From: a virus
Lineage: Duplodnaviria > Caudoviricetes
Strand: one strand, 5' to 3'
DNA length: 59,573 nucleotides
Virus record (IMG/VR): IMGVR_UViG_3300033141_001990
Location: 1-59,573 of that record
Part shown: piece after piece, positions 1 to 59,573 of the stretch
How positions within the stretch are numbered: position 1 is the stretch's first letter
How the letters are laid out: each line of letters begins with the position of its first letter
The notes under the pieces: model-generated
What the model was told of the DNA's origin: nothing
The model's database searches: none
Seen by the model: the letters and a program-made list of their open reading frames with translations, nothing else
Made by a program: the position numbers and the translations under genes

Positions 1-4
1 GAAG

Positions 5-244
5 ATGGAACCTTTTAAGAAACTACTTGGGTCGCGTAAATTTTGGGTCAGCATTTTGACGGCGGTCACGACCGTGGTGTCGTACTACCGAGATCCTGAG
101 CTTGCGAAGATGCTCATGGTTGTAGGTCTTACGATGGTAGGTGGCCTGGGCTTAGAGGACTTCGGCAAGGCTAAGGCGTCGGTTGTCCCTTCAGACGAGG
201 ACGAGGACGAGGACGAGGAAGAGGAAGAGGAAGAGGACGAATGA
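5..244 (+). CDS. Probable holin (two hydrophobic segments, acidic tail)
   Basis: 79 aa, SRKFW motif followed by two TM-like stretches, first gene of the lysis cluster; ends in 16 consecutive D/E. Confidence 0.55.
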   Translation: MEPFKKLLGSRKFWVSILTAVTTVVSYYRDPELAKMLMVVGLTMVGGLGLEDFGKAKASVVPSDEDEDEDEEEEEEEDE

Positions 245-648
245 ACATGGGTCACCTTATTTTCCTCCTCGGGATAGCGCTATTTGCTACTGGGTGTGGC
301 CCTAGCGCTACGTCTAGAGCTATTGTGGCTCTTAATACAGCTGCGGACGTAGCCGAGAGTGCGAATAAGGTGCTTATCGCGGAGTATGAAAACGAGCAGA
401 GCGCCGCTATTGAGATGGCTGCCAGCCGGGAGGATGCGGAGCGCGAGATCCGCGAGATCCGCGAGCGGTATAAACCAGCGTGGATAGCGCAGAAGACTTT
501 CCGTCTGGTTTGGATCGATGCGGCAACCGCAGTTCAGCTCGTACAGCTATCTGGAGAATCTCCTGATATAGGTAAAATATTTAGACTTCTTGAGCGCTTA
601 GCAGAGGCACAGCGCTCGTTTATCGAGAGCGTTAAGAAGCTAGAGTGA
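241..648 (+). CDS. Lipoprotein, helical; spanin-component candidate
   Basis: Signal peptide with lipobox FATG-C; ATGA overlap with the holin; coiled-coil-like body. Confidence 0.5.
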   Translation: MNMGHLIFLLGIALFATGCGPSATSRAIVALNTAADVAESANKVLIAEYENEQSAAIEMAASREDAEREIREIRERYKPAWIAQKTFRLVWIDAATAVQLVQLSGESPDIGKIFRLLERLAEAQRSFIESVKKLE

Positions 649-681
649 TACAAAAGTTGGTCAATTTAGCTCAACTCAGTT

Positions 682-708
682 AACCTGCGGCTCCTGTCGC
701 AGGTTTTT
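682..708 (+). terminator. Possible intrinsic terminator
   Basis: aacctgcg/cgcaggtt stem followed by a T run. Confidence 0.45.
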
Positions 709-716
709 CCTGTTTA

Positions 717-938
717 ATGGGAGAAGATGTTGTGGATATTGATCCAGCAGTAAAGAAGGTTCTGGAGGGCATCGTGCGGCACGCTGTGCCCTTCGGCTCG
801 TCGATCGTGTCTATCGTTGAGGCTATAGTTAACTCAGTCGAGGCGGAGCTAAGGCACAGGCCACCGTTCGAGGGTCAAACCAAACAAGAATCCGTAGATG
901 CGTCCATAGACCAGAAGATAAAGGACAAGTTTGGTTAA
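717..938 (+). CDS. Hypothetical protein (lysis cluster)
   Basis: 73-aa ORF, TAATG coupling to the next gene. Confidence 0.6.
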   Translation: MGEDVVDIDPAVKKVLEGIVRHAVPFGSSIVSIVEAIVNSVEAELRHRPPFEGQTKQESVDASIDQKIKDKFG

Positions 939-1507
939 TGGTACGCTCAGTAGCCGTGATTGCTTGGGCTATAGGCGTGGCGGCCCCCAGCGTACCGGGG
1001 CCTACTGCTACTGTTTATGCTCAGCGCATCCAAAAAGAGGCAAAGCGGTACAAGATTGACCCGTTCACGCTCGTATCGATCATACGGAACGAGTCGAGGT
1101 TTAGGTCTTCAGCTATCAGTAAGGACGGAGAAGATCACGGGCTTGGGCAGATTAGAGCCAGGTTTCACGGCGGGTGCAGGAAGGACAAGGAGCCTCTTAG
1201 GAGCCCGTCTGCTGCGTGTAAAGCCACTAAGGCAAAGCTACTGCACGGACCAACCAACATCGGTTACGTAGCTAGAGCAATAGACAGATGGAGGAAGAAA
1301 TGTCGCAAGATAACGGGCAAACCAGCGTTATTCGCAAGGTGGCTTCACGGCTACGGGGGAATGGGGAGCTTCAAGAGGAAACACCTATGCGGGATGAAGA
1401 AAGTAAGGGGAGTGTGGGTGGACCTACCAGTCCGACCGCTGCTGAAGCGGATAACAGGGTACCGAAGACACCTAATCAGGCTCCTGCGAAAGCGTCGGCG
1501 GCGATAA
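938..1507 (+). CDS. Lytic transglycosylase (SLT domain) with hydrophobic N-terminus
   Basis: IDPFTLVSIIRNESRF...AIS...GLGQI matches SLT motifs I and II (catalytic Glu in ES). Confidence 0.8.
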   Translation: MVRSVAVIAWAIGVAAPSVPGPTATVYAQRIQKEAKRYKIDPFTLVSIIRNESRFRSSAISKDGEDHGLGQIRARFHGGCRKDKEPLRSPSAACKATKAKLLHGPTNIGYVARAIDRWRKKCRKITGKPALFARWLHGYGGMGSFKRKHLCGMKKVRGVWVDLPVRPLLKRITGYRRHLIRLLRKRRRR

Positions 1508-1713
1508 GCTGGGGTGTTAATTCTCAGCTTCCGCACCACGAGGTCTTAAGAGCGATCCTTGAGAGGCTTCAGGCCCTATCGGAGGGTGGCGCGCAGCGCG
1601 TGCAGGTTCCTCCGGACATACTCGGATTCTTACAGAAGGCTACTGTGGTTTTCCTGGATCACCAGGGCAGGCCAGTTGAGTTTGAACGCGTAGTTGTAGC
1701 TTGGGAGGAGTAG
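1300..1713 (+). CDS. Hypothetical protein overlapping the 3' end of the SLT gene
   Basis: GGAGG at 1290-1294 before ATG 1300; ends next to the following gene. Confidence 0.5.
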   Translation: MSQDNGQTSVIRKVASRLRGNGELQEETPMRDEESKGSVGGPTSPTAAEADNRVPKTPNQAPAKASAAISWGVNSQLPHHEVLRAILERLQALSEGGAQRVQVPPDILGFLQKATVVFLDHQGRPVEFERVVVAWEE

Positions 1714-1716
1714 AAT

Positions 1717-2121
1717 ATGGGTAACGGAATGGTAATGGTCGCTAGTTTTCTAATGGGGTTGCTCGCCTACACGGCAGCAAACTTCATTAGGAACCTATCC
1801 GATGGCTCGAAGATCCCGAAAGACATGGCGGGCTGGAACGAAGAGGTCGAGAACGCCTGTATGAATGTAATACGAGCAAAGCTATACGTTGCCACAACAG
1901 AGCGACGCCTTTCCGATCTTGTTGGAGAGGTGCCAGCTGACTTCAACAGTATGATGTTTAGCGCTCCAGCTATAGCTCAGGCTGTAGAGAAGGCTGCGAT
2001 GGCGAAGATAGAGTCGGACGGGGACCCGCCTACCCCTCGCTTTGCTACGGTGACCCCTATATCTGGTCCTGCTGACGACCATACGTGGATCGCTGGACAG
2101 CTTCTACGGAAGGTTTGCTAG
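1717..2121 (+). CDS. Membrane protein (N-terminal TM segment)
   Basis: GGAGGAG RBS; hydrophobic residues 5-23; TAGTG coupling to the endolysin. Confidence 0.6.
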   Translation: MGNGMVMVASFLMGLLAYTAANFIRNLSDGSKIPKDMAGWNEEVENACMNVIRAKLYVATTERRLSDLVGEVPADFNSMMFSAPAIAQAVEKAAMAKIESDGDPPTPRFATVTPISGPADDHTWIAGQLLRKVC

Positions 2122-3620
2122 TGAAAGGGTCTTCCTGGTTCGAGTCACTGCCGGAAAACATAGAGGACAGAGAAAAAGAGATTCTCGATGCGGTATCCAG
2201 TGGCCAAGTTGACCTGCTTTGGACCCCTGTTTCTATATCAGAAGACCTAACCGTATTCACCACTGCCGACGCGCTAAGGATTGGCGAGTCTGGGGACTCC
2301 GTTAGAGTCTCAATGACGTGCCTTACTCAGCAGCGCGTTGCGGACATGCTGGGCGCATACCTTCCGACAACAAAACTGGTGGATGATATATGGGTGAGGT
2401 CCTCGATTCGCATAGGGCCTTTTCCTCAACCTATTAACTCCACTAAAGCGGGGATGCTGAAGCATCACGAGGAGCTGGAGGGGGCTCGCGCTGGTAGAAT
2501 GGGGCTTATCTCAGGATGGAAAGACTGGACGGTTGGTAAGCGTCTAATCAAGAACCCTAAGTCTGCTCAAAACTACGGCTGGCATATAGATACGACAAAG
2601 GATTCCTGGAAGGGCATCCGTCTTCATAATGGGGCAACTGTTGGCAAGGTAATCCAACCAGCGAGCTTAGCCCATGACGTTCATCACGTAGACTATTCAC
2701 AGCTATGCCGACTTGTAATGCGCAAGGGGATATACCAGGGGCGATTGGTTGACCTTTCGGAACTCATCACACAGCCAGCCCATGCCGGGGGCCTTAGCTC
2801 AGAGGGTGCCATCTCAACAGGAATGAGACATCCTGGTATAGAGCAAGTAGCTACGGATGAGGCAGAAGAGGGCCCTCTTGATATACAAGGTCCTGATTCA
2901 GCTCCACAGGCTACTACGCTTGGCGACAAGGGGCCTGCTGTCAAAGAATGGCAAGAGTACCTGATCCATATGGGGTACGGGTCTGCCCTTGAGCCGTGGG
3001 GGGCAGACGGAGATCATGGACCCGCTACAGAAAGAGCCACAACTCAGTTTAATGCCGCGCTCGAATGGGAGGTGGCGGCAGCCTCTAAGTCAACCCTGAT
3101 AGCTCGAAACTATACACCGGCAAACCGCAATGAGGTTAAGTGGGTAATGATCCATACGATGGAAGCGCCCGAAAAGGAAAACACCTCGGAGGCGGTTGCC
3201 AGTTGGTTTGCGGGACCTAATGCTCCTAAAGCCTCCGCCCACTACTGCGTGGATAGCGACTCTATAGTGACGTGCGTACTAGAGCATCACGTTGCATGGG
3301 CATGCCCAGGTGCAAATAGGTACGGGGTACACTACGAGCTAGCTGGGTACGCCAAGCAAGATAGCGAGGACTGGTCTGACAGCTTTAGCGAGTCGATGCT
3401 GAAGATTGTTGCTCGATACGCCGCAGATACCGCAAAGATGTGGGACATACCCATAATTAAGATCGGTCCCACGGATATGCGTGCCGGCAGAAAGGGGTTC
3501 TGCGGACACGTAGACGGGAGCAAAGCGTTTAAAAAGAGCACCCACTATGACCCTGGTCCACACTTCCCATGGGACGAGTTCATTGAGCTTGTAAAAAGTT
3601 ACAGCAAACTGCTGGCGTAG
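2121..3620 (+). CDS. Modular endolysin: unassigned N-terminal domain + peptidoglycan-binding domain + N-acetylmuramoyl-L-alanine amidase (Amidase_2)
   Basis: GDKGPAVKEWQEYL...DGDHGPATERA (PG_binding_1-like); IHTME, SAHY, AW, GH.D, DPGP.FPW (Zn amidase); GTG start at 2121 is in frame with ORF 2085. Confidence 0.85.
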   Translation: MKGSSWFESLPENIEDREKEILDAVSSGQVDLLWTPVSISEDLTVFTTADALRIGESGDSVRVSMTCLTQQRVADMLGAYLPTTKLVDDIWVRSSIRIGPFPQPINSTKAGMLKHHEELEGARAGRMGLISGWKDWTVGKRLIKNPKSAQNYGWHIDTTKDSWKGIRLHNGATVGKVIQPASLAHDVHHVDYSQLCRLVMRKGIYQGRLVDLSELITQPAHAGGLSSEGAISTGMRHPGIEQVATDEAEEGPLDIQGPDSAPQATTLGDKGPAVKEWQEYLIHMGYGSALEPWGADGDHGPATERATTQFNAALEWEVAAASKSTLIARNYTPANRNEVKWVMIHTMEAPEKENTSEAVASWFAGPNAPKASAHYCVDSDSIVTCVLEHHVAWACPGANRYGVHYELAGYAKQDSEDWSDSFSESMLKIVARYAADTAKMWDIPIIKIGPTDMRAGRKGFCGHVDGSKAFKKSTHYDPGPHFPWDEFIELVKSYSKLLA

Positions 3621-3716
3621 CATGATGCTGGCGTGTTAACCTGCACCAGCAGTCATCGATTTAGTCATCGGTTGTTGTGGTGCTCAGATAGCCTCTCCCA
3701 ATAGGCTAACTGGGAG

Positions 3717-3758
3717 CCCCGGATGTTTTCCCTTCTTTTGACATCCGGGGATTTTTTT
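3717..3758 (+). terminator. Intrinsic terminator ending the late/lysis transcript
   Basis: ccccggatgt/acatccgggg 10-bp stem then T7, at the convergence of + and - gene blocks. Confidence 0.75.
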
Positions 3759-3832
3759 GTCCGGAATTAGGTTTAAGAAAATTAAACTAAAGGTGGCAGC
3801 CACGCACCCAAATCGGCTCTATGCTGCCGGAA

Positions 3833-4162
3833 TTATAGTGGCGGGGGCGTCGGACGTATCTCTTTTGATACTCGTCTGGAGGTTCCGGATTGCGAATACT
3901 CCAGAAGCTCGCGAGCCAGAGACGCCCATAGGCGGGAGAGGGCCAGCCGGCTCCACTCTACGCTTGGCTTGTTGCGGTCATGAAGACCTGAGTGGCACAT
4001 GCGGCAGAGGGGGACAGTCATCGAGTCTGGCTGCTTCAGTCCCATCCCTCGCGACGTAACGTGGTGCGCGTCGCTAGGTCGCAGGCCACAGCTCATACAC
4101 GGCAGCTGTCGTATGAACTCTAGCCAGTCTGGAGACTTCATCCAGTCCTCGTACTTAGGCAT
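3833..4162 (-). CDS. DUF968-like Zn/HNH-type protein
   Basis: QLPCMSCG..DAHH..GMGLK.PD..TVPLCRMCH motif. Confidence 0.75.
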   Translation of the reverse strand: MPKYEDWMKSPDWLEFIRQLPCMSCGLRPSDAHHVTSRGMGLKQPDSMTVPLCRMCHSGLHDRNKPSVEWSRLALSRLWASLARELLEYSQSGTSRRVSKEIRPTPPPL

Positions 4163-4529
4163 GGCGAGCCCTAACCTCTACCTCTACGGCATAGATCCTA
4201 ACCCCTCCCGACCTCTGGCTGCAAACCCACTCTACACGGCTGTCGCCATCGTCGATTCCTATCCAATCGGCAACCCCGTCCCTCACCGACTTGAGCGCGA
4301 CTGCAAGGTTGTCTGTATCGAGCTTCCGCGGGGCCACCCTCGTTAGGGTAACGACGAGCGGGGGCTTGGGCGTGTGGCTTCTCGATAGAACGAGGCGAGC
4401 CAGTGCCCTCTCGTTACGGCTACGCTTGGCCCTCTTCGCCCAGTGCTCTCGCATGTTCGCCAGGCTCCTTGTCCTTAGCGGGAGCGATACGGAAACTATC
4501 GGCTCATCGGGTTCATTCACTTTAGTCAT
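4155..4529 (-). CDS. RusA-like Holliday junction resolvase
   Basis: LDTDNL..ALKSVRDGVA..IGIDD acidic RusA-type motif; start codon uncertain (ORF open to 4604). Confidence 0.7.
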   Translation of the reverse strand: MTKVNEPDEPIVSVSLPLRTRSLANMREHWAKRAKRSRNERALARLVLSRSHTPKPPLVVTLTRVAPRKLDTDNLAVALKSVRDGVADWIGIDDGDSRVEWVCSQRSGGVRIYAVEVEVRARHA

Positions 4530-4559
4530 TATGTTTCTGGGGTGTAGATTACGCAAAAG

Positions 4560-4604
4560 TTGAGTGGGATAATAGCGCATGTCCGCAAAGATTATCCCAC
4601 TCAA
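4560..4604. promoter_or_regulatory. Perfect 14-bp inverted repeat enclosing the Xis-like start codon
   Basis: ttgagtgggataat-N17-attatcccactcaa. Confidence 0.7.
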
Positions 4605-4920
4605 TACTCACCCGAAGCGCCTCATAAGGATCAATGATGCGGCTAGTATCCTCGCCTGCTCTCGCTCTCTGATCTACTCGCTCATGGAAAGCAAGCAGCT
4701 GCGATACGTGAAGCTAGGCAGGAGCCGGCGTATCCCGCTAACAGAAGTGTACGACTTTATCGACCGAAACCTAGAGAGGTCTGTCCCGACTGATCCTGAA
4801 GAGGAAGGCGACCCGTCCCAGAGCACACCGGGCAACACCTATCAGCCGGTTTGGGCGGAGTGGCATCCTTCGGCAACAGTTTCCACTCTAAGATTCGGCG
4901 TCGAGCCTCCTCAGTTATAG
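4579..4920 (+). CDS. Excisionase-like HTH DNA-binding protein
   Basis: LIRINDAASILACSRSLIYSLM...LRYVKLGRSRRIP pattern (HTH_17/Xis-like). Confidence 0.75.
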   Translation: MSAKIIPLNTHPKRLIRINDAASILACSRSLIYSLMESKQLRYVKLGRSRRIPLTEVYDFIDRNLERSVPTDPEEEGDPSQSTPGNTYQPVWAEWHPSATVSTLRFGVEPPQL

Positions 4921-5179
4921 AGCTAAGGTCTAGCCGATACTCCCAACGCCCCTTAGAGCGCTCGGTTCGTTTTGTTTCTATAGTCATAGATCCGAACTGA
5001 GACTCACGAAGAGATCGCACTCGCGCTCCCCAGTTCGCGCCGCCGACCTCGCGAAGCTCCGAAGGGGTATGCCACTCGCCATCCAGCATAAGAGAAAACA
5101 CGCGCTGGACATTGTTGGTGAGCCTCGTCTCGTCAATGCCCTTGTCGTATGTGTGTCCGTGAAACTTAACCCCGCTCAT
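4757..5179 (-). CDS. Winged-HTH-like protein with C-terminal CxxCxGxG
   Basis: VFSLMLDGEWHT..EL....GARVRSLR; ATGA coupling at 5176-5179. Confidence 0.55.
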   Translation of the reverse strand: MSGVKFHGHTYDKGIDETRLTNNVQRVFSLMLDGEWHTPSELREVGGANWGARVRSLRESQFGSMTIETKRTERSKGRWEYRLDLSSITEEARRRILEWKLLPKDATPPKPADRCCPVCSGTGRLPLQDQSGQTSLGFGR

Positions 5180-5328
5180 AACGCCCACGGCAGATGAAGA
5201 AGGGCCAGCGCAACATAGACTCCGATGCCGGCCACGATGCCGTCCACCGTGCAACATCTGTCATACACGGTCAGGTCAGAGTCCGGCGCAAAGCCGAAGC
5301 GCCCGGACATTCCGAAGTCCTCCCTCAT
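5176..5328 (-). CDS. Small membrane protein (50 aa, not in the ORF track)
   Basis: MREDFGM...GIVAGIGVYVALALLHLPWAL; ATGA overlaps at both ends. Confidence 0.55.
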   Translation of the reverse strand: MREDFGMSGRFGFAPDSDLTVYDRCCTVDGIVAGIGVYVALALLHLPWAL

Positions 5329-5774
5329 GACCACTCCGCCTTATCTGCCATCTCGCGGTCTTCATACATAGCCTCTGCGTGCTGCTGAAGAATCTCCTCC
5401 TCATGTTGCTCGCGCGACACAATCCCCAGGTCACCAACGCACATCCCGGTCATAAGGTGAGTCTCATCCCATGACCAAACTCCAGACGTGCAATCAGGCT
5501 CCTCTCCGCCAAAGTCTGGAAGGCTATCCGAGAGGGGTATGATTCCTGCCTTGATCGCGTCAACGAGCGAGAGGAGAGAGTCAGGACTGTATAGCAAAGC
5601 GCCACCCCCCTCAAACACAACCGAAGCCGTGCCGTCAGTCACGACAGTGCGCGAGTGGTTCCACTGTTCGTCGATTTCTAACCCGTCGAACTTATCGCTA
5701 AGAATCGCCCGCGCAAGCGGGTGGTCGATCTGGGATAGCGTCTCGCGGTGGTGGTCTCGTATAGCGTCTAACAT
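5325..5774 (-). CDS. Hypothetical protein
   Basis: Good RBS (AAGGGAG), acidic 149-aa ORF. Confidence 0.65.
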   Translation of the reverse strand: MLDAIRDHHRETLSQIDHPLARAILSDKFDGLEIDEQWNHSRTVVTDGTASVVFEGGGALLYSPDSLLSLVDAIKAGIIPLSDSLPDFGGEEPDCTSGVWSWDETHLMTGMCVGDLGIVSREQHEEEILQQHAEAMYEDREMADKAEWS

Positions 5775-5820
5775 GATGTTCTCCCTTTGGTTGTGGTGTA
5801 CTTCTCTCGGTCTAGTCGGT

Positions 5821-6003
5821 TCATGGTTTATCCCTTTTCACTTTACTCTCAATAGCCTCGGCTCCCCTTTTAGCTGTTTCGATTTCTTGGTTGTTTTTGA
5901 ATAGCGCTCGCATCATGGAGGACGAGGATAGAATCTCGTCCAAAACATCGGAAAGAATGCGAGCCTGTGCTGCGGACATGCGTATGGTTACGTTTCTAGG
6001 CAT
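5821..6003 (-). CDS. Hypothetical protein
   Basis: GGAGG RBS before ATG 6003, overlapping the MTase stop. Confidence 0.5.
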   Translation of the reverse strand: MPRNVTIRMSAAQARILSDVLDEILSSSSMMRALFKNNQEIETAKRGAEAIESKVKRDKP

Positions 6004-6553
6004 TGCCAACCTCCCGATTGCGCTCTGCGTGGGTAGGCTGCGCCATAAGAGTGCATAGTGGCATCCTCTTCCCGTGATACTTTGCCCCACCATAAGGACG
6101 GAAGATTAGGATAGCGCTGCCCTTTGGTGCCCCGTTCTTCACCTCCTCCCTCCTGTCATTAAGGAACTTCACGCGACCCGTAATGAACCTTATCTCGTTC
6201 GCGAAATCCCAAGACCGGCACCACCAGATCGTGTCGGTGCAGGCCGACATAAGCATTACGACGGTGGCACCCTTCGCCTGCTCCTGTATTGACTTCTCTA
6301 CCCACTTGCCAACTCCCCTTCCGTATGGAGGGTTCACGAACACAGCTTGAGGATCTCCAGATAGTGTTCTAGACCAGTCTGCAACAAGCCCTGCCGGATT
6401 CATCAAGTAGTTATGGCAAAGCGCGTTGTGCGGGGATGCTGCTGCGTCGAGGGTGAACCTAAATTCCCTATCGAGTCTCTCGAAAAGCCATCTTGGCGTC
6501 CTCCAGTCATCCCTTGCAGAGCTATGTATTATTTTCCAGTCATCGTGTGTCAT
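5996..6553 (-). CDS. dam: Phage DNA N6-adenine methyltransferase (Dam family)
   Basis: W.TP..LF..LD.EF.F.LDAAAS..NA motif and VFVNPPYG catalytic motif. Confidence 0.88.
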   Translation of the reverse strand: MTHDDWKIIHSSARDDWRTPRWLFERLDREFRFTLDAAASPHNALCHNYLMNPAGLVADWSRTLSGDPQAVFVNPPYGRGVGKWVEKSIQEQAKGATVVMLMSACTDTIWWCRSWDFANEIRFITGRVKFLNDRREEVKNGAPKGSAILIFRPYGGAKYHGKRMPLCTLMAQPTHAERNREVGNA

Positions 6554-6567
6554 CGCATGTTCCCTTC

Positions 6568-7923
6568 TTAGTAATTCTGTTCTTCAAAAGACGCGCATCC
6601 GGAATAGAACCTTAGTGGCACCACCCCGGTTGGACCGTTTCTCTGTTTTGCTATGATAAGTTCCGTGCTCCCGTCGTCGTTATCCCTGTCGTAGTATCCT
6701 GGTCTGTATAGGAATAGAACATTGTCGGAGTCCTGTTCTATGGCCCCCGACTCTCGCAGGTCCGAGAGCATAGGGCGCTTATCTGATCGCGACTCGACTG
6801 CTCTGGATAGCTGGGATACCATTAGGACCGCTATACCAAGGTCTTTTGCCAGTCCCTTAAGGCCGCGGCTCATCTCGCTAACCTGCTGCTCCCTGCTGCC
6901 GTCGCGTGACGCTGGGCGCATGAGCTGTAGATAGTCTACCACTACTAGCTTAAGCTCCCTCCCCTCCGATCGCGCCATTGACTGCACGCGACGGGCCTTC
7001 GCTGAAATCTCGAAAAGGCTTGCGCTGGCCGAGTCGTCTACCCATAGCGCTCTCCCGATCTTATGCAGGGACTCGCTAGCGTTTACGATGTTGTCCCAGT
7101 CTACCTCGCGCACCTCGCCACGACGTAGAAGGTTGAGGTTAACCCCAGCGTCTAGGGCAACGAGCCTAGTTACAAGTTGCTCGGAACTCATCTCCAGCGA
7201 AACGACTAGCGCGTCCTGCTTAGACCTGGCCAGGTTAAGCGCGAGCTGCATGGCAAGCCCGGTCTTTCCCATACTGGGTCGAGCAGCAAGCGTCGTAAGG
7301 TCTCCAGGAAACCATCCAGAGAGTAGCCTGTCGAGCCCACCTATACCGGTAGAGGTGGCACCGAGTGCCTCCCGGTTCCCGGAGTTAAGTGCCTCAAGTC
7401 GCTCATAGCAGGGCTTAATATAATCGCTCACCCTCTTTAACCTGTCGTGGGTTCCCTCGGATACGATCTTCCATACCTGCGCCTGCGCCTCCTCTGCAAA
7501 CGATGTAGCCTCTCCGCTAGGAACCACATAACCTTCAGCTGCGAGCCTATGGCATAGTGAGATTAGCTCACGCAACCGAGCGCACTCTCTAACGGTAGTT
7601 GCGTGTGACCTCACGTTGCGTATATGTGGAGAGCAGTCCACCACCCCACCTAGATATGACACGCCACCAGCGCGACTCATCTCGTCGCGATCTCGCAGCA
7701 CGCCTGCAACGGTAACCACGTCAACGGCACTGCCCCCCTCTGACACTGACAACACCGCATTCCAGATCAGCCTGTGTGCGTCTGCATAGAAGTGTTCTGG
7801 CGCGAGAACCCCAACGACGTTATCAAGTGCGTCCTGGCTCAGAAGCACAGCGCTAAGGACCGCGCGCTCGGCTTCAAGATCGTTAGGAGGGACAGCCCCC
7901 GCTGACGCCTTGCGGCGCATCAT
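6568..7923 (-). CDS. dnaB: Replicative DNA helicase DnaB
   Basis: PPNDLEAERAVL N-domain, AARPSMGKT Walker A, VVVDYLQL, SQLSR, LRESGAIEQDSD, KQRNGPTG. Confidence 0.97.
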   Translation of the reverse strand: MMRRKASAGAVPPNDLEAERAVLSAVLLSQDALDNVVGVLAPEHFYADAHRLIWNAVLSVSEGGSAVDVVTVAGVLRDRDEMSRAGGVSYLGGVVDCSPHIRNVRSHATTVRECARLRELISLCHRLAAEGYVVPSGEATSFAEEAQAQVWKIVSEGTHDRLKRVSDYIKPCYERLEALNSGNREALGATSTGIGGLDRLLSGWFPGDLTTLAARPSMGKTGLAMQLALNLARSKQDALVVSLEMSSEQLVTRLVALDAGVNLNLLRRGEVREVDWDNIVNASESLHKIGRALWVDDSASASLFEISAKARRVQSMARSEGRELKLVVVDYLQLMRPASRDGSREQQVSEMSRGLKGLAKDLGIAVLMVSQLSRAVESRSDKRPMLSDLRESGAIEQDSDNVLFLYRPGYYDRDNDDGSTELIIAKQRNGPTGVVPLRFYSGCASFEEQNY

Positions 7924-8810
7924 CGCGCCTCCCTTGGAGGCAGGCTGCCAGCAGACACCCTAACTTCTTTCGACGCCTCGGCTGCCGCACGCCCTGCGCG
8001 GGCCTTCTGCTCCTTGGCGAACTGCTCCTCTCTAGCCTCAAGCTGTTTCTCCATCTGCTCCGTACTACGAAAACAATACTCTGGGAGAAGCCGACCGTTG
8101 GCTCGATACCAAGACTCTTCGTGGAGGAAAGCTGTAAGCGCACGTTCAACGGACTCGGACCCAAACTCCTTGAGACGGTCGCGGATCATGACCATCCTCT
8201 TCTTCGTTCGCTTAGGTAGCTGTAGATGAGTCTTGCCCTCGTGCTCTGCCCTTTTCTCGATGTATAGATCCCATACCCAATGAGCGATTATCCGAGAGTT
8301 CTCCTCTGGCGTAGGATCGTATATTGCTTTGAGAGTATCGGTGTTTGGGTATCCATACGCTCCGGACTTCCACCACTCCTTCGAGGTCGGGGTCGGGGTC
8401 GAGGTCGGGGTCGTAGGTCTAGCGGCAACCTGCCGAGGCTTTCTGACTTTCTCCGAGAAACCAAGGCCAAGTGTTTGATTTTCCTTGATTGGACCCGGCA
8501 CTCTTGGCTTACCAGCGTTGTCGATCCTTTGGTGCCTGCCCCACCCTTTGATTGAGACATACGCTTGCCCGTTCGCCTCATAGGGATCGACCAGTTGGGC
8601 ACCGCACAGCTCGCGCAAGGGCTCCCCTGCGTCCTTGGTGGTGTCTTGCCACACCATCGCTGCGAGGTAGCGGTGACCCGCTCTCGCGTTTCCGTAGTCG
8701 TCTGCCAGAAGCCATAGAGATACGAATAAGCGCCAAGCGGAGTCGCTTAGTGCGCTTGTCTTATCGTCCTCCAGAAGCTCCGGCTTTATTGACCTGATTC
8801 TTCCAGCCAT
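7920..8810 (-). CDS. Replication initiator / replisome organiser
   Basis: RIRSIKPE...RLF..LW..ADDYG N-terminus typical of phage initiators; directly upstream of dnaB. Confidence 0.7.
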   Translation of the reverse strand: MAGRIRSIKPELLEDDKTSALSDSAWRLFVSLWLLADDYGNARAGHRYLAAMVWQDTTKDAGEPLRELCGAQLVDPYEANGQAYVSIKGWGRHQRIDNAGKPRVPGPIKENQTLGLGFSEKVRKPRQVAARPTTPTSTPTPTSKEWWKSGAYGYPNTDTLKAIYDPTPEENSRIIAHWVWDLYIEKRAEHEGKTHLQLPKRTKKRMVMIRDRLKEFGSESVERALTAFLHEESWYRANGRLLPEYCFRSTEQMEKQLEAREEQFAKEQKARAGRAAAEASKEVRVSAGSLPPREAR

Positions 8811-8849
8811 ATCTTTAATTTCCTTCATCTTATTGTCGTGGTTTTGTGT

Positions 8850-8882
8850 TGTATTTGAGGCAAGGTGCCTCCTGGTGGCTGC
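8850..8882 (-). promoter_or_regulatory. Bipartite motif copy 1 (degenerate)
   Basis: Plus strand tgtatttgagg-N9-tcctggtggctgc, upstream of the initiator gene. Confidence 0.5.
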
Positions 8883-8981
8883 GGGAGCCGCAGGGACCGA
8901 TACCGTGTGCCCCGTGCGGCATCCCGCTGTATTGCTGGTCATTCGTGGGTTCGCATAGAGCGTCTCCAGAATGTTTCCAGA

Positions 8982-9266
8982 CTACTTAGCAGCTTGCCTT
9001 CTCAGCTTTGCTGATCGGTATCTCTCATACTCCTTGTCCTCGTGCTTATCACCCGTAAGCAACCAAACAAGATCGCACTCAAGAGCACGAGCTAACTTGA
9101 CAACCGTTTCTCCATTGGGGTTTTTTCGGTCGCCACGCTCAATCATGGCAACGTGCCCCTCGTGAAGACCAGATCGCCTATCAAGCTCCTTTGCGCTTAT
9201 CCCCTTAGCGATCCTTCGTGTTCTTAATCTTTCGCCAAAGGTTGATTCCTTACCACTCTTCGCCAT
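8982..9266 (-). CDS. XRE-family HTH transcriptional regulator
   Basis: FGERLRTRR..KGIS..EL....G......IERG...P....KLARAL.C...WLL; GGAGGA RBS. Confidence 0.9.
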   Translation of the reverse strand: MAKSGKESTFGERLRTRRIAKGISAKELDRRSGLHEGHVAMIERGDRKNPNGETVVKLARALECDLVWLLTGDKHEDKEYERYRSAKLRRQAAK

Positions 9267-9663
9267 CGCTTCCTCCGTCGTCAAAGTTAGGTTCCCTACG
9301 CATATCAAGGGCATCGCTTACGGTCTCAACCGTGTGCGTGTCCCGCTCTTGTCGATCCTGTTTCTTAATTACGTGAGCATCCTTGCAGTTAATCTCGACT
9401 GTTGTTCGCACGCTTCCCTTGTATTCGTATTCGTCAATAACGATGGGACCTTCCACGTACACCAAGTCCCCCTTGTTTATATGCGATACGCGATCCACCA
9501 TGCGATCCCAGCACACAACCGAATACCAGGAGGTGTGATCTTGCTGCTTCTTGGTAGTTCGCACAGCTAACCTGAACTTGGCTTGCCTCATGCCGCTATC
9601 GAAAACCATCTCTTCGGGCTGTGTGCCCACCATACCCATAAATTGAACTCTGTTTACAGCCAT
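9250..9663 (-). CDS. ssb: Single-stranded DNA-binding protein
   Basis: VNRV...G.VG..PE, F.LAV, WY.VV.W, KGDLVYVEG, acidic tail. Confidence 0.9.
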   Translation of the reverse strand: MAVNRVQFMGMVGTQPEEMVFDSGMRQAKFRLAVRTTKKQQDHTSWYSVVCWDRMVDRVSHINKGDLVYVEGPIVIDEYEYKGSVRTTVEINCKDAHVIKKQDRQERDTHTVETVSDALDMRREPNFDDGGSDGEEW

Positions 9664-11057
9664 TACGATTTCTCCTTTGTTGTTCTGAATTGTGAATAAG
9701 CTCGTGTTTTAAGTGCTCCCATTTTCTTTGCGCTTTCTTTAATTTCGTTTGCGCGCTCTGTGCCGAGAGCCTTCTTGATAGCCGATACGGCTGGGTTTTT
9801 CCTGGGTGCCACCTTATCAATTTCCCATTGGTTGAAGATGGCTTCATCACACGTGTCCCCAAAATCGTCCTTCGCGGACAAGTCGATCGAGTCGGAAGAC
9901 ATACTGATTTCGCGCCACACCTTTCCGCCACCCATAGGTATGCCACCATTCTCTGTTGAGAAAGATTCAAGCGAAGCTCGGACTGCCTTGACGTGAGTCT
10001 CCACTACGCTAGTCGCACTCTTGAGCCACACAGCGTGGTCCTCGTCTCTAACCACAGTCACAAAATCTGCTCCGGAGTAAGTCTTCTTGAGCTTTTTTTT
10101 GATCGTAACCAGCCCGCTACTTGCGCTAGTGGCAGACAGGTTCTCTGCCTCGGGACATATGCTTGCGCTCCTGCACCACCTACACTTTGGGCCAACTACA
10201 GGTGAGATGTCCTCTGCTTTGAGGCTATCCCATACTGGAGAGAACCGAGCGAAGTAGCTCGCGACAAGGTGACGAGCGCGGAAGATGGCGCGATCAATAC
10301 GGACTTTTCCATACTCATCGACAAAGGCAATCTCCAGCATAATCCACTCGGGGGCTCTGTCCCCAGCACGGTGGTCCAAAAACTCGTCATCTAAAGCTAG
10401 CCATATAGCTGCACCACAAGCATGTAGCTGAGCGTTCCCAGGCTCACCCTCTTTCGTCTTAACGGAATCGGTGTACTCAGGACGACCCGTCTTCCAGTCG
10501 CGAACATACAGGACATCCTCTCCATTCAGATTTGTTTGGGTGGAGCATTGAGTGATCCAGAACAGGTCAACGGTCATAGGTATCTCGCGTTCTGGATCAA
10601 TGTCCGAGTAATCGCGATGCTCTCCACGTGGCAAGAGCCTCGCTGTTCCTTGTGACATATCTATAGCCACTGGGGCCTCTACCCTTGGACCACACACCCC
10701 AACGCTAACCACATCCCCGACAGCACCTTCAGCCATAGTGAGAGCCTCATCCTTAAGAGCAATTAGGTTCAGGTGATCGGGATCATTGGCGTCGTCTTTC
10801 TCTGCATCCAACCTAGATCGCTGAGTGTTCAGATACGTCTTCGCAAGGCTGCGCAGACCGCTTGAAGTGTTAGGTTTTGCGCGGTTGCTTGGGGATAGAG
10901 GGAAGTCCTGCATCTTCTCAAAGCACTTCTCCATGTGGTCATGAAACAGCGTGCCCCGCGTAGCGGAGTCGCCCACCTTCTCTGTCTCGTCTGGCACGTT
11001 CTTTACCCACCAAACGCACTGCTCCGCTCTGCTAAGAGCACTCGCTGAGAGCGTCAT
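9663..11057 (-). CDS. PD-(D/E)XK nuclease (Cas4/RecE-like exonuclease)
   Basis: N-terminal SAS...C, RGTLFH, TVDL, RDWKTG, QL, C-terminal CxWCx5C. Confidence 0.8.
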   Translation of the reverse strand: MTLSASALSRAEQCVWWVKNVPDETEKVGDSATRGTLFHDHMEKCFEKMQDFPLSPSNRAKPNTSSGLRSLAKTYLNTQRSRLDAEKDDANDPDHLNLIALKDEALTMAEGAVGDVVSVGVCGPRVEAPVAIDMSQGTARLLPRGEHRDYSDIDPEREIPMTVDLFWITQCSTQTNLNGEDVLYVRDWKTGRPEYTDSVKTKEGEPGNAQLHACGAAIWLALDDEFLDHRAGDRAPEWIMLEIAFVDEYGKVRIDRAIFRARHLVASYFARFSPVWDSLKAEDISPVVGPKCRWCRSASICPEAENLSATSASSGLVTIKKKLKKTYSGADFVTVVRDEDHAVWLKSATSVVETHVKAVRASLESFSTENGGIPMGGGKVWREISMSSDSIDLSAKDDFGDTCDEAIFNQWEIDKVAPRKNPAVSAIKKALGTERANEIKESAKKMGALKTRAYSQFRTTKEKS

Positions 11058-12055
11058 CGGTTGCCCGCCTCACACTCAATGGCACGAGCCTTGGCAGCTA
11101 TAGTTAAAGCGGCATAATTATCCTCGAACTCCTTCGGTTCCCCGCGAACCTCGTCAGGAAGGCAATCGTGTACCATGCGCTCAATCCATTTGGTGGTTCG
11201 CTTACCGTCTGGCTGGTTGCCCAGAAAATATGTCAGCATATCGTTGAATCCATCGAGCTGTGCGGTGCTAAGCACATCTGATGGCGATATTGCGTCAGTA
11301 GACTTAGGGTCAACAGCAGCCTTGAACCACATACTTAGGCTGCCAATGGAACATAAAACCAAACCCTCCTTACATTCCCTATATGCGTCCTTTAGGGATT
11401 TTCTTTTGTTTGGTGGGGAAGAGGATATGTCTGCCTGGAGTCCCCACAGAGCAGAAAATGAGGTGCCTTGCTTTTTAATGTCGGAAGCGCTTAGGTTGTG
11501 GTTGGCCACCGTGTGCGAGCGCACCTTCTTCCCTGGCGCTTTTGGTTTAAGGCCAGCGTGACCGTCTGCCTTTTGTGCATCGTCATCCTCATCCGACGTT
11601 GGGATACCCAGTATCGCGAGCAGCGCGTAACGCTTAGCGTATGATATGGACGACCCCTCCCCCTTCATGCCGGAGTTCTCTACGATATAGGGATACCGAG
11701 AGAGGATAAACTCGCCCGACGTGTGCATGAGCATTGTCCAAACGCACCCGTTGCCGAGTGGCTGAACGAAGCTAAGCCCCGTCCTATCAAGGTGTGGCGT
11801 AAGCGCCTCCACCACGTCAACATACTGGGCGTACTTATATCTGATCCTTCCGGCATCAACCTTGCTTCCCTTGTAAACCGATCCAATCTTCGTTTGCACA
11901 TCGTTGATTGCGTCAGACAGGTTGTTAATGGACATGCTGAATATAAGCTCTGGCGATTGGTCAGAGTTTATTGCCTTCATCAGCGCTAGGTGGTGCTCTG
12001 AGCTAATGGCCCATGGTTGCGTTGTTGGTTGCGTTGTTGGTTTCTTTGCAGTCAT
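11054..12055 (-). CDS. ERF-family ssDNA-annealing recombinase
   Basis: YKYA, LMHTSGE, GSSISYAKRYALLAILGI...EDDDA signature. Confidence 0.9.
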   Translation of the reverse strand: MTAKKPTTQPTTQPWAISSEHHLALMKAINSDQSPELIFSMSINNLSDAINDVQTKIGSVYKGSKVDAGRIRYKYAQYVDVVEALTPHLDRTGLSFVQPLGNGCVWTMLMHTSGEFILSRYPYIVENSGMKGEGSSISYAKRYALLAILGIPTSDEDDDAQKADGHAGLKPKAPGKKVRSHTVANHNLSASDIKKQGTSFSALWGLQADISSSPPNKRKSLKDAYRECKEGLVLCSIGSLSMWFKAAVDPKSTDAISPSDVLSTAQLDGFNDMLTYFLGNQPDGKRTTKWIERMVHDCLPDEVRGEPKEFEDNYAALTIAAKARAIECEAGNR

Positions 12056-13323
12056 ACCGATTCTCCATTGTTGTTGGTTTCACATGAAACACGGGAGTGA
12101 TCCCGTGGTGTGATTTTATAAGTGCGCTTCGTTACCGATTGCTCGACATCGCGGTTAACGACTGTCTGCGCCACGAACTTGCGAACTCGCCGCGTGCCTG
12201 GAACAGAGACACCGGTTTCGTTTGTGCGTGGTCCTACCCAATAGTGATGCCAATGCCCGCGACGAACATGCCTTCTTACTCGCGAGCCCGATGATGGGTT
12301 CTCATCTAGCTTCATTTCAAGCAAGCGACCCACATGGGTTACCGTAGCGCCGCTTGGTAAAAAGCTCGCGCGAACACCCTTCTTCCGAAGCGTTCTCCTC
12401 TTGTTCCTAGCGGCATTGTCTCGCTCATCCGGCGCGTGTGACTCAAGCTCGCAGTTAGAACAGACCAGATATAGGATGAGGTTGATTGCTATGCGAGAGA
12501 GAGACATCATCGTATCTGCATGTTCTCTCCCACCTTGCTGGAAGAACTCACTCTCAAGTGTTGCCGGGGGGCACGTTTGCGACTCTTCGATCAGATTCTC
12601 GAACTGTTTTTCAAGGCTATGGATATAAGCATTAGATGTGGCGTTGCCGCGCAACTCGTGTTGTCCGCGTAGTTGGATCTGAAACCAGCTAACAGCGTCA
12701 TCGAATGTACCGAAGGAGTCATCGTTACCTTCTCCCCACGCAGTAACCCTAATCCCCTCCTCACCATTGTCTCCCGCGATCCTGGAGACATACATTCCAA
12801 CCACCCGGTGCCACCCAGTTCTCTCTCCACCCCAAAGCCTGAGTCCGGAGTTTGGCAATGCTAACCAGAACGTATCGTGAGGTATTGCTAGGTCGCTGTA
12901 GAATATCTCCGACAGTTTTGTGGTAGAGAAAGCTTCTGCCATTCGTGGTCCGACCACAAAGGTCTGCTGACCGCAGTCCTCATAGCGACGCATTGACGAT
13001 AGCATCGCAGCGAGATGGCTTGGCACAAGAGCGCTGGCTTGGTTGAGCACTATGTCAACCGTCCTTGGGTCGAGCCCGCGCAAAGCCTCAAGCATAGTGG
13101 TAACTTTGAGGTGCTTCTTCATGACCTCATCGAATTGAGACCAGATGTCGAAGTGAATCTGCACCTGATCGTGACTGGAGCTAACATTGCGCCACGAGCG
13201 CGTGTTCGTATCTGCCAGCCCAGATTCTGGCAGCGCAAGAAGGGTGTTGATGAACCTCAGAAGCGCAGGGCGAGCATCCTTTGGAACATTCGATACGTCA
13301 ACCAGATCGCTAAGCTCAGTCAT
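12052..13323 (-). CDS. Uncharacterised phage protein with C-terminal H.RRGHW motif
   Basis: RRHVRRGHWHHYWVGP; coupled to the ERF gene. Confidence 0.7.
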   Translation of the reverse strand: MTELSDLVDVSNVPKDARPALLRFINTLLALPESGLADTNTRSWRNVSSSHDQVQIHFDIWSQFDEVMKKHLKVTTMLEALRGLDPRTVDIVLNQASALVPSHLAAMLSSMRRYEDCGQQTFVVGPRMAEAFSTTKLSEIFYSDLAIPHDTFWLALPNSGLRLWGGERTGWHRVVGMYVSRIAGDNGEEGIRVTAWGEGNDDSFGTFDDAVSWFQIQLRGQHELRGNATSNAYIHSLEKQFENLIEESQTCPPATLESEFFQQGGREHADTMMSLSRIAINLILYLVCSNCELESHAPDERDNAARNKRRTLRKKGVRASFLPSGATVTHVGRLLEMKLDENPSSGSRVRRHVRRGHWHHYWVGPRTNETGVSVPGTRRVRKFVAQTVVNRDVEQSVTKRTYKITPRDHSRVSCETNNNGESV

Positions 13324-13723
13324 CGCTTCCTCCGTCCAGCTTGTTTGCCAGCAGGAGTGCCCCGAACACCCTTAGCGAATCAACGATCTCGTGCTCTCGG
13401 TTAAGTATCTCCTGCCACTCAGCTTTCTTTATGAGGCAAGCGTCGCTTTTATTCACATAGCCTGTGCATCTACAGCACCCATTTGAGCACGCCCCAATCT
13501 GCTCATCTGGCGGAAGCCTGCTAACGTCACTTTCAATGTGCTTATTGTGAGCAAGTTTTACTCTCGCAAGTGCGACGAGCAACTCCTCCAACTTAGCAGG
13601 GGCAAAAACTAGCTCCCGACATTGCTTTATGAGTAACGAAAAGGAGCAGCTCATATCATGAAGTTGATCATGCGCCTTTGTAAATACTTTGAAAATTTCT
13701 GTAGGTGTTAGTTCGTTTTCCAT
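13316..13723 (-). CDS. Hypothetical protein (Cys cluster)
   Basis: RBS AAGGGA; CSNGCCRC. Confidence 0.6.
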   Translation of the reverse strand: MENELTPTEIFKVFTKAHDQLHDMSCSFSLLIKQCRELVFAPAKLEELLVALARVKLAHNKHIESDVSRLPPDEQIGACSNGCCRCTGYVNKSDACLIKKAEWQEILNREHEIVDSLRVFGALLLANKLDGGSDD

Positions 13724-13736
13724 CGTGTTTTCCCTT

Positions 13737-13769
13737 TCAATTTGAGTGTCTAATCTTCCTGAGAGCCGC
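13737..13769 (-). promoter_or_regulatory. Bipartite motif copy 2
   Basis: tcaatttgagt-N9-tcctgagagccgc. Confidence 0.65.
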
Positions 13770-14097
13770 GATCTGAACGTGCTAGCCGTCGCGCCTTTAC
13801 GATTCTTTTCCAGTCAGTCCCGTGTAGGTACTCAAAGAAGTTAACCTCCACGAATCTTTCTGATCCGTCCTTCATGGTTAGCCTGCTGTGATATTGGAGC
13901 GCTCCCCCCTTGTTACGGTCATGCGGCACCAGCGCGACACCCTTAACCATGTGCGGCTCAACCCCATACTCCGCCTCAAACGATAGCTGTCGGCTAAGTT
14001 GAGCTGTCAGCTCGTTTGCTTCGTCGCGCTTACGCGACATCCTATCGGTTACTTCTTTAATCAAGTCCTTGGGTTCATTCATAACGGTGGTCTCCAT
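13750..14097 (-). CDS. Hypothetical protein
   Basis: 115-aa ORF in operon orientation. Confidence 0.6.
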   Translation of the reverse strand: METTVMNEPKDLIKEVTDRMSRKRDEANELTAQLSRQLSFEAEYGVEPHMVKGVALVPHDRNKGGALQYHSRLTMKDGSERFVEVNFFEYLHGTDWKRIVKARRLARSDRGSQED

Positions 14098-14140
14098 GTG
14101 TGTTGTTTTTGGGAATGTGTTTGTGCATTACGCACCAACC

Positions 14141-14272
14141 CCACGCGCGCCCACGCCCTGACCAAGGACATAGGACGCGCGTGGAGCGGCACAACTAGTC
14201 AGCGATTAAGCGGGTTGCTCCTAAGCAAAGGGGTAACTCACAGAGCAACCCGCTAATCTACATGCTGACTAG
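14141..14272 (-). ncRNA. Candidate structured RNA (two long adjacent hairpins)
   Basis: ctagtcagc/gctgactag plus agcgggttgctc/gagcaacccgct stem; second stem ccacgcgcg/cgcgcgtgg whose inner part pairs via G-U only on the minus strand. Confidence 0.45.
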
Positions 14273-15612
14273 GATGCGATCTGGATTTTCTGATTGCGGC
14301 TCTCAAACACGCCGCCCGCCATACGCTCAAGCTCAAGCGTGCGCTCAGCAGTCTTTGCGCTTTGTGCGATGAGAGATAGGACGTTAGAAGCGCGCCACAC
14401 GGTGCGCGCAGGAGGAAGCAACACCTCTTGCTCGCAGTTGTTGAATAGGTTCTCAGCTAACATCAGCTCGTCTTTGGTAAGGTGTCTCTTGATAGATTCA
14501 CCAAACTTTTTCCAGTCGGTTTCGGTTTCGTGTGCTTTTTGGATAGCGATTTGGAGCTGCCCAATGTTGTCGTCGCTAAGCATATGCTTTATGTAGTCCT
14601 TCATGGTCGCAGCGCTGGCCGCAGTGACCTTCTCACGGGTGTCCTCACTCCACGCGATGTCGCCATGGAGCTTGGTTCCCGTGTGAACCTCACGCAAGCT
14701 GTCCATCGTTGTAGCCTTGTTGGTACACCAAAGCCTCTCGATGGTTAGAGCTAAGCAGTTAGCTCCACATCCGAAGTCCGACGTGGACCACGCAACCCCG
14801 AAGATCATTGGGCTATCAGCGATGGGCTCAAACACGCGCTGAAGCACGAGCTTAATTTGACATCGCGTGTCGCTCATAATCGCATCCGTTGGAACAGCTC
14901 CAGCATCGTTAGCTGCCTCCAACAGAGTCTCCAATAGAAGCATACTATCAAGACGCTTATAGCTAGATCCCAAGAACCCGCGAGCCTCATCGTCAATCGA
15001 TCGGACTAGCGATTTCTTCATCTTGATTGGCGTATCCTTGTAGTGGGTATTGAGAACCTCCACGCATAAGCGCTGAAGTGCAGGCTCCCCGCTGTTCATC
15101 ATCTGTTTGAGATACCTTAGCGGCACCTTCGTCTTTTCCCCCGCGGTACCAAACTCGGTACGGTTTGAGATTTGTGATAGTGCGTTGTTATGTAGAGTTA
15201 CCGTGTGTCCACCTACATCCAACAATAGGCGCGACGTGCCGTCCTCTTCGGAAATGGTAGTTATTTTCCCGTCGTTTTTGATGTTGGGCACCTCCACCAT
15301 ATCGAGTAGTCGGCCAACATCGTCCGCACCGTCCATTCCCTTCGCTTCGGGATCGGCAGCATCGAGCAGTACCGGGTCCTGGATAGCCTTAGCGCCAGCG
15401 TGACGCTCAGGTACACCCCATCTAAAATTAAGGTCGCGACCGTGAATCGCAAGCCGGTCCTCTGGAACCACGCTTTGAAGGTGGCGCGCTAACTTAGTTG
15501 CTCTCGCAACACCTTCCTGAATGCGGTTGTGAAACGTCTTGCGTATGTCGATAGCCGCAGCTTCTTTTGCTTTGTCATAGTCTCGCTTATCGTGATGAAA
15601 CATAGTAGCCAT
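14269..15612 (-). CDS. DUF932-like protein with N-terminal extension
   Basis: RGFLGSSYKRLD, S.FG.G, RLWCTN, H.G motifs; AGGAG RBS before ATG 15612. Confidence 0.65.
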   Translation of the reverse strand: MATMFHHDKRDYDKAKEAAAIDIRKTFHNRIQEGVARATKLARHLQSVVPEDRLAIHGRDLNFRWGVPERHAGAKAIQDPVLLDAADPEAKGMDGADDVGRLLDMVEVPNIKNDGKITTISEEDGTSRLLLDVGGHTVTLHNNALSQISNRTEFGTAGEKTKVPLRYLKQMMNSGEPALQRLCVEVLNTHYKDTPIKMKKSLVRSIDDEARGFLGSSYKRLDSMLLLETLLEAANDAGAVPTDAIMSDTRCQIKLVLQRVFEPIADSPMIFGVAWSTSDFGCGANCLALTIERLWCTNKATTMDSLREVHTGTKLHGDIAWSEDTREKVTAASAATMKDYIKHMLSDDNIGQLQIAIQKAHETETDWKKFGESIKRHLTKDELMLAENLFNNCEQEVLLPPARTVWRASNVLSLIAQSAKTAERTLELERMAGGVFESRNQKIQIAS

Positions 15613-15731
15613 TGTTCGTATCTCCTGATTGTTGTGGTGTTTGTGGCTGTGTCCAGCCATGACCATGCTCGGCGTCTACAGCCGCACGCGGTCATAAGAT
15701 ATTTCGTTACATAGTCTAAGACTGGGGACCC

Positions 15732-16007
15732 TTACGTCACCGAATCCCAATAACTCCTTACACTGGCCGCATCTGCTGCGGCATTAAGGCTCGACCACGC
15801 TCGCCTACGGCACCCGCACGTGGTCATCCAGAACTCACCCCCATCCCTTACGGAATACGTGGGCACGTGCCGGCCAACTAGAGGGTTACGCAAGAAGCGC
15901 ACTACCTCGCGCTCAGTCAGCGAACCGTTGTGTATGAATACGCGAGCAACTTCGTACTCGTAGTGAGTCGCGTTGCTCCAGTGCTGCACTGCCTTGCTAA
16001 CACCCAT
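15732..16007 (-). CDS. Hypothetical protein containing the CGCRRRAWS motif
   Basis: Overlaps the upstream stop; motif repeated in frame beyond its own stop. Confidence 0.5.
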   Translation of the reverse strand: MGVSKAVQHWSNATHYEYEVARVFIHNGSLTEREVVRFLRNPLVGRHVPTYSVRDGGEFWMTTCGCRRRAWSSLNAAADAASVRSYWDSVT

Positions 16008-16260
16008 CCTTATGACCCCTTCTCCAGACGCGGCGCACTTCCCTTAAGTCCACCTTCCTTTTTTTGAATACGGTTATGTGTGCAAGGGGCTCGAAACTCA
16101 CCACTACCGCACCCTTTCGCGTGCGCTTAACAGTGAGAACTTTCCTTGTACGAAGCCCCTGGCGATCAAACTCTATATAGTCACCTGATTGAACCTCCTC
16201 CTTGTTAACCTGATAGTGCCACCGTCCGCGTAGCTGCGTAGTTTCGCTTAGCGAACTCAT
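15997..16260 (-). CDS. Small basic hypothetical protein
   Basis: ATGA coupling with the upstream gene. Confidence 0.6.
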   Translation of the reverse strand: MSSLSETTQLRGRWHYQVNKEEVQSGDYIEFDRQGLRTRKVLTVKRTRKGAVVVSFEPLAHITVFKKRKVDLREVRRVWRRGHKDGC

Positions 16261-16511
16261 GAGGAGTCCCCCGGCTTAAGTATGTCGCCCAGCTTTACCG
16301 TCCTCCATGGCTCGGGTGTGCCCCACCCTTCGGGAAGGGGGTCCATGCACGTGAAGTGACCAGAAATCTCCATGGGCCTTTTCCACGCACACTTAGTGCA
16401 ACGGATGTAGATGTCCCCGTAGTGATTTGTGGAGGTTTTCGTTATGTGTCCGCAGTGGTTGCACTTGTATGTCTTGGCTGTGACTCGCCCGGTGAGCTTT
16501 GGCTCCATCAC
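16257..16511 (-). CDS. Zinc-ribbon protein
   Basis: CNHCG...CTKC. Confidence 0.6.
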   Translation of the reverse strand: MMEPKLTGRVTAKTYKCNHCGHITKTSTNHYGDIYIRCTKCAWKRPMEISGHFTCMDPLPEGWGTPEPWRTVKLGDILKPGDSS

Positions 16512-17320
16512 GCCACCACCTCACATGCAGGGTCCTCTTCTGGCGTGGTGATTAGGTGCAATATGAGCACAAGCTCGTGAAAGTTTTGGTGGTGGAAGAA
16601 CATAGCGTCATCCATGCCCCCATAATTATCGGGCCTAAGCCTGACAGCTGGGGACATACGCTCGCGAAAACTTTCTGCGATCAAACGAGTAAGGACGTGG
16701 CTCACCATGTCGCCTCCCCCGTAGTAGGCACGAGCCTTGCCGCCAAAGAAAACCACCTTATCCATCAGGTCGTCTTTCAAGGCGTCAAGTATGCGACGAT
16801 ATGACGTCATGAAAGCTCTGGCAGAGCTAAGAGAAACGGCAGAATGGGTGTGCTTTTTTTCCGACTTATGAATATGAGCGTCCTGGGCCTCCAAGAAGTT
16901 ATTCCACATAGTTAGTGAAGCCACGTCAAACATAAGGCGACACGCCTTTGTGGCCTCAATCCTCTGGCTAACCTGCAAGCGCACAGAGTGGTATCCCAGG
17001 AACTCCATAAACTCGTGGAGCACACCCTGCGGGGGGTTGTGGCTCCATTTAAATACGTCTTTGTCACGCATAGATACGGCCATTAGACCGTTCGTTTGCT
17101 GGCATGAGATGATAGCCTCGGTCACTTCACACCTGAAGTACCATACCTCCCGTTCACAAGTGGTCCCACTACCCTCGACCACGGGAGCGAACCCCTTAAT
17201 AGCTTCGACCATCTCTATGTCTTCATCGCGGTCAAACACATACTGTTGGTGTGAGTTCGATGTGTTACGCGAGCATTGTATGTGCCTAAATCTCTCAATG
17301 GTTCTTCTTAGTGTAGTCAT
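16508..17320 (-). CDS. Hypothetical protein
   Basis: 270 aa, AAGGGA RBS with CA-rich leader. Confidence 0.65.
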   Translation of the reverse strand: MTTLRRTIERFRHIQCSRNTSNSHQQYVFDRDEDIEMVEAIKGFAPVVEGSGTTCEREVWYFRCEVTEAIISCQQTNGLMAVSMRDKDVFKWSHNPPQGVLHEFMEFLGYHSVRLQVSQRIEATKACRLMFDVASLTMWNNFLEAQDAHIHKSEKKHTHSAVSLSSARAFMTSYRRILDALKDDLMDKVVFFGGKARAYYGGGDMVSHVLTRLIAESFRERMSPAVRLRPDNYGGMDDAMFFHHQNFHELVLILHLITTPEEDPACEVVA

Positions 17321-17344
17321 CTCTTGTTCCCTTTGTTGTTGTGG

Positions 17345-17599
17345 TTAGTTAAACACGCGAGTGATGACGCGACGCTTGCCAGAAGGCATCACAGCCCACC
17401 GCGTGCCGCGCCAGATGTTGATACACATGCACGTCCATGCACACCTAGTTATGATCTTGAACCGGCGTCGCCCGCACTCTCTTGTGCCAGTAACCTCGTA
17501 CCGGATAGCTCCCTCAAACCCGGCAATCTCTGTTCTAGGGCGGTCGTCGTCGTCACGCGCTGCCGTGTCAACTACCTCTATGTTCTCATTGCTAGTCAT
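17345..17599 (-). CDS. Hypothetical protein
   Basis: RBS AAGGGA; INIWRGTRWAV motif. Confidence 0.6.
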   Translation of the reverse strand: MTSNENIEVVDTAARDDDDRPRTEIAGFEGAIRYEVTGTRECGRRRFKIITRCAWTCMCINIWRGTRWAVMPSGKRRVITRVFN

Positions 17600-17667
17600 C
17601 GTTTGTTCCCTTCTATTAGAATACGTTCGTTGCCTTTAAAGGTCAAGCATGTTTGTTGTTTCCCGTC

Positions 17668-17700
17668 TCAATTTGAGTAGGAGACCCTCCTATCGGCCGC
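17668..17700 (-). promoter_or_regulatory. Bipartite motif copy 3
   Basis: tcaatttgagt-N9-tcctatcggccgc. Confidence 0.7.
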
Positions 17701-18460
17701 GAGTAGCCATGTGGATTATTGTTAGGCTGGCGTCGTGGTTTTGGGTTACGGAATACTCGCCCACGTCGTTCGCCATACCAAGGTCCTCGGCAAATGCGCT
17801 CGCGGCACTATGCTTGTTTAGGAACACAAACTTCTGAGAGGTTTGTGTGTATTCCTTGGTCCGGTCTTCGAGCATGATTGTGTTGCCGCAATATAGGGTA
17901 ACCAGCGGCTCTGGCACGCCACCGTGTTTGCGCATTAGCCTCTCGAAATGTCCCATTGAGCCATATCGCCAGAAGCCATAGCTCAATGATTGCAATTCGT
18001 GTGGTCCGAAGTAGCAGTCCGGTGGCGCATACTCGTTAAGGGTAGACATGAGATCGCTGAATAGCTCCGCCGCCTCGTCGCTATCCCACCAAGTGGCAAC
18101 ATGAGCCCAGTCTTTAAAGTTATCTAGGTTTATGGTGCCATTCGTTCCGCATTGATCGCACGGTAGGTCTTGATCGCACTTATCAACGCGCGTGCTGTTC
18201 CCAGCATTGAAGCCGCGCATAACTGCACACCTATCGCAAACAATGTCCGTCTGCTCGTGGTCGCCTTGCTCGGTATAGTAAGCCCTCTTAGCGCAGGCAT
18301 CAGGCCCGAATATACGCCTAGTAAAGTTGTCAGCCCTGCGTTTGTCTAGGTGTTTCAACCCTCCTATAAGCGCCAGAATGAGGTCCTCTTGGCTGTTGGT
18401 GGTATGGCTCCAAATTCCTACTCTCACGTTGCCGTAGTCGCTTGCTTGCTTATCAGTCAT
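17690..18460 (-). CDS. Hypothetical protein with inserted CxxC...CxxC element
   Basis: SHTT..EDLI, LNEYAP...YFG.H....YGFW phage orphan pattern. Confidence 0.65.
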   Translation of the reverse strand: MTDKQASDYGNVRVGIWSHTTNSQEDLILALIGGLKHLDKRRADNFTRRIFGPDACAKRAYYTEQGDHEQTDIVCDRCAVMRGFNAGNSTRVDKCDQDLPCDQCGTNGTINLDNFKDWAHVATWWDSDEAAELFSDLMSTLNEYAPPDCYFGPHELQSLSYGFWRYGSMGHFERLMRKHGGVPEPLVTLYCGNTIMLEDRTKEYTQTSQKFVFLNKHSAASAFAEDLGMANDVGEYSVTQNHDASLTIIHMATRGR

Positions 18461-18680
18461 CGGTCGTATCCTTATCTCTGTTGATTTGGTCGCTATCTAA
18501 TTCAGCTTGCGCCAGCTCCGGCTTACCGGAGGCAACCCAAGCGGCTTCGAGTACGGCGCGGTAGTTGTCGAAGTCTAGGTACTTCGCGACAGCGTAGGAC
18601 TCTGGAGCGTGCATCACTGCCCAATCATTAAGATCGAGAATGTCCGGGCGACGACTAGCCATGCTATCCCTACCGCTCAT
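18453..18680 (-). CDS. Hypothetical protein
   Basis: ATGA coupling at 18677-18680. Confidence 0.55.
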   Translation of the reverse strand: MSGRDSMASRRPDILDLNDWAVMHAPESYAVAKYLDFDNYRAVLEAAWVASGKPELAQAELDSDQINRDKDTTDD

Positions 18681-19384
18681 GATGCCACCTTGCCGGATAG
18701 AAATATGTGATCGCATAGAACGCGAAGATCAAGCGCGCCCTTCTTAGCACGCTCCACTAGATGACCGTTTTTGCTAGCGGTAGGCTCCACAAAGCCCGGA
18801 GTCCTCAGATGCGAAAGCTCCAAGGTGTGGAGCGCTTCGACCGCTTTATAGATTGCTTCGATCTTATCGTGCCTTTCTGCTAGCGCTTTAGCGGCTACAC
18901 TCTTCTTTTCTAACCATTCTCCCACACTCATTGGATGAGCTGTTTGTCGCATGACTTCTAAGGCAACCCGTGTAGTTCCCACAAGCGGATCTTCAAACCA
19001 ATCACCGGGCAGTGTGTAAGCTCGCATGCCTAACTCATGCTGTGAGTTAAGGTCACCGGCATTAGGGACACATGGGCTGCACTGGCTGCATAGCGTAGTG
19101 ATACTAGATTCGAGTACGAACACCATCGGAGCACCACCTAAGTAGGATAGCTCCAGGCTCATGCCGTCTTTCTCTAGCGAGTAACAGTCCTCTTCACCCA
19201 TATACTCGTCTGCAAATTCCTGCTCGTCACAATCGGGGTTTGTTTTCTGCCAGTCATCTAGCGCGGCTGCATATGACGTGTTCTTACCATGGTTGAAAAA
19301 CTCATCGTATACCCAATCCTTCAGGCTGTTCAGGTTTGTGACGCCATAGGCTATGTTGGTTTCTGGGTGTATGTTCGGTATCAT
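18677..19384 (-). CDS. Hypothetical protein
   Basis: PNI.PET.IAYGV N-terminus, CSPCVPNAGDL motif; AGGAG RBS. Confidence 0.65.
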   Translation of the reverse strand: MIPNIHPETNIAYGVTNLNSLKDWVYDEFFNHGKNTSYAAALDDWQKTNPDCDEQEFADEYMGEEDCYSLEKDGMSLELSYLGGAPMVFVLESSITTLCSQCSPCVPNAGDLNSQHELGMRAYTLPGDWFEDPLVGTTRVALEVMRQTAHPMSVGEWLEKKSVAAKALAERHDKIEAIYKAVEALHTLELSHLRTPGFVEPTASKNGHLVERAKKGALDLRVLCDHIFLSGKVAS

Positions 19385-19662
19385 ATGCTGTCTCCTTCTG
19401 TGCTTGGTGGTATTAACTGAAAGGCACTCATAAGAATGTCGTGCGCTGCGCTGTCGATGTTGCTGCTGACATAGCGCCACTCCACATCTGGGTTGTAATT
19501 ATCTGAGCCTAGTGGCCACTGGTCGATTAGTGCCTTAAGCGCTGCGACGGCGAATTTTAACTCGATAGCTTGTTGGTGATCCATCGGGCTATCAGCTTTA
19601 AGGGCTATAACAAAATGAGCCCCGACTAAGGCGGCGTGTATTCTCTCCAGTAGCAGTTTCAT
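19381..19662 (-). CDS. Hypothetical protein
   Basis: Coupled at both ends. Confidence 0.55.
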   Translation of the reverse strand: MKLLLERIHAALVGAHFVIALKADSPMDHQQAIELKFAVAALKALIDQWPLGSDNYNPDVEWRYVSSNIDSAAHDILMSAFQLIPPSTEGDSI

Positions 19663-20045
19663 TTAGCTACCCCCGTCAGCAGCCGTGTCCTTATGTCTGC
19701 TTTTTGTTTTCTGTATATGCGTTGACAATTCTTGCACGTCGCGTCGTGCTTCTGATTGGTCATAGGCAAGCGACCCTTGTCGAGATCCAGCAGCTTGGCT
19801 CCCGCGTAACATAGGGGAAAGCTCATGCCCCCGTTAACGTATAGCCGCGTATCCCTTATGTGTGTTTTGGGTTTGTATTGATCGCCATGTGGAAACCCGC
19901 AGGCCGCCAGGAATCTATCCTCGTTAAAGTTAGGCCCGAACTGCCGAAACATAACGGCATATTCCTGTGCCATAACCCATGCGGTGTAGCGGCGCGTCAT
20001 CTCACGCACCCGCTTAGCTGCGAAAATAAAATGTATCTTAGTCAT
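19659..20045 (-). CDS. Hypothetical protein
   Basis: PNFNEDRFLAACG motif plus C-terminal TCKNC. Confidence 0.6.
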   Translation of the reverse strand: MTKIHFIFAAKRVREMTRRYTAWVMAQEYAVMFRQFGPNFNEDRFLAACGFPHGDQYKPKTHIRDTRLYVNGGMSFPLCYAGAKLLDLDKGRLPMTNQKHDATCKNCQRIYRKQKADIRTRLLTGVAK

Positions 20046-20069
20046 GTCTTATCCCTTCGTTGCTGTGGT

Positions 20070-20102
20070 TCAATTTGAGTATCAAGTTGTCCTATCGCCC
20101 GT
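20070..20102 (-). promoter_or_regulatory. Bipartite motif copy 4
   Basis: tcaatttgagt-N9-tcctatcgcccgt. Confidence 0.7.
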
Positions 20103-20120
20103 GGTCACCCCCCGCGTATA

Positions 20121-20348
20121 TCATGAGTAATTCTCCTGCATTTGTGTGTATACCTCGTGAGCACCCGACCACTCGTGGTGCCCGTCTGCTATGCAACCTA
20201 CGGGTATGTTTTTGGGCTTACACGTGCGATCGATTAAGCACATCGTTCGGTAAAGCCGCGACCACATACCCCCGTGGTTAAGCACGCAGAAGGCATAGAT
20301 CCCTGCGATTAGGTCAAACCTATCTATCCCCATCTCTCTATTGCTCAT
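20121..20348 (-). CDS. Hypothetical protein
   Basis: DRFDLI..IY.FC...HGGMWSRLY; GGAG RBS. Confidence 0.6.
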   Translation of the reverse strand: MSNREMGIDRFDLIAGIYAFCVLNHGGMWSRLYRTMCLIDRTCKPKNIPVGCIADGHHEWSGAHEVYTQMQENYS

Positions 20349-20447
20349 TGCTTTCTCCATGTCCGTTGTTTGGTGAGTGTTTACAGGCATACATACACAA
20401 GGAATGCTGCTAGCAGCGCCCCGGCTAGAGCGTCTAGCGCATAGCGC

Positions 20448-20948
20448 TTAAGCCTCATCATGATCGCGATGCTCCGGGCAAACCCACCAAATAGGTTTCT
20501 CCATAGTGTCTACAGGCAACCACTTGGTGCATGCGCGGCAGTCTTCTCTTGGATCGCTCGTCGTGCTAGCGGGTGCATCTGGTATCTCAATAAGGCGACA
20601 CTCGCCATCGTGCAGATATACCCCCTCAGTATCGCTATACATGACGAAGGTTTTGTCGAGCATGAGGTCCGCTTCTGGATGTTGATCCGCAAGATCGGCT
20701 ATGCCTAACAAGTCTGCGGCATGAAGCCTCGTCAACACGACGATGTTGCCAAGCGGCGTGCGGTGATATGGGATCTCAGTACCGCTATGGTGGCTTCCCT
20801 GCTCACCCATGACCGGATCGTCTACATACTTACCCCCGCTAGGGTGCTGTACTGCGTGGCTAGGGTGAAACCTACGCCTAAGTCCGTGTGAGTGTAGTAG
20901 GGGATCAGGTTGTCCGTGGTGGCACGTTGTATGTTCAATTTTCAGCAT
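20448..20948 (-). CDS. His/Cys-rich hypothetical protein
   Basis: Starts right after motif copy 5; C-terminal CRAC...CPEH. Confidence 0.5.
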   Translation of the reverse strand: MLKIEHTTCHHGQPDPLLHSHGLRRRFHPSHAVQHPSGGKYVDDPVMGEQGSHHSGTEIPYHRTPLGNIVVLTRLHAADLLGIADLADQHPEADLMLDKTFVMYSDTEGVYLHDGECRLIEIPDAPASTTSDPREDCRACTKWLPVDTMEKPIWWVCPEHRDHDEA

Positions 20949-20957
20949 AATTTTCTT

Positions 20958-20990
20958 TCAATTTGAGTGGTTATGTTTCCTAACGGCCGC
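20958..20990 (-). promoter_or_regulatory. Bipartite motif copy 5
   Basis: tcaatttgagt-N9-tcctaacggccgc. Confidence 0.7.
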
Positions 20991-21021
20991 GATCCCGCGA
21001 TCCGAATTTTTTACTTTTGAG

Positions 21022-21255
21022 TTATGAAATGACGATCCAGTTGCCCCCCTTAGCCGTCACGTAGCAAGTGCCAATATTGCTATAGATGCAGCAGTAGACG
21101 CGCCGCCATCGCGGGCTACCCGGCAGCTTCACCATTCGCGTTGTTGGGATCTTTCTCCCATACCCGCTAGCCGTATAACTGAGGCCAGCCTTATGCCACC
21201 ACAGCGGCGCGTCCTTGGACTTCAGATCCTCCAACACATAGCTCTGAATGATCAT
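21022..21255 (-). CDS. Small phage early-type protein
   Basis: TASGYGRKIPT..MV....RWRRVY...YSN.GTCYV pattern; GGAGG RBS. Confidence 0.7.
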   Translation of the reverse strand: MIIQSYVLEDLKSKDAPLWWHKAGLSYTASGYGRKIPTTRMVKLPGSPRWRRVYCCIYSNIGTCYVTAKGGNWIVIS

Positions 21256-21341
21256 GATGAGCCTCCCGCCAGTGCGCTTATAGGCGCTATGTGGTGGCCC
21301 ATAAGCCTGCTACCCGTGAAATGTTTCGCTGATATGGTCAT
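21252..21341 (-). CDS. Possible 29-aa leader peptide
   Basis: MTISAKHF...AGGSS; ATGA-coupled to the next gene, directly after motif copy 6. Confidence 0.35.
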   Translation of the reverse strand: MTISAKHFTGSRLMGHHIAPISALAGGSS

Positions 21342-21350
21342 AATTTTCTC

Positions 21351-21383
21351 TCAATTTGTGGGGTTAATTTTCCTAACGCGCGA
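21351..21383 (-). promoter_or_regulatory. Bipartite motif copy 6
   Basis: tcaatttgtgg-N9-tcctaacgcgcga. Confidence 0.6.
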
Positions 21384-21406
21384 TAAAAATTTCCGCGCGC
21401 CGGAGC

Positions 21407-21439
21407 TGAATTTGAGCAATTTGGTGTCCTAAATGCGCG
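21407..21439 (-). promoter_or_regulatory. Bipartite motif copy 7
   Basis: tgaatttgagc-N9-tcctaaatgcgcg. Confidence 0.55.
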
Positions 21440-21717
21440 TGGACACGGGCGTGTATGTGTGCACGTCGCGCGTGCACGCATATGCACGTGCGCGCACACG
21501 TCGCGTGCCTGTGTTGTGATAGGTCCCCCCCCCGGGGGGCTTGCGTTGCCCGATCGGGGCAACTGGGAAGGGCACGATCGTGCTTTGCTCGGCTTGCAAG
21601 GGGGGCTGTACGTCGTTTCACTTTGCAAATGGCCTTGGACCCGTTCTGCCAGCAAACGGCCGTTAGAAGGCCAGCAAACGGGGAACGGCCGTATCCTCCG
21701 ATCATGGATAGATCGGG

Positions 21718-21909
21718 GGCTTGTCGCATGGCTTGTCGCATGGCTTGTCGCATGGCTTGTCGCATGGCTGGTCGCATGGTGGCTCGGCTCGGCTCGGCTT
21801 GGCTCGGCTCGGCTTGGCTTGGCTTGGCTCGGCTCGGCCTATGGTTGGCTCGGCTCGGGTTGGCTCGGCTCGGCCTATGGTTGGCTCGGCTCGGCCTATG
21901 GTTGGCTCG
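21718..21909. repeat. Composite tandem repeat tract
   Basis: 5 x 12-bp ggcttgtcgcat, then GGCTY pentamers and 3 x ggctcggctcggcctatggtt. Confidence 0.95.
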
Positions 21910-21986
21910 TGGCGGGTCTACAAACGCGAGAAAGCCGGCCCCCCCATGGAAGGGCGGCCGGCTTAGGCTAAGGGCTTGCGGGGGGG

Positions 21987-23459
21987 CTAGCTTGCGAGGG
22001 CTTGCGCTACCGCGACCGCTTGCTTCGGAGTCATGCCTGTTTCGACATAGCTTGCGACCGTTGATCGGAACGACATAGGCGCGGAGTCTACCGCTTGCGG
22101 CTTGGCTTTCGCCGGCTTGGCTTGCGGCTTGGCGAGCATTGCAGCCTTCCACAGTTTGCTCTCATCGCTTGCGATTGCATCGCGCTTGGCCTTGGCGACT
22201 TGGCTGGGCGTCAATGGCAGTGTTTCGGCGGTATATCCGTCCAGTGTCGTTTGATCTTGCCCCGGGGCAACTAGGCTAAATGCGATCGTTTGAAAGTGAA
22301 ACCTAGCCCGCTCATTTCCTACCCTATTTTGATAGTCCGCCACGACCGATCCAGACCCCGAAGTAGGCTCGAAAGTCGCGATCGTGCGATCCATTTCGGC
22401 AAGCGCTGTTTGAAGTTGCCGCGCCTCGAATTGGATAGACTTCGTTTGCACGATCACTGTTCCGGGCGTGAAGCACGCGGCAAGCCGCTTGCATACTCCA
22501 GGCGTGATCCCGCTAACCTTGACAACGGTAGACTCCGATCCGCGAATGATCGCGATACATGCCTTGGCATAGCCCGCGATCGGGTGGGTTTCGGCGCTAC
22601 TGAAGTCCACCTTAGATCGCTTGCGCTTGCGAGCCTGTTTCGGCGCGACAACCTGAACTGGTACGTTTGGCGACGTTTGGCCGGCTTCGGCTTGCCTAGC
22701 GCGCTCGATCGCTTTGGAGAGCAAACCAAATGCGGCTTGGCATCCTTTGTCGGTTGTCAAGTCCAGATTATTGAAATCAGCAACGGCGCAGCCCTTGTCA
22801 TATGCGCTAGCGATCTGATTTCGTTTGGGCGCGGTAGCAGGCTCGGCCGCGGTACGCTTGGGAAGGGGGGGCGGCGTTGCCTTGGCTTGCGCCTTGGCTT
22901 TTCTGTTCATGTTGTAGGCGCGGTTTTTAACCTCCAATTCTTCCATGGCCTTGGCCTTGCGCGTAGCCTTGGCTTGTGCCCGATCGTTCGCCTTGGCTTG
23001 GGCCTTTGCGGCGTTTGCGTTTGCATACTCGGTACAAACCCCCTGCATTGCAGCTTGGCGAGCCCGATCGCGATACAGAACATATCCGGACTTTTCCACC
23101 CACTGATCGACTAGCGGGCTAGTGTTATCCGTTCCCGCGTATACCGTGACCGCTTGCCCGCAAATACCGCTATCCTTGTCATAAGCCTTTGAGATCATGA
23201 AGTTATGATCCGAATAATACTTGCGTAGGGTGGTGGTCGCTTTTTTGTTAGCTTGATAGTCCGCCTTGGTTTTAGTGATCACTTTCTCGCGCGGTACCGT
23301 ATCAAGCCAAACCCGTGCGTCTTGTACGGGTACGGGTGGCGCTTGTACGGGTGGCGCTTGTACGGGTGGCGCTTGTGCTGGTGCCTGCTCGGCTTGTGCT
23401 TGTGCTGGTGCTGGTGCGAGCATGGAAAGAATGCTTTGCAGTTTCGATGAGGTGTTCAT
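21987..23459 (-). CDS. 490-aa Ala/Lys/Gln-rich orphan protein
   Basis: AAGGGA RBS, own sigma70-like promoter, QAPPV x3 linker. Confidence 0.75.
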   Translation of the reverse strand: MNTSSKLQSILSMLAPAPAQAQAEQAPAQAPPVQAPPVQAPPVPVQDARVWLDTVPREKVITKTKADYQANKKATTTLRKYYSDHNFMISKAYDKDSGICGQAVTVYAGTDNTSPLVDQWVEKSGYVLYRDRARQAAMQGVCTEYANANAAKAQAKANDRAQAKATRKAKAMEELEVKNRAYNMNRKAKAQAKATPPPLPKRTAAEPATAPKRNQIASAYDKGCAVADFNNLDLTTDKGCQAAFGLLSKAIERARQAEAGQTSPNVPVQVVAPKQARKRKRSKVDFSSAETHPIAGYAKACIAIIRGSESTVVKVSGITPGVCKRLAACFTPGTVIVQTKSIQFEARQLQTALAEMDRTIATFEPTSGSGSVVADYQNRVGNERARFHFQTIAFSLVAPGQDQTTLDGYTAETLPLTPSQVAKAKRDAIASDESKLWKAAMLAKPQAKPAKAKPQAVDSAPMSFRSTVASYVETGMTPKQAVAVAQALAS

Positions 23460-23521
23460 TTGTTGTTTCCCTTTTTTGTTGCTGTTGTTTTGCCGCCGTT
23501 TGCCGCCGGCTACGCCCCCCC

Positions 23522-23550
23522 CGGATACACTAGTTCCCTTTTGGCGTCAA
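23522..23550 (-). promoter_or_regulatory. Sigma70-like promoter
   Basis: Sense TTGACG-N17-TATCCG. Confidence 0.55.
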
Positions 23551-23567
23551 TCCCTTTTCTGATCTTG

Positions 23568-23744
23568 GCCGAAACCCCTTGTTTCAAAGGGTCAATCGGA
23601 TCTTGTCGGTCCTTCGCTGTGTTTTTTGACGGGCCCCCGGGGGGCTGTTTTCGGGGTCTACTTTGGATCGTAAAACGCTTGTTTTCACGGTGTTTTCGGC
23701 CACAATTCGCCGAAACCCCTTGTTTTCTAGGGTCAATCGGATCT
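23568..23744. repeat. Two 36-bp direct repeats (23568-23603, 23709-23744)
   Basis: gccgaaaccccttgttt(caa/tct)agggtcaatcggatct. Confidence 0.9.
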
Positions 23745-23757
23745 GGGCGGCACGATC

Positions 23758-23818
23758 GCCCCCCAGGTTGCCCCCCAGGTTGCCCCCCAGGTTGCCCCCC
23801 AGGTTGCCCCCCCCCAGG
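23758..23818. repeat. 12-bp tandem repeat gccccccaggtt (4 full copies + 1 variant)
   Basis: Read directly; five G6+ runs on the minus strand. Confidence 0.95.
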
Positions 23819-23921
23819 ACTAGGTGCCGGATTCAAATGAAAGCCCCCGGATCTGGCGACCTAAATTGCAATATTGCTTAGCTTTTCGGGCTAGGTTGCG
23901 TTCCAGGTAGCACGATCGGCC

Positions 23922-23956
23922 AAAAAAAAGGGCCACCCCCGGTTAGGGGTGGCCCT
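23922..23956 (-). terminator. Intrinsic terminator
   Basis: Sense agggccacccc-taacc-gggggtggccc followed by T8. Confidence 0.85.
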
Positions 23957-23977
23957 CATGGGCGACGTTCTGATCGT

Positions 23978-24244
23978 CTACCAGTTAACGAAGCGCTGGC
24001 AGACTAGGCGATCGCCAACCTGCCACGCGTAGCCTCCACTATCGCTGCAGGCTTCTATGTCGCCCTCGTGGGCCGGAATAGACCACACACAAGCGAAGCC
24101 CCCCGGACTATGCGGTACTTCGTCAATCCGCCACCCGTGCCCCGTATCGGCTATCGCTTGGCAGTAGCCGTCCGTCCACCCATCGCCGTAGTCGTGACTG
24201 GGCGATAGTGACGCTATCAGGATTGCGATCATGGTGGCGATCAT
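23978..24244 (-). CDS. Small exported Cys-containing protein
   Basis: Hydrophobic N-terminus, four Cys. Confidence 0.6.
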   Translation of the reverse strand: MIATMIAILIASLSPSHDYGDGWTDGYCQAIADTGHGWRIDEVPHSPGGFACVWSIPAHEGDIEACSDSGGYAWQVGDRLVCQRFVNW

Positions 24245-24507
24245 GAGTTACCCCCATAATATTCCGACACGCTGTTATAGCCCTTGCGATCCATGGTGCG
24301 GGCCATGGAGATCATCATGTCGGAGCACAGCTTTTGCCTAGCGCTAGCGCTTAGCTTAAGCCCTTCGATCTTCATTACGCCGGCCGTTCTGATCCATTCA
24401 CTGATCCACATAGTTGCCGCGGCTTCATGGAGCGTAGGTGCGGCCGTTGTAGGGCTTTGGTGCCCACGTGTCGTGATAGGCGCGGCTTCATGGTTGGAGT
24501 GCTTCAT
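24241..24507 (-). CDS. Hypothetical protein
   Basis: GGAGG RBS, ATGA coupling at both ends. Confidence 0.55.
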   Translation of the reverse strand: MKHSNHEAAPITTRGHQSPTTAAPTLHEAAATMWISEWIRTAGVMKIEGLKLSASARQKLCSDMMISMARTMDRKGYNSVSEYYGGNS

Positions 24508-24890
24508 GAGTTACCTCCGATCGCAAGCCGGGCGCGGGTGGCCCGGATAGCGGCTTGGGTATCCTGATCGCGCCGATATTCATCGATCGCGCTAGCAATG
24601 CACGTCAACGCGAGCAAACCGAGAAAGGGCACAAGATAGCCTAGCGCGCCGATCACGACGATCGCAGGACTAGCTAGCAGGATCGCGATCAGTAGGTTGT
24701 GCGCCGACTGTTTAGCGATTGACGCGATCGGCGTAGGTCGCGCGACGATAGGACTAGGCCGATCGCCTAACACTAGTTGCGCGTTGTGCGTTGTGTCCCA
24801 GATCTCGGTCATGCGATCCAGTGCATCACCGGCTCCGGATCTATGGTTGTCACGCAAACCGAGATAGCGCCTAAGCGTTTCGATCTTCAT
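24504..24890 (-). CDS. Membrane protein (two TM segments)
   Basis: LLIAILLASPAIVVIGALGYLVPFLGLLALTCIA; TAATG coupling at 24890. Confidence 0.6.
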   Translation of the reverse strand: MKIETLRRYLGLRDNHRSGAGDALDRMTEIWDTTHNAQLVLGDRPSPIVARPTPIASIAKQSAHNLLIAILLASPAIVVIGALGYLVPFLGLLALTCIASAIDEYRRDQDTQAAIRATRARLAIGGNS

Positions 24891-25279
24891 TACGCCACCC
24901 GCCGATCGGAACTGGTCATAGCTTGCCATGCACGGGTGATCATCTTGCTCGGCCGGTCATACCAGCGATGGGGGCCAACTTTGCCAGTGACTCGCGGCTT
25001 ATCCGCTTGCTCTGCCGCATATGCCTCCATGTTGCGGGTGTATTGATACGGGTAGACGATGGGCATCACCTCATCCGGATCAAGCGTTGCCAAGTCGGCG
25101 TCATCGCCAAACCCCGGCTGGCCGTAGTTAAGCATGAGGCCCCAAAAGACCTTTTCCGATAGGTCCCGCGTGATTTCAGTTTTAGGCCAGTTAGCTAGGT
25201 TTGCCGCGTCACAGTAGGCAAGTGACGTGAATGCAACTTCGTTTGGGTTAGCTAGTGTCGATGTTTCCGAGATAGTCAT
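24890..25279 (-). CDS. Hypothetical protein, first gene of the island operon
   Basis: AAGGA RBS before ATG 25279. Confidence 0.6.
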   Translation of the reverse strand: MTISETSTLANPNEVAFTSLAYCDAANLANWPKTEITRDLSEKVFWGLMLNYGQPGFGDDADLATLDPDEVMPIVYPYQYTRNMEAYAAEQADKPRVTGKVGPHRWYDRPSKMITRAWQAMTSSDRRVA

Positions 25280-25354
25280 TTGATGTTTCCTTTTATTGTG
25301 GTTTCCCAGTTTCCCGCTGGGATGCTGTCCCGCTAAGCGCGCTAAGCGCTTAAG

Positions 25355-25383
25355 CGAATACCCATGTATTCGGCCGGCGTCAA
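25355..25383 (-). promoter_or_regulatory. Sigma70-like promoter
   Basis: Sense TTGACG-N17-TATTCG, near-identical boxes to 23522-23550. Confidence 0.55.
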
Positions 25384-25994
25384 TATATTCATGCACTTTT
25401 ATTCACAGGGTGATTCATTGGGGGGCTTTGGGGGCTGGCCCGATAGGTGTTCACCCGCTCACATATACTTAGACCAACAAAAAAGAAGGGTCCCCCGGGG
25501 GGGGGTCTATCGGGCATAGGCTGGCCCATAGCGGGTGGCCCTCATGGGGGGGCCATAGCTTGCGGGCTAGCCCCTGCTAGCGTGCCCCGTGCCCCCGGGG
25601 GGGCTCGCATAGGGTGAGCATACCGATCGGGGGTTAGCGCACTAGCCCGGGGGGCTGTTTCGACATAGCCGATCGGCCACCCGCTAGCGCAAAGCCCCCA
25701 TGCGTTAGGGCTAGCCCCGATCGGGCTTGCGCGATAGCAGAACAGCCCCGAAACCGGCCCCTATTGCCGATAGGTGCAACCACCCGGAATCGTTAGGTTT
25801 CCCCCTATGCCCGATAGGGCTGGTTTCGCCTGGAAGTGTATGTAATCACTAGGGAAAGAGAGGGGGGGTACCCTCTATTCTAGAAGAAAATGCCCTTGCG
25901 CCCTCCCCCGCTAGGAAAATCCACTTTTGAAAGTGACCATACAAAAAAAATCACCACCTTGAAGGGGGGTTGTTCAATGTGATACAGAGTAGGT

Positions 25995-26498
25995 ATGGTT
26001 CAGTTTCCCATGGCTTCGGAGTTACGGTGGTATTACCAGTCCAGCGACTCCGAAACGGGCATCAGCTCCAACTATAAGGATGGGATTCTGGGGGGAGGGG
26101 ACTCAATTTTAGGTCCCACGGCTAGTGAGTGCGCTGCTGCTAGGCGCGGAGCTGTGGTCAGGAGTGCCCTTAAGAGCCTAACTCTGCGTGATCGTAATAT
26201 TTTGCGGTGTGCTTACTCTTCTAAGAGGGTGCGGCCTGAGTTGAGGTCACGGTATGGGGACTCGGGGGGTGCAGTGGTCGAGGCTCTGTTGCGATCTGCG
26301 CCCGATGCGAGGAAGGGTTATAAGTCTGCTCAGATACGGAAGATGGTCTCGGAGCTGTTGGAACAGGCCCATGGCAGGTATAGGGAGGCCCGCGGTGGGT
26401 TTTGTGGGGACAGAGAGGGAAGAAGGCGTCGTATTCGCGATAGGGTGCAGGCTTTTGTGCGAGAGGTGGATGGGTGTCGGCACTACATGGTTACATAA
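25995..26498 (+). CDS. Putative late-gene regulator (sigma region-4/Q-like helical domain)
   Basis: VRSALKSLTLRDRNILRCAY resembles sigma4-type helices; first gene of the late block. Confidence 0.45.
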   Translation: MVQFPMASELRWYYQSSDSETGISSNYKDGILGGGDSILGPTASECAAARRGAVVRSALKSLTLRDRNILRCAYSSKRVRPELRSRYGDSGGAVVEALLRSAPDARKGYKSAQIRKMVSELLEQAHGRYREARGGFCGDREGRRRRIRDRVQAFVREVDGCRHYMVT

Positions 26499-26878
26499 CT
26501 CTGAAAGAGCTATCCATACAACTTGGGTACGGGGATAGTTCCGCGGCTGTTCAGAGGCTTCGGAGACAGCTCCGTGCCAAAGAGCAGAGGTGTGGTGAAA
26601 ATTTCTTGATCCGGTTGGGGTCGGGGGCCAACTCGCCTCTGTATGTGACCCACGCTGTGATCCGTCAGTTTTGTCCTGAGCTTGTTAGCGGAAGGGATGA
26701 GGTTGCCGAAAAGCTACGAGAGTACATAAGGCACATGGAGGAGAGGCTCGTTGAGCTTCGGCAACGTGATCGGGTGCTAGGCTCGCGGGTTAGGCAAAAC
26801 CGACTGGCGATCTCCAAGCTTGAGAAGTATGTCGATCCAGGGGGAGAGGTCTTTAATGAAGCAAGTCAGCTCCAATAA
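26474..26878 (+). CDS. HTH plus coiled-coil DNA-binding protein
   Basis: YITLKELSIQLG...VQRLRRQL; C-terminal coiled coil. Confidence 0.5.
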   Translation: MSALHGYITLKELSIQLGYGDSSAAVQRLRRQLRAKEQRCGENFLIRLGSGANSPLYVTHAVIRQFCPELVSGRDEVAEKLREYIRHMEERLVELRQRDRVLGSRVRQNRLAISKLEKYVDPGGEVFNEASQLQ

Positions 26879-27533
26879 GCAGGGACCAGGCACGCTTAAG
26901 GTTTCGCTGGTAGATGTGACGAGCATCAGATGCCACGAGAGAAACCCACGAGGGCACGATGACCCGCAAATTCTCGATATTGCTAAGAGCCTTAAGCACT
27001 TCGGCCAACAGAAAGCCATCGTACTAGCTCCCAATGGCGTAGATGTTATCGCTGGAAACGGGACCTATACCGCCGCGTGCTCGCTGGGCTGGAAAAAAAT
27101 CAATGCCCACGTCTCTTCGCTTACTAGGGAACAGGCTTTGGCATACATGATTGCCGATAATAGGACGGCAGAGAAAAGCCACTGGCAAAGTGACCCGCTA
27201 TCCACGCTCCTGGAGGAACTGCGCGACGAAGATAATGAACTGTTCGATGCAACAGGATTCGATCTCGACGCGCTAATGAAAATTAATCAGGTAGACGCGG
27301 ACGAACTTCAAGCAAATGAAGAAGATACGCTTATCCCAGGATCTGTCATTGACGCTGACCCACTAGCTGACCACCCCTCCCATGTCCGTATCGTGCAGCT
27401 GTTCCTTGATGCCGATACACACCCGGCCCTCATGGCTTGGATTAAAGCGCTAGCACCAAATCACGGAACAGATAACATCACAGATACAGTTATGGCGGTT
27501 GTCGAGAGGGCTTATGACGAGCTAGGTTCCTGA
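26856..27533 (+). CDS. ParB/Srx N-terminal domain protein
   Basis: NPR.H...QI..I..SL..FG....IV, IAGNG...A, IADNR.AE.S.W. Confidence 0.85.
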   Translation: MKQVSSNKQGPGTLKVSLVDVTSIRCHERNPRGHDDPQILDIAKSLKHFGQQKAIVLAPNGVDVIAGNGTYTAACSLGWKKINAHVSSLTREQALAYMIADNRTAEKSHWQSDPLSTLLEELRDEDNELFDATGFDLDALMKINQVDADELQANEEDTLIPGSVIDADPLADHPSHVRIVQLFLDADTHPALMAWIKALAPNHGTDNITDTVMAVVERAYDELGS

Positions 27534-27645
27534 GATAGCCACCATTCAGGATAAACCTATCTGCATCATCTGCACGTATAGTAGTAGTGCCCCCGAGATC
27601 ATGAGGCTTTCGTGGCCATAGTAGTATTTACGGTGATACCCAACC

Positions 27646-28080
27646 ATGTCTAGACCCTTTTTGCTCAATGAAGAGATCCAAACGGCAGTTTGCAAAGCCC
27701 TCCGAGCTGGCAATAACCGCCGCGCGTCCTGCGCGTTTGGTGGGATCTGCTACAGCACGATGCTTAACTGGATCAAACTAGGCGACGAGGCTAAGAGGAA
27801 CAGGGATGAAGGTGTCACCCTTGATGACAGCAAGATCCCGTTCATCGAATTTTCTGGGGCTGTTCAAAAGGCCGAGGGCTTAGCTGAAGTGGAAGCGGTT
27901 GCCGTTATCCAAAAGGCAGCTAGAGAGGCAACTTCAGGACAGTGGACAGCCGCAGCCTGGTGGCTCGAAAGAAAGTACCCGGATAACTGGGGAAGACGCG
28001 AGCGCCGCGACCATCGCGAAGGCACCTCTGAAAAGGTACAGATCAACGTGATAGGTCCTGCTACGGTCGAAAAAGAGTGA
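27646..28080 (+). CDS. Terminase small subunit (putative)
   Basis: N-terminal HTH, AAAWWLERKYP..WG; GTGA-coupled to TerL. Confidence 0.7.
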   Translation: MSRPFLLNEEIQTAVCKALRAGNNRRASCAFGGICYSTMLNWIKLGDEAKRNRDEGVTLDDSKIPFIEFSGAVQKAEGLAEVEAVAVIQKAAREATSGQWTAAAWWLERKYPDNWGRRERRDHREGTSEKVQINVIGPATVEKE

Positions 28081-29408
28081 CCGACGTAGACCTCAGACTC
28101 AACAAACCCCAATGGGCTGCCTATCAAGACATCGGTCCTGGTAGAACCGTATGTCTTCCGTGGGGCCGAGGCTGCGGAAAATCCTGGTTCATGCGTCACA
28201 TCATGTGGATGAGCGTGGCGCAGTATGATGGACAGGTAAGGAAGGGAACATTTGGAGGAACCAAGGGGATTCGTATCGTCGTTCTTATGGATACCCTCAA
28301 GCACTTCAAAGACGTTCACGCTTCTCATATTGAGGATGAGCTTAGCGACACCTGGAGTTTTCTCGGTGGACGCCTGGATAAAACTCGGTGGCGTATAACC
28401 TTCCCCGGAGGATCGTGGATACAACCCTTTCCCGCTACCGATCACAACTCTAAGCATGGTCGAGGGGTGCGGTGCGACGCTGTTCTGGTAGACGAGTGCG
28501 ATGACGTGGATACCGAGGTCTTTCACTCGGTCGCTGTCCCGTGGTTCTCAGAGCCGCATAGCCTAAAGATGAGAGTAGTGGGAGGGACACCACGACGCGG
28601 AAGACATGGATTGTTGTATAATATCCACCGCTTAGGGGCTTCTGACGAGTACCCCGCATACAGCACCTTTCATGCGACCTACGAGGATTGCCCAGAGACG
28701 GTTGATCCAAAAGCTGTTGAGGACGCACGCGCCACTACTCCAGAAAGCATATTCAGGCGCGAGTGGTTGGCTGACTTCGATTCCGCCGAGGGGCTTGTTT
28801 ACGACCTATTCACTGAGTCTTTTCATATAAGAGTTCCCGAGCGTCATGCTCACTTCACAGAGGTTCTCGTTGGAGTTGACTGGGGATATGCTGATCCTGG
28901 GGTATTCATAGTCATCGGAGTAACCGGCCATGGGGCCGATGCTCAGTGCTGGCTTATTGAGGAGCATTATCAAAGGAGCCGCGTTCTCGGCTGGTGGACA
29001 GACCTTGCTCGCGAGATCAAGCAAAGGTATCCGGATGCCAAGTGGATCGCAGATCCCTCGCAGCCAGCGAGCATAGAGACCTTGCGGCGTGACGCTAGTA
29101 TCAATATCAATAAAGGCGATAACCGGGTCGAGCAGGGTGTTTTTTGCGTCGCGGATAAGCTGATGATTCAGGGCGACTCCGGGCAACAGTGGGCCAAGCT
29201 CTACATTTCGCCTCATTGCAAAGAGACGATACGCGAGCTTAGGACCTATAGACGCAAGAGAGACCCAAGAGATCGCGAGAGCTTCTTGGACGCGATTGAG
29301 GATAGAAACAATCACTCTATGGATGCGTTGAGATATGCCCTGTTTAGCCGATTTGGGGAGCCGCCCCGTATTCGGCTTACGTGGAGCGGAAAGTCGAGCT
29401 TGGTATGA
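28077..29408 (+). CDS. terL: Terminase large subunit
   Basis: GRGCGKS Walker A, LVDE Walker B, GGTP, GVDWG..DP, HSMDALRY nuclease motifs. Confidence 0.93.
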   Translation: MTDVDLRLNKPQWAAYQDIGPGRTVCLPWGRGCGKSWFMRHIMWMSVAQYDGQVRKGTFGGTKGIRIVVLMDTLKHFKDVHASHIEDELSDTWSFLGGRLDKTRWRITFPGGSWIQPFPATDHNSKHGRGVRCDAVLVDECDDVDTEVFHSVAVPWFSEPHSLKMRVVGGTPRRGRHGLLYNIHRLGASDEYPAYSTFHATYEDCPETVDPKAVEDARATTPESIFRREWLADFDSAEGLVYDLFTESFHIRVPERHAHFTEVLVGVDWGYADPGVFIVIGVTGHGADAQCWLIEEHYQRSRVLGWWTDLAREIKQRYPDAKWIADPSQPASIETLRRDASININKGDNRVEQGVFCVADKLMIQGDSGQQWAKLYISPHCKETIRELRTYRRKRDPRDRESFLDAIEDRNNHSMDALRYALFSRFGEPPRIRLTWSGKSSLV

Positions 29409-29620
29409 GTCCCAAGTACCTACAGTTGGGTCTTCTTTGGAGTTTGTGGATCAGGGGTCGCGATATGATAAATGCGGCAGATATATCGCTGTTCCGATGT
29501 CAGCTGTGCAATGAGGATGGCGAAGGATCTCCGTCGCTATGTCCTAGCTGTGGGCCACACATAGCCGGTAGGTGCATCCCAAAGGACGTGGAGGTTATTT
29601 TTAATGCAGAAGACTGCTGA
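29405..29620 (+). CDS. Small Zn-finger protein
   Basis: CQLC...CPSC; ATGA coupling. Confidence 0.45.
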   Translation: MSPKYLQLGLLWSLWIRGRDMINAADISLFRCQLCNEDGEGSPSLCPSCGPHIAGRCIPKDVEVIFNAEDC

Positions 29621-31406
29621 AAATTGGGCTCAGGCCCAGAAAGAGGTTAGCGCAAATCTGAACCCAAGATTTTTGCGCCTCGACACCTTTGAGCGCTATG
29701 TAATCGGAACCCAGTATGAGGGGATGCCCGGTTGGTACAATGATTCTGTTCCGCTTCTTGAGCGTGCGCCAACAGTTATCGAGCCTATGGCCGCGAAGGC
29801 GATTGAGTCATTTATCAGCCTGGCGATGGGCGAGGGTAGGTGGCCAACAGTTACCGTAAAGGTTGGAGAAAATTCAGCTTTTGACGAGGCTCTTATGCTT
29901 ACAGATGAGGGTAAGCAGAGACTTGATCGTGGTATCGACAACATTATCGATCAGAGTCGATTTGAGCAGGCTTGCAGACAATCTCTCGGTGCTGCCATGG
30001 GGTGTGGAACGTCTGTGGCTATCGTTGCCGTAAAAGACGGAAGGCTCGTAATCGAGAACACTCGTGCCAAATGGTGTACCCCAGTTTTTGATAGAGAGAG
30101 ACCGTCTATAATAACGAGTCTTGAGATCCGGTATCCATATCTCAATCAGTATAAGGATACTCAAACCAAGAAGTGGAAAGTCGAAACACTACTATATCGT
30201 CGTGTAATCACTGACATTTCAGACATCACCTATAAGCCCGCAAAGGCTCACGAGGACGGAGAGGAGCCAGATAGGTGGGCGGTTGAGTTTCAGTATGACC
30301 ACAATTTCGGATTCTGCCCGGTTGTTTGGTATGCCTTTGACCGAGAGAATGGAACGGTCAATGAGATCGACGGGCATCCTATTCATGAATATGTTCTCGA
30401 TGAGATCGATTGCCTAAACCGAAGCCTGTCTCAACATGATCGTGCTGCGCTTTATGCTGGCGACCCTCAACCCGTAGAGATTGGGGTGGACCCCGACCAC
30501 AACCCGGCACCAACGGGGCGCATGGCGCAGCCTATTAGGCACTATGCTGGAGAGAGCCCCGCTATAAAGGAGCAAAATGCTAAGTGGAGCATGGGTGGTT
30601 CGACTGTGGCTACTTCGGGGGTTCGTAAGAAGGGTCCTGGCGTCGTATGGAGGTACCCATCCAAGGACTCCAAGGTGGCTTTTCTCTCGCTACCACCGGG
30701 AGCGCTCGACGCTATCCAACAAAACGTCAACGATCTCCGTGAGCAAATAGCCGAAGCGCTTAATTGGGTACGTGTAGACCCCAGCAACATTAAGAATGCT
30801 ATTGGATCTGCCGGTAACCTGTCTGGACGCGCCCTTCAGTGGCTATATAGACGACAGACAGACCGATGCGACTCGATTCGCCCCGATTTCGAGGATGGTT
30901 TCATGCGTCCTGCCCTCAACATGCTTCTAAGGGTGGTATTGTCTGTGGTTCGCACGGGAGAGGGCCGGCTTTACCTCGCTGGTCAAAACGATTTGGCTGT
31001 AGCCCTTCAACAGTTTGAGCAAACCGTGACCGCGGGTCAGGATGTTGTTGGATTGCGCTGGTTTTCTCCGCCCCTAAACGTACAATGGGGTGATTACTTT
31101 GAGCCAACAGCGATCGACGCTGATGCAATAAACAGAATTGTCCGAGAAGACCTTATGAGTGGCCTTATCACTCAAGAGACTGCCATTAAGCGTATTGCCC
31201 CATTTTACGATATAGAGAATCCAGAAGAGTACGCCTTTAAGATGAGGCATGACATAGATCATCATGCCGAAAGTTGGGAAAAGGCACTGAAGGCACTAGA
31301 TGAGACCACCTCCGGAGAAACAGAGAGAGAAACAGACGAAGCTAAGCCTGGCGGGAATGGTTTACGCGGAGGCACGGTTGCAGAAAGCCCTGTCCGTGGG
31401 GGTTAA
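29604..31406 (+). CDS. Portal protein
   Basis: 600 aa after TerL; HNFGFCPVVW, SG.AL motifs of SPP1-type portals. Confidence 0.85.
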   Translation: MQKTAENWAQAQKEVSANLNPRFLRLDTFERYVIGTQYEGMPGWYNDSVPLLERAPTVIEPMAAKAIESFISLAMGEGRWPTVTVKVGENSAFDEALMLTDEGKQRLDRGIDNIIDQSRFEQACRQSLGAAMGCGTSVAIVAVKDGRLVIENTRAKWCTPVFDRERPSIITSLEIRYPYLNQYKDTQTKKWKVETLLYRRVITDISDITYKPAKAHEDGEEPDRWAVEFQYDHNFGFCPVVWYAFDRENGTVNEIDGHPIHEYVLDEIDCLNRSLSQHDRAALYAGDPQPVEIGVDPDHNPAPTGRMAQPIRHYAGESPAIKEQNAKWSMGGSTVATSGVRKKGPGVVWRYPSKDSKVAFLSLPPGALDAIQQNVNDLREQIAEALNWVRVDPSNIKNAIGSAGNLSGRALQWLYRRQTDRCDSIRPDFEDGFMRPALNMLLRVVLSVVRTGEGRLYLAGQNDLAVALQQFEQTVTAGQDVVGLRWFSPPLNVQWGDYFEPTAIDADAINRIVREDLMSGLITQETAIKRIAPFYDIENPEEYAFKMRHDIDHHAESWEKALKALDETTSGETERETDEAKPGGNGLRGGTVAESPVRGG

Positions 31407-32061
31407 GGAGGCTGCGCGTGCCGCTCGCGGCCCAGCTACGATCCCGGCAATCACAGAAGCTGCCGGTGCTATCCAGAAAAACGTGGCTCAGGCTATTTTT
31501 GCTGGACGCACACTTGCTAGGGCAAGGGGTCACCTGTCTATCCAAAGAGAAATGAGTCTTATTGAGAGCTTTGCGCCGGAGCTGGGTGGAGAACTCCATA
31601 GAGTTGCCGGATCGATCGCTTCAGATCAGCAAAGAGCTAACTATGTGGCTTCTAGATTCTCTCGCTATTGGAGCGAATCCGCCATTATGGCTGCGGCAGA
31701 CGGGGAGTCGGCCTCTGCATCAGCAACTCAGGCTACCAACCGACAAGAATTTCGCATAAAGATGGTGGCTGTCACCGAAGCTTCTAATGCCTGGAATGAC
31801 GAACGTCAGGGAGAGATGGTTCAGCTGGAGAAAGAGAAGCCTATATCGCGTATAGCAACACCGCTTCTCATATTCAGCGAGTGGGATGCCGCTATGGATC
31901 GCAGGACTTGTGATATATGCGAAACTCAGCACGGAAAGATTCGTCCCGCTGGGGTTTCTTTCTCTGTTGGTGATCCACCAGTGCATCCGAATTGTCGATG
32001 TGGCTTGATGTTAGTCGTGCTTCCGACTTACTACGAGTGGGAAGAGGAGGCTGCTGCATGA
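31300..32061 (+). CDS. Head morphogenesis protein (Mu gpF / SPP1 gp7-like)
   Basis: D.RTCDIC...HG and PPVHPNCRC. Confidence 0.85.
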   Translation: MRPPPEKQREKQTKLSLAGMVYAEARLQKALSVGVKEAARAARGPATIPAITEAAGAIQKNVAQAIFAGRTLARARGHLSIQREMSLIESFAPELGGELHRVAGSIASDQQRANYVASRFSRYWSESAIMAAADGESASASATQATNRQEFRIKMVAVTEASNAWNDERQGEMVQLEKEKPISRIATPLLIFSEWDAAMDRRTCDICETQHGKIRPAGVSFSVGDPPVHPNCRCGLMLVVLPTYYEWEEEAAA

Positions 32062-32408
32062 TTTGCCCTAGCTGCGATAGCGCGATAAACCCGTGGATGG
32101 AGATGCAGGTAAACGGGACTTTCTCTCGCAGATGCCCGCGTCCGGAGTGCTTTGCCGCGCTACCCTCCGAGTCCCCGGATGTATTCCAAGAAGAGGATGA
32201 GGATATGATTTCCCTGGGAGAGTCTCCTGGGATTAGTAACGTAATTGCTCTCCCCACTTCTCCCGTAGAGGTTGAGGGCCTGATCCAGCAGATGACCACG
32301 CGACGAACGTGGCTTCTTCAGAGGATCGAGGATCTTCAGGGGTGCGTTCGCGAGCTAGAGCTTGTAGACCGCATGTTGGCGGCAGCAAAGGAAAGCGAAG
32401 AAGAATGA
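32058..32408 (+). CDS. Zn-finger plus coiled-coil protein
   Basis: CPSC...CPRPEC; GAGGAGG RBS. Confidence 0.55.
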   Translation: MICPSCDSAINPWMEMQVNGTFSRRCPRPECFAALPSESPDVFQEEDEDMISLGESPGISNVIALPTSPVEVEGLIQQMTTRRTWLLQRIEDLQGCVRELELVDRMLAAAKESEEE

Positions 32409-32584
32409 AGACATGCCAATGTTGCGGATATGTAAATAAGTCTGGCGAAGCACCGACCTGCCCCTATTGCGGCGAAGCGTCATGGAGCGGAAAGCAAGCT
32501 CCAGCTCCAGCTCCAGCTCCAGCTCCAGCCTCTATCCCTAAGAAAACTAAGAAAACTAAGAAGTTTTCCAAGAAGGGTGATTAG
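32405..32584 (+). CDS. Small zinc-ribbon protein with PA repeat and basic tail
   Basis: CQCCG...CPYCG, APAPAPAPAPA, KKTKKTKK. Confidence 0.55.
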   Translation: MKTCQCCGYVNKSGEAPTCPYCGEASWSGKQAPAPAPAPAPASIPKKTKKTKKFSKKGD

Positions 32585-32587
32585 CAT

Positions 32588-33151
32588 ATGCCGATGACTG
32601 GACCAATGCTGGAGGCGGCTTGTAGTAACGCCCTTACGACCAGCACCTCCTCGGCTACGAGAGCACGTTTGGTTTCTCTGGCAGTTGTTAATTACGTGGC
32701 GCAGTATGCTGCCGGTGCCCCGATCGATGATAGCACCGGGCCGTTTACAGAGTTTGCTCCAACGAGGCTCCCGCAGGTTACACTTGGCGCAGGAGCGGCT
32801 GCCCCAGTCGTAACGCTAACCTATACTCCGATTGAGGGTGGAGACTCCCGAACCCAGTCGGTTACTGGCGTTGCTGGAGCGACGGTTAAATTCACTCAGC
32901 CCGTGCAGACTATTACTCGGGTACAGACGGACATCGACCCTGTTGACGTAATGGATATACAGGCTGGGGATACGTGGGTTAGCCCCGCTCCTCGTAGCCT
33001 ATTCCCAAACGTAGCCGGGGACGTTATATGTCGCGGAGTGGAAGACGATCTAGACGTGACGTTGACTTTGGCGGCGGGTATTCCGGTGCCGATGAGAGCA
33101 GATATTATTAGGGCTACAGGCACAACCGCCACAGTGGTCCTCCTTTGGTAA
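32588..33151 (+). CDS. Putative virion structural protein
   Basis: A/T/V-rich beta composition in the head module. Confidence 0.55.
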   Translation: MPMTGPMLEAACSNALTTSTSSATRARLVSLAVVNYVAQYAAGAPIDDSTGPFTEFAPTRLPQVTLGAGAAAPVVTLTYTPIEGGDSRTQSVTGVAGATVKFTQPVQTITRVQTDIDPVDVMDIQAGDTWVSPAPRSLFPNVAGDVICRGVEDDLDVTLTLAAGIPVPMRADIIRATGTTATVVLLW

Positions 33152-33166
33152 ACAGGAGCAAGAGAA

Positions 33167-33583
33167 ATGGCGATTGTAGTAGGACAAACGGTGGCTGTCA
33201 GTCAGTATACCCAAGCAAATGGAGCTAGCCTCCTTCACACCGTTAGCGGAGTGGAGAACGAAGTGGAGAGCTGCATGTGCAGCGTACAGTGGATCGCTGG
33301 CACTTATGATCAGGGCGACGACGCTACCTTCAGTCCCGCCGTGGCAATCCAGGAGAGCAAACGCTCAGGCAAGAACATCACGATTCTCCAGGCAGCGTTC
33401 ATCGCCTCCGGGGACGAGGATGGAGCCGTGGTCTCGGCAGGAGCATGTACGGTGGCCGCAAACGTCATCACATGCGAGCTTCTCCAAGAGGACTTCACCG
33501 AACGTGCCGCGACCGCTATGGCTTCCGATTGGGACCGCCCCATCGCGTTCCAGGTGACCTACCGACAGAGCGCAAACGCTTAA
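33167..33583 (+). CDS. Putative virion structural/decoration protein
   Basis: AGGAG RBS, beta-rich, head module. Confidence 0.55.
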   Translation: MAIVVGQTVAVSQYTQANGASLLHTVSGVENEVESCMCSVQWIAGTYDQGDDATFSPAVAIQESKRSGKNITILQAAFIASGDEDGAVVSAGACTVAANVITCELLQEDFTERAATAMASDWDRPIAFQVTYRQSANA

Positions 33584-33650
33584 TCGGCCTCGGTTTCGAC
33601 CGAGGTGCTAATTAAAAACAACGTGACGACAACGGGAAAGGTCGGAGACA

Positions 33651-34313
33651 ATGAGCGAAGAGAATAAGATTGAAGAGAGTCCAGCGGAGCCGGCAGAAGT
33701 AGGCGCGCAGAACCAGCCTGAGATCGATACCCCTGTACCCCAAGCGAAGACGCCCTCAACAAAGGGCGACCCTCATTGGCTCCCCGATCGATTAGATAGG
33801 GAGCGCAGGAAGATCCTGAGAGACCTGGGCGCTGAAAATGTTGACGACGTAAAGGCGGCTCTTACCGAGCTTCGCAACCGCCAAGACCGAGAGAAGACTG
33901 AGCTTGAGCGCATATCTGGGAGAAATGTCGAGCTTGAGACTATTGCGAAGAAGCATAGCGCCCTCATGGAGGTCGTAAGGCAGCAGGCTCAGGGTGAAAT
34001 GTCCGTACTTAGCGACGGGCACCAGGCTGCTGTTGTTGCCGTGGCTGGAGATGATCCAGAAAAGCAACTTAGCGCCATCCGGGTGCTTCGTCCCACATGG
34101 GTAATCGAAACGACACAAAGGCCGGGGGTAGCTGTAGCTGCTCCGGCAACGACGGCTCCCACTGTACCCTCGCCTGCGCCGGGTAGCACACCAGTAACCA
34201 ATAACCATCTAGCGACTTACGAGTCGATGGAGCAACAAAACCCTTTGATGGCAGCCCAGTATCGCTTACAGCACTGGGCTGACATTGAAAACGCAAAACT
34301 GGCCCGAAGCTAG
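33651..34313 (+). CDS. Capsid scaffolding protein
   Basis: Acidic N-terminus, coiled coil, Pro/Ala linker, directly before the MCP. Confidence 0.7.
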   Translation: MSEENKIEESPAEPAEVGAQNQPEIDTPVPQAKTPSTKGDPHWLPDRLDRERRKILRDLGAENVDDVKAALTELRNRQDREKTELERISGRNVELETIAKKHSALMEVVRQQAQGEMSVLSDGHQAAVVAVAGDDPEKQLSAIRVLRPTWVIETTQRPGVAVAAPATTAPTVPSPAPGSTPVTNNHLATYESMEQQNPLMAAQYRLQHWADIENAKLARS

Positions 34314-34349
34314 CACAGGAGGCAGCGGGCGATTTAGGAGACCGGCACA

Positions 34350-35450
34350 ATGCCATTGATTAACCGCGCGACGCTACCCCAAGAATTTTTCGACTTCACG
34401 AGCGCCATGCTGCTTACGCAGCCTGAGCCGAAGTACCTCCACGCCAAGCTTATCAAGGCTGCGCTAGGTGCATCGTTTCAAGGACCTAGTATGCTGGGCT
34501 TCTTGCCCGGTCGAAGCTTCGGTGACCGTGGTGCTCCATACGTTTCGGACTCTGATGCAGAGGCTGCACGGCTCTCCCTTAGCGACGACCTATATGATGC
34601 TAGCATCCAGGTAATTGCCGAGCTTGGGAGCGCTCCAGGTCAGACGGTTCGCATGAATCGCCCGTCCTATGCGAACACAACCTATACGGAGGCAAGCCGT
34701 GAAGTCCCTAGCGGGAGCACGGTAAGCGTTACTCCGATTACGGTTACCTCCGAGCAGGTTCCGATTACCCTTAAGAGGTTCGCTGGTCCGTTTGACCAGG
34801 CTAACGTGCGCGTTGCCCCATACGGTATCGATCGCTTCGATAGCTCGGTAATGCTTCATAAGCCCGCTCAGATTGTCGCCCTGAACCTAAAGCGCGACTT
34901 CGATCGCACTTTGGATGCCTGGGGTGTGCAGCTGTTCGACAATGCGGCAACTACCGTGCGGCCGAACGGAATGGTTAACGATAATACGTCTGTAATTGCC
35001 GGGTCGTTCCCGTTCAGTTTCCGGCTTATTCAGTCCACGGAGACGCAGCTCGACACGCTGAATATCCCGACATTCGCCAACGGCAAGCGGGTCCTCGTCC
35101 TCCATCCCCGCCAGTGCGAGCAACTCGCGCAGGATGCTCAGTTCAATCGGCTGAGCGTTTTCGAGAGTGACTTCAATCCGCTCTGGAAGGGTGCTTACTG
35201 GAGGTCGTGTGGAAACTTCGACATCTTTAAGAGCACCACTCTTACGCAGGTTACTAACGCAAACGCTGTCCAGATTCATTATGCGCAAGCATTTGGTCCT
35301 GGAGGTGTTGGCTGCGGTGTCGGAGAAATGCCGCGAACCGCATATAATACGCAAGACAACTATGGTGAGACCGCTCTCGTTATCTGGCTTTGGTACGCCG
35401 GCTTCGCGACCTTGGATCACCGCTTCATTGCCCGAATTACGACGGACTGA
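34350..35450 (+). CDS. Major capsid protein
   Basis: 366 aa after the scaffold; strong RBS; G.TV...RP, LVLHP.Q...L..D, DNYG pattern of HK97-fold MCPs. Confidence 0.8.
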   Translation: MPLINRATLPQEFFDFTSAMLLTQPEPKYLHAKLIKAALGASFQGPSMLGFLPGRSFGDRGAPYVSDSDAEAARLSLSDDLYDASIQVIAELGSAPGQTVRMNRPSYANTTYTEASREVPSGSTVSVTPITVTSEQVPITLKRFAGPFDQANVRVAPYGIDRFDSSVMLHKPAQIVALNLKRDFDRTLDAWGVQLFDNAATTVRPNGMVNDNTSVIAGSFPFSFRLIQSTETQLDTLNIPTFANGKRVLVLHPRQCEQLAQDAQFNRLSVFESDFNPLWKGAYWRSCGNFDIFKSTTLTQVTNANAVQIHYAQAFGPGGVGCGVGEMPRTAYNTQDNYGETALVIWLWYAGFATLDHRFIARITTD

Positions 35451-35462
35451 GGAGATACCCGA

Positions 35463-35873
35463 ATGGCGTTTAATGAACTAATTGTTAACGGCTATGCCGA
35501 GTCATCGCCTACCCTGATCGGGGTAGGAATTGGCTCGTCTGCTGCCGGATCGATCATGCAAATGGGGCGAGCGAAAACGGGAACCCTAAGCTCCACTGTG
35601 GTGCTTGTGGCCGGAACGGCGATGATCACCCTTACGCCTATCTGGGAAGTGTCTATCGACGGCGCTACCTGGCACCTGGCAACCGTTGCCAATAACGCTC
35701 TCTATGTCACACAAGCTGTAGCGGGAGACTCCAATACTCATATCCTCAGCGCGCCAGACGCTTGCTACGGCAACAGGTTTTCGCGCGTGTCGGTTATGGT
35801 TGCTGGGGCTGCTGGTTTGGCGGCAGATACCTGTACGATCTCGTACAATTATATTGCCGACGACATGGTGTAG
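35463..35873 (+). CDS. Putative capsid decoration protein
   Basis: Beta-sandwich-like (EVSIDG.TW), follows the MCP. Confidence 0.5.
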   Translation: MAFNELIVNGYAESSPTLIGVGIGSSAAGSIMQMGRAKTGTLSSTVVLVAGTAMITLTPIWEVSIDGATWHLATVANNALYVTQAVAGDSNTHILSAPDACYGNRFSRVSVMVAGAAGLAADTCTISYNYIADDMV

Positions 35874-35876
35874 CAG

Positions 35877-36491
35877 ATGGCTCTGCTCATTAGCGAGCTA
35901 ACAAGGGTAAAGTACGAACTTGGATACAATACTCTTGATGCGGGCGCTGAGCCGTATGTCTCAGTAGTGGCCGTTTTTGACCAGATTATACAGACGTATA
36001 TCGAATCTGGAGCGGCTACTACCTCTACCACTATCGTAACCTCCTCGGCTACTCCGGCCCCCGTCACGCTAACTCTCGCATCTGGCACTGGGTTTAGTGC
36101 TGGAGATCGCGTAGTTGTGGATATAGATTCGCGGCAAGAGTTTGCTACAGTACAATCTATCGGAGTGAATACGATTACGGTCCTATTGTCTAACGCCCAC
36201 ACCGGGACTTACCCGGTAACGGTAGAGGGCGGCGAGAGCATCGTAAGAGAGATCCTTACCAGGCTCCACTCTCTTAGCGAGAGCCTGGGGTCTTTGTCTG
36301 TAAGCACTGCCGGAATTAAGCGCGTAGATGAGATCGAGTTCTTTGGGTCCTTTTCGGGATCTGAGATCGGACGTATCGAGCAGCTCGAAAGCCTACAGAT
36401 GAAGTGGAGGGACGAGCTTGCTAGTTGCCTGGGTGTAGTTAATCTCTGGAGAGTGAATCAGTCGGCGGGACAGATCGCGGAGGTATACTGA
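35877..36491 (+). CDS. Head-tail adaptor (putative) with beta insertion
   Basis: Helical termini, IKRVDEIEFF, position. Confidence 0.55.
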   Translation: MALLISELTRVKYELGYNTLDAGAEPYVSVVAVFDQIIQTYIESGAATTSTTIVTSSATPAPVTLTLASGTGFSAGDRVVVDIDSRQEFATVQSIGVNTITVLLSNAHTGTYPVTVEGGESIVREILTRLHSLSESLGSLSVSTAGIKRVDEIEFFGSFSGSEIGRIEQLESLQMKWRDELASCLGVVNLWRVNQSAGQIAEVY

Positions 36492-36492
36492 T

Positions 36493-36675
36493 ATGATTAG
36501 AAAGACGGCTGGCAAGAACGAATGGAGAGTCCTTAGCGAGACGAAGGACTCCGATGGGAACCGTAAGGTTTTAGGAACATACCAGTCTAAGACAGCAGCA
36601 GAGAAGAGGCTGGCCCAGGTTGAGAGTTTCAAGGACCAGCCGGAGCAGCCGACTAGGCGCAGACGGGGGCGATAG
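36493..36675 (+). CDS. Small basic phage protein
   Basis: KVLGTY.SK..AEKRL.QVE.FK. Confidence 0.6.
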   Translation: MIRKTAGKNEWRVLSETKDSDGNRKVLGTYQSKTAAEKRLAQVESFKDQPEQPTRRRRGR

Positions 36676-36678
36676 GGA

Positions 36679-37119
36679 GTGGGGTTCAAGGACGACATCC
36701 GAAAGCTCTGCTACGAGCTTAGGGCTATCCCTGGACAAGACTTTGAGATTCGCCCCTATACCGTAAAGGTTGTACTCCGAGAGTGGAGTGGTGTGGAGCC
36801 TGGGCAGGGCACGGAGACGGTTACAACCGTAGACATAACGGAGTTTAATGGTCAGCCGCCCAAGGTCAGGTGGCTAACTGACGAGGAGATAGCTATCGGA
36901 GGCTACGATGCCTCTACCGTAGAGGTTGGTCCGATCACTCCGGACTTTCCGGGAGGCGGAACCGCAATCTCCACACTAGGACAGGACCCGGCAGACAACA
37001 CTCTCTTCGATTATGTCCTCACCGGGCCTCAGTACCCCAACGGGGCAATATATAGGCTGAAGGCCCTACACTCCGATAAGACGTTTCAGTACAGGGCTAT
37101 TCTAGAGAGGGCTCGGTAA
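36679..37119 (+). CDS. Head-closure protein (putative)
   Basis: Position and size. Confidence 0.5.
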   Translation: MGFKDDIRKLCYELRAIPGQDFEIRPYTVKVVLREWSGVEPGQGTETVTTVDITEFNGQPPKVRWLTDEEIAIGGYDASTVEVGPITPDFPGGGTAISTLGQDPADNTLFDYVLTGPQYPNGAIYRLKALHSDKTFQYRAILERAR

Positions 37120-37904
37120 TGATTGACTCGCTATATAGCAACTTTGGAGGAGCCAGCTTCCCTATAACGTCAGCGGACGTACAGAATACCAACCTATTCA
37201 GCGTTACCGATCCGGGCCGGGATAACATGATCGCGCTTTTTAAGGCGGCGATCAACATGGAGTTCGCCCAGAGCCTAACTGTTATCGAGCCGACATCAGC
37301 GTGGTCTGTTGTCACTCCGTCTACCAGACTTAGCGGAGCGATGCCTGTATCAGATACGACCTACGATCCTCCACGACGAAGCGTTCTGCGGGAGACAAAG
37401 CTCACCTACCCCCTTCTTGCCCTATACCGAACAACTGCCATCCATGACGATTTTACACTAGCGCGAGAGCGCATCACGCAGACCTGGGGGTTTGATTATA
37501 TTCTTGGGCCTCTGTCTGTGGCCGACTTTAGGCGGCTCGGAGGAGCCCTAAATGGAGTCAAAGACATCATCCAGCTATGTATTAGGCGTCGCGGCCACCC
37601 GGCTTATAAGGATGGTGCGCTTCAGTTTGGACCTGGGGAGGGCAACTTCTCAACGGTTCAAATAACCCAGTCGAGTGAAGGTCCTGCAAATTACGGGCAA
37701 GAAAACGAGGGGATGGAGTTCCACGCTCTGCATATGGACCTTAAGACTACCGAGTTGGATGGTGCAGACGCCGACACGGTACCAGATTTCGAGGGGTCTT
37801 CTATTGTTCTTGGAGTGGGCGGAGAAGATGAAGTGCTGCCGGAGGTCGTTGATGCCCTAACCGAGGTGGTGCTAGTTCCTAACCACGGAATCCCGGAGCC
37901 GTAA
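37119..37904 (+). CDS. Tail terminator/completion protein (putative)
   Basis: Position; YPLLALYR; acidic C-terminus. Confidence 0.5.
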   Translation: MIDSLYSNFGGASFPITSADVQNTNLFSVTDPGRDNMIALFKAAINMEFAQSLTVIEPTSAWSVVTPSTRLSGAMPVSDTTYDPPRRSVLRETKLTYPLLALYRTTAIHDDFTLARERITQTWGFDYILGPLSVADFRRLGGALNGVKDIIQLCIRRRGHPAYKDGALQFGPGEGNFSTVQITQSSEGPANYGQENEGMEFHALHMDLKTTELDGADADTVPDFEGSSIVLGVGGEDEVLPEVVDALTEVVLVPNHGIPEP

Positions 37905-38371
37905 TGAGCGGACCTATCATCGGGCTGTCCAATCTTAAGGCACACCATAGGGGCTTTGAGCACGAGAACCGGGGAATGGCCATAGACGCTGTGGTGAAGG
38001 CGTCGGCGGTGATGATAGAGAAGTCTAGGGACGGCTCATCGGGGCTCAAGGAGCGCTCTAGCGCTTTAATGAAAAGAACTAAGAGTAAGGTGCGACTTCA
38101 TCCGAGGCGCATAACCGCAAAGGTATTCAACACTCTCCCCTACGCGATTATGACTGAGGAGGGGACTCCGGGTCACGTAATACGTGCGAAAAACTCCCGT
38201 GTGTTAGTATTCGACTGGCCGAAGGGCGGCCTTTTCCCAGCAAGGTTCGCTTGGGTTCAGCACCCCGGCAACCGTCCCTATCTATGGCTCTGGTCTGGTG
38301 TACTTAAGGGTTATACGTTTCTCGGTGTAGAGCTGACCATTGGGATGAACAAGTTGGCTGCTAAATTTTGA
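37904..38371 (+). CDS. HK97 gp10-like neck protein
   Basis: N..PYA...EEGT..H.I, V.HPG..P. Confidence 0.7.
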   Translation: MSGPIIGLSNLKAHHRGFEHENRGMAIDAVVKASAVMIEKSRDGSSGLKERSSALMKRTKSKVRLHPRRITAKVFNTLPYAIMTEEGTPGHVIRAKNSRVLVFDWPKGGLFPARFAWVQHPGNRPYLWLWSGVLKGYTFLGVELTIGMNKLAAKF

Positions 38372-38378
38372 GGGAAAT

Positions 38379-38708
38379 ATGATGTTAAGATTCTATGCAA
38401 AACATGGGGCGCTAGTAAGCGTTCCGTTTCAGAGCCCGCTAGTCGGGCAGCGCCCAAGGTATGTGGGCCGAACGCAAGATGATCAAAACCGGCTACCTGC
38501 CTCCGATGAGCCATTCGCCGCCGAAGCCTCTAGCCGGATGGGCATGCGCTTAGCTCGGATTTGCGGCAGGGGCGACCTGTGGGCAGCCGATAAGGCTACG
38601 GCAAAATACTGTCGCGTACCGTTCGTTGGCGTCTCCCACGTTGACGGCGAATGGGTGCCATCAAAGCCGCACCGAAAAACCTCAATTACCAACCCTAATA
38701 AGGACTGA
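38379..38708 (+). CDS. Hypothetical protein preceding the sheath (Mu gp38-like position)
   Basis: Position; R...RGDL motif. Confidence 0.5.
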   Translation: MMLRFYAKHGALVSVPFQSPLVGQRPRYVGRTQDDQNRLPASDEPFAAEASSRMGMRLARICGRGDLWAADKATAKYCRVPFVGVSHVDGEWVPSKPHRKTSITNPNKD

Positions 38709-38713
38709 TCACT

Positions 38714-40273
38714 ATGGCCCTCATTCCCATTCTTGGCGTTCCGAGTACCTTTAAGGTTCCTGGCCAATATGCCGAAATCCTATTCGCCCAAGGCCCAAGT
38801 ACGGCCGCAGCCGAAGCTCGCGAAATTATTCTAGTTATGCCGCAGCTTGCAGCCGGCACTACATGGGCAGAAGAAACCGTTAACGCGATCAACTCAGAGA
38901 GTGACGCTATCGCTGGAGCTGGAGCTGGTTCTCCTCTACACCGAGCTGCGCGCAAACTTCTCCAGGTTAATGACGATGCCAAAATCTGGGGCCTCCCGTA
39001 CCTTCCGTCAAGCGGGGCTGGTGTCGTTACCGCGGCAGGTACCGTTACCTATGTAGTGGACCCAACCGCTACTGGAATCTCTTCCGTTACTATCTGCGGA
39101 GAGGTCTGCTCGGTTGGGTACGATAATACGTTTACTATTACTACCCTTGCTACCACGATGGCGGCCGTAATTAACTCCCGAACGTGGCTTCCGGTTATTG
39201 CTACCTCTGTCATGGGCGTCATCACTCTCACCGCGAAGATTGCCGGGGCGAGTCAGGGCGACGGCACCGTGCCGGTTATCCGATATAGGGCGATAATCTC
39301 GTCTAATACGGGGACAACGGTTGCTACTAGTGGAGCAGCCCTCGGACTCGGAACGGGTACAGCGGGCGTAGATGGCGCTATTACTGAGAACAGTGGACTT
39401 GTCGGTGCGCTAGCCAACATTACCCAGGCACGATTCTACTACATGGGCTTCTCCACCTTCGATGCAGCTAACCTAACGAGCATCGTTTCTCATATTAGCA
39501 ACAAGAGCGAGCCTATCCCCGGACTCCGATCTGTCGGTATCGCAGGGTACAACGGCTCTCTCGGTACGGCACAGACCTTGGCTACGGCCCGCAACTACGA
39601 GAGGCTCCAGATGGTGTGGCAGCCTAACGGAGAGGCAGATCCAGCCGAGCTAGTGGGCAACATGCTGGGCATCCGACAGAAGTACGAGCAGCTGGACTCT
39701 GCTTATAACTTTGACGGGTTCCGTGATAGTGCCCAGTGGCAAATTCTCCCAGCCTTTTCCGAGACAGATTGGCCGAGCTTCGACGACCAAAACGACGCTA
39801 TCAACGACGGGATTACCCCTATCGCAAGCGATAGTCGAAACAGCTCCGTCGTGATGACAATCACCACTAGGAGCAAGGGGGCAGGCGGAGTTGTAGATGA
39901 CTTCCGGGCAGCCGAGACTCATAGGATCTCCGTAGCTGACGAGTATACGGACACGCTGCTGCTTCGGCACATTCTTAACTTTAGCAACAAGAAGCTAAAG
40001 GGAGATGAGCTGCTCTCTGACGGAACCGTCAATACGAATCAGAAGCTCTATCGCAACGTCGTTACCCCTCACCAATATAAGCCTTTCGTTAAGCACCTTG
40101 TGCAGGAGTTCGCTGATGCAGCAAAGCTCCAAGAGGCGCAAAAGTCGAAGGATGGTCTTCGGGTAGTTAAAGATCCCAATAATAGCGGCAGGCTAGAAGT
40201 CGGGCTAGACCTACACGTTATCGATCTACTTCATCAAACCACGTTCCGATTAGCGGAGGTCAGCACTGGCTGA
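38714..40273 (+). CDS. Contractile tail sheath protein (Mu gpL-like)
   Basis: KVPGQYAEI N-terminus, G.GS.L, NDGITP, ITT, DPNN..RL. Confidence 0.9.
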   Translation: MALIPILGVPSTFKVPGQYAEILFAQGPSTAAAEAREIILVMPQLAAGTTWAEETVNAINSESDAIAGAGAGSPLHRAARKLLQVNDDAKIWGLPYLPSSGAGVVTAAGTVTYVVDPTATGISSVTICGEVCSVGYDNTFTITTLATTMAAVINSRTWLPVIATSVMGVITLTAKIAGASQGDGTVPVIRYRAIISSNTGTTVATSGAALGLGTGTAGVDGAITENSGLVGALANITQARFYYMGFSTFDAANLTSIVSHISNKSEPIPGLRSVGIAGYNGSLGTAQTLATARNYERLQMVWQPNGEADPAELVGNMLGIRQKYEQLDSAYNFDGFRDSAQWQILPAFSETDWPSFDDQNDAINDGITPIASDSRNSSVVMTITTRSKGAGGVVDDFRAAETHRISVADEYTDTLLLRHILNFSNKKLKGDELLSDGTVNTNQKLYRNVVTPHQYKPFVKHLVQEFADAAKLQEAQKSKDGLRVVKDPNNSGRLEVGLDLHVIDLLHQTTFRLAEVSTG

Positions 40274-40285
40274 TAGGAGACAAAA

Positions 40286-40657
40286 ATGGCAGCACTACAG
40301 GATCATGCTAGGCTCGCGCTATTCGTCGAGCAAATCTATATGGTGGAGATGACGTCCATCGAACTCGCCACCAACAGCGGGCAGCAGCGGGTGGATACCC
40401 TAGAGGGACTCGCTGGCTTTACCCCTGGCTCCGGAGACTGCACCGTTAGCTGCGGATTCGCCATCCCTATCGGTGGGCAGGAGTATCCGTTCCAGCAAAC
40501 GTGTACCGATGGGAGCTATGTTACTCTCCAGATCCCGGTCGGAGAGGTAGACTATATCGGAAACGGTAAGTTCCTCGACGTATCGATCAACCAGAGCGTA
40601 AACGCAAACACAGAAGGTACGTTTACATGGACGGGAGAGCTTAACGCTCTACAGTAG
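40286..40657 (+). CDS. Tail tube protein
   Basis: 123 aa after the sheath, GLAGFTPG. Confidence 0.75.
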   Translation: MAALQDHARLALFVEQIYMVEMTSIELATNSGQQRVDTLEGLAGFTPGSGDCTVSCGFAIPIGGQEYPFQQTCTDGSYVTLQIPVGEVDYIGNGKFLDVSINQSVNANTEGTFTWTGELNALQ

Positions 40658-40683
40658 TCTCTTTTCAAAGTAAGGCAGCTTTC

Positions 40684-40717
40684 GACCCTCCGCGCTATTT
40701 CAGGCGCGGGGGGTTTT
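40684..40717 (+). terminator. Intrinsic terminator after the tube gene
   Basis: accctccgcgc/gcgcggggggt stem then T run. Confidence 0.65.
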
Positions 40718-40734
40718 GCTGTATATAGGTCCGT

Positions 40735-41646
40735 ATGTCAGGACCACCAAACGATGTAGAGCCAAGCGAACTTTGGCGCAGGTTGAACGAGTCTCCTCGC
40801 CCTAGCGAGGTAATCGACTTTCCAAGGAAAGACGTAAACGGTAAGCCGCTGTCTCGTGTGAGGATTCAGGTCCTTCGCATGTTAGAGCACGACCAGGCGA
40901 GGATACGAGCCCACGAGTGGCTGAAGAACAAAAAGATCCCAGCCAAAGAGTTTGAGGGGATTACGATTAGAGAGGTCTATGGCGATGCCGTAGCCAGAGA
41001 GCTATTAGCCATGGCTTGCGTATCCGACGAACCCATTAAGGGCTCCGAGGATAGCGGAGCCCCGAAGTACGCTAGACTCTTTCGTTCCGGTGAGGACATG
41101 GAGACGCTTACGGCAGATGAGCTTGTCGTACTATTTACCGCCTACGAGATGTGCCAGCGCAAGTTTGGACCCTACGAGGGGAACATAGGCAGCGAAGAAG
41201 AGTTAAACGAATGGGTTGCGCGCCTCGCGGAGGGAGGGAACCGCTTCCCTTTAGCGCAGCTAAGCTGGCATCAATTGGTAGAATTAACCATGTTGTTGTC
41301 GGAGCGTGCATACTGCCTGTCAGCCCTCCTGGATTACCAGTCTTCGAGCTTGGAAGGTATTTCGGAGTCTCTCCAAAAGAGGTGGGCTATTGGCACTGGA
41401 TTCTTTGGCAGGCTGCGCGCAAGTGTTATCAAACATGGTTTGAACCTATTAAATGACGGCGAGGACGAGGTATCCGAAGATGCTGAGCATCTTGACAAGA
41501 TCCTCCTAGCTGAGCAAAACGCCCTTGATAGGCAGAGGGCAGCCAGCGCTAAACCTCTCGATCTTCCCGATCCGGGTATTTCTATCACAACAGAAGAAGC
41601 TGCCAGGTACGCACAGATGATCCATAAGCACGGTAGGGACGATTAA
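40735..41646 (+). CDS. Tail assembly chaperone
   Basis: Between tube and tape measure; LT.DEL..LF..Y; internal C CCT TTA slippery site. Confidence 0.7.
   Translation: MSGPPNDVEPSELWRRLNESPRPSEVIDFPRKDVNGKPLSRVRIQVLRMLEHDQARIRAHEWLKNKKIPAKEFEGITIREVYGDAVARELLAMACVSDEPIKGSEDSGAPKYARLFRSGEDMETLTADELVVLFTAYEMCQRKFGPYEGNIGSEEELNEWVARLAEGGNRFPLAQLSWHQLVELTMLLSERAYCLSALLDYQSSSLEGISESLQKRWAIGTGFFGRLRASVIKHGLNLLNDGEDEVSEDAEHLDKILLAEQNALDRQRAASAKPLDLPDPGISITTEEAARYAQMIHKHGRDD
41247..41456 (+). other. -1 frameshift site and alternative chaperone C-terminus
   Basis: In-phase X XXY YYZ heptamer C CCT TTA at 41247-41253; the -1 frame is open for 67 codons (ELGRYFGVSPKEVGYWHW). Confidence 0.6.
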
Positions 41647-44136
41647 GTGCCCAAACTCCAGTATGATTTTAGCGTTATAGGGCTTCCGGCAGTCCATGCC
41701 GCTCTAGCGTCGCTGGAGAAACGCTTGGCTCAGCATAACGCTAAAGTAAACCGAATAGTAGGAGGCGGAGCCGGAGGAGGAAAAGGGAAAAGGCCGCCTA
41801 TTCCGGTAAGAGGTGATAAAAAGCAGCAGAAGGGCCTTACTCGACTAGATCGCACCGCCAAGCGTATGCACGGCAAGCGCATGAGCGAACTGGGCGCGCT
41901 AGAGCAACAGCAAATCAAAACTGCTCATAAGGTTCACAAGATAAAACGGAAAAATCAGGTTAGGAGAGCCAGGGCTAACAAGAGGGAGAAGATACGGGCT
42001 GTTAAAGAGATTGGCCGTATAGAAAACCAAGCTCAGCTTAAGAGAACTAGAGAAGCCTCGAAAGCCGCAAGAACCCACCAGCGCACGGTAGAACGAACCC
42101 GCGCGAACCGTTTGGCCACTGGCAGGAAGGTGGTCGGTGGTGGGGTTCGCGGAGTCGGAAGGTCTCTACGCGGAGTCGGAAGGGCCGGCTTGATGTATGG
42201 CGGCATGGCCGCAGGCGCGGCTGGAGGAGCTGCGCTCTCATATGAGATGAACATAGACGAGCGCGTCCGTCTTCTAGCTATGGCCACTCACAGTGCTCAG
42301 GAGAGCAGGATTGCTGCGAAAACCGTGAAGAAAGGAGAGCAGTATTTAGAGCTACCGGCACGCGGGGCTTCCATTAAATCAATAGCTCAGGGAACGTCAC
42401 AGAGAACCGGGGTTAGCACTGAAAAGGTCTTACAGGGGCTACAGAAGTGGCAGGAGATTACCGGACGCGGCGATCTGGCAGATAAAATTGCCCCAATGAT
42501 CGGAGATTTCTCACAGGTATTCGGAGCTGACCCGAAGGCTGTAGCTGGAACTGCGGCATTCATTTTCGACCGTATAAGAAAGGAGCAGAATGCCGACGGC
42601 AGTGACATTTCTACAAATGACGCCTTGAAAAAAACAATGAACGTCATGAACAGCGCTGGTGCGCAAGGCCAACTGGGAATGATCGAGTTTAACACCCTCG
42701 CACCCGTTATGTCTAAGCTCGTTAGCGCGACCATGAACGTAAAGGGTCCGATTGAGGATGTCATAAAGCAGTTCATCGCTCTTGCACAGCTATCGGTTTC
42801 TGGCGGAGCTAGAGATGCTTTTGAAGCGACTACTGCCTTGATGCGATTCACCGATAACATAAAAATTATCGCTAAGAAAAAATCTTTTAAGGACATGAAT
42901 GCCCGGCTAGCGGCGCGTGGCCAGCCATTGGTTGACCCGTATACATATTCCGAGCCAGATAAGTATGGGGTGGTCAGGCACGGGGTAACTGACCCTATCA
43001 GGGTCTTGAAGGAGCTTTACCGAGGCACAGGTGGCGACATCGTAGAGATGCAAGGCATGCTCAGCATCCGAGGAAAGAAGGTTGCGGAGCCCATTATGGA
43101 CCTCATTAAGAAATACTCGGGTGGCAAACTCGATAAAGATTCTATGGCCCTGGGGTTCAAAGGAATGGAAAAGCATTTCAAGATGTTCACAGACGCCCAG
43201 ACGAACGAAGAGGCGTGGGAAGCCCTGAAGAAGTACGCGCAGAGTTCCAGTAAGGCTGTTGCGACCCGAGCGTGGGAGCAGATCGCCTCTAAGCTTGGAC
43301 CCGAAGTCGTAAAGGTTCTAGAGGCTCTTGTCCCAGTAGCCGGAGATATTGGGGATGCGTTTGTAATCGTAGCAAAGGGGCTTGCTGGCTTTATTAAAGC
43401 CATGCACGACTCTCCATGGTCAACACTCGGAGCTATACTCGGAGCTATACTCGTTAAAGAGATAGCCGCAGCCGGTATAGGGCACATGGTTGGCGTAGCA
43501 ATCTCTACTTCGGTTGGAAGCGCCGGCCTCTCCGCCTCCGTAGCTGCTGCGATGGGGACAGCTCTAATCGCTGCCGCTGCTACCGCCGCGGTGTTAGTGG
43601 CAGCTCATAATATAGAGCAGCTTAGAAAAGAGGCGGAGGTAGCGAGGCAGGACGCTAAAGACAATCGAGAGAACGAGCTTCAGCTAGCGGAGAGAAGAGG
43701 ACAAACCGGCATTGGCCGTAAGAAGCAGGGGGACTTCTGGACAAGGATACTAAGAGGAGACTCCATAGAGGACGCGTCCTATGGAGGTGAGTATATTAAG
43801 CGCGGAAAGAGCGGAAAGATTATCACGGAAAATGTTGGTGATAAAAGTCTATGGGGGTCGGCACTAGAGGGCTTAATGGGTATGACGGGCACGCTAGCCG
43901 CACACCGTTCATTAACAGGACCGAAAGGACCGGAGAAGCCGGGTGAATATTTCGAGTACGGCAAAGGATCGGCAGTTGCAACTGCGGAGCCCATCTCTGC
44001 GCTTCACTCACTAGATAGTGGAGACCTAGAGGGGGCGATTGCAGATAACACTATAGCTGTTGGCGATCTCGCGGGTAAGGTTGCCAATGCAAACTTAAAT
44101 CGCGGCAACACACCAGGCACGGATAAGGACTATTAG
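41647..44136 (+). CDS. Tape measure protein
   Basis: 829 aa, helical A/G/K-rich, hydrophobic segments, position. Confidence 0.85.
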   Translation: MPKLQYDFSVIGLPAVHAALASLEKRLAQHNAKVNRIVGGGAGGGKGKRPPIPVRGDKKQQKGLTRLDRTAKRMHGKRMSELGALEQQQIKTAHKVHKIKRKNQVRRARANKREKIRAVKEIGRIENQAQLKRTREASKAARTHQRTVERTRANRLATGRKVVGGGVRGVGRSLRGVGRAGLMYGGMAAGAAGGAALSYEMNIDERVRLLAMATHSAQESRIAAKTVKKGEQYLELPARGASIKSIAQGTSQRTGVSTEKVLQGLQKWQEITGRGDLADKIAPMIGDFSQVFGADPKAVAGTAAFIFDRIRKEQNADGSDISTNDALKKTMNVMNSAGAQGQLGMIEFNTLAPVMSKLVSATMNVKGPIEDVIKQFIALAQLSVSGGARDAFEATTALMRFTDNIKIIAKKKSFKDMNARLAARGQPLVDPYTYSEPDKYGVVRHGVTDPIRVLKELYRGTGGDIVEMQGMLSIRGKKVAEPIMDLIKKYSGGKLDKDSMALGFKGMEKHFKMFTDAQTNEEAWEALKKYAQSSSKAVATRAWEQIASKLGPEVVKVLEALVPVAGDIGDAFVIVAKGLAGFIKAMHDSPWSTLGAILGAILVKEIAAAGIGHMVGVAISTSVGSAGLSASVAAAMGTALIAAAATAAVLVAAHNIEQLRKEAEVARQDAKDNRENELQLAERRGQTGIGRKKQGDFWTRILRGDSIEDASYGGEYIKRGKSGKIITENVGDKSLWGSALEGLMGMTGTLAAHRSLTGPKGPEKPGEYFEYGKGSAVATAEPISALHSLDSGDLEGAIADNTIAVGDLAGKVANANLNRGNTPGTDKDY

Positions 44137-45168
44137 ATGCCGATTGAAGAGGAGTTCAAGTTTGACGCACTAAAGAAACTAGGTCCCCTTTCTTGGCGCG
44201 GGATAAAGGTTCCTATCGTTAGCCGGAAGGTGGACTTCTCTCAGAGCTTGGCGAGACAGAAGTTTGGTTACAGGGATAACGCATTCATCGAATCTCTCGG
44301 TGCGGAAAACTTTAGCTTCACTTATACGATTCCGTTTCGCCAGGGTATCGTCAGGGGACCATACGACCCTAACTTGTTCAGCGTTACGCTTCCCGCCTTT
44401 ATCGTAGCGTGCCGAGACTCCACCGCTGGCGAGCTTCACGATCCCGTGCTTGGCAACTTTCGGTGTAAGTGCACCAGCTTCTCAAGCTCGTTAGATATGA
44501 ACAAGCGGGACGGCGTAGATGTCGATGTCGCCTTTGTATACGCTCCTGAGATTGACGAGGTAGAGAAGCTGCCATCTAAGGTCGCGTCTACTAGCGCCAT
44601 CTTTGCGCAGCTTTCCAACCTAGATGGGGATATTGATAAGGGCGACTGGGGGCAACAGGTTGGTGCCGCCAGCTCTGCTGAGCTGGTGGAAACTGCCGAA
44701 GTTGTCGTAGAGAGCATTACTGGTGAGCTAGTAAGGACTGGCGTCTTCGGTCCTCCAGAACCTTTCGCGGATCTCTTCGGACAGATAGACGGATTCGGTC
44801 GCCAGATTGAGAGATTCGGAAATAAGATCGACGCCAAGCTAAACAATGTTCTCTTTAAGCTTGAGAAGATGGAGGAAACGATCTCCGTCTTAGAGGAACC
44901 TGCGAACTGGCCCATCCTAAAGTCGAGCAGAAGAATCCGAGCGAACATCGAGAGCACTAAGGAGAGACTCGCTAACCCCGGAAGGGCTATTTTCACGATG
45001 CTCACTAAGTCCTATCAGTCCATAGGAAATCTTGCATCTGCGGTTGGTATGCCAGTAGATCGGTTTCTTAGGCTTAACCCGTCTCTCTCGAAACACCCCT
45101 TAGTTCCGCCAAATACTGCGGTTAACTATATCAGCGACAAGCTAGACGAGATCGAGGGTAAGCCTTGA
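44137..45168 (+). CDS. Mu gpN-like DNA circularisation / tube initiator protein with LysM-like end
   Basis: SWRGI..P......YRD...IESLG, GELHDP.LG, LRLNP.L. Confidence 0.8.
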   Translation: MPIEEEFKFDALKKLGPLSWRGIKVPIVSRKVDFSQSLARQKFGYRDNAFIESLGAENFSFTYTIPFRQGIVRGPYDPNLFSVTLPAFIVACRDSTAGELHDPVLGNFRCKCTSFSSSLDMNKRDGVDVDVAFVYAPEIDEVEKLPSKVASTSAIFAQLSNLDGDIDKGDWGQQVGAASSAELVETAEVVVESITGELVRTGVFGPPEPFADLFGQIDGFGRQIERFGNKIDAKLNNVLFKLEKMEETISVLEEPANWPILKSSRRIRANIESTKERLANPGRAIFTMLTKSYQSIGNLASAVGMPVDRFLRLNPSLSKHPLVPPNTAVNYISDKLDEIEGKP

Positions 45169-46406
45169 AGAGGGAGCCCCCAGATATTGGTTGCGTGCTC
45201 CCGCTATTGAACCAGCATATCAGTGTCTTCAAGTCCTTCAAATTGGATAGCGATTACACTAAGAGCACGGACTCCTTCAGCATCGAGGTGGCCGCCTCTC
45301 ACATGAGGGACCTCGTTGGGATGGAGGCTCAGCCTATAGAGATTTATGTTAACAGCCTCCCGGTAATGGCTGGACGGATAGACCGCACGGAGATTCGAGA
45401 CGACTCTTCTATGACTATTGGCGGGCGTGACTATATGGCCGATCTCGTGGAGTGCAATATAGACCCGACCGTTAAGCTACAGGAGGGGATGTCTATTGGG
45501 GACGCAATTAAGATAGCTGCGGGACCAGTAGGAATTACGAGAGTCGTAGGAGCAGACGAGGTAGTTCTCAGGAACATTAAAACCGGGGCAAGCTTGGGCA
45601 AACCACCTCGTCCTGCGGCTATGAGGGCGAAGCTTCAGAAGAACAAGCCCGACCCTGGCGTGGGCATCTACCAGTACCTCAATCAGATATGTATTCGGCT
45701 AGGCTGCACGATGCAGCCGACTCCTAATGATACGACTACGATCGTTGTCTCGGAGCCGGATAACGCGCAGCCCCCCGCGTATACAATTCAGAGGTCGATG
45801 GATAGAAAAGAGTCCGCTGGGAATAACATTCTAACGGCATCTGCTTCCCGCGACCTGTCTAGCTTCCCAACCCACGTGCTCGTTACTGGCCAAGCCAGGC
45901 CAGCCGCTAAACCGGGTCCAGGAGGCGGGAAGAAGGCACCGCCGCCGCCGTCAATAGACAGTAAGCCAAGCAGCTATGCGAGCACAAACTTTGACGCAAA
46001 TGTGTTCACAGATAAGACAAGGATCTTAGCCGTAACCACTAAGGGCAGGATTAAGCCAGGGCAGCCGGGGGCTGATAAGGGAAAACTCTACCGTCTCCTA
46101 TATCTGCGCGACAAGAAGAGTAAGGACGTCCATCAACTAGAGAACAAGGCGTACCGCCTGCTAGCGAACAGGATGAGAGATACTCTCGTATACACGGCAA
46201 CAGTTCAGGGGCTTACTACGCTAGACGGAAGGCTGTATGTCCCCGATACGATTGTTCACGTTAAGGACGAGGTTACCCAGGTTTTTGAGAAGATGTGGGT
46301 ATCAGGTGTAAGCTATTCCTACTCACCGGGGGCCGGCGCTAAGACAGAGCTTCGGTGCTTTAGGAAGGGCACATTCATTATTGGCAAGGTAAGCCAGGAC
46401 GGATAA
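45165..46406 (+). CDS. Baseplate hub (Mu gp44/gpP-like)
   Basis: D.FS, G.ID, GRD..ADLVEC, V.V.DE motifs. Confidence 0.8.
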   Translation: MKREPPDIGCVLPLLNQHISVFKSFKLDSDYTKSTDSFSIEVAASHMRDLVGMEAQPIEIYVNSLPVMAGRIDRTEIRDDSSMTIGGRDYMADLVECNIDPTVKLQEGMSIGDAIKIAAGPVGITRVVGADEVVLRNIKTGASLGKPPRPAAMRAKLQKNKPDPGVGIYQYLNQICIRLGCTMQPTPNDTTTIVVSEPDNAQPPAYTIQRSMDRKESAGNNILTASASRDLSSFPTHVLVTGQARPAAKPGPGGGKKAPPPPSIDSKPSSYASTNFDANVFTDKTRILAVTTKGRIKPGQPGADKGKLYRLLYLRDKKSKDVHQLENKAYRLLANRMRDTLVYTATVQGLTTLDGRLYVPDTIVHVKDEVTQVFEKMWVSGVSYSYSPGAGAKTELRCFRKGTFIIGKVSQDG

Positions 46407-46418
46407 GGAAAGAGAACC

Positions 46419-47114
46419 ATGGCATTAGAACCACAGCTAGTCGAACTAGGGGCAACCACCCTTGATAAGGAAACCAACCTTTTGTCTACGCAGGCGACAG
46501 TGCCCATCACCTCAGAAGAGGATGATAAGGCTTCGTTTGGCGACTGCGGAACTATCTCCGCACTAGGAGTAACGTCGCGTAGCTATCCTCCAGACTATGA
46601 GGGAAACGCAGAGGGGGTTCTAATCTCTGGAGTGGGTAACCAGGACGGGGTAATCGTCGGTGGTAGAGACCCTCGATGCGCAGGCGTATACGGAAAGCTG
46701 GAGCCGGGAGATACCGCGCTTCACTCATGTGCTCCTGGGGCCGCAAGCCAGGTTCTTTGCTACGGTAGCGACAAGAATGGCAACAAGGTGGTAGCCATGA
46801 CCGAGGGAACCAACGGGAAGAACATGACCGTGACCCTCGACGGCGTTAACGATCAGATCGTTATCTCTGGAATGGCGGCTGCCATTATTATAGATGAGCA
46901 CGGTATCTTTCTGGGCAAAGGTGAGTCGTCGATTCTTATTACAGAAAAGGGCACCTTTATTAACGGAGAGCTTACTATTGGCAACGGGATAGTCCCCCCG
47001 GATAGTCAGCTGATCGCATGGAACAAGGCCGCACTTGCGGCACTTGGTGCTCTACTTCCGCCGCCTGCTAAAATTGCGGCAGCTCAGTACGTCAATGTTA
47101 GTGCGCAGAAATGA
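46419..47114 (+). CDS. Baseplate spike (Mu gp45/gpV-like)
   Basis: G..S..P, D.R....L.PG.TALH; beta-helix-like C-half. Confidence 0.75.
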   Translation: MALEPQLVELGATTLDKETNLLSTQATVPITSEEDDKASFGDCGTISALGVTSRSYPPDYEGNAEGVLISGVGNQDGVIVGGRDPRCAGVYGKLEPGDTALHSCAPGAASQVLCYGSDKNGNKVVAMTEGTNGKNMTVTLDGVNDQIVISGMAAAIIIDEHGIFLGKGESSILITEKGTFINGELTIGNGIVPPDSQLIAWNKAALAALGALLPPPAKIAAAQYVNVSAQK

Positions 47115-47434
47115 GCAACTGTAACTTTGATCTCCCATCCCTAGCGATCCCAGCAATCCCGCTCCCTTTCAAGTTCCCAAGCCTCCCGAACCTTCCTCCA
47201 AGCATTAGCCTAGACATAGGCTTTCCGCTCGATCTCCCATCCCTAGCGATCCCAGCAATCCCGCTCCCTTTCAAGTTCCCCACTCTCCCGAACTTCCCCC
47301 CAAGCATTAGCCTAGATATAGGCTTCCCACTCGACTTGCCTTCGCTAGCAATCCCAGCGATCCCGCTACCTTTTAAGTTCCCAAGCCTCCCAAACTTCCC
47401 ACCGTCAATTAACATCCCATGCCCTCTGGACTGA
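47111..47434 (+). CDS. Pro-rich protein made of three 34-aa repeats
   Basis: 102-bp repeats starting 47129, 47231, 47333; ATGA-coupled to the spike. Confidence 0.65.
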   Translation: MSNCNFDLPSLAIPAIPLPFKFPSLPNLPPSISLDIGFPLDLPSLAIPAIPLPFKFPTLPNFPPSISLDIGFPLDLPSLAIPAIPLPFKFPSLPNFPPSINIPCPLD

Positions 47435-47865
47435 GCAACTCACCATTCGGACTCGGGACGCCAATAACCTCCCCGGTTCCGGCTGACCAGAAGGATCAGA
47501 ATTACTGTCGCTACATTAACCCGAACACGGGCGACTATGAAGTATTCGAGGAGAACGGGACGCTTGCGCAGATGCCGGGGGTGCGGCAGCGCGTTCTTCT
47601 TATCGCGAGGACGCTCAAGGGTTCGAGCAGCGTACTCCCGAAACTTGGTATTAAGCTTCCGCCGAAGATTGACGAGTCTTTTGAGATCACGGTGCGTAAC
47701 TCAATCAAAGAAGCCTTCAGGCCGATGACGGACGTAGAGAAGGTTCTTAGGCTTGACGGCATACTTGTCGGCAGGCTTCCCGCCGGAAGGGTTAGCATTG
47801 TTATAGCGTATACAGACCTGACCCTTCCGGAGTCAGAGATCGCACCACTGGAGCTTGTATTCTAA
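47419..47865 (+). CDS. Baseplate wedge initiator (Mu gp46/gp25-like)
   Basis: QRV....T..GS....P.LG; position before baseplate J. Confidence 0.7.
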   Translation: MPSGLSNSPFGLGTPITSPVPADQKDQNYCRYINPNTGDYEVFEENGTLAQMPGVRQRVLLIARTLKGSSSVLPKLGIKLPPKIDESFEITVRNSIKEAFRPMTDVEKVLRLDGILVGRLPAGRVSIVIAYTDLTLPESEIAPLELVF

Positions 47866-49385
47866 TGCCATTTGAAGTTGGAGAAATATACGTCCCGGCT
47901 AACGCCGAAGAGATTAGGGATGACTTCCTAACCGATATTAGGCTTGAGGCTATTAAGCAGGGTGTTCCTAACCCCCCGGTTCTTCCCGGATCGGATTGGC
48001 ATATCCTTGGAACGGCCCTCTCTAATATCGGCCTAATCCAGTACAGCAACCTACGCATATCGGACGACAATATGAACGTCCTTACCGCGACGGGGGAAGA
48101 CCTTGATAACATCAGGGAGGCTTACGGGCTTCCCGTGGTTCCAGCGTCCCCAGCTACGGGAGCTATTGTTGTAACCACTCAGATACCACTGCCTCTCACT
48201 ATCCCAGATGGTACCGAGTTCGTTCTCCCCAACGGGCTCCGCGGAAAAGTTTCCCCAACGGCACTAAACGTATTCAATGGAGACGAGGTTGTTGTCGTAA
48301 CTATCGACACCGGGGAGGACGCAAACCTGGGAGCCGGAGAGATTGTTCAGTTCGTATCGCCCCCGGTTGGAGTGCAGACAGAGGCAATAGTATCGGTTAG
48401 CGCTCCACTAGCGGGTGGCGTATCGGTAGAAACCGACGCGCGAAAGAGAGCGCGCATACTCAACAGGCTTCAGACCGTGCCGGCCGGCGGGAACTGGGGA
48501 GACCTGATAGAGACATCGCTCAATGCTATCGCGAGCCTTCAGTATGCGTTCGTATATCCAGCGCTAGGAGGTCCCGCTAGCGCAAAGGTAGTTCTCTGTA
48601 AGAACCAGAATACGGATACCGGAGACTACAGCCGGCAAGTAACGGCCGCAGCCACGAATATCGTCCGGGCTGCGATTTTCTCGAAGATGCCTTCTCCTAT
48701 GGAGATCGTAGTGCAGTCCGTAGAGGACGAGTCTTTCGACGCAACTATTAGCGTGGACCTACCTAGCTCTGCGACATCCGGAGGGAACGGGCAGGGCTGG
48801 ATAGACCAGGCCCCATGGCCGCCCCTTGTTCCTGCCGACGCAGGCAGGAGTACAATCTTCGCTGCTTCAGGCACTAGCCTATCTGTAAATGCGAACGCAT
48901 TTGCCGTGCCTATACCTGGACAGACTCATATTCTATGGTGGTCCTCCGTAGATCAGAGATTCTATAAGAGGCTAGTAGTAGCCGTTGCGGCCCCAGCTTT
49001 GCCCCCACTTTACAACCTAACCATAGATGCGCCGCTAGTAGACTCGAACAATAACGGGGCTTTAGTAGGAGAATACATCTGCCCAGCGACCTCCAATTAC
49101 GAATCATACGGTAATACGTGGAGGACCGTTACAAACGGGCTTGGGCCAGGAGAAAATACCGCGGACCCCAACCGCTTACCGAGAAGCGCAAGGCACCCAT
49201 TCGAGGAGGACGGTTGGTATTTTGGCCTTACGATACAGCAATTAAGGGCGCTCGTTACGGCTCACCCAGAGATCGCGGACGCAGCGTGGGCGTACAGGTC
49301 GCTAACGGAACCAACGGTGCCTGTCCTTGTTGCCTCTGCGCCAAGGATACTTAAGCCAAACAACTTCGGGATATACGAGATATAG
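47865..49385 (+). CDS. Baseplate J-like wedge protein (Mu gp47)
   Basis: TATGEDLD, IP.GT, G..AN, GG...ETD...R.RIL, GGN..D, AFVYP. Confidence 0.9.
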   Translation: MPFEVGEIYVPANAEEIRDDFLTDIRLEAIKQGVPNPPVLPGSDWHILGTALSNIGLIQYSNLRISDDNMNVLTATGEDLDNIREAYGLPVVPASPATGAIVVTTQIPLPLTIPDGTEFVLPNGLRGKVSPTALNVFNGDEVVVVTIDTGEDANLGAGEIVQFVSPPVGVQTEAIVSVSAPLAGGVSVETDARKRARILNRLQTVPAGGNWGDLIETSLNAIASLQYAFVYPALGGPASAKVVLCKNQNTDTGDYSRQVTAAATNIVRAAIFSKMPSPMEIVVQSVEDESFDATISVDLPSSATSGGNGQGWIDQAPWPPLVPADAGRSTIFAASGTSLSVNANAFAVPIPGQTHILWWSSVDQRFYKRLVVAVAAPALPPLYNLTIDAPLVDSNNNGALVGEYICPATSNYESYGNTWRTVTNGLGPGENTADPNRLPRSARHPFEEDGWYFGLTIQQLRALVTAHPEIADAAWAYRSLTEPTVPVLVASAPRILKPNNFGIYEI

Positions 49386-49387
49386 CG

Positions 49388-49930
49388 ATGGCAATTACTC
49401 CAACAGGGTTCCCGGTGTGGGTTAGGGCAAACGACCATACGACCTATGGCGGGAATGTTAATAAGATCGATTACCAGGCAGTGGGTCCGGTTAATGCCAG
49501 AACCGATATAGGTGCTGCGGAGTTTTGCAGGGCCACTGCTGACCTGTCGGCTGTAGGGAAAACGTGCCCGTTCGCAAGCTTCTCTGCCCAGTTCAACGAT
49601 ACAGTGCCAGGGGTTCCAACGATAGCGACAACTGACTACCTGTCCATGGCTGGAGGCCCACCTACCTCTGTAAGAAACGGAGACGGAGACGTTACGTTTA
49701 CGTGGCTAGCGAGCTACTCGGATCAGTATAGTGTCTCAGGGTTAGTCAATATCGTGCACGCAGAGGCTACGGTGCAAGGCATATCGTTTCGGTTGGCTAC
49801 CGTAGAGCTTCTTGACCTAAGCGTATCGGGGTTAAACGAGTCTGTTCGAGTTAGGGTCTGGGATGTGGCCACCGCGACTGCTGCTATCGACCCTCTAGTC
49901 TCTATCGTGATTACTACGGGGACCGTGTGA
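49388..49930 (+). CDS. Baseplate-associated structural protein
   Basis: Between gp47-like and gp48-like genes; resembles both downstream neighbours. Confidence 0.6.
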   Translation: MAITPTGFPVWVRANDHTTYGGNVNKIDYQAVGPVNARTDIGAAEFCRATADLSAVGKTCPFASFSAQFNDTVPGVPTIATTDYLSMAGGPPTSVRNGDGDVTFTWLASYSDQYSVSGLVNIVHAEATVQGISFRLATVELLDLSVSGLNESVRVRVWDVATATAAIDPLVSIVITTGTV

Positions 49931-50367
49931 TGCTAGGAGGACTCTGCCCTTTTCCGCTACGGTTGGGATCGAATAACGATACCGATGGCGTAAACGCAGA
50001 GCAGTACAGCCGAACCGGATCTACGCTGGCATCATGCTCTATGGCGGCACCTCTGGCGCTAGTTACTTTCGATACTACGGGACCATCGATCCTGTCCTAC
50101 AACGGACAGAACGGAGTAGGGGCTTTCGCTGGGCCGTCTATCGTAAAGATAGGCGTAGGTGTGGTTCATCTAATATGGGAACCTGCATACTCAGACGCAT
50201 ACGAAACGTCCTACCCGTGGGTTGGAAGATCGGCGCTTCTTACAGCTCATGGAGCTTCCCCCGTCTTAGCTATTGCAACCATAGATCCTTCTGGTGAAAT
50301 ACGAGTAGGTCTCCACGAGCTTGGGGTTGGTAATGTAGATGGTACCTGCACGCTGAAGGTATTTTAG
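49927..50367 (+). CDS. Baseplate-associated structural protein (paralog of the previous gene)
   Basis: Shared G.V...W...YSD.Y..S segment. Confidence 0.6.
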   Translation: MMLGGLCPFPLRLGSNNDTDGVNAEQYSRTGSTLASCSMAAPLALVTFDTTGPSILSYNGQNGVGAFAGPSIVKIGVGVVHLIWEPAYSDAYETSYPWVGRSALLTAHGASPVLAIATIDPSGEIRVGLHELGVGNVDGTCTLKVF

Positions 50368-51132
50368 ATGGCGATTGTTACTACCCACCCACCCGGTCTA
50401 CCCACGTGGGCACGGTCTAGAAAGCTCGGGGAATACGGGCTCAGTCTAGATAAGTACAACGACGGGGATGAGCGTCCTGTGCCGTATAGCTGGACGTGGT
50501 ACCTAGAGATGCGCTCAATGCGCGGCAGCGCGTATTCTAAAGAGTCTACGGGACTGGTTCATACCGAGAACCTAGCGATAGCCAGGGGGCAGCAGGCGAT
50601 TACGCGAGCATCGGCAAGACTGGCCTATAACTCAACGCCAGGGACAAGCTACAACAAGCTAGAATACTGGGTTAACGTGCTTAGGGTCCCGGAGCGCACC
50701 CAGGACACGAGAGAACAGCTAAGGCAGCGGTGTGCCGCTAAGTTTATGGCTGCGGTAGGTCCAACGGAGCAGAACGAGAACGACGCTATCGAGTCCCTTC
50801 TCGGGAATCACCTAGTAGACATATGGAGGCAGACGGGGGCCGACCTAGATAATCCCCCTACGCAGACATACTGGCCAGGGATCAATCCGGGGCCAGTCTC
50901 CCATAGCCTCGGTGGTGGCGCGTGGCTGAGCGAGAGGTCTCATCTTGTTGTAGAGGTACAACAGCTTCACGAGGAGAGCCTCGGAGAGTTTCTTGAGCTA
51001 ATGAACGTACACCTTTTCTCCCTTCTTGACATAATGACGCCGGCATGGTGCACGTTCAACTGGGCGACTAATGTAGCAACCGGGTTCTTACTGGATATTA
51101 GTGATATGGACTTCGACGGATTTAACCCATGA
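50368..51132 (+). CDS. Baseplate wedge protein (Mu gp48-like)
   Basis: P.T....LEYW..VL......T...LRQR..AK, PAW.TF. Confidence 0.7.
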   Translation: MAIVTTHPPGLPTWARSRKLGEYGLSLDKYNDGDERPVPYSWTWYLEMRSMRGSAYSKESTGLVHTENLAIARGQQAITRASARLAYNSTPGTSYNKLEYWVNVLRVPERTQDTREQLRQRCAAKFMAAVGPTEQNENDAIESLLGNHLVDIWRQTGADLDNPPTQTYWPGINPGPVSHSLGGGAWLSERSHLVVEVQQLHEESLGEFLELMNVHLFSLLDIMTPAWCTFNWATNVATGFLLDISDMDFDGFNP

Positions 51133-51449
51133 CGAGTATAGAGGACAGGCAGCGAGTTGTTATTGACCTCAGTGTCTATAACGCCATTAGCTACTTGCGT
51201 AGAAACCCTACGGCTAGGGAGGTAGTTAACTACCTCCACGCTTCCGGGTGGACACCCGTATGGGACGACGCCAGCGTTGTGGTGACGAGTGACTCGGTAG
51301 TCGAGTCCGCGGGTAGGCTTCAGACTCGGGGGTTGGTATCTGTCGAGGATGACCTCCTAACGCTACCGTCGCGTGGCCCAAATGGGCTCGGGCAACCAGT
51401 AGAGATTAACGAGACGAGGACTGATTTGAGTTGGCGAGGTAAGAAATGA
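51129..51449 (+). CDS. Hypothetical protein
   Basis: ATGA coupling at both ends. Confidence 0.55.
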   Translation: MTSIEDRQRVVIDLSVYNAISYLRRNPTAREVVNYLHASGWTPVWDDASVVVTSDSVVESAGRLQTRGLVSVEDDLLTLPSRGPNGLGQPVEINETRTDLSWRGKK

Positions 51450-52378
51450 CGTTATTAGATCCTACTCTCGGGGTTGGCTACGCTTTCGGGGAGAAGCTTC
51501 CTTCGACCCATATGACAACGATCGCAACTCAACAGCCGCGGGCGTTAGATATTGTCAACGGTGGATCGTATGTCCAGTCTGGGCAGCTAGTTATTGACGG
51601 AGATGCGCTGAAGGGTGGGGGCACGGACCCGATCCTATATACCAACATCCGTGGCACGGCTTCAGCTAACGCTGAGACCCGGTGGCAGCACCCGTGCGTT
51701 ATGGAGGGGTCCACTATGTCCCTCAACGCAACGAGCACGCTCAACATGGCTGGCACGATGGATGCTCAGGCGGCTTCCGTTGTCAATATCAACCCAACTT
51801 CTACTGTTACGTGGACAGGGGTGAGCAACCTGCCGAAGCTCGGGTCAAGGACTTACACCAAGACGGCTTCGATGGAGAGTGGGCGCGCGTCGAGTGTTCC
51901 GCTCCTTCATCCAGCGTTGATCGTGGCGTGGCACTATTCTCCGGCATTACTCTACGAAAGCATCTGGCTCCAGACGAGTGCCAACGGCACCGGAATCGGG
52001 GCTGAGTTATACATACCGCTGGATGTTTTCCTTGGGTCAACTCTTGACTCGGTATCGGTAAACCTGACTGGAGGATATGGGCCTGGAGCCCCACACGGAG
52101 CCCTTCCTGGGAACATGCCCATAGTGGAAGTGTGTCAGGTTAATTCAGCCACCGGAACAAGGACGGTGCTGGGGTCAATCACAGATACCTCTCCCAACGT
52201 GCCCGCATACGAGGTAGGGCACACCCTTACGGTGTCTGGCCTCGCCGTGGCAACAGCGGCTACGTTTCATTATCAGGTAAGGATCACCGGAGAGGGGCTG
52301 CCCAACTCGTTGGACGACAAGCTGGCTATCTTGGGCGTCACGTCCTCGTACACGGTGACGGAAATCTTCCCAGGATAA
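51446..52378 (+). CDS. Tail fibre proximal / baseplate-attached protein
   Basis: G.AFGEKL.S..M N-terminus, beta-rich. Confidence 0.6.
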   Translation: MTLLDPTLGVGYAFGEKLPSTHMTTIATQQPRALDIVNGGSYVQSGQLVIDGDALKGGGTDPILYTNIRGTASANAETRWQHPCVMEGSTMSLNATSTLNMAGTMDAQAASVVNINPTSTVTWTGVSNLPKLGSRTYTKTASMESGRASSVPLLHPALIVAWHYSPALLYESIWLQTSANGTGIGAELYIPLDVFLGSTLDSVSVNLTGGYGPGAPHGALPGNMPIVEVCQVNSATGTRTVLGSITDTSPNVPAYEVGHTLTVSGLAVATAATFHYQVRITGEGLPNSLDDKLAILGVTSSYTVTEIFPG

Positions 52379-52381
52379 GGT

Positions 52382-53512
52382 ATGCCTGCCACCATAACAG
52401 CCGTGCCGACATATCCGATGCCCGGAGATGTAGGGTTAGTGTTCACGCCAAGTACGAGCGAATATTACCTTCGGCTATACGCGACTGGGGCACCGGAGGG
52501 TAGCCACCTAAAGGTGATCCTCGATAGCGGGACAACGACAAGCCGCACGCTTATATGGCAGGGGTATATGGATGAGGAGCCAACACTCGTCTTCGATACC
52601 GGCGGACGATACTCACTGACTCTGGACGTGTTCACGAAGGGGGCTACGGACTATGGCGGGGGTTACGACGGCGACCCGAGCAGCTTCTTAACGGAAACAG
52701 TTAGTCCGTCCGAGAGCACATCTCTTGAGTTCGATGTCGGCCAGCGCATAGAAAGCGTAGTGGGGGCAGCTGGATTCGGTGCTGCGATATTGTCGCTCTG
52801 GGTGTGGGGAGACACGGTACGAGCGACTAACACTCTAGAGCACGAGACCGTTACCCCCGTAATATATAATCCAAGCACTGATGCGGCGACGATCGCCCTT
52901 CAGTCATCCTCCGTAATCACATCAGTAAACGACCTCGTTGACAGCTCGTCATCGTCGCTACTCGGAGACCTCGCGCTGCTATGCGCCGATTTTCAGACGA
53001 AGGTAATTGCTCATATGACTAACGGTGGAGGGGCGTGGCACAGTGTGGCCGACGCAATCAACGCTGCCGCGCTCGCCAGGCTTCCGTCGAGCCCTACAGC
53101 TCCGCAGGCTTTAACAGCATGGGCTAGGGAGCTTAGGCAGTCTCTTCGTAATCATATGGAGAACGGGCAGGACCCCTTCCACTCCTCGGCTAGCGGTCTT
53201 ACGGAGTTTCCAGACCTAAACAATCTGCCAGCGTCAGACGTGGCAGGAGGAACGCGAGAGATGCGCCAAATGATAGCCGTTTTAGCCGACGCTTTCCGAG
53301 CGTATGAGGATCATAGAGTTGCCACCCCCTCACACCTTATAGCCGATGGTACGAATAGTATGAGCGTAGCGCTTGGGGGCCTCCTTTCTCTACACAGAAA
53401 TTTTATCGAGGAGCTGCGCAGCACCAGCGGAACGGGCGCACCGCAGCTAAACCCAGGAGCTAGTAAGCTTACGCAATTAGCCGGGTTCACGGAAACGACA
53501 GGGATCTCGTAA
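52382..53512 (+). CDS. Virion structural protein (Ig-like N-half, helical His-repeat C-half)
   Basis: FD..GRY.LTL; repeated H.....H...D..N motifs. Confidence 0.55.
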   Translation: MPATITAVPTYPMPGDVGLVFTPSTSEYYLRLYATGAPEGSHLKVILDSGTTTSRTLIWQGYMDEEPTLVFDTGGRYSLTLDVFTKGATDYGGGYDGDPSSFLTETVSPSESTSLEFDVGQRIESVVGAAGFGAAILSLWVWGDTVRATNTLEHETVTPVIYNPSTDAATIALQSSSVITSVNDLVDSSSSSLLGDLALLCADFQTKVIAHMTNGGGAWHSVADAINAAALARLPSSPTAPQALTAWARELRQSLRNHMENGQDPFHSSASGLTEFPDLNNLPASDVAGGTREMRQMIAVLADAFRAYEDHRVATPSHLIADGTNSMSVALGGLLSLHRNFIEELRSTSGTGAPQLNPGASKLTQLAGFTETTGIS

Positions 53513-55251
53513 TGGCTGGAATTTTAGCGAACTCAACCTCAGTGGTAATGTCCCCAGCGGACACCGCTCCCATAAATACATTCGCGGGGTTTCTCACGGC
53601 AGAGAGGGTTACTCTTTCCGTAGATCCTGCCGGCACGACCTTTTCCTGGGGGATAAGTTCCCCCTCCGCGTCCACTGTTCGCTCGGAACTTTCTTCTACG
53701 ACAGCCGCTACCCCTGTTTTTACGCCGGATGTGGGCGGCTTCTATGTAATCACATGCACGGTAGACTCGACTATCGTTTACAGGCTTACGCTGAGCGTAA
53801 CGCAGGTCGCTATATCTACAGTAGTAGAGGCTTCTCGGTATCAGCCTAAGACGAACGCTTCTGTTACTGCTCCCGTTCTTGGAAGGGCATTATTCTTTAG
53901 CTCCGACCTCGACTCGCTCGCGACCAAGGCTCCAGACGGAAGCGTTGAGCCCATCGGCGGCAGCGGAAGCTCCTACTTGACCCAAGCGGAGTGGTACATC
54001 AACGCGACGACGGGGAACGACCAGAACGACGGGGAGACATCGCTGACGGCGCTCAAGAGCTTCGCAGAGTGGAGCAGCCGGATAGGTCACGACACAGTGA
54101 CCGTGGCATCGCTCGTTTACCTAGAGACCGACCTTGACGAGCCAGGATTTCCAATCCTCGGCTCCTACCCGTTTGGCCTGACCATCCAGGGCACAAGAAC
54201 GGCTCTGCACACCGGAGTTGTAAGCAACCTCGCCGGCTATGACTTCACGGTGTCGCCGTGCGTTCCAGGAGAGTTCGAGGACGCCACCCTGACCGGGGCA
54301 AGCTGGAGCGACAGCGGACCCGGTGCCACCAGCCTAGTTGACAAGGTTGTCGAGCTAACCTCCGGTGCCCTTGCCGGAGCGAGTGGCTGGATTGCCAAAG
54401 ACCTCGGAGCCAAGGTTTGCAGGCCCACGCCCACCTTCATCAACCCTGATACGTTTGCGAACGGGTTCCCATCGAACGGGGACACCTTCGTAGTCAGCGA
54501 CCTAACCAAGCTGGAAGGTGGCCCGGTCTATTTTGCCCACCGCCTTGCCTCCGGATATGCGGACGGGGTTTTGGTCAGAGACTGCGCCCTGCTCGGTGGA
54601 GCCGTGGACTTCGGCCTCTCGCTGGTTGCCTCAACCCCATACTATCTCTACCACTGCATCACCGGGTCGGCGGCGCACAATACTGGAGGAGCGTCCGGGC
54701 TGGTGAACTGCTTCACCGCTTCGCTGGCCGGCGGAACGTACCAAGTGCAGGACGGCGGCCTCTACTACACAGGGGGATTGAATCACAACCAATTTCGCTC
54801 AGCGGGACGCGATGGACAAGTGACTCTGAGCTACAACGTGTTGAGCCAATTCCTGGTCGGCATACCCAACAACGTCACATTCCAGGCGCGAGACACGGGG
54901 ATGGTCACCGTGGGGACCAACGCCAACCTCTTGCTAGCAGATGAGCAGAGGCCGAATGCCTGCGTCGTCCTGGTTGGCTCGGGGAGTCTCTGTAGCCTGC
55001 TTGGCAAGGTACACACCTTGAACCAGGGAGCCGTTGGATACGGAGTGTGGCTCGACTCCGGTGGCCAGGGCTTCTGGGCCAACCCGGTGGCCTATGGAGT
55101 GAACGCCTCCGACCATATGAATTTCGACAATCCCGGCACAGAGGTCTACGTTGGAGGCTCTGCGCAGACAGTGGCTGGCCTCGGTGCAGCGGGCCATGTT
55201 AACGCGGGAACACTGGCCTGCATGGTTCCGAGGGAAGTGGTGCCCACATGA
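53512..55251 (+). CDS. Tail fibre/spike (PKD-like N-domain plus beta-helix-like body)
   Basis: FTPDVGG.Y; WYINA.TGND.NDG.T...ALKS. Confidence 0.7.
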   Translation: MAGILANSTSVVMSPADTAPINTFAGFLTAERVTLSVDPAGTTFSWGISSPSASTVRSELSSTTAATPVFTPDVGGFYVITCTVDSTIVYRLTLSVTQVAISTVVEASRYQPKTNASVTAPVLGRALFFSSDLDSLATKAPDGSVEPIGGSGSSYLTQAEWYINATTGNDQNDGETSLTALKSFAEWSSRIGHDTVTVASLVYLETDLDEPGFPILGSYPFGLTIQGTRTALHTGVVSNLAGYDFTVSPCVPGEFEDATLTGASWSDSGPGATSLVDKVVELTSGALAGASGWIAKDLGAKVCRPTPTFINPDTFANGFPSNGDTFVVSDLTKLEGGPVYFAHRLASGYADGVLVRDCALLGGAVDFGLSLVASTPYYLYHCITGSAAHNTGGASGLVNCFTASLAGGTYQVQDGGLYYTGGLNHNQFRSAGRDGQVTLSYNVLSQFLVGIPNNVTFQARDTGMVTVGTNANLLLADEQRPNACVVLVGSGSLCSLLGKVHTLNQGAVGYGVWLDSGGQGFWANPVAYGVNASDHMNFDNPGTEVYVGGSAQTVAGLGAAGHVNAGTLACMVPREVVPT

Positions 55252-55424
55252 TAATTGTCACGAGCTACGAGGAGTTTCTCGCAGAGCGAGAGCGAGACCC
55301 ATCGGCTGTCATAGCGCTCGACGATGGCCGCGTGTTTAGGGTCGTGCTCCCTGGCGATGATAAGCCAGCTGCTGTGCGTCCACGAACATGGGCACCGACG
55401 CGCTACAGGGAGGAGCAGCAGTGA
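55248..55424 (+). CDS. Small protein (58 aa, not in the ORF track)
   Basis: MIIVTSYEEFLAER...; ATGA and GTGA overlaps at its ends. Confidence 0.55.
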   Translation: MIIVTSYEEFLAERERDPSAVIALDDGRVFRVVLPGDDKPAAVRPRTWAPTRYREEQQ

Positions 55425-57580
55425 TCAGGCTCGGCCTCGGCACGTCTGCGGTATTTGCGGGCTCCTCCGTTCCTATCGCCCCCTACGTGGAGACGCGAAG
55501 CGTAGTCACGGACGGCATTGACGATTACCTGGACGTGGGGACACCCGCGGCCCTATCAGGCGTAGACCAACATTTTACCGCTTCTTGCTGGTTCAAGACG
55601 GAGGTCAATAGTCCTTGTGACCTATTCAGCAAGTGGGAGGGTCTCGGGAATCGCGACTGGGTGATCTACATGACGGGCGGAGTCGTCTACGCCTACATGA
55701 ATACGAGTACGGGGCCAGTCGGAGCAGCAAGCGCTGCGCCATATAACGACAATGCGTGGCACCTGGCCACGATTAGCTGGAACGGGGTGTCCCTCGCCGT
55801 GGACATCGACGGAGGGCTGGAGAGAGTAACATCTGCCGCAGCCGACCGTCTTGGAACAGCGGGGAGCAGCGTCTTCTTGTCCGCTCGCGACGATGGTGCA
55901 GGCGGAGCACTAAGTTTTTACTTCGGCAACCTAGATGAGATTTCGTTCTTCGACGCGGCACTAACCGCCGGGCAGTGTACGGAGCTTTACAACGCTGGCG
56001 TGCCTATGGACCTGTCTGGCCATACCGCATTTGCAGACCTAGTGAGCTGGTGGAGAGCCGGAGACTACCCAGGCGACTCGACCGACAGCTTAGACCCTTC
56101 CTCTCGCATCTACGACGCCAAGGGCAGCAACGATGCTACTCCGGTCAACATGGACATAGGGGATGTCGTATACGATGTTCCCCCCACATTCAACAGGCTG
56201 TCCCTCCTCACCGATGGCGTGGACGAGTACGCGGAGCTTGCCGGTGGGTCAGTAACTGGCTGTGACCCAGACTGGAACGAGCCCTGGTCGGTGTCTGCGT
56301 GGCTTAAGACAACAGACCATGACATACCGGCTGCTGGTGCTGGCTATATTGCCTCCAAGATAATCGGTGCCCCGTCATACACCGGGTGGGCAGTCGGCGT
56401 GTATGCCGGCAATCCGTTCTGCTTCTTCTCTCATGGGGTAAACTTTGGGCTCTACGCTCAGTCGTATGTTGACCAGTTTATTGTAACTGGAGCTTGGAAA
56501 CATGTCGTCTGGACATACGACGGCTCCGTCAATGGCTTTGGAACCAAGACTGGTGCTGGTGCTCCTCTTAGGATTGGTGGAGCTAGTTACGGTGGATATT
56601 TCAACGGATCATTCGACGAAGTGAGCATCTGGAGTAAGGAGCTGTCCGGCGCTGACGTAAGCACGATCTACAATAACGGCACTCCTAAGTCGCTGACGGG
56701 TCTGACGGACCTGGACGCTTGGTATCGCTGCGGCGAAGCGCCCGGAGACTCTGCCACTGGTACGATATTCGACCTGAGTGGCAACTCAAACGACCTCGCT
56801 GCTACTAACATGGAGGTAGCCGACATTCAGACTGTAACGCCGCGACCGTTCTGGAATTTGCTCTCTCTGGGGTTCGACGGGGTAGACGAGCGGCTCTATA
56901 GCTCACCAGCTGGTAACTGCCCAATTTATGATCGGAACGATACGTTCAGCGTTAGCCTGTGGATGAAGTCATCTGCCGCGAGCTTCGTCTGCCTTATCGG
57001 AAAGCAGATTGGATCGGGGAACTATCGAGGCTGGGGCATCTTCCAGAACCCAACTGTAGCTGGTGAGTTCTACGTCGCGATGTTCAACACGTTAGGGTCT
57101 AACCAGCAAGCCGTGCGAACCACGGGCGGCGGGTGGGCCGATGGTGCATGGCACCATGTCTGCGTGACCTACGACGGATCGAGTGCGGCAGCGGGAATTT
57201 TAATCTACGTGGACGGAGTTAGCGAGCCTCTGGGCATTGATAGCGATACGTTGACCGGCACTATCGCGAATAGCACAGCGATGAGTATCGGGTCGCGTGG
57301 CCTAGTCAACGCTTTTTACAACGGGCGCATAGATGAGGTGAGCCTTTACAAGGCTACTCTTAGCGCAGCCAACGTAACTGAGATTTACAACAATGGTATG
57401 CCGCGAGACGTTAAAACTCTTACCACGGCCGGCGATTTGGACGCTTACTATCGGTGCGGAGACGACACCTTCGACGCCAAGGCCTCGGGCCAGCCTACCG
57501 TCTTCGACAAGACGGCTAACAACTACCACCTTTGGCAGGCCAATATGGAGCAAGCCGACTTTGCGGAGGACACCCCATGA
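55421..57580 (+). CDS. Receptor-binding protein with three LamG/concanavalin-like domains
   Basis: 3 x DG.D.Y...F/WSVS.W.K...WHH....DG...G..DEVS...YN.G.P; GGAGGAG RBS before GTG 55421. Confidence 0.88.
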   Translation: MIRLGLGTSAVFAGSSVPIAPYVETRSVVTDGIDDYLDVGTPAALSGVDQHFTASCWFKTEVNSPCDLFSKWEGLGNRDWVIYMTGGVVYAYMNTSTGPVGAASAAPYNDNAWHLATISWNGVSLAVDIDGGLERVTSAAADRLGTAGSSVFLSARDDGAGGALSFYFGNLDEISFFDAALTAGQCTELYNAGVPMDLSGHTAFADLVSWWRAGDYPGDSTDSLDPSSRIYDAKGSNDATPVNMDIGDVVYDVPPTFNRLSLLTDGVDEYAELAGGSVTGCDPDWNEPWSVSAWLKTTDHDIPAAGAGYIASKIIGAPSYTGWAVGVYAGNPFCFFSHGVNFGLYAQSYVDQFIVTGAWKHVVWTYDGSVNGFGTKTGAGAPLRIGGASYGGYFNGSFDEVSIWSKELSGADVSTIYNNGTPKSLTGLTDLDAWYRCGEAPGDSATGTIFDLSGNSNDLAATNMEVADIQTVTPRPFWNLLSLGFDGVDERLYSSPAGNCPIYDRNDTFSVSLWMKSSAASFVCLIGKQIGSGNYRGWGIFQNPTVAGEFYVAMFNTLGSNQQAVRTTGGGWADGAWHHVCVTYDGSSAAAGILIYVDGVSEPLGIDSDTLTGTIANSTAMSIGSRGLVNAFYNGRIDEVSLYKATLSAANVTEIYNNGMPRDVKTLTTAGDLDAYYRCGDDTFDAKASGQPTVFDKTANNYHLWQANMEQADFAEDTP

Positions 57581-57816
57581 TTAAGACATATTGTATCGTT
57601 GCAAACCCGCCTACGTCCGAGCAGATCGCAGCCGCGATTGAGTCTCCGGATACTGTGCGCAAAAGCGTGGACGGCACGGAGTGCGTACTCAAGTGGAAAG
57701 GGCCCACTCCTGCTCCGTTCCAGGGGAAAACGACCTACACTCACGTTCAGATCCTTCCGATCATGCACTCGGTCGAGTGGACTGTGCCGATGCCTCACGA
57801 CGACGGAGATGACTGA
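57577..57816 (+). CDS. Small protein following the LamG gene
   Basis: TVRKSVDGT..VLKW.G.TP......YTH..IL....EW. Confidence 0.65.
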   Translation: MIKTYCIVANPPTSEQIAAAIESPDTVRKSVDGTECVLKWKGPTPAPFQGKTTYTHVQILPIMHSVEWTVPMPHDDGDD

Positions 57817-59573
57817 TGCCAAGCGCTCTCTTTCAAATCGACCCAGGAACAGCTGTCTATGGAGCCATCGGAGTCGCTCAAGACGCGGCTGGCGGCGTAG
57901 TAGTAAATTGCAGGATGGTCTCTACCTCCGGGGTTAACCCTGGCCTCCTAACGTGGACTATTTTTGGAACCGATGGTCGTCCAGCTCCAGCGATGGTGCT
58001 TAGCGGTGCCCCTACCGGCGAGATTATGTCCTTCACTACCGACGCGGAGGCGGGGCAGGCATACGGTATCCAGTTAGAGGTAAACGGGGGCGTAGAAATC
58101 ACCGGAGACTCTGGAACCACCGTTAAAAGCGCACTGTTTGTACTAGATGACTCGTTTCAGAGACCGTTCTTCGTAGGGGAGACCTTCGAGTCCGATCCTA
58201 CATACGGGATTATTCCTAGACTGAACTTCATCCAGTCGGCAATAGCGCTAGATTACAAGGAGTCGGTTACAGCAGCTTCGGCTGCGGCCCTTCCCGCAAA
58301 TACAAGAACAGATAATACCCTAACCGCTAGTGCCAATGGTGCTCTTACTGTTGACGGGATAGTTGTCGCAGTGGGTAACCGTATCCTCGTAAAGGACGAG
58401 GCGGCTGGGCAAAACAACGGTATTTTTGTCGCAGATGACATAGGAAGCGCAGGAACACCGTGGATACTTACGCGAGCAAAAGGATCAGACGAGAGCTACG
58501 AGCTTCAGACTGGAGCGACAACGTATGCCGAAGAGGGGGCATCTAACGCAGAGAAGGTATACCGGCTTATTACACCTCCGCCGATTACCATTAACACTAC
58601 CCCTCTAGTATTCGCAGTGTCGATGGCATCCGGAGCATCCGGGCCAGCCGCAGGGGACTTAAGCGGAACATACCCGAACCCAGAAGTGGCGGCGATCCAC
58701 GAAACATCTGGGCCCACCAAGCTTACTGTCGGAGCGATTGCCGACACCGAATTTCTCGTTAGGTCTGGCGCTACCATCGTAAGCCAGGCAGGCGGAGGAC
58801 CACCCACGGGAGCCGCCTCGGGCGATCTAAGCGGAACGTATCCGGGCCCGGAAGTAAGCGCCATCACGGACGGCACCGCAACTCAGCTTACGCTTGGAAC
58901 GATTGCGGACGGCGAGCACTTAGTCAGAAACGGGTTGTTTATCGAGAGCGATCCGGGTGGTGGTCCTCCCTCTGGAGCCGCTTCGGGGGACCTGAGTGGA
59001 ACGTACCCATCACCGGCAGTAAGTGCGCTAACGACTACGACTGGACCTACCTCTCTTGTAGCGGGAGCTATTGCAGACGGAGAGTTCCTTAAGCGGGTAG
59101 GCGCGACACTTGTCGGAGCGTCCGCGGGCGGCACAATTCCCACCGGCAACATCCTCTACGTTGACGCCGTCAACGGCAACAACGGGACTGCTGTTAGCGG
59201 GCGGCTGGATCTCCCATATCTCACCATCGTCACGGCGCTCTCCGCAGCAGTACCTGGCGATGCCGTACACGTCTATCCCGGAACTTATCCAGAAGACGTC
59301 AACGTCACCACAGGTATCTCCTTGATCGGAATCGGCGGACCTGAGCGGGTGCTTATAACAGGCTCGGGCGTAGGCTCTGACGTCGTGCTCCTCGACGACG
59401 GTTGCTATGTTCACAGCATCGGAGTGGTGGTCCCTGTCGGGTTTGCCGGCTTCGCCTATGGTGGCGCGGGGCTTTGCTATCTCTACAACGCGATGGTGAC
59501 CGGGAGCGACTTGACCAGCGTTGGTTTTCATCACAGCGGCACGGGCAAGATTATCATCACCGAGTTCCGCTAT
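57816..59573 (+). CDS. Tail fibre/spike, truncated by the window end (not in the ORF track)
   Basis: Open from ATG 57816 (MPSALFQIDPG); DYKESV..A...DG......RILVKDE....NNGIF domain, 3 x GDLSGTYP repeats, then LYVDAVNG..PY.TI..A....PGD.V.V.PGTY beta-helix start. Confidence 0.85.
   Translation, partial: MPSALFQIDPGTAVYGAIGVAQDAAGGVVVNCRMVSTSGVNPGLLTWTIFGTDGRPAPAMVLSGAPTGEIMSFTTDAEAGQAYGIQLEVNGGVEITGDSGTTVKSALFVLDDSFQRPFFVGETFESDPTYGIIPRLNFIQSAIALDYKESVTAASAAALPANTRTDNTLTASANGALTVDGIVVAVGNRILVKDEAAGQNNGIFVADDIGSAGTPWILTRAKGSDESYELQTGATTYAEEGASNAEKVYRLITPPPITINTTPLVFAVSMASGASGPAAGDLSGTYPNPEVAAIHETSGPTKLTVGAIADTEFLVRSGATIVSQAGGGPPTGAASGDLSGTYPGPEVSAITDGTATQLTLGTIADGEHLVRNGLFIESDPGGGPPSGAASGDLSGTYPSPAVSALTTTTGPTSLVAGAIADGEFLKRVGATLVGASAGGTIPTGNILYVDAVNGNNGTAVSGRLDLPYLTIVTALSAAVPGDAVHVYPGTYPEDVNVTTGISLIGIGGPERVLITGSGVGSDVVLLDDGCYVHSIGVVVPVGFAGFAYGGAGLCYLYNAMVTGSDLTSVGFHHSGTGKIIITEFRY

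Follow-up and report, generated by a model that had tools for sequence, protein, structure and literature searches.

A helix-turn-helix repressor dimer has two reading heads, and these need half-sites further than 5 bp apart; the stoperators of cluster A mycobacteriophages are bound by the immunity repressor of a temperate phage. In the sigma-54 (-24/-12) consensus, GG and GC stand 10 bp apart within TGGCAC-N5-TTGC. The MotA box of bacteriophage T4 replaces the -35 element and is located 12±1 bp from the -10 element (PMC2988021). Two kinds of short repeat are also described in a report on mycobacteriophages: the stoperators of cluster A phages, which are 13-bp transcription-regulating sites, and the Start-Associated Sequences (SAS) of cluster K phages, which are 13-bp repeats placed 3-7 bp upstream of the start codon, at the ribosome-binding position (PMC3203893).

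In the present study, we analyzed a stretch of phage DNA of 59,573 nt, which is called the window below. A previous sequence-only reading had claimed seven copies of a bipartite motif in it, all on the minus strand and with an exact 9-nt spacer. The sequence AGGA-N10-CTCAAAT occurred exactly 6 times in the window against an expected 0.04, and a count of 6 was reached in none of 100 dinucleotide-preserving shuffles. When up to one mismatch was allowed, 7 copies were found against 0.91 expected (0 of 100 shuffles reached 7), while the same pattern read backwards as a control gave no match. All seven copies were on the minus strand within 8850-21440 and all had the 9-nt spacer, and the positions given in that reading were correct as the plus-strand left ends of the full motif (Table 1). 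The sequence TCAATTTGAGT was the sole 11-mer with at least four dispersed copies in the window. Outside the seven sites, CTCAAATTGA (up to one mismatch) was found just 3 times, with 2.7 expected for the whole window. That is, the 3' box is hardly ever found without the 5' box, and we therefore regard the two halves as one unit.

The alignment showed that AGGA, CAAAT and the unconserved 9-nt spacer are present in all seven sites, and that five sites have the T of TAGGA and five the terminal TTGA. A G+C-rich block resembling CGCGGCCG stands directly 5' of TAGGA; the composition profile was G+C-rich at -20 to -1 relative to TAGGA and had its A+T peak at the AAATT of the box. In the leave-one-out matrix analysis, sites G and A were the most divergent, and the others scored 26-42 bits. 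Sites B and C are alike beyond the consensus, sharing 6 of the 9 spacer bases and 12 nt downstream. Apart from these two, the spacers and flanks are unrelated, with both boxes kept.

Table 1. Copies of the bipartite motif in the window, with matrix scores and the distance from the end of the 3' box to what follows (for the eighth copy, the distance of the copy from the gene).
Site	Coordinates	Core	Strand	Sequence	Score (bits)	Leave-one-out (bits)	What follows
A	21407..21440	21410-21430	-	TTTAGGA-N9-GCTCAAATTCA	30.5	10.1	
B	21351..21384	21354-21374 (one mismatch)	-		38.3		9 nt to ATG 21341 (29-codon ORF)
C	20958..20991	20961-20981	-		47.0 (best consensus match)		9 nt to ATG 20948 (166-aa orphan)
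D	20070..20103	20073-20093	-		40.9		24 nt to ATG 20045 (128-aa orphan)
E	17668..17701	17671-17691	-		40.4		17 nt to 4-codon mini-ORF; 68 nt to ATG 17599 (next long ORF)
F	13737..13770	13740-13760	-		41.1		13 nt to ATG 13723 (block with Erf, PD-(D/E)XK exonuclease, SSB, XRE)
G	8850..8883	8853-8873	-	CAGGA; ...CTCAAATACA	27.9	6.8	21 nt to ATG 8828 (replication initiator)
Eighth (candidate)	25903..25936		+	TAGGA-N9-TTTGAAAGTGA	18.3		58 nt to first plus-strand (late-arm) gene at 25995

All seven minus-strand copies are located at gene boundaries of a tightly packed leftward replication/recombination arm and are co-oriented with its genes. The units headed by the motif are coherent, that is, a recombination block and then a unit running from the replication initiator through DnaB to Dam. 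Site A, the most upstream copy, is preceded by a non-coding repeat region of about 550 nt and stands in tandem 56 nt upstream of site B, and the 29-codon ORF after site B overlaps the start of a 77-aa phrog_3436 gene (21022-21255). At the other end, site G is flanked by the XRE gene (8982-9314) on one side and the replication initiator on the other, in agreement with the earlier claim of a copy ahead of that gene. The more general claim that the copies lie just upstream of gene starts applies to five sites, which are 9-24 nt from an ATG, but not to site E with its distant long ORF or to the tandem copy A. Two sites overlap the 3' end of the preceding ORF: a 256-aa ORF terminates at the TAG of TAGGA in site E, and the stop codon of a 115-aa ORF falls in the spacer of site F. 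At sites B, C and F a ribosome-binding sequence (AAGGGA at site F) abuts the box directly. Four intergenic gaps of the arm (57-171 nt) contained no copy.

The position of the motif beside ribosome-binding sequences might suggest a role at the RNA level, in transcript processing or as the site of a translational regulator or enhancer, and we regard this prediction as improbable. It would account for the presence of all copies in the sense strand of the arm, for the abutting ribosome-binding sequences, and for the finding that an ATG comes 9-24 nt after six of the seven boxes if the mini-ORF of site E is counted. The restriction to the non-structural half in one orientation also recalls SAS and ESAS; these are short asymmetric repeats at gene starts, some SAS extend over the stop codon of the gene before them, and their consensus contains ATAGGAG (PMC3203893). 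However, the motif examined here is 25-33 bp long and bipartite and ends 9-68 nt from the start, whereas the distance in SAS is fixed at 3-7 nt; there is space between motif and start codon for a separate ribosome-binding sequence. No start codon follows site A, and thus site A is not a translation signal. In addition, no fold was common to the seven RNAs (only site G folded better than its shuffles), and the 5' half can fall within the upstream ORF, as at sites E and F and, in the related locus L126, at site D. Two conserved blocks set apart by an unconserved spacer of fixed length are typically seen where a protein reads duplex DNA.

A candidate eighth copy, missed by the sequence-only reading, was the sole other matrix match above 8 bits in the window. 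Its score was reached by 3 of 200 random genomes. The copy is identical in two further loci, L201 and L202. In L202 it lies inside a mismatch-free block of 71 nt, which is the longest conserved block of a divergent intergenic region with 50 mismatched positions.

We then compared the motif with known promoter types. The claim that it does not resemble the sigma-70 consensus was supported: 11 sigma-70-like matches were found in 8000-26500 against 13.1 expected, and none of them coincided with a site. The three large non-coding regions yielded no sigma-70-like promoter, even with the threshold set at 8 of 12 matches. A sigma-70-like sequence, TTGACC-17-TATTCT, lies between site E and its gene. 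At 17 bp upstream of TCAAAT stands a GGCCGW-like hexamer, which does not agree with a -35/-10 pair spaced by 16-18 bp. As for sigma-54, A, C or G followed by C stands ten bases after the GG of TAGGA, and there is no conserved TTGC. The geometry of the motif fits neither sigma-70 nor sigma-54 promoters, nor the contiguous T7 type, and seems closest to that of a T4 middle promoter.

The likeness to T4 middle promoters, in which the phage box is centred near -30, lies first in the spacing, since 11 bp separate TAGGA from TCAAAT and 12 bp separate it from CAAATT, with the positions relative to the start being assumed. T4, which has no polymerase of its own, and the present phage, in which none was detected, both carry many phage-specific boxes ahead of prereplicative genes. 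On the other hand, the sequence of the box is unrelated, and none of 70 products matched the MotA or AsiA family in the Pfam scan. T4 middle promoters also require an excellent TAtaaT, whereas the hexamer here is poor: TCAAAT agrees with TATAAT at 4 of 6 positions and has no A at position 2, and CAAATT agrees at 3 of 6.

The promoters of the T7, T3 and SP6 single-subunit polymerases likewise occur as many near-identical copies co-oriented with genes, and they share with the motif a conservation reaching up to the likely start point and an A+T-rich stretch just ahead of it; the ACTCA-like letters of the motif recall the T7/T3 core. Those promoters are, however, contiguous blocks of about 23 bp, whereas the motif is split by 9 unconserved bases, and no single-subunit polymerase gene was found in this approximately 80% complete record.

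Several other readings, made by eye against consensus sequences, were rejected. As a sigma-28 -10 element, GCCGATAA resembles GCCGATAG in 3 sites only; as a sigma-E -10 element, TCAAA has no GGAAC 16 bp upstream; and TTGAAA at the end of the box, read as a sigma-32 or sigma-70 -35 element, has no -10 element after it. An antisense Bacteroidota -7 box (TAnnTTTG) would mean seven antisense promoters, and is also disfavored because the phage has clear ribosome-binding sequences. An upstream ORF starting from TAGGA was discarded as well, for the sites have no start codon in common.

From these observations we infer, with about an even chance of being right, that the copies are phage-specific promoters of successive transcription units, used by the host polymerase together with a putative specificity factor. 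The earlier proposal of middle promoters was supported in part. The seven copies would divide the leftward arm into six successive units, the first of which would have a tandem pair, and the rightward late arm may be transcribed from the weaker eighth copy. A single reader would recognize double-stranded DNA by two contacts, namely the G+C block with TAGGA and then ACTCAAATTGA 9 bp further on, and the A+T-rich CAAATT would be the part that melts. The most probable reader would be the host RNA polymerase, with a putative phage protein providing or substituting for its upstream contact in the manner of T4 middle promoters; a host sigma factor of an unusual kind seems a less likely reader. Transcription would start inside the 3' box or a few bases beyond it, because a start further downstream would leave the ribosome-binding sequences next to the box at three sites out of the transcript.

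In favor of promoter function, the arm opens with the tandem pair downstream of a long non-coding region, no sigma-70-like promoter competes with the sites, and the composition profile fits. Against it, the box at sites B and C is just 9 nt from the ATG, which is unusually close. If transcription started at the usual 7 nt past a -10 element, the leaders at these two sites would be about 5 nt long and would contain no ribosome-binding sequence. The poor -10-like hexamer, the copy-free gaps in the arm, and the finding of no candidate reader in the Pfam scan also stand against it.

The search for a reader was as follows. No RNA polymerase, sigma, MotA or AsiA family was found among the 70 products in the Pfam scan (E up to 0.01-0.1), although the orphans could hide analogues, and no RNA polymerase or sigma family was found among 40 products with PHROGs. 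The record is about 80% complete, its ORF list has 85 entries, and most of the early proteins, being orphans, are beyond the reach of profile searches. The earlier claim that no polymerase or sigma factor is encoded therefore stands as an absence of detection and not as absence. The largest products were portal, fibre-like and lectin-fold proteins and an 829-aa tail-module product without assignment. AlphaFold2 models of the 129-aa and 167-aa products were unusable (pLDDT 36 and 39, respectively), and nothing of use on the 168-aa and 490-aa products came from the Atlas. A weak HTH_38 match of the 168-aa ORF was dropped, as the true start is probably at 25279, downstream of the match.

The only recognizable DNA-binding protein of the arm is the XRE protein, whose gene adjoins site G and whose sequence is 100% identical in L126, where its neighbors are 79-97% identical. 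This leads to another prediction, which we consider unlikely though still worth weighing: the sites would be binding sites for a phage regulator (XRE or an orphan early protein) that represses or blocks transcription of the arm in the manner of cluster A stoperators, with promoters elsewhere or overlapping. The 9-bp palindrome TCAAATTGA in the 3' box would suit such a regulator, and a distant phage group has a palindrome of its own in the same kind of place. The palindrome had been claimed for the downstream box in general; it is perfect in four of the seven sites and broken in three, and CTCAAAT is kept even in the latter. Only 5 bp separate its half-sites, which leaves too little distance for both heads of a helix-turn-helix dimer. 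Taken in full, the site lacks symmetry, and all copies have one orientation. Orientation and intergenic position are also implied for stoperators (PMC3203893). In both cases many oriented copies of an asymmetric site are distributed between genes along transcribed arms; however, stoperators are not bipartite, and no integrase or CI-type immunity region was identified in this phage. If the sites were operators only, the arm would be without any promoter, because none of the sigma-70 type was found. Thus the XRE-operator alternative of the sequence-only reading is weakened by orientation, asymmetry and the broken palindromes, and retains the low probability given above.

Only one related lineage was retrieved (about 87-94% nucleotide identity), and all eight copies were kept in it. 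Locus L126 has all seven minus-strand copies, and its motif, spacer and G+C block were changed at 2 of 231 positions versus 603 of 11700 in coding sequence. Other intergenic DNA was changed at just 14 of 649 positions and the unconserved spacer at 0 of 63, and therefore the conservation in L126 is not specific to the sites. The sole change in a core box, at site B, goes towards the consensus. An extra ORF inserted upstream of site D ends inside the spacer of that site; that is, the motif is retained where the upstream gene content differs.

Four large differences in gene content were found between the window and L126, and one of them ends 13 nt upstream of site D. Together with the extended likeness of sites B and C, this would agree with repeats without regulatory function, such as relics of duplicated gene-cassette boundaries or inter-module recombination sites. 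We think this very improbable: the other three differences do not adjoin a site, both boxes are kept amid otherwise unrelated spacers and flanks, and strict spacing and strand would be unexpected in such relics.

Distant relatives (TerL at most 54% and a 465-aa protein at most 41% identical) had no motif. Scans gave single one-mismatch matches at most in 80 IMG/VR loci of the 465-aa family (1.35 Mb), 5 single one-mismatch matches in 74 further metagenome loci, and one 17.9-bit match in 66 further TerL loci. Absence from relatives, which the sequence-only reading had named as evidence against its inference, was seen only in distant phages with few or no shared early genes, and every copy is kept in the close lineage. 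Exact TAGGA-N9-ACTCAAATTGA occurred in 38 IMG/VR stretches with one match each; these were rejected as relatives and attributed to chance, because none shares a protein with the window (E 1e-5 or better). Single-protein searches of IMG/VR with the 465-aa and initiator products found nothing, nor did megablast of 8000-22000 against named phages. A 61% relative of the 465-aa protein is present on a 54.8-kb contig (P0002), and a contig of 37.9 kb with a 53% endolysin relative (P0136) is absent from IMG/VR.

With regard to the host, relatives of TerL (42-48% identity) were found in four Polyangiaceae MAGs and one Coriobacteriaceae MAG. These five MAGs were not enriched for the motif, with 13 matches versus 24 for the reversed control. 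The window contained no tRNAs and no Rfam matches, and the cyanobacterial palindrome GCGATCGC occurred in it once. A search for RNA runs containing this sequence listed none.

The fastest way into the transcription programme of an uncultured phage is through repeated phage-specific promoter signals: these mark the beginnings of units, reveal co-regulated genes, and can be used as bait for the protein that reads them. Since this phage shows no ordinary promoter and its early proteins are nearly all orphans, the motif offers the only solid starting point for studying its regulation. The finding would be ordinary if the reader belongs to a promoter type of an unstudied host; should the reader prove to be a new polymerase-redirecting factor, such a factor would be of broad interest. 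There is a small but real chance that the sites represent an undescribed promoter architecture, in which a phage box at about -30 is combined with a non-canonical melting element and the host polymerase is reprogrammed by a phage protein without detectable likeness to MotA, AsiA or sigma. If so, this uncultured marine myovirus, which would also be without an ordinary sigma-70 promoter where early promoters belong, would represent a second, independent invention of sigma appropriation.

The sequence-only reading had described seven bipartite copies on the minus strand with a fixed 9-nt spacer, and both the counts against expectation and the alignment of the copies agree with it. The pattern AGGA-N10-CTCAAAT occurred exactly 6 times in the window against 0.04 expected and, with up to one mismatch, 7 times against 0.91 expected, always on the minus strand; the reversed pattern had no match in the window. 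TCAATTTGAGT was the sole 11-mer with at least four dispersed copies in the window. In the alignment of the seven sites (A to G), a G+C-rich block resembling CGCGGCCG comes first, followed by the 5' box TAGGA (AGGA at 7/7 sites, T at 5/7) and, after nine unconserved bases, by the 3' box aCTCAAATTGA (CAAAT at 7/7, TTGA at 5/7). Away from the seven sites, the 3' box (at most one mismatch) was found only three times, which is the background rate. That is, the two halves form one unit.

A position matrix was built from the seven sites and scanned over the window. The sites scored 28-47 bits, and the weakest copies, G and A, scored 6.8 and 10.1 bits when left out of the matrix. The next-best match in the window was the eighth candidate listed in the table; its score was reached in 3 of 200 random genomes, and all other matches were below 8 bits.

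Motif copies, gene arms and repeat features of the window
Feature	Position	Strand	Remarks
Site A	21407	-	56 nt upstream of site B; no start codon after
Site B	21351	-	box end to ATG 9 nt
Site C	20958	-	box end to ATG 9 nt
Site D	20070	-	box end to ATG 24 nt
Site E	17668	-	box end 17 nt before a 4-codon mini-ORF, 68 nt before the next gene
Site F	13737	-	box end to ATG 13 nt
Site G	8850	-	box end to ATG 21 nt
Eighth candidate	25903-25936	+	18.3 bits; 58 nt upstream of first late-arm gene
Minus-strand arm	~25,280 down to 4,757	-	orphan early genes, 490-aa low-complexity orphan, 77-aa phrog_3436 protein
Minus-strand arm, middle		-	465-aa phrog_1362 protein, Erf-like annealing protein, PD-(D/E)XK exonuclease, SSB
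XRE-type HTH protein	8982-9314	-	profile search
Minus-strand arm, end		-	replication initiator (ATG at 8828), DnaB-like helicase, Dam-type methylase
Plus-strand arm	25,995 to end, then through 1-4,563	+	ParB-like protein (26820-27533), large terminase, portal, Mu F-like protein
Plus-strand arm, further		+	major head protein, Mu-like baseplate, fibres, lysis genes
Repeat arrays	21700-21920		12-mer GGCTTGTCGCAT x5.2, then ~22 copies of pentamer GGCTY
Second repeat-rich non-coding region	23460-23977		12-mer GCCCCCCAGGTT x4.6; two 45-nt copies (23565-23609, 23706-23750)
Terminator-like hairpin	23957-23928	-	strong, with T run
33-nt direct repeat	24354-24386, 24869-24901		85% identical; in 88-aa and 141-aa orphan ORFs
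102-nt unit x2.7	47129-47400		87% identical; inside tail-module 107-aa ORF (47111-47434)

The record (59,573 bp, classed as linear, about 80% complete, 54% G+C) was divided by profile searches of the window products into a minus-strand early and replication arm and a plus-strand late arm. No tRNA gene and no Rfam match was found in the window. Megablast gave no match to named phages, and none is close to the window phage: the portal is 22% identical to that of Ralstonia phages, and the 465-aa protein 27% identical to that of a Croceibacter phage. Contigs with words near-identical to the window occur in metagenomes labelled in public runs as seawater and hydrothermal vent.

Every one of the seven copies stands at a gene boundary of the tightly packed minus-strand arm and is co-oriented with its genes; in E and F the motif contains the stop codon of the ORF before it. 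The claim that every copy stands just upstream of a gene start holds for B, C, D, F and G and has to be qualified for A and E. The copies divide the arm into six blocks, including a recombination block and an initiator-helicase-methylase block. That they are inert relics of cassette boundaries seems to us very improbable, since this would not account for the strict spacing together with the unrelated spacers. Four other intergenic gaps of the arm (57-171 nt) are copy-free. The longest, which separates the 465-aa gene from the 115-aa gene (14098-14268), contains a pair of long G+C-rich hairpins with 12-bp and 9-bp stems and may act as a terminator or encode a small structured RNA.

The boxes lie near ribosome-binding sequences, as would suit a leader element acting at the RNA level, like the Start-Associated Sequences of cluster K mycobacteriophages. 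However, site A has no start codon after it, the distances from box to start vary, and folding of the seven sites as RNA gave no structure in common (site G alone folds better than its shuffles, owing to flanking hairpins), so that we regard such an element as quite unlikely. The cluster K consensus contains ATAGGAG (PMC3203893); we take its resemblance to TAGGA to be chance.

The motif was also said not to resemble a sigma-70 consensus, and this was borne out. A consensus scan of 8000-26500 found 11 sigma-70-like promoters against 13.1 expected, none at a site, and a looser scan at 8/12 matches left the three large non-coding regions, where early promoters are expected, without a hit. The spacing fits neither sigma-70 (16-18 bp between hexamers) nor sigma-54 (GG-N10-GC), and T7-type polymerases use contiguous promoters, unlike a motif split by nine free bases. 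Near the sites, the one fair sigma-70-like promoter is TTGACC-17-TATTCT (17646-17618, minus strand), in the interval from site E to the start of the gene at 17599; it may serve this gene as a second promoter, of the ordinary type.

The copies may well be promoters of a phage-specific class, a reading for which our belief and our doubt are evenly balanced. It is drawn from the strand and position of the copies, the tandem pair heading the arm, the one copy followed by no start codon, the fact that no other promoter-like signal was found, a base composition that shows a G+C block upstream and peaks in A+T at AAATT, and a geometry that matches T4 middle promoters. In these, the -35 element gives way to a phage box 12±1 bp from the -10 (PMC2988021); here the distance from TAGGA is 11 bp to TCAAAT and 12 bp to CAAATT. 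Ribosome-binding sequences directly follow the box at B, C and F, so transcription would start within or just after the 3' box. This is closer than a normal -10 would place it, and is the weakest point of the promoter reading.

The earlier statement that no polymerase or sigma factor is encoded stands as far as the searches reach: neither the 70 products scanned with Pfam nor the 40 scanned with PHROGs, of 85 listed ORFs, matched a polymerase, sigma, MotA or AsiA family. Most early products are orphans; for two products, of 168 and 490 aa, the Atlas gave no lead. The candidate reader of the motif would be the host polymerase with a phage-encoded upstream contact, which we favour, as a preference only, over a host alternative sigma factor.

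An operator array for the XRE protein or an orphan protein would agree with the XRE gene adjoining site G, perfectly conserved in the relative L126, and with the partly palindromic 3' box. The palindrome proposed for this box is, however, broken at some sites; its half-sites are only 5 bp apart, the sites are asymmetric, and the arm would be left without promoters. We therefore consider an operator array unlikely, though worth keeping in mind.

Conservation was compared in close relatives that represent one lineage, or two very near each other. The metagenome contig L126 (465-aa protein 91% identical) aligned to 4261-23746 at 82-97% nucleotide identity; in it six of the seven copies are exact and the seventh has one mismatch. 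Changes in L126 affected 2/231 positions of the core boxes, spacer and G+C block, against 603/11,700 coding positions and 14/649 in other intergenic DNA of the arm; over the 231 positions, about 12 changes would be expected if they had changed like coding sequence and 5 if like the other intergenic DNA, so by this comparison the motif is conserved, but not demonstrably more than the surrounding non-coding DNA. At both changes L126 has the consensus base and the window a non-consensus base. The spacer, though unconserved among sites, is as constant in L126 as the boxes. The motif is also retained where gene content differs: on the upstream side of site D, a 368-nt insertion in L126 stops 13 nt short of the site, and the inserted ORF runs on into the site D spacer and ends there. 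Against this 94% relative, the differences (15728-16003, 18422-18944, 20118/20119, 20468-20571) comprise one missing small ORF, two replaced stretches and the insertion with its extra ORF, and the same joints occur in contigs of two public runs.

The eighth candidate is unchanged in L201 (99.8%) and L202 (87% over 24504-38236). In L202 it lies inside a 71-nt mismatch-free block, while the surrounding intergenic region has 50 mismatches in 598 nt; at a place fixed beforehand, such a block has a probability of about 0.002, uncorrected for choice of place. For the nearby 168-aa ORF, the 40th codon (25279) is the probable start, with 25280-25396 lying upstream of it, since mismatches to L202 are 3-periodic only downstream and the Atlas protein begins at that residue. 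The divergent non-coding region is thus about 715 nt.

Among distant phages the motif was absent from 80 IMG/VR loci of the 465-aa family, 74 other metagenome loci (best identity after L126 at most 41%, one partial match apart) and 66 TerL loci (at most 54% identity). The sequence-only reading had looked to relatives for the motif; it is present in the close ones and absent from these. Because the distant loci have few or no other early genes in common with the window, the absence means only that the motif is private to the lineage as sampled. One distant group (L050, L051, L052 and L141; 465-aa relative 35% identical, 55% G+C) has its own near-palindrome, TTCCAAAATTTGGAA, in 4-6 copies per locus (e.g. 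L051 2454, 4103, 5142, 10012, 13437 and 14947), of which at least four precede an ATG by 6-18 nt and overlap part of the ribosome-binding sequence. This is a parallel but different start-proximal repeat.

Other repeats were observed. The 21700-21920 arrays belong to the 550 nt of non-coding DNA that immediately precede sites A and B; this part differs most from L126, with many indels, and attracts very deep unrelated contigs in metagenomes. The arrays may be an origin or centromere-like array; the plus-strand arm has a ParB-like gene (26820-27533). The second repeat-rich region lies upstream of the 490-aa orphan, and the hairpin there closes the first leftward operon. The 33-nt repeat, in neighbouring ORFs, spans an in-frame ATG and the next codons (MKIE...), about a dozen codons into each. 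Translation may really begin at these ATGs, and the heads of the two genes look like duplicates. Over the whole window, AGGCCT and CTGCAG have a single occurrence each where 17 are expected, as do ACATGT, AGATCT, CAATTG and TACGTA where 12 are. Such strong avoidance of 6-bp palindromes suggests that restriction enzymes of the host exert pressure. GATC, with 314 occurrences against 230 expected, escapes this avoidance, which fits the Dam-type methylase of the phage.

No discussion of the motif string was found in print in one search, and among the matches listed its two 10-mers appeared only in unrelated uses. Repeated promoter or regulatory motifs private to a phage are a well-known kind of thing. 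The present motif adds to these known phage-private repeats, with an unusual geometry.
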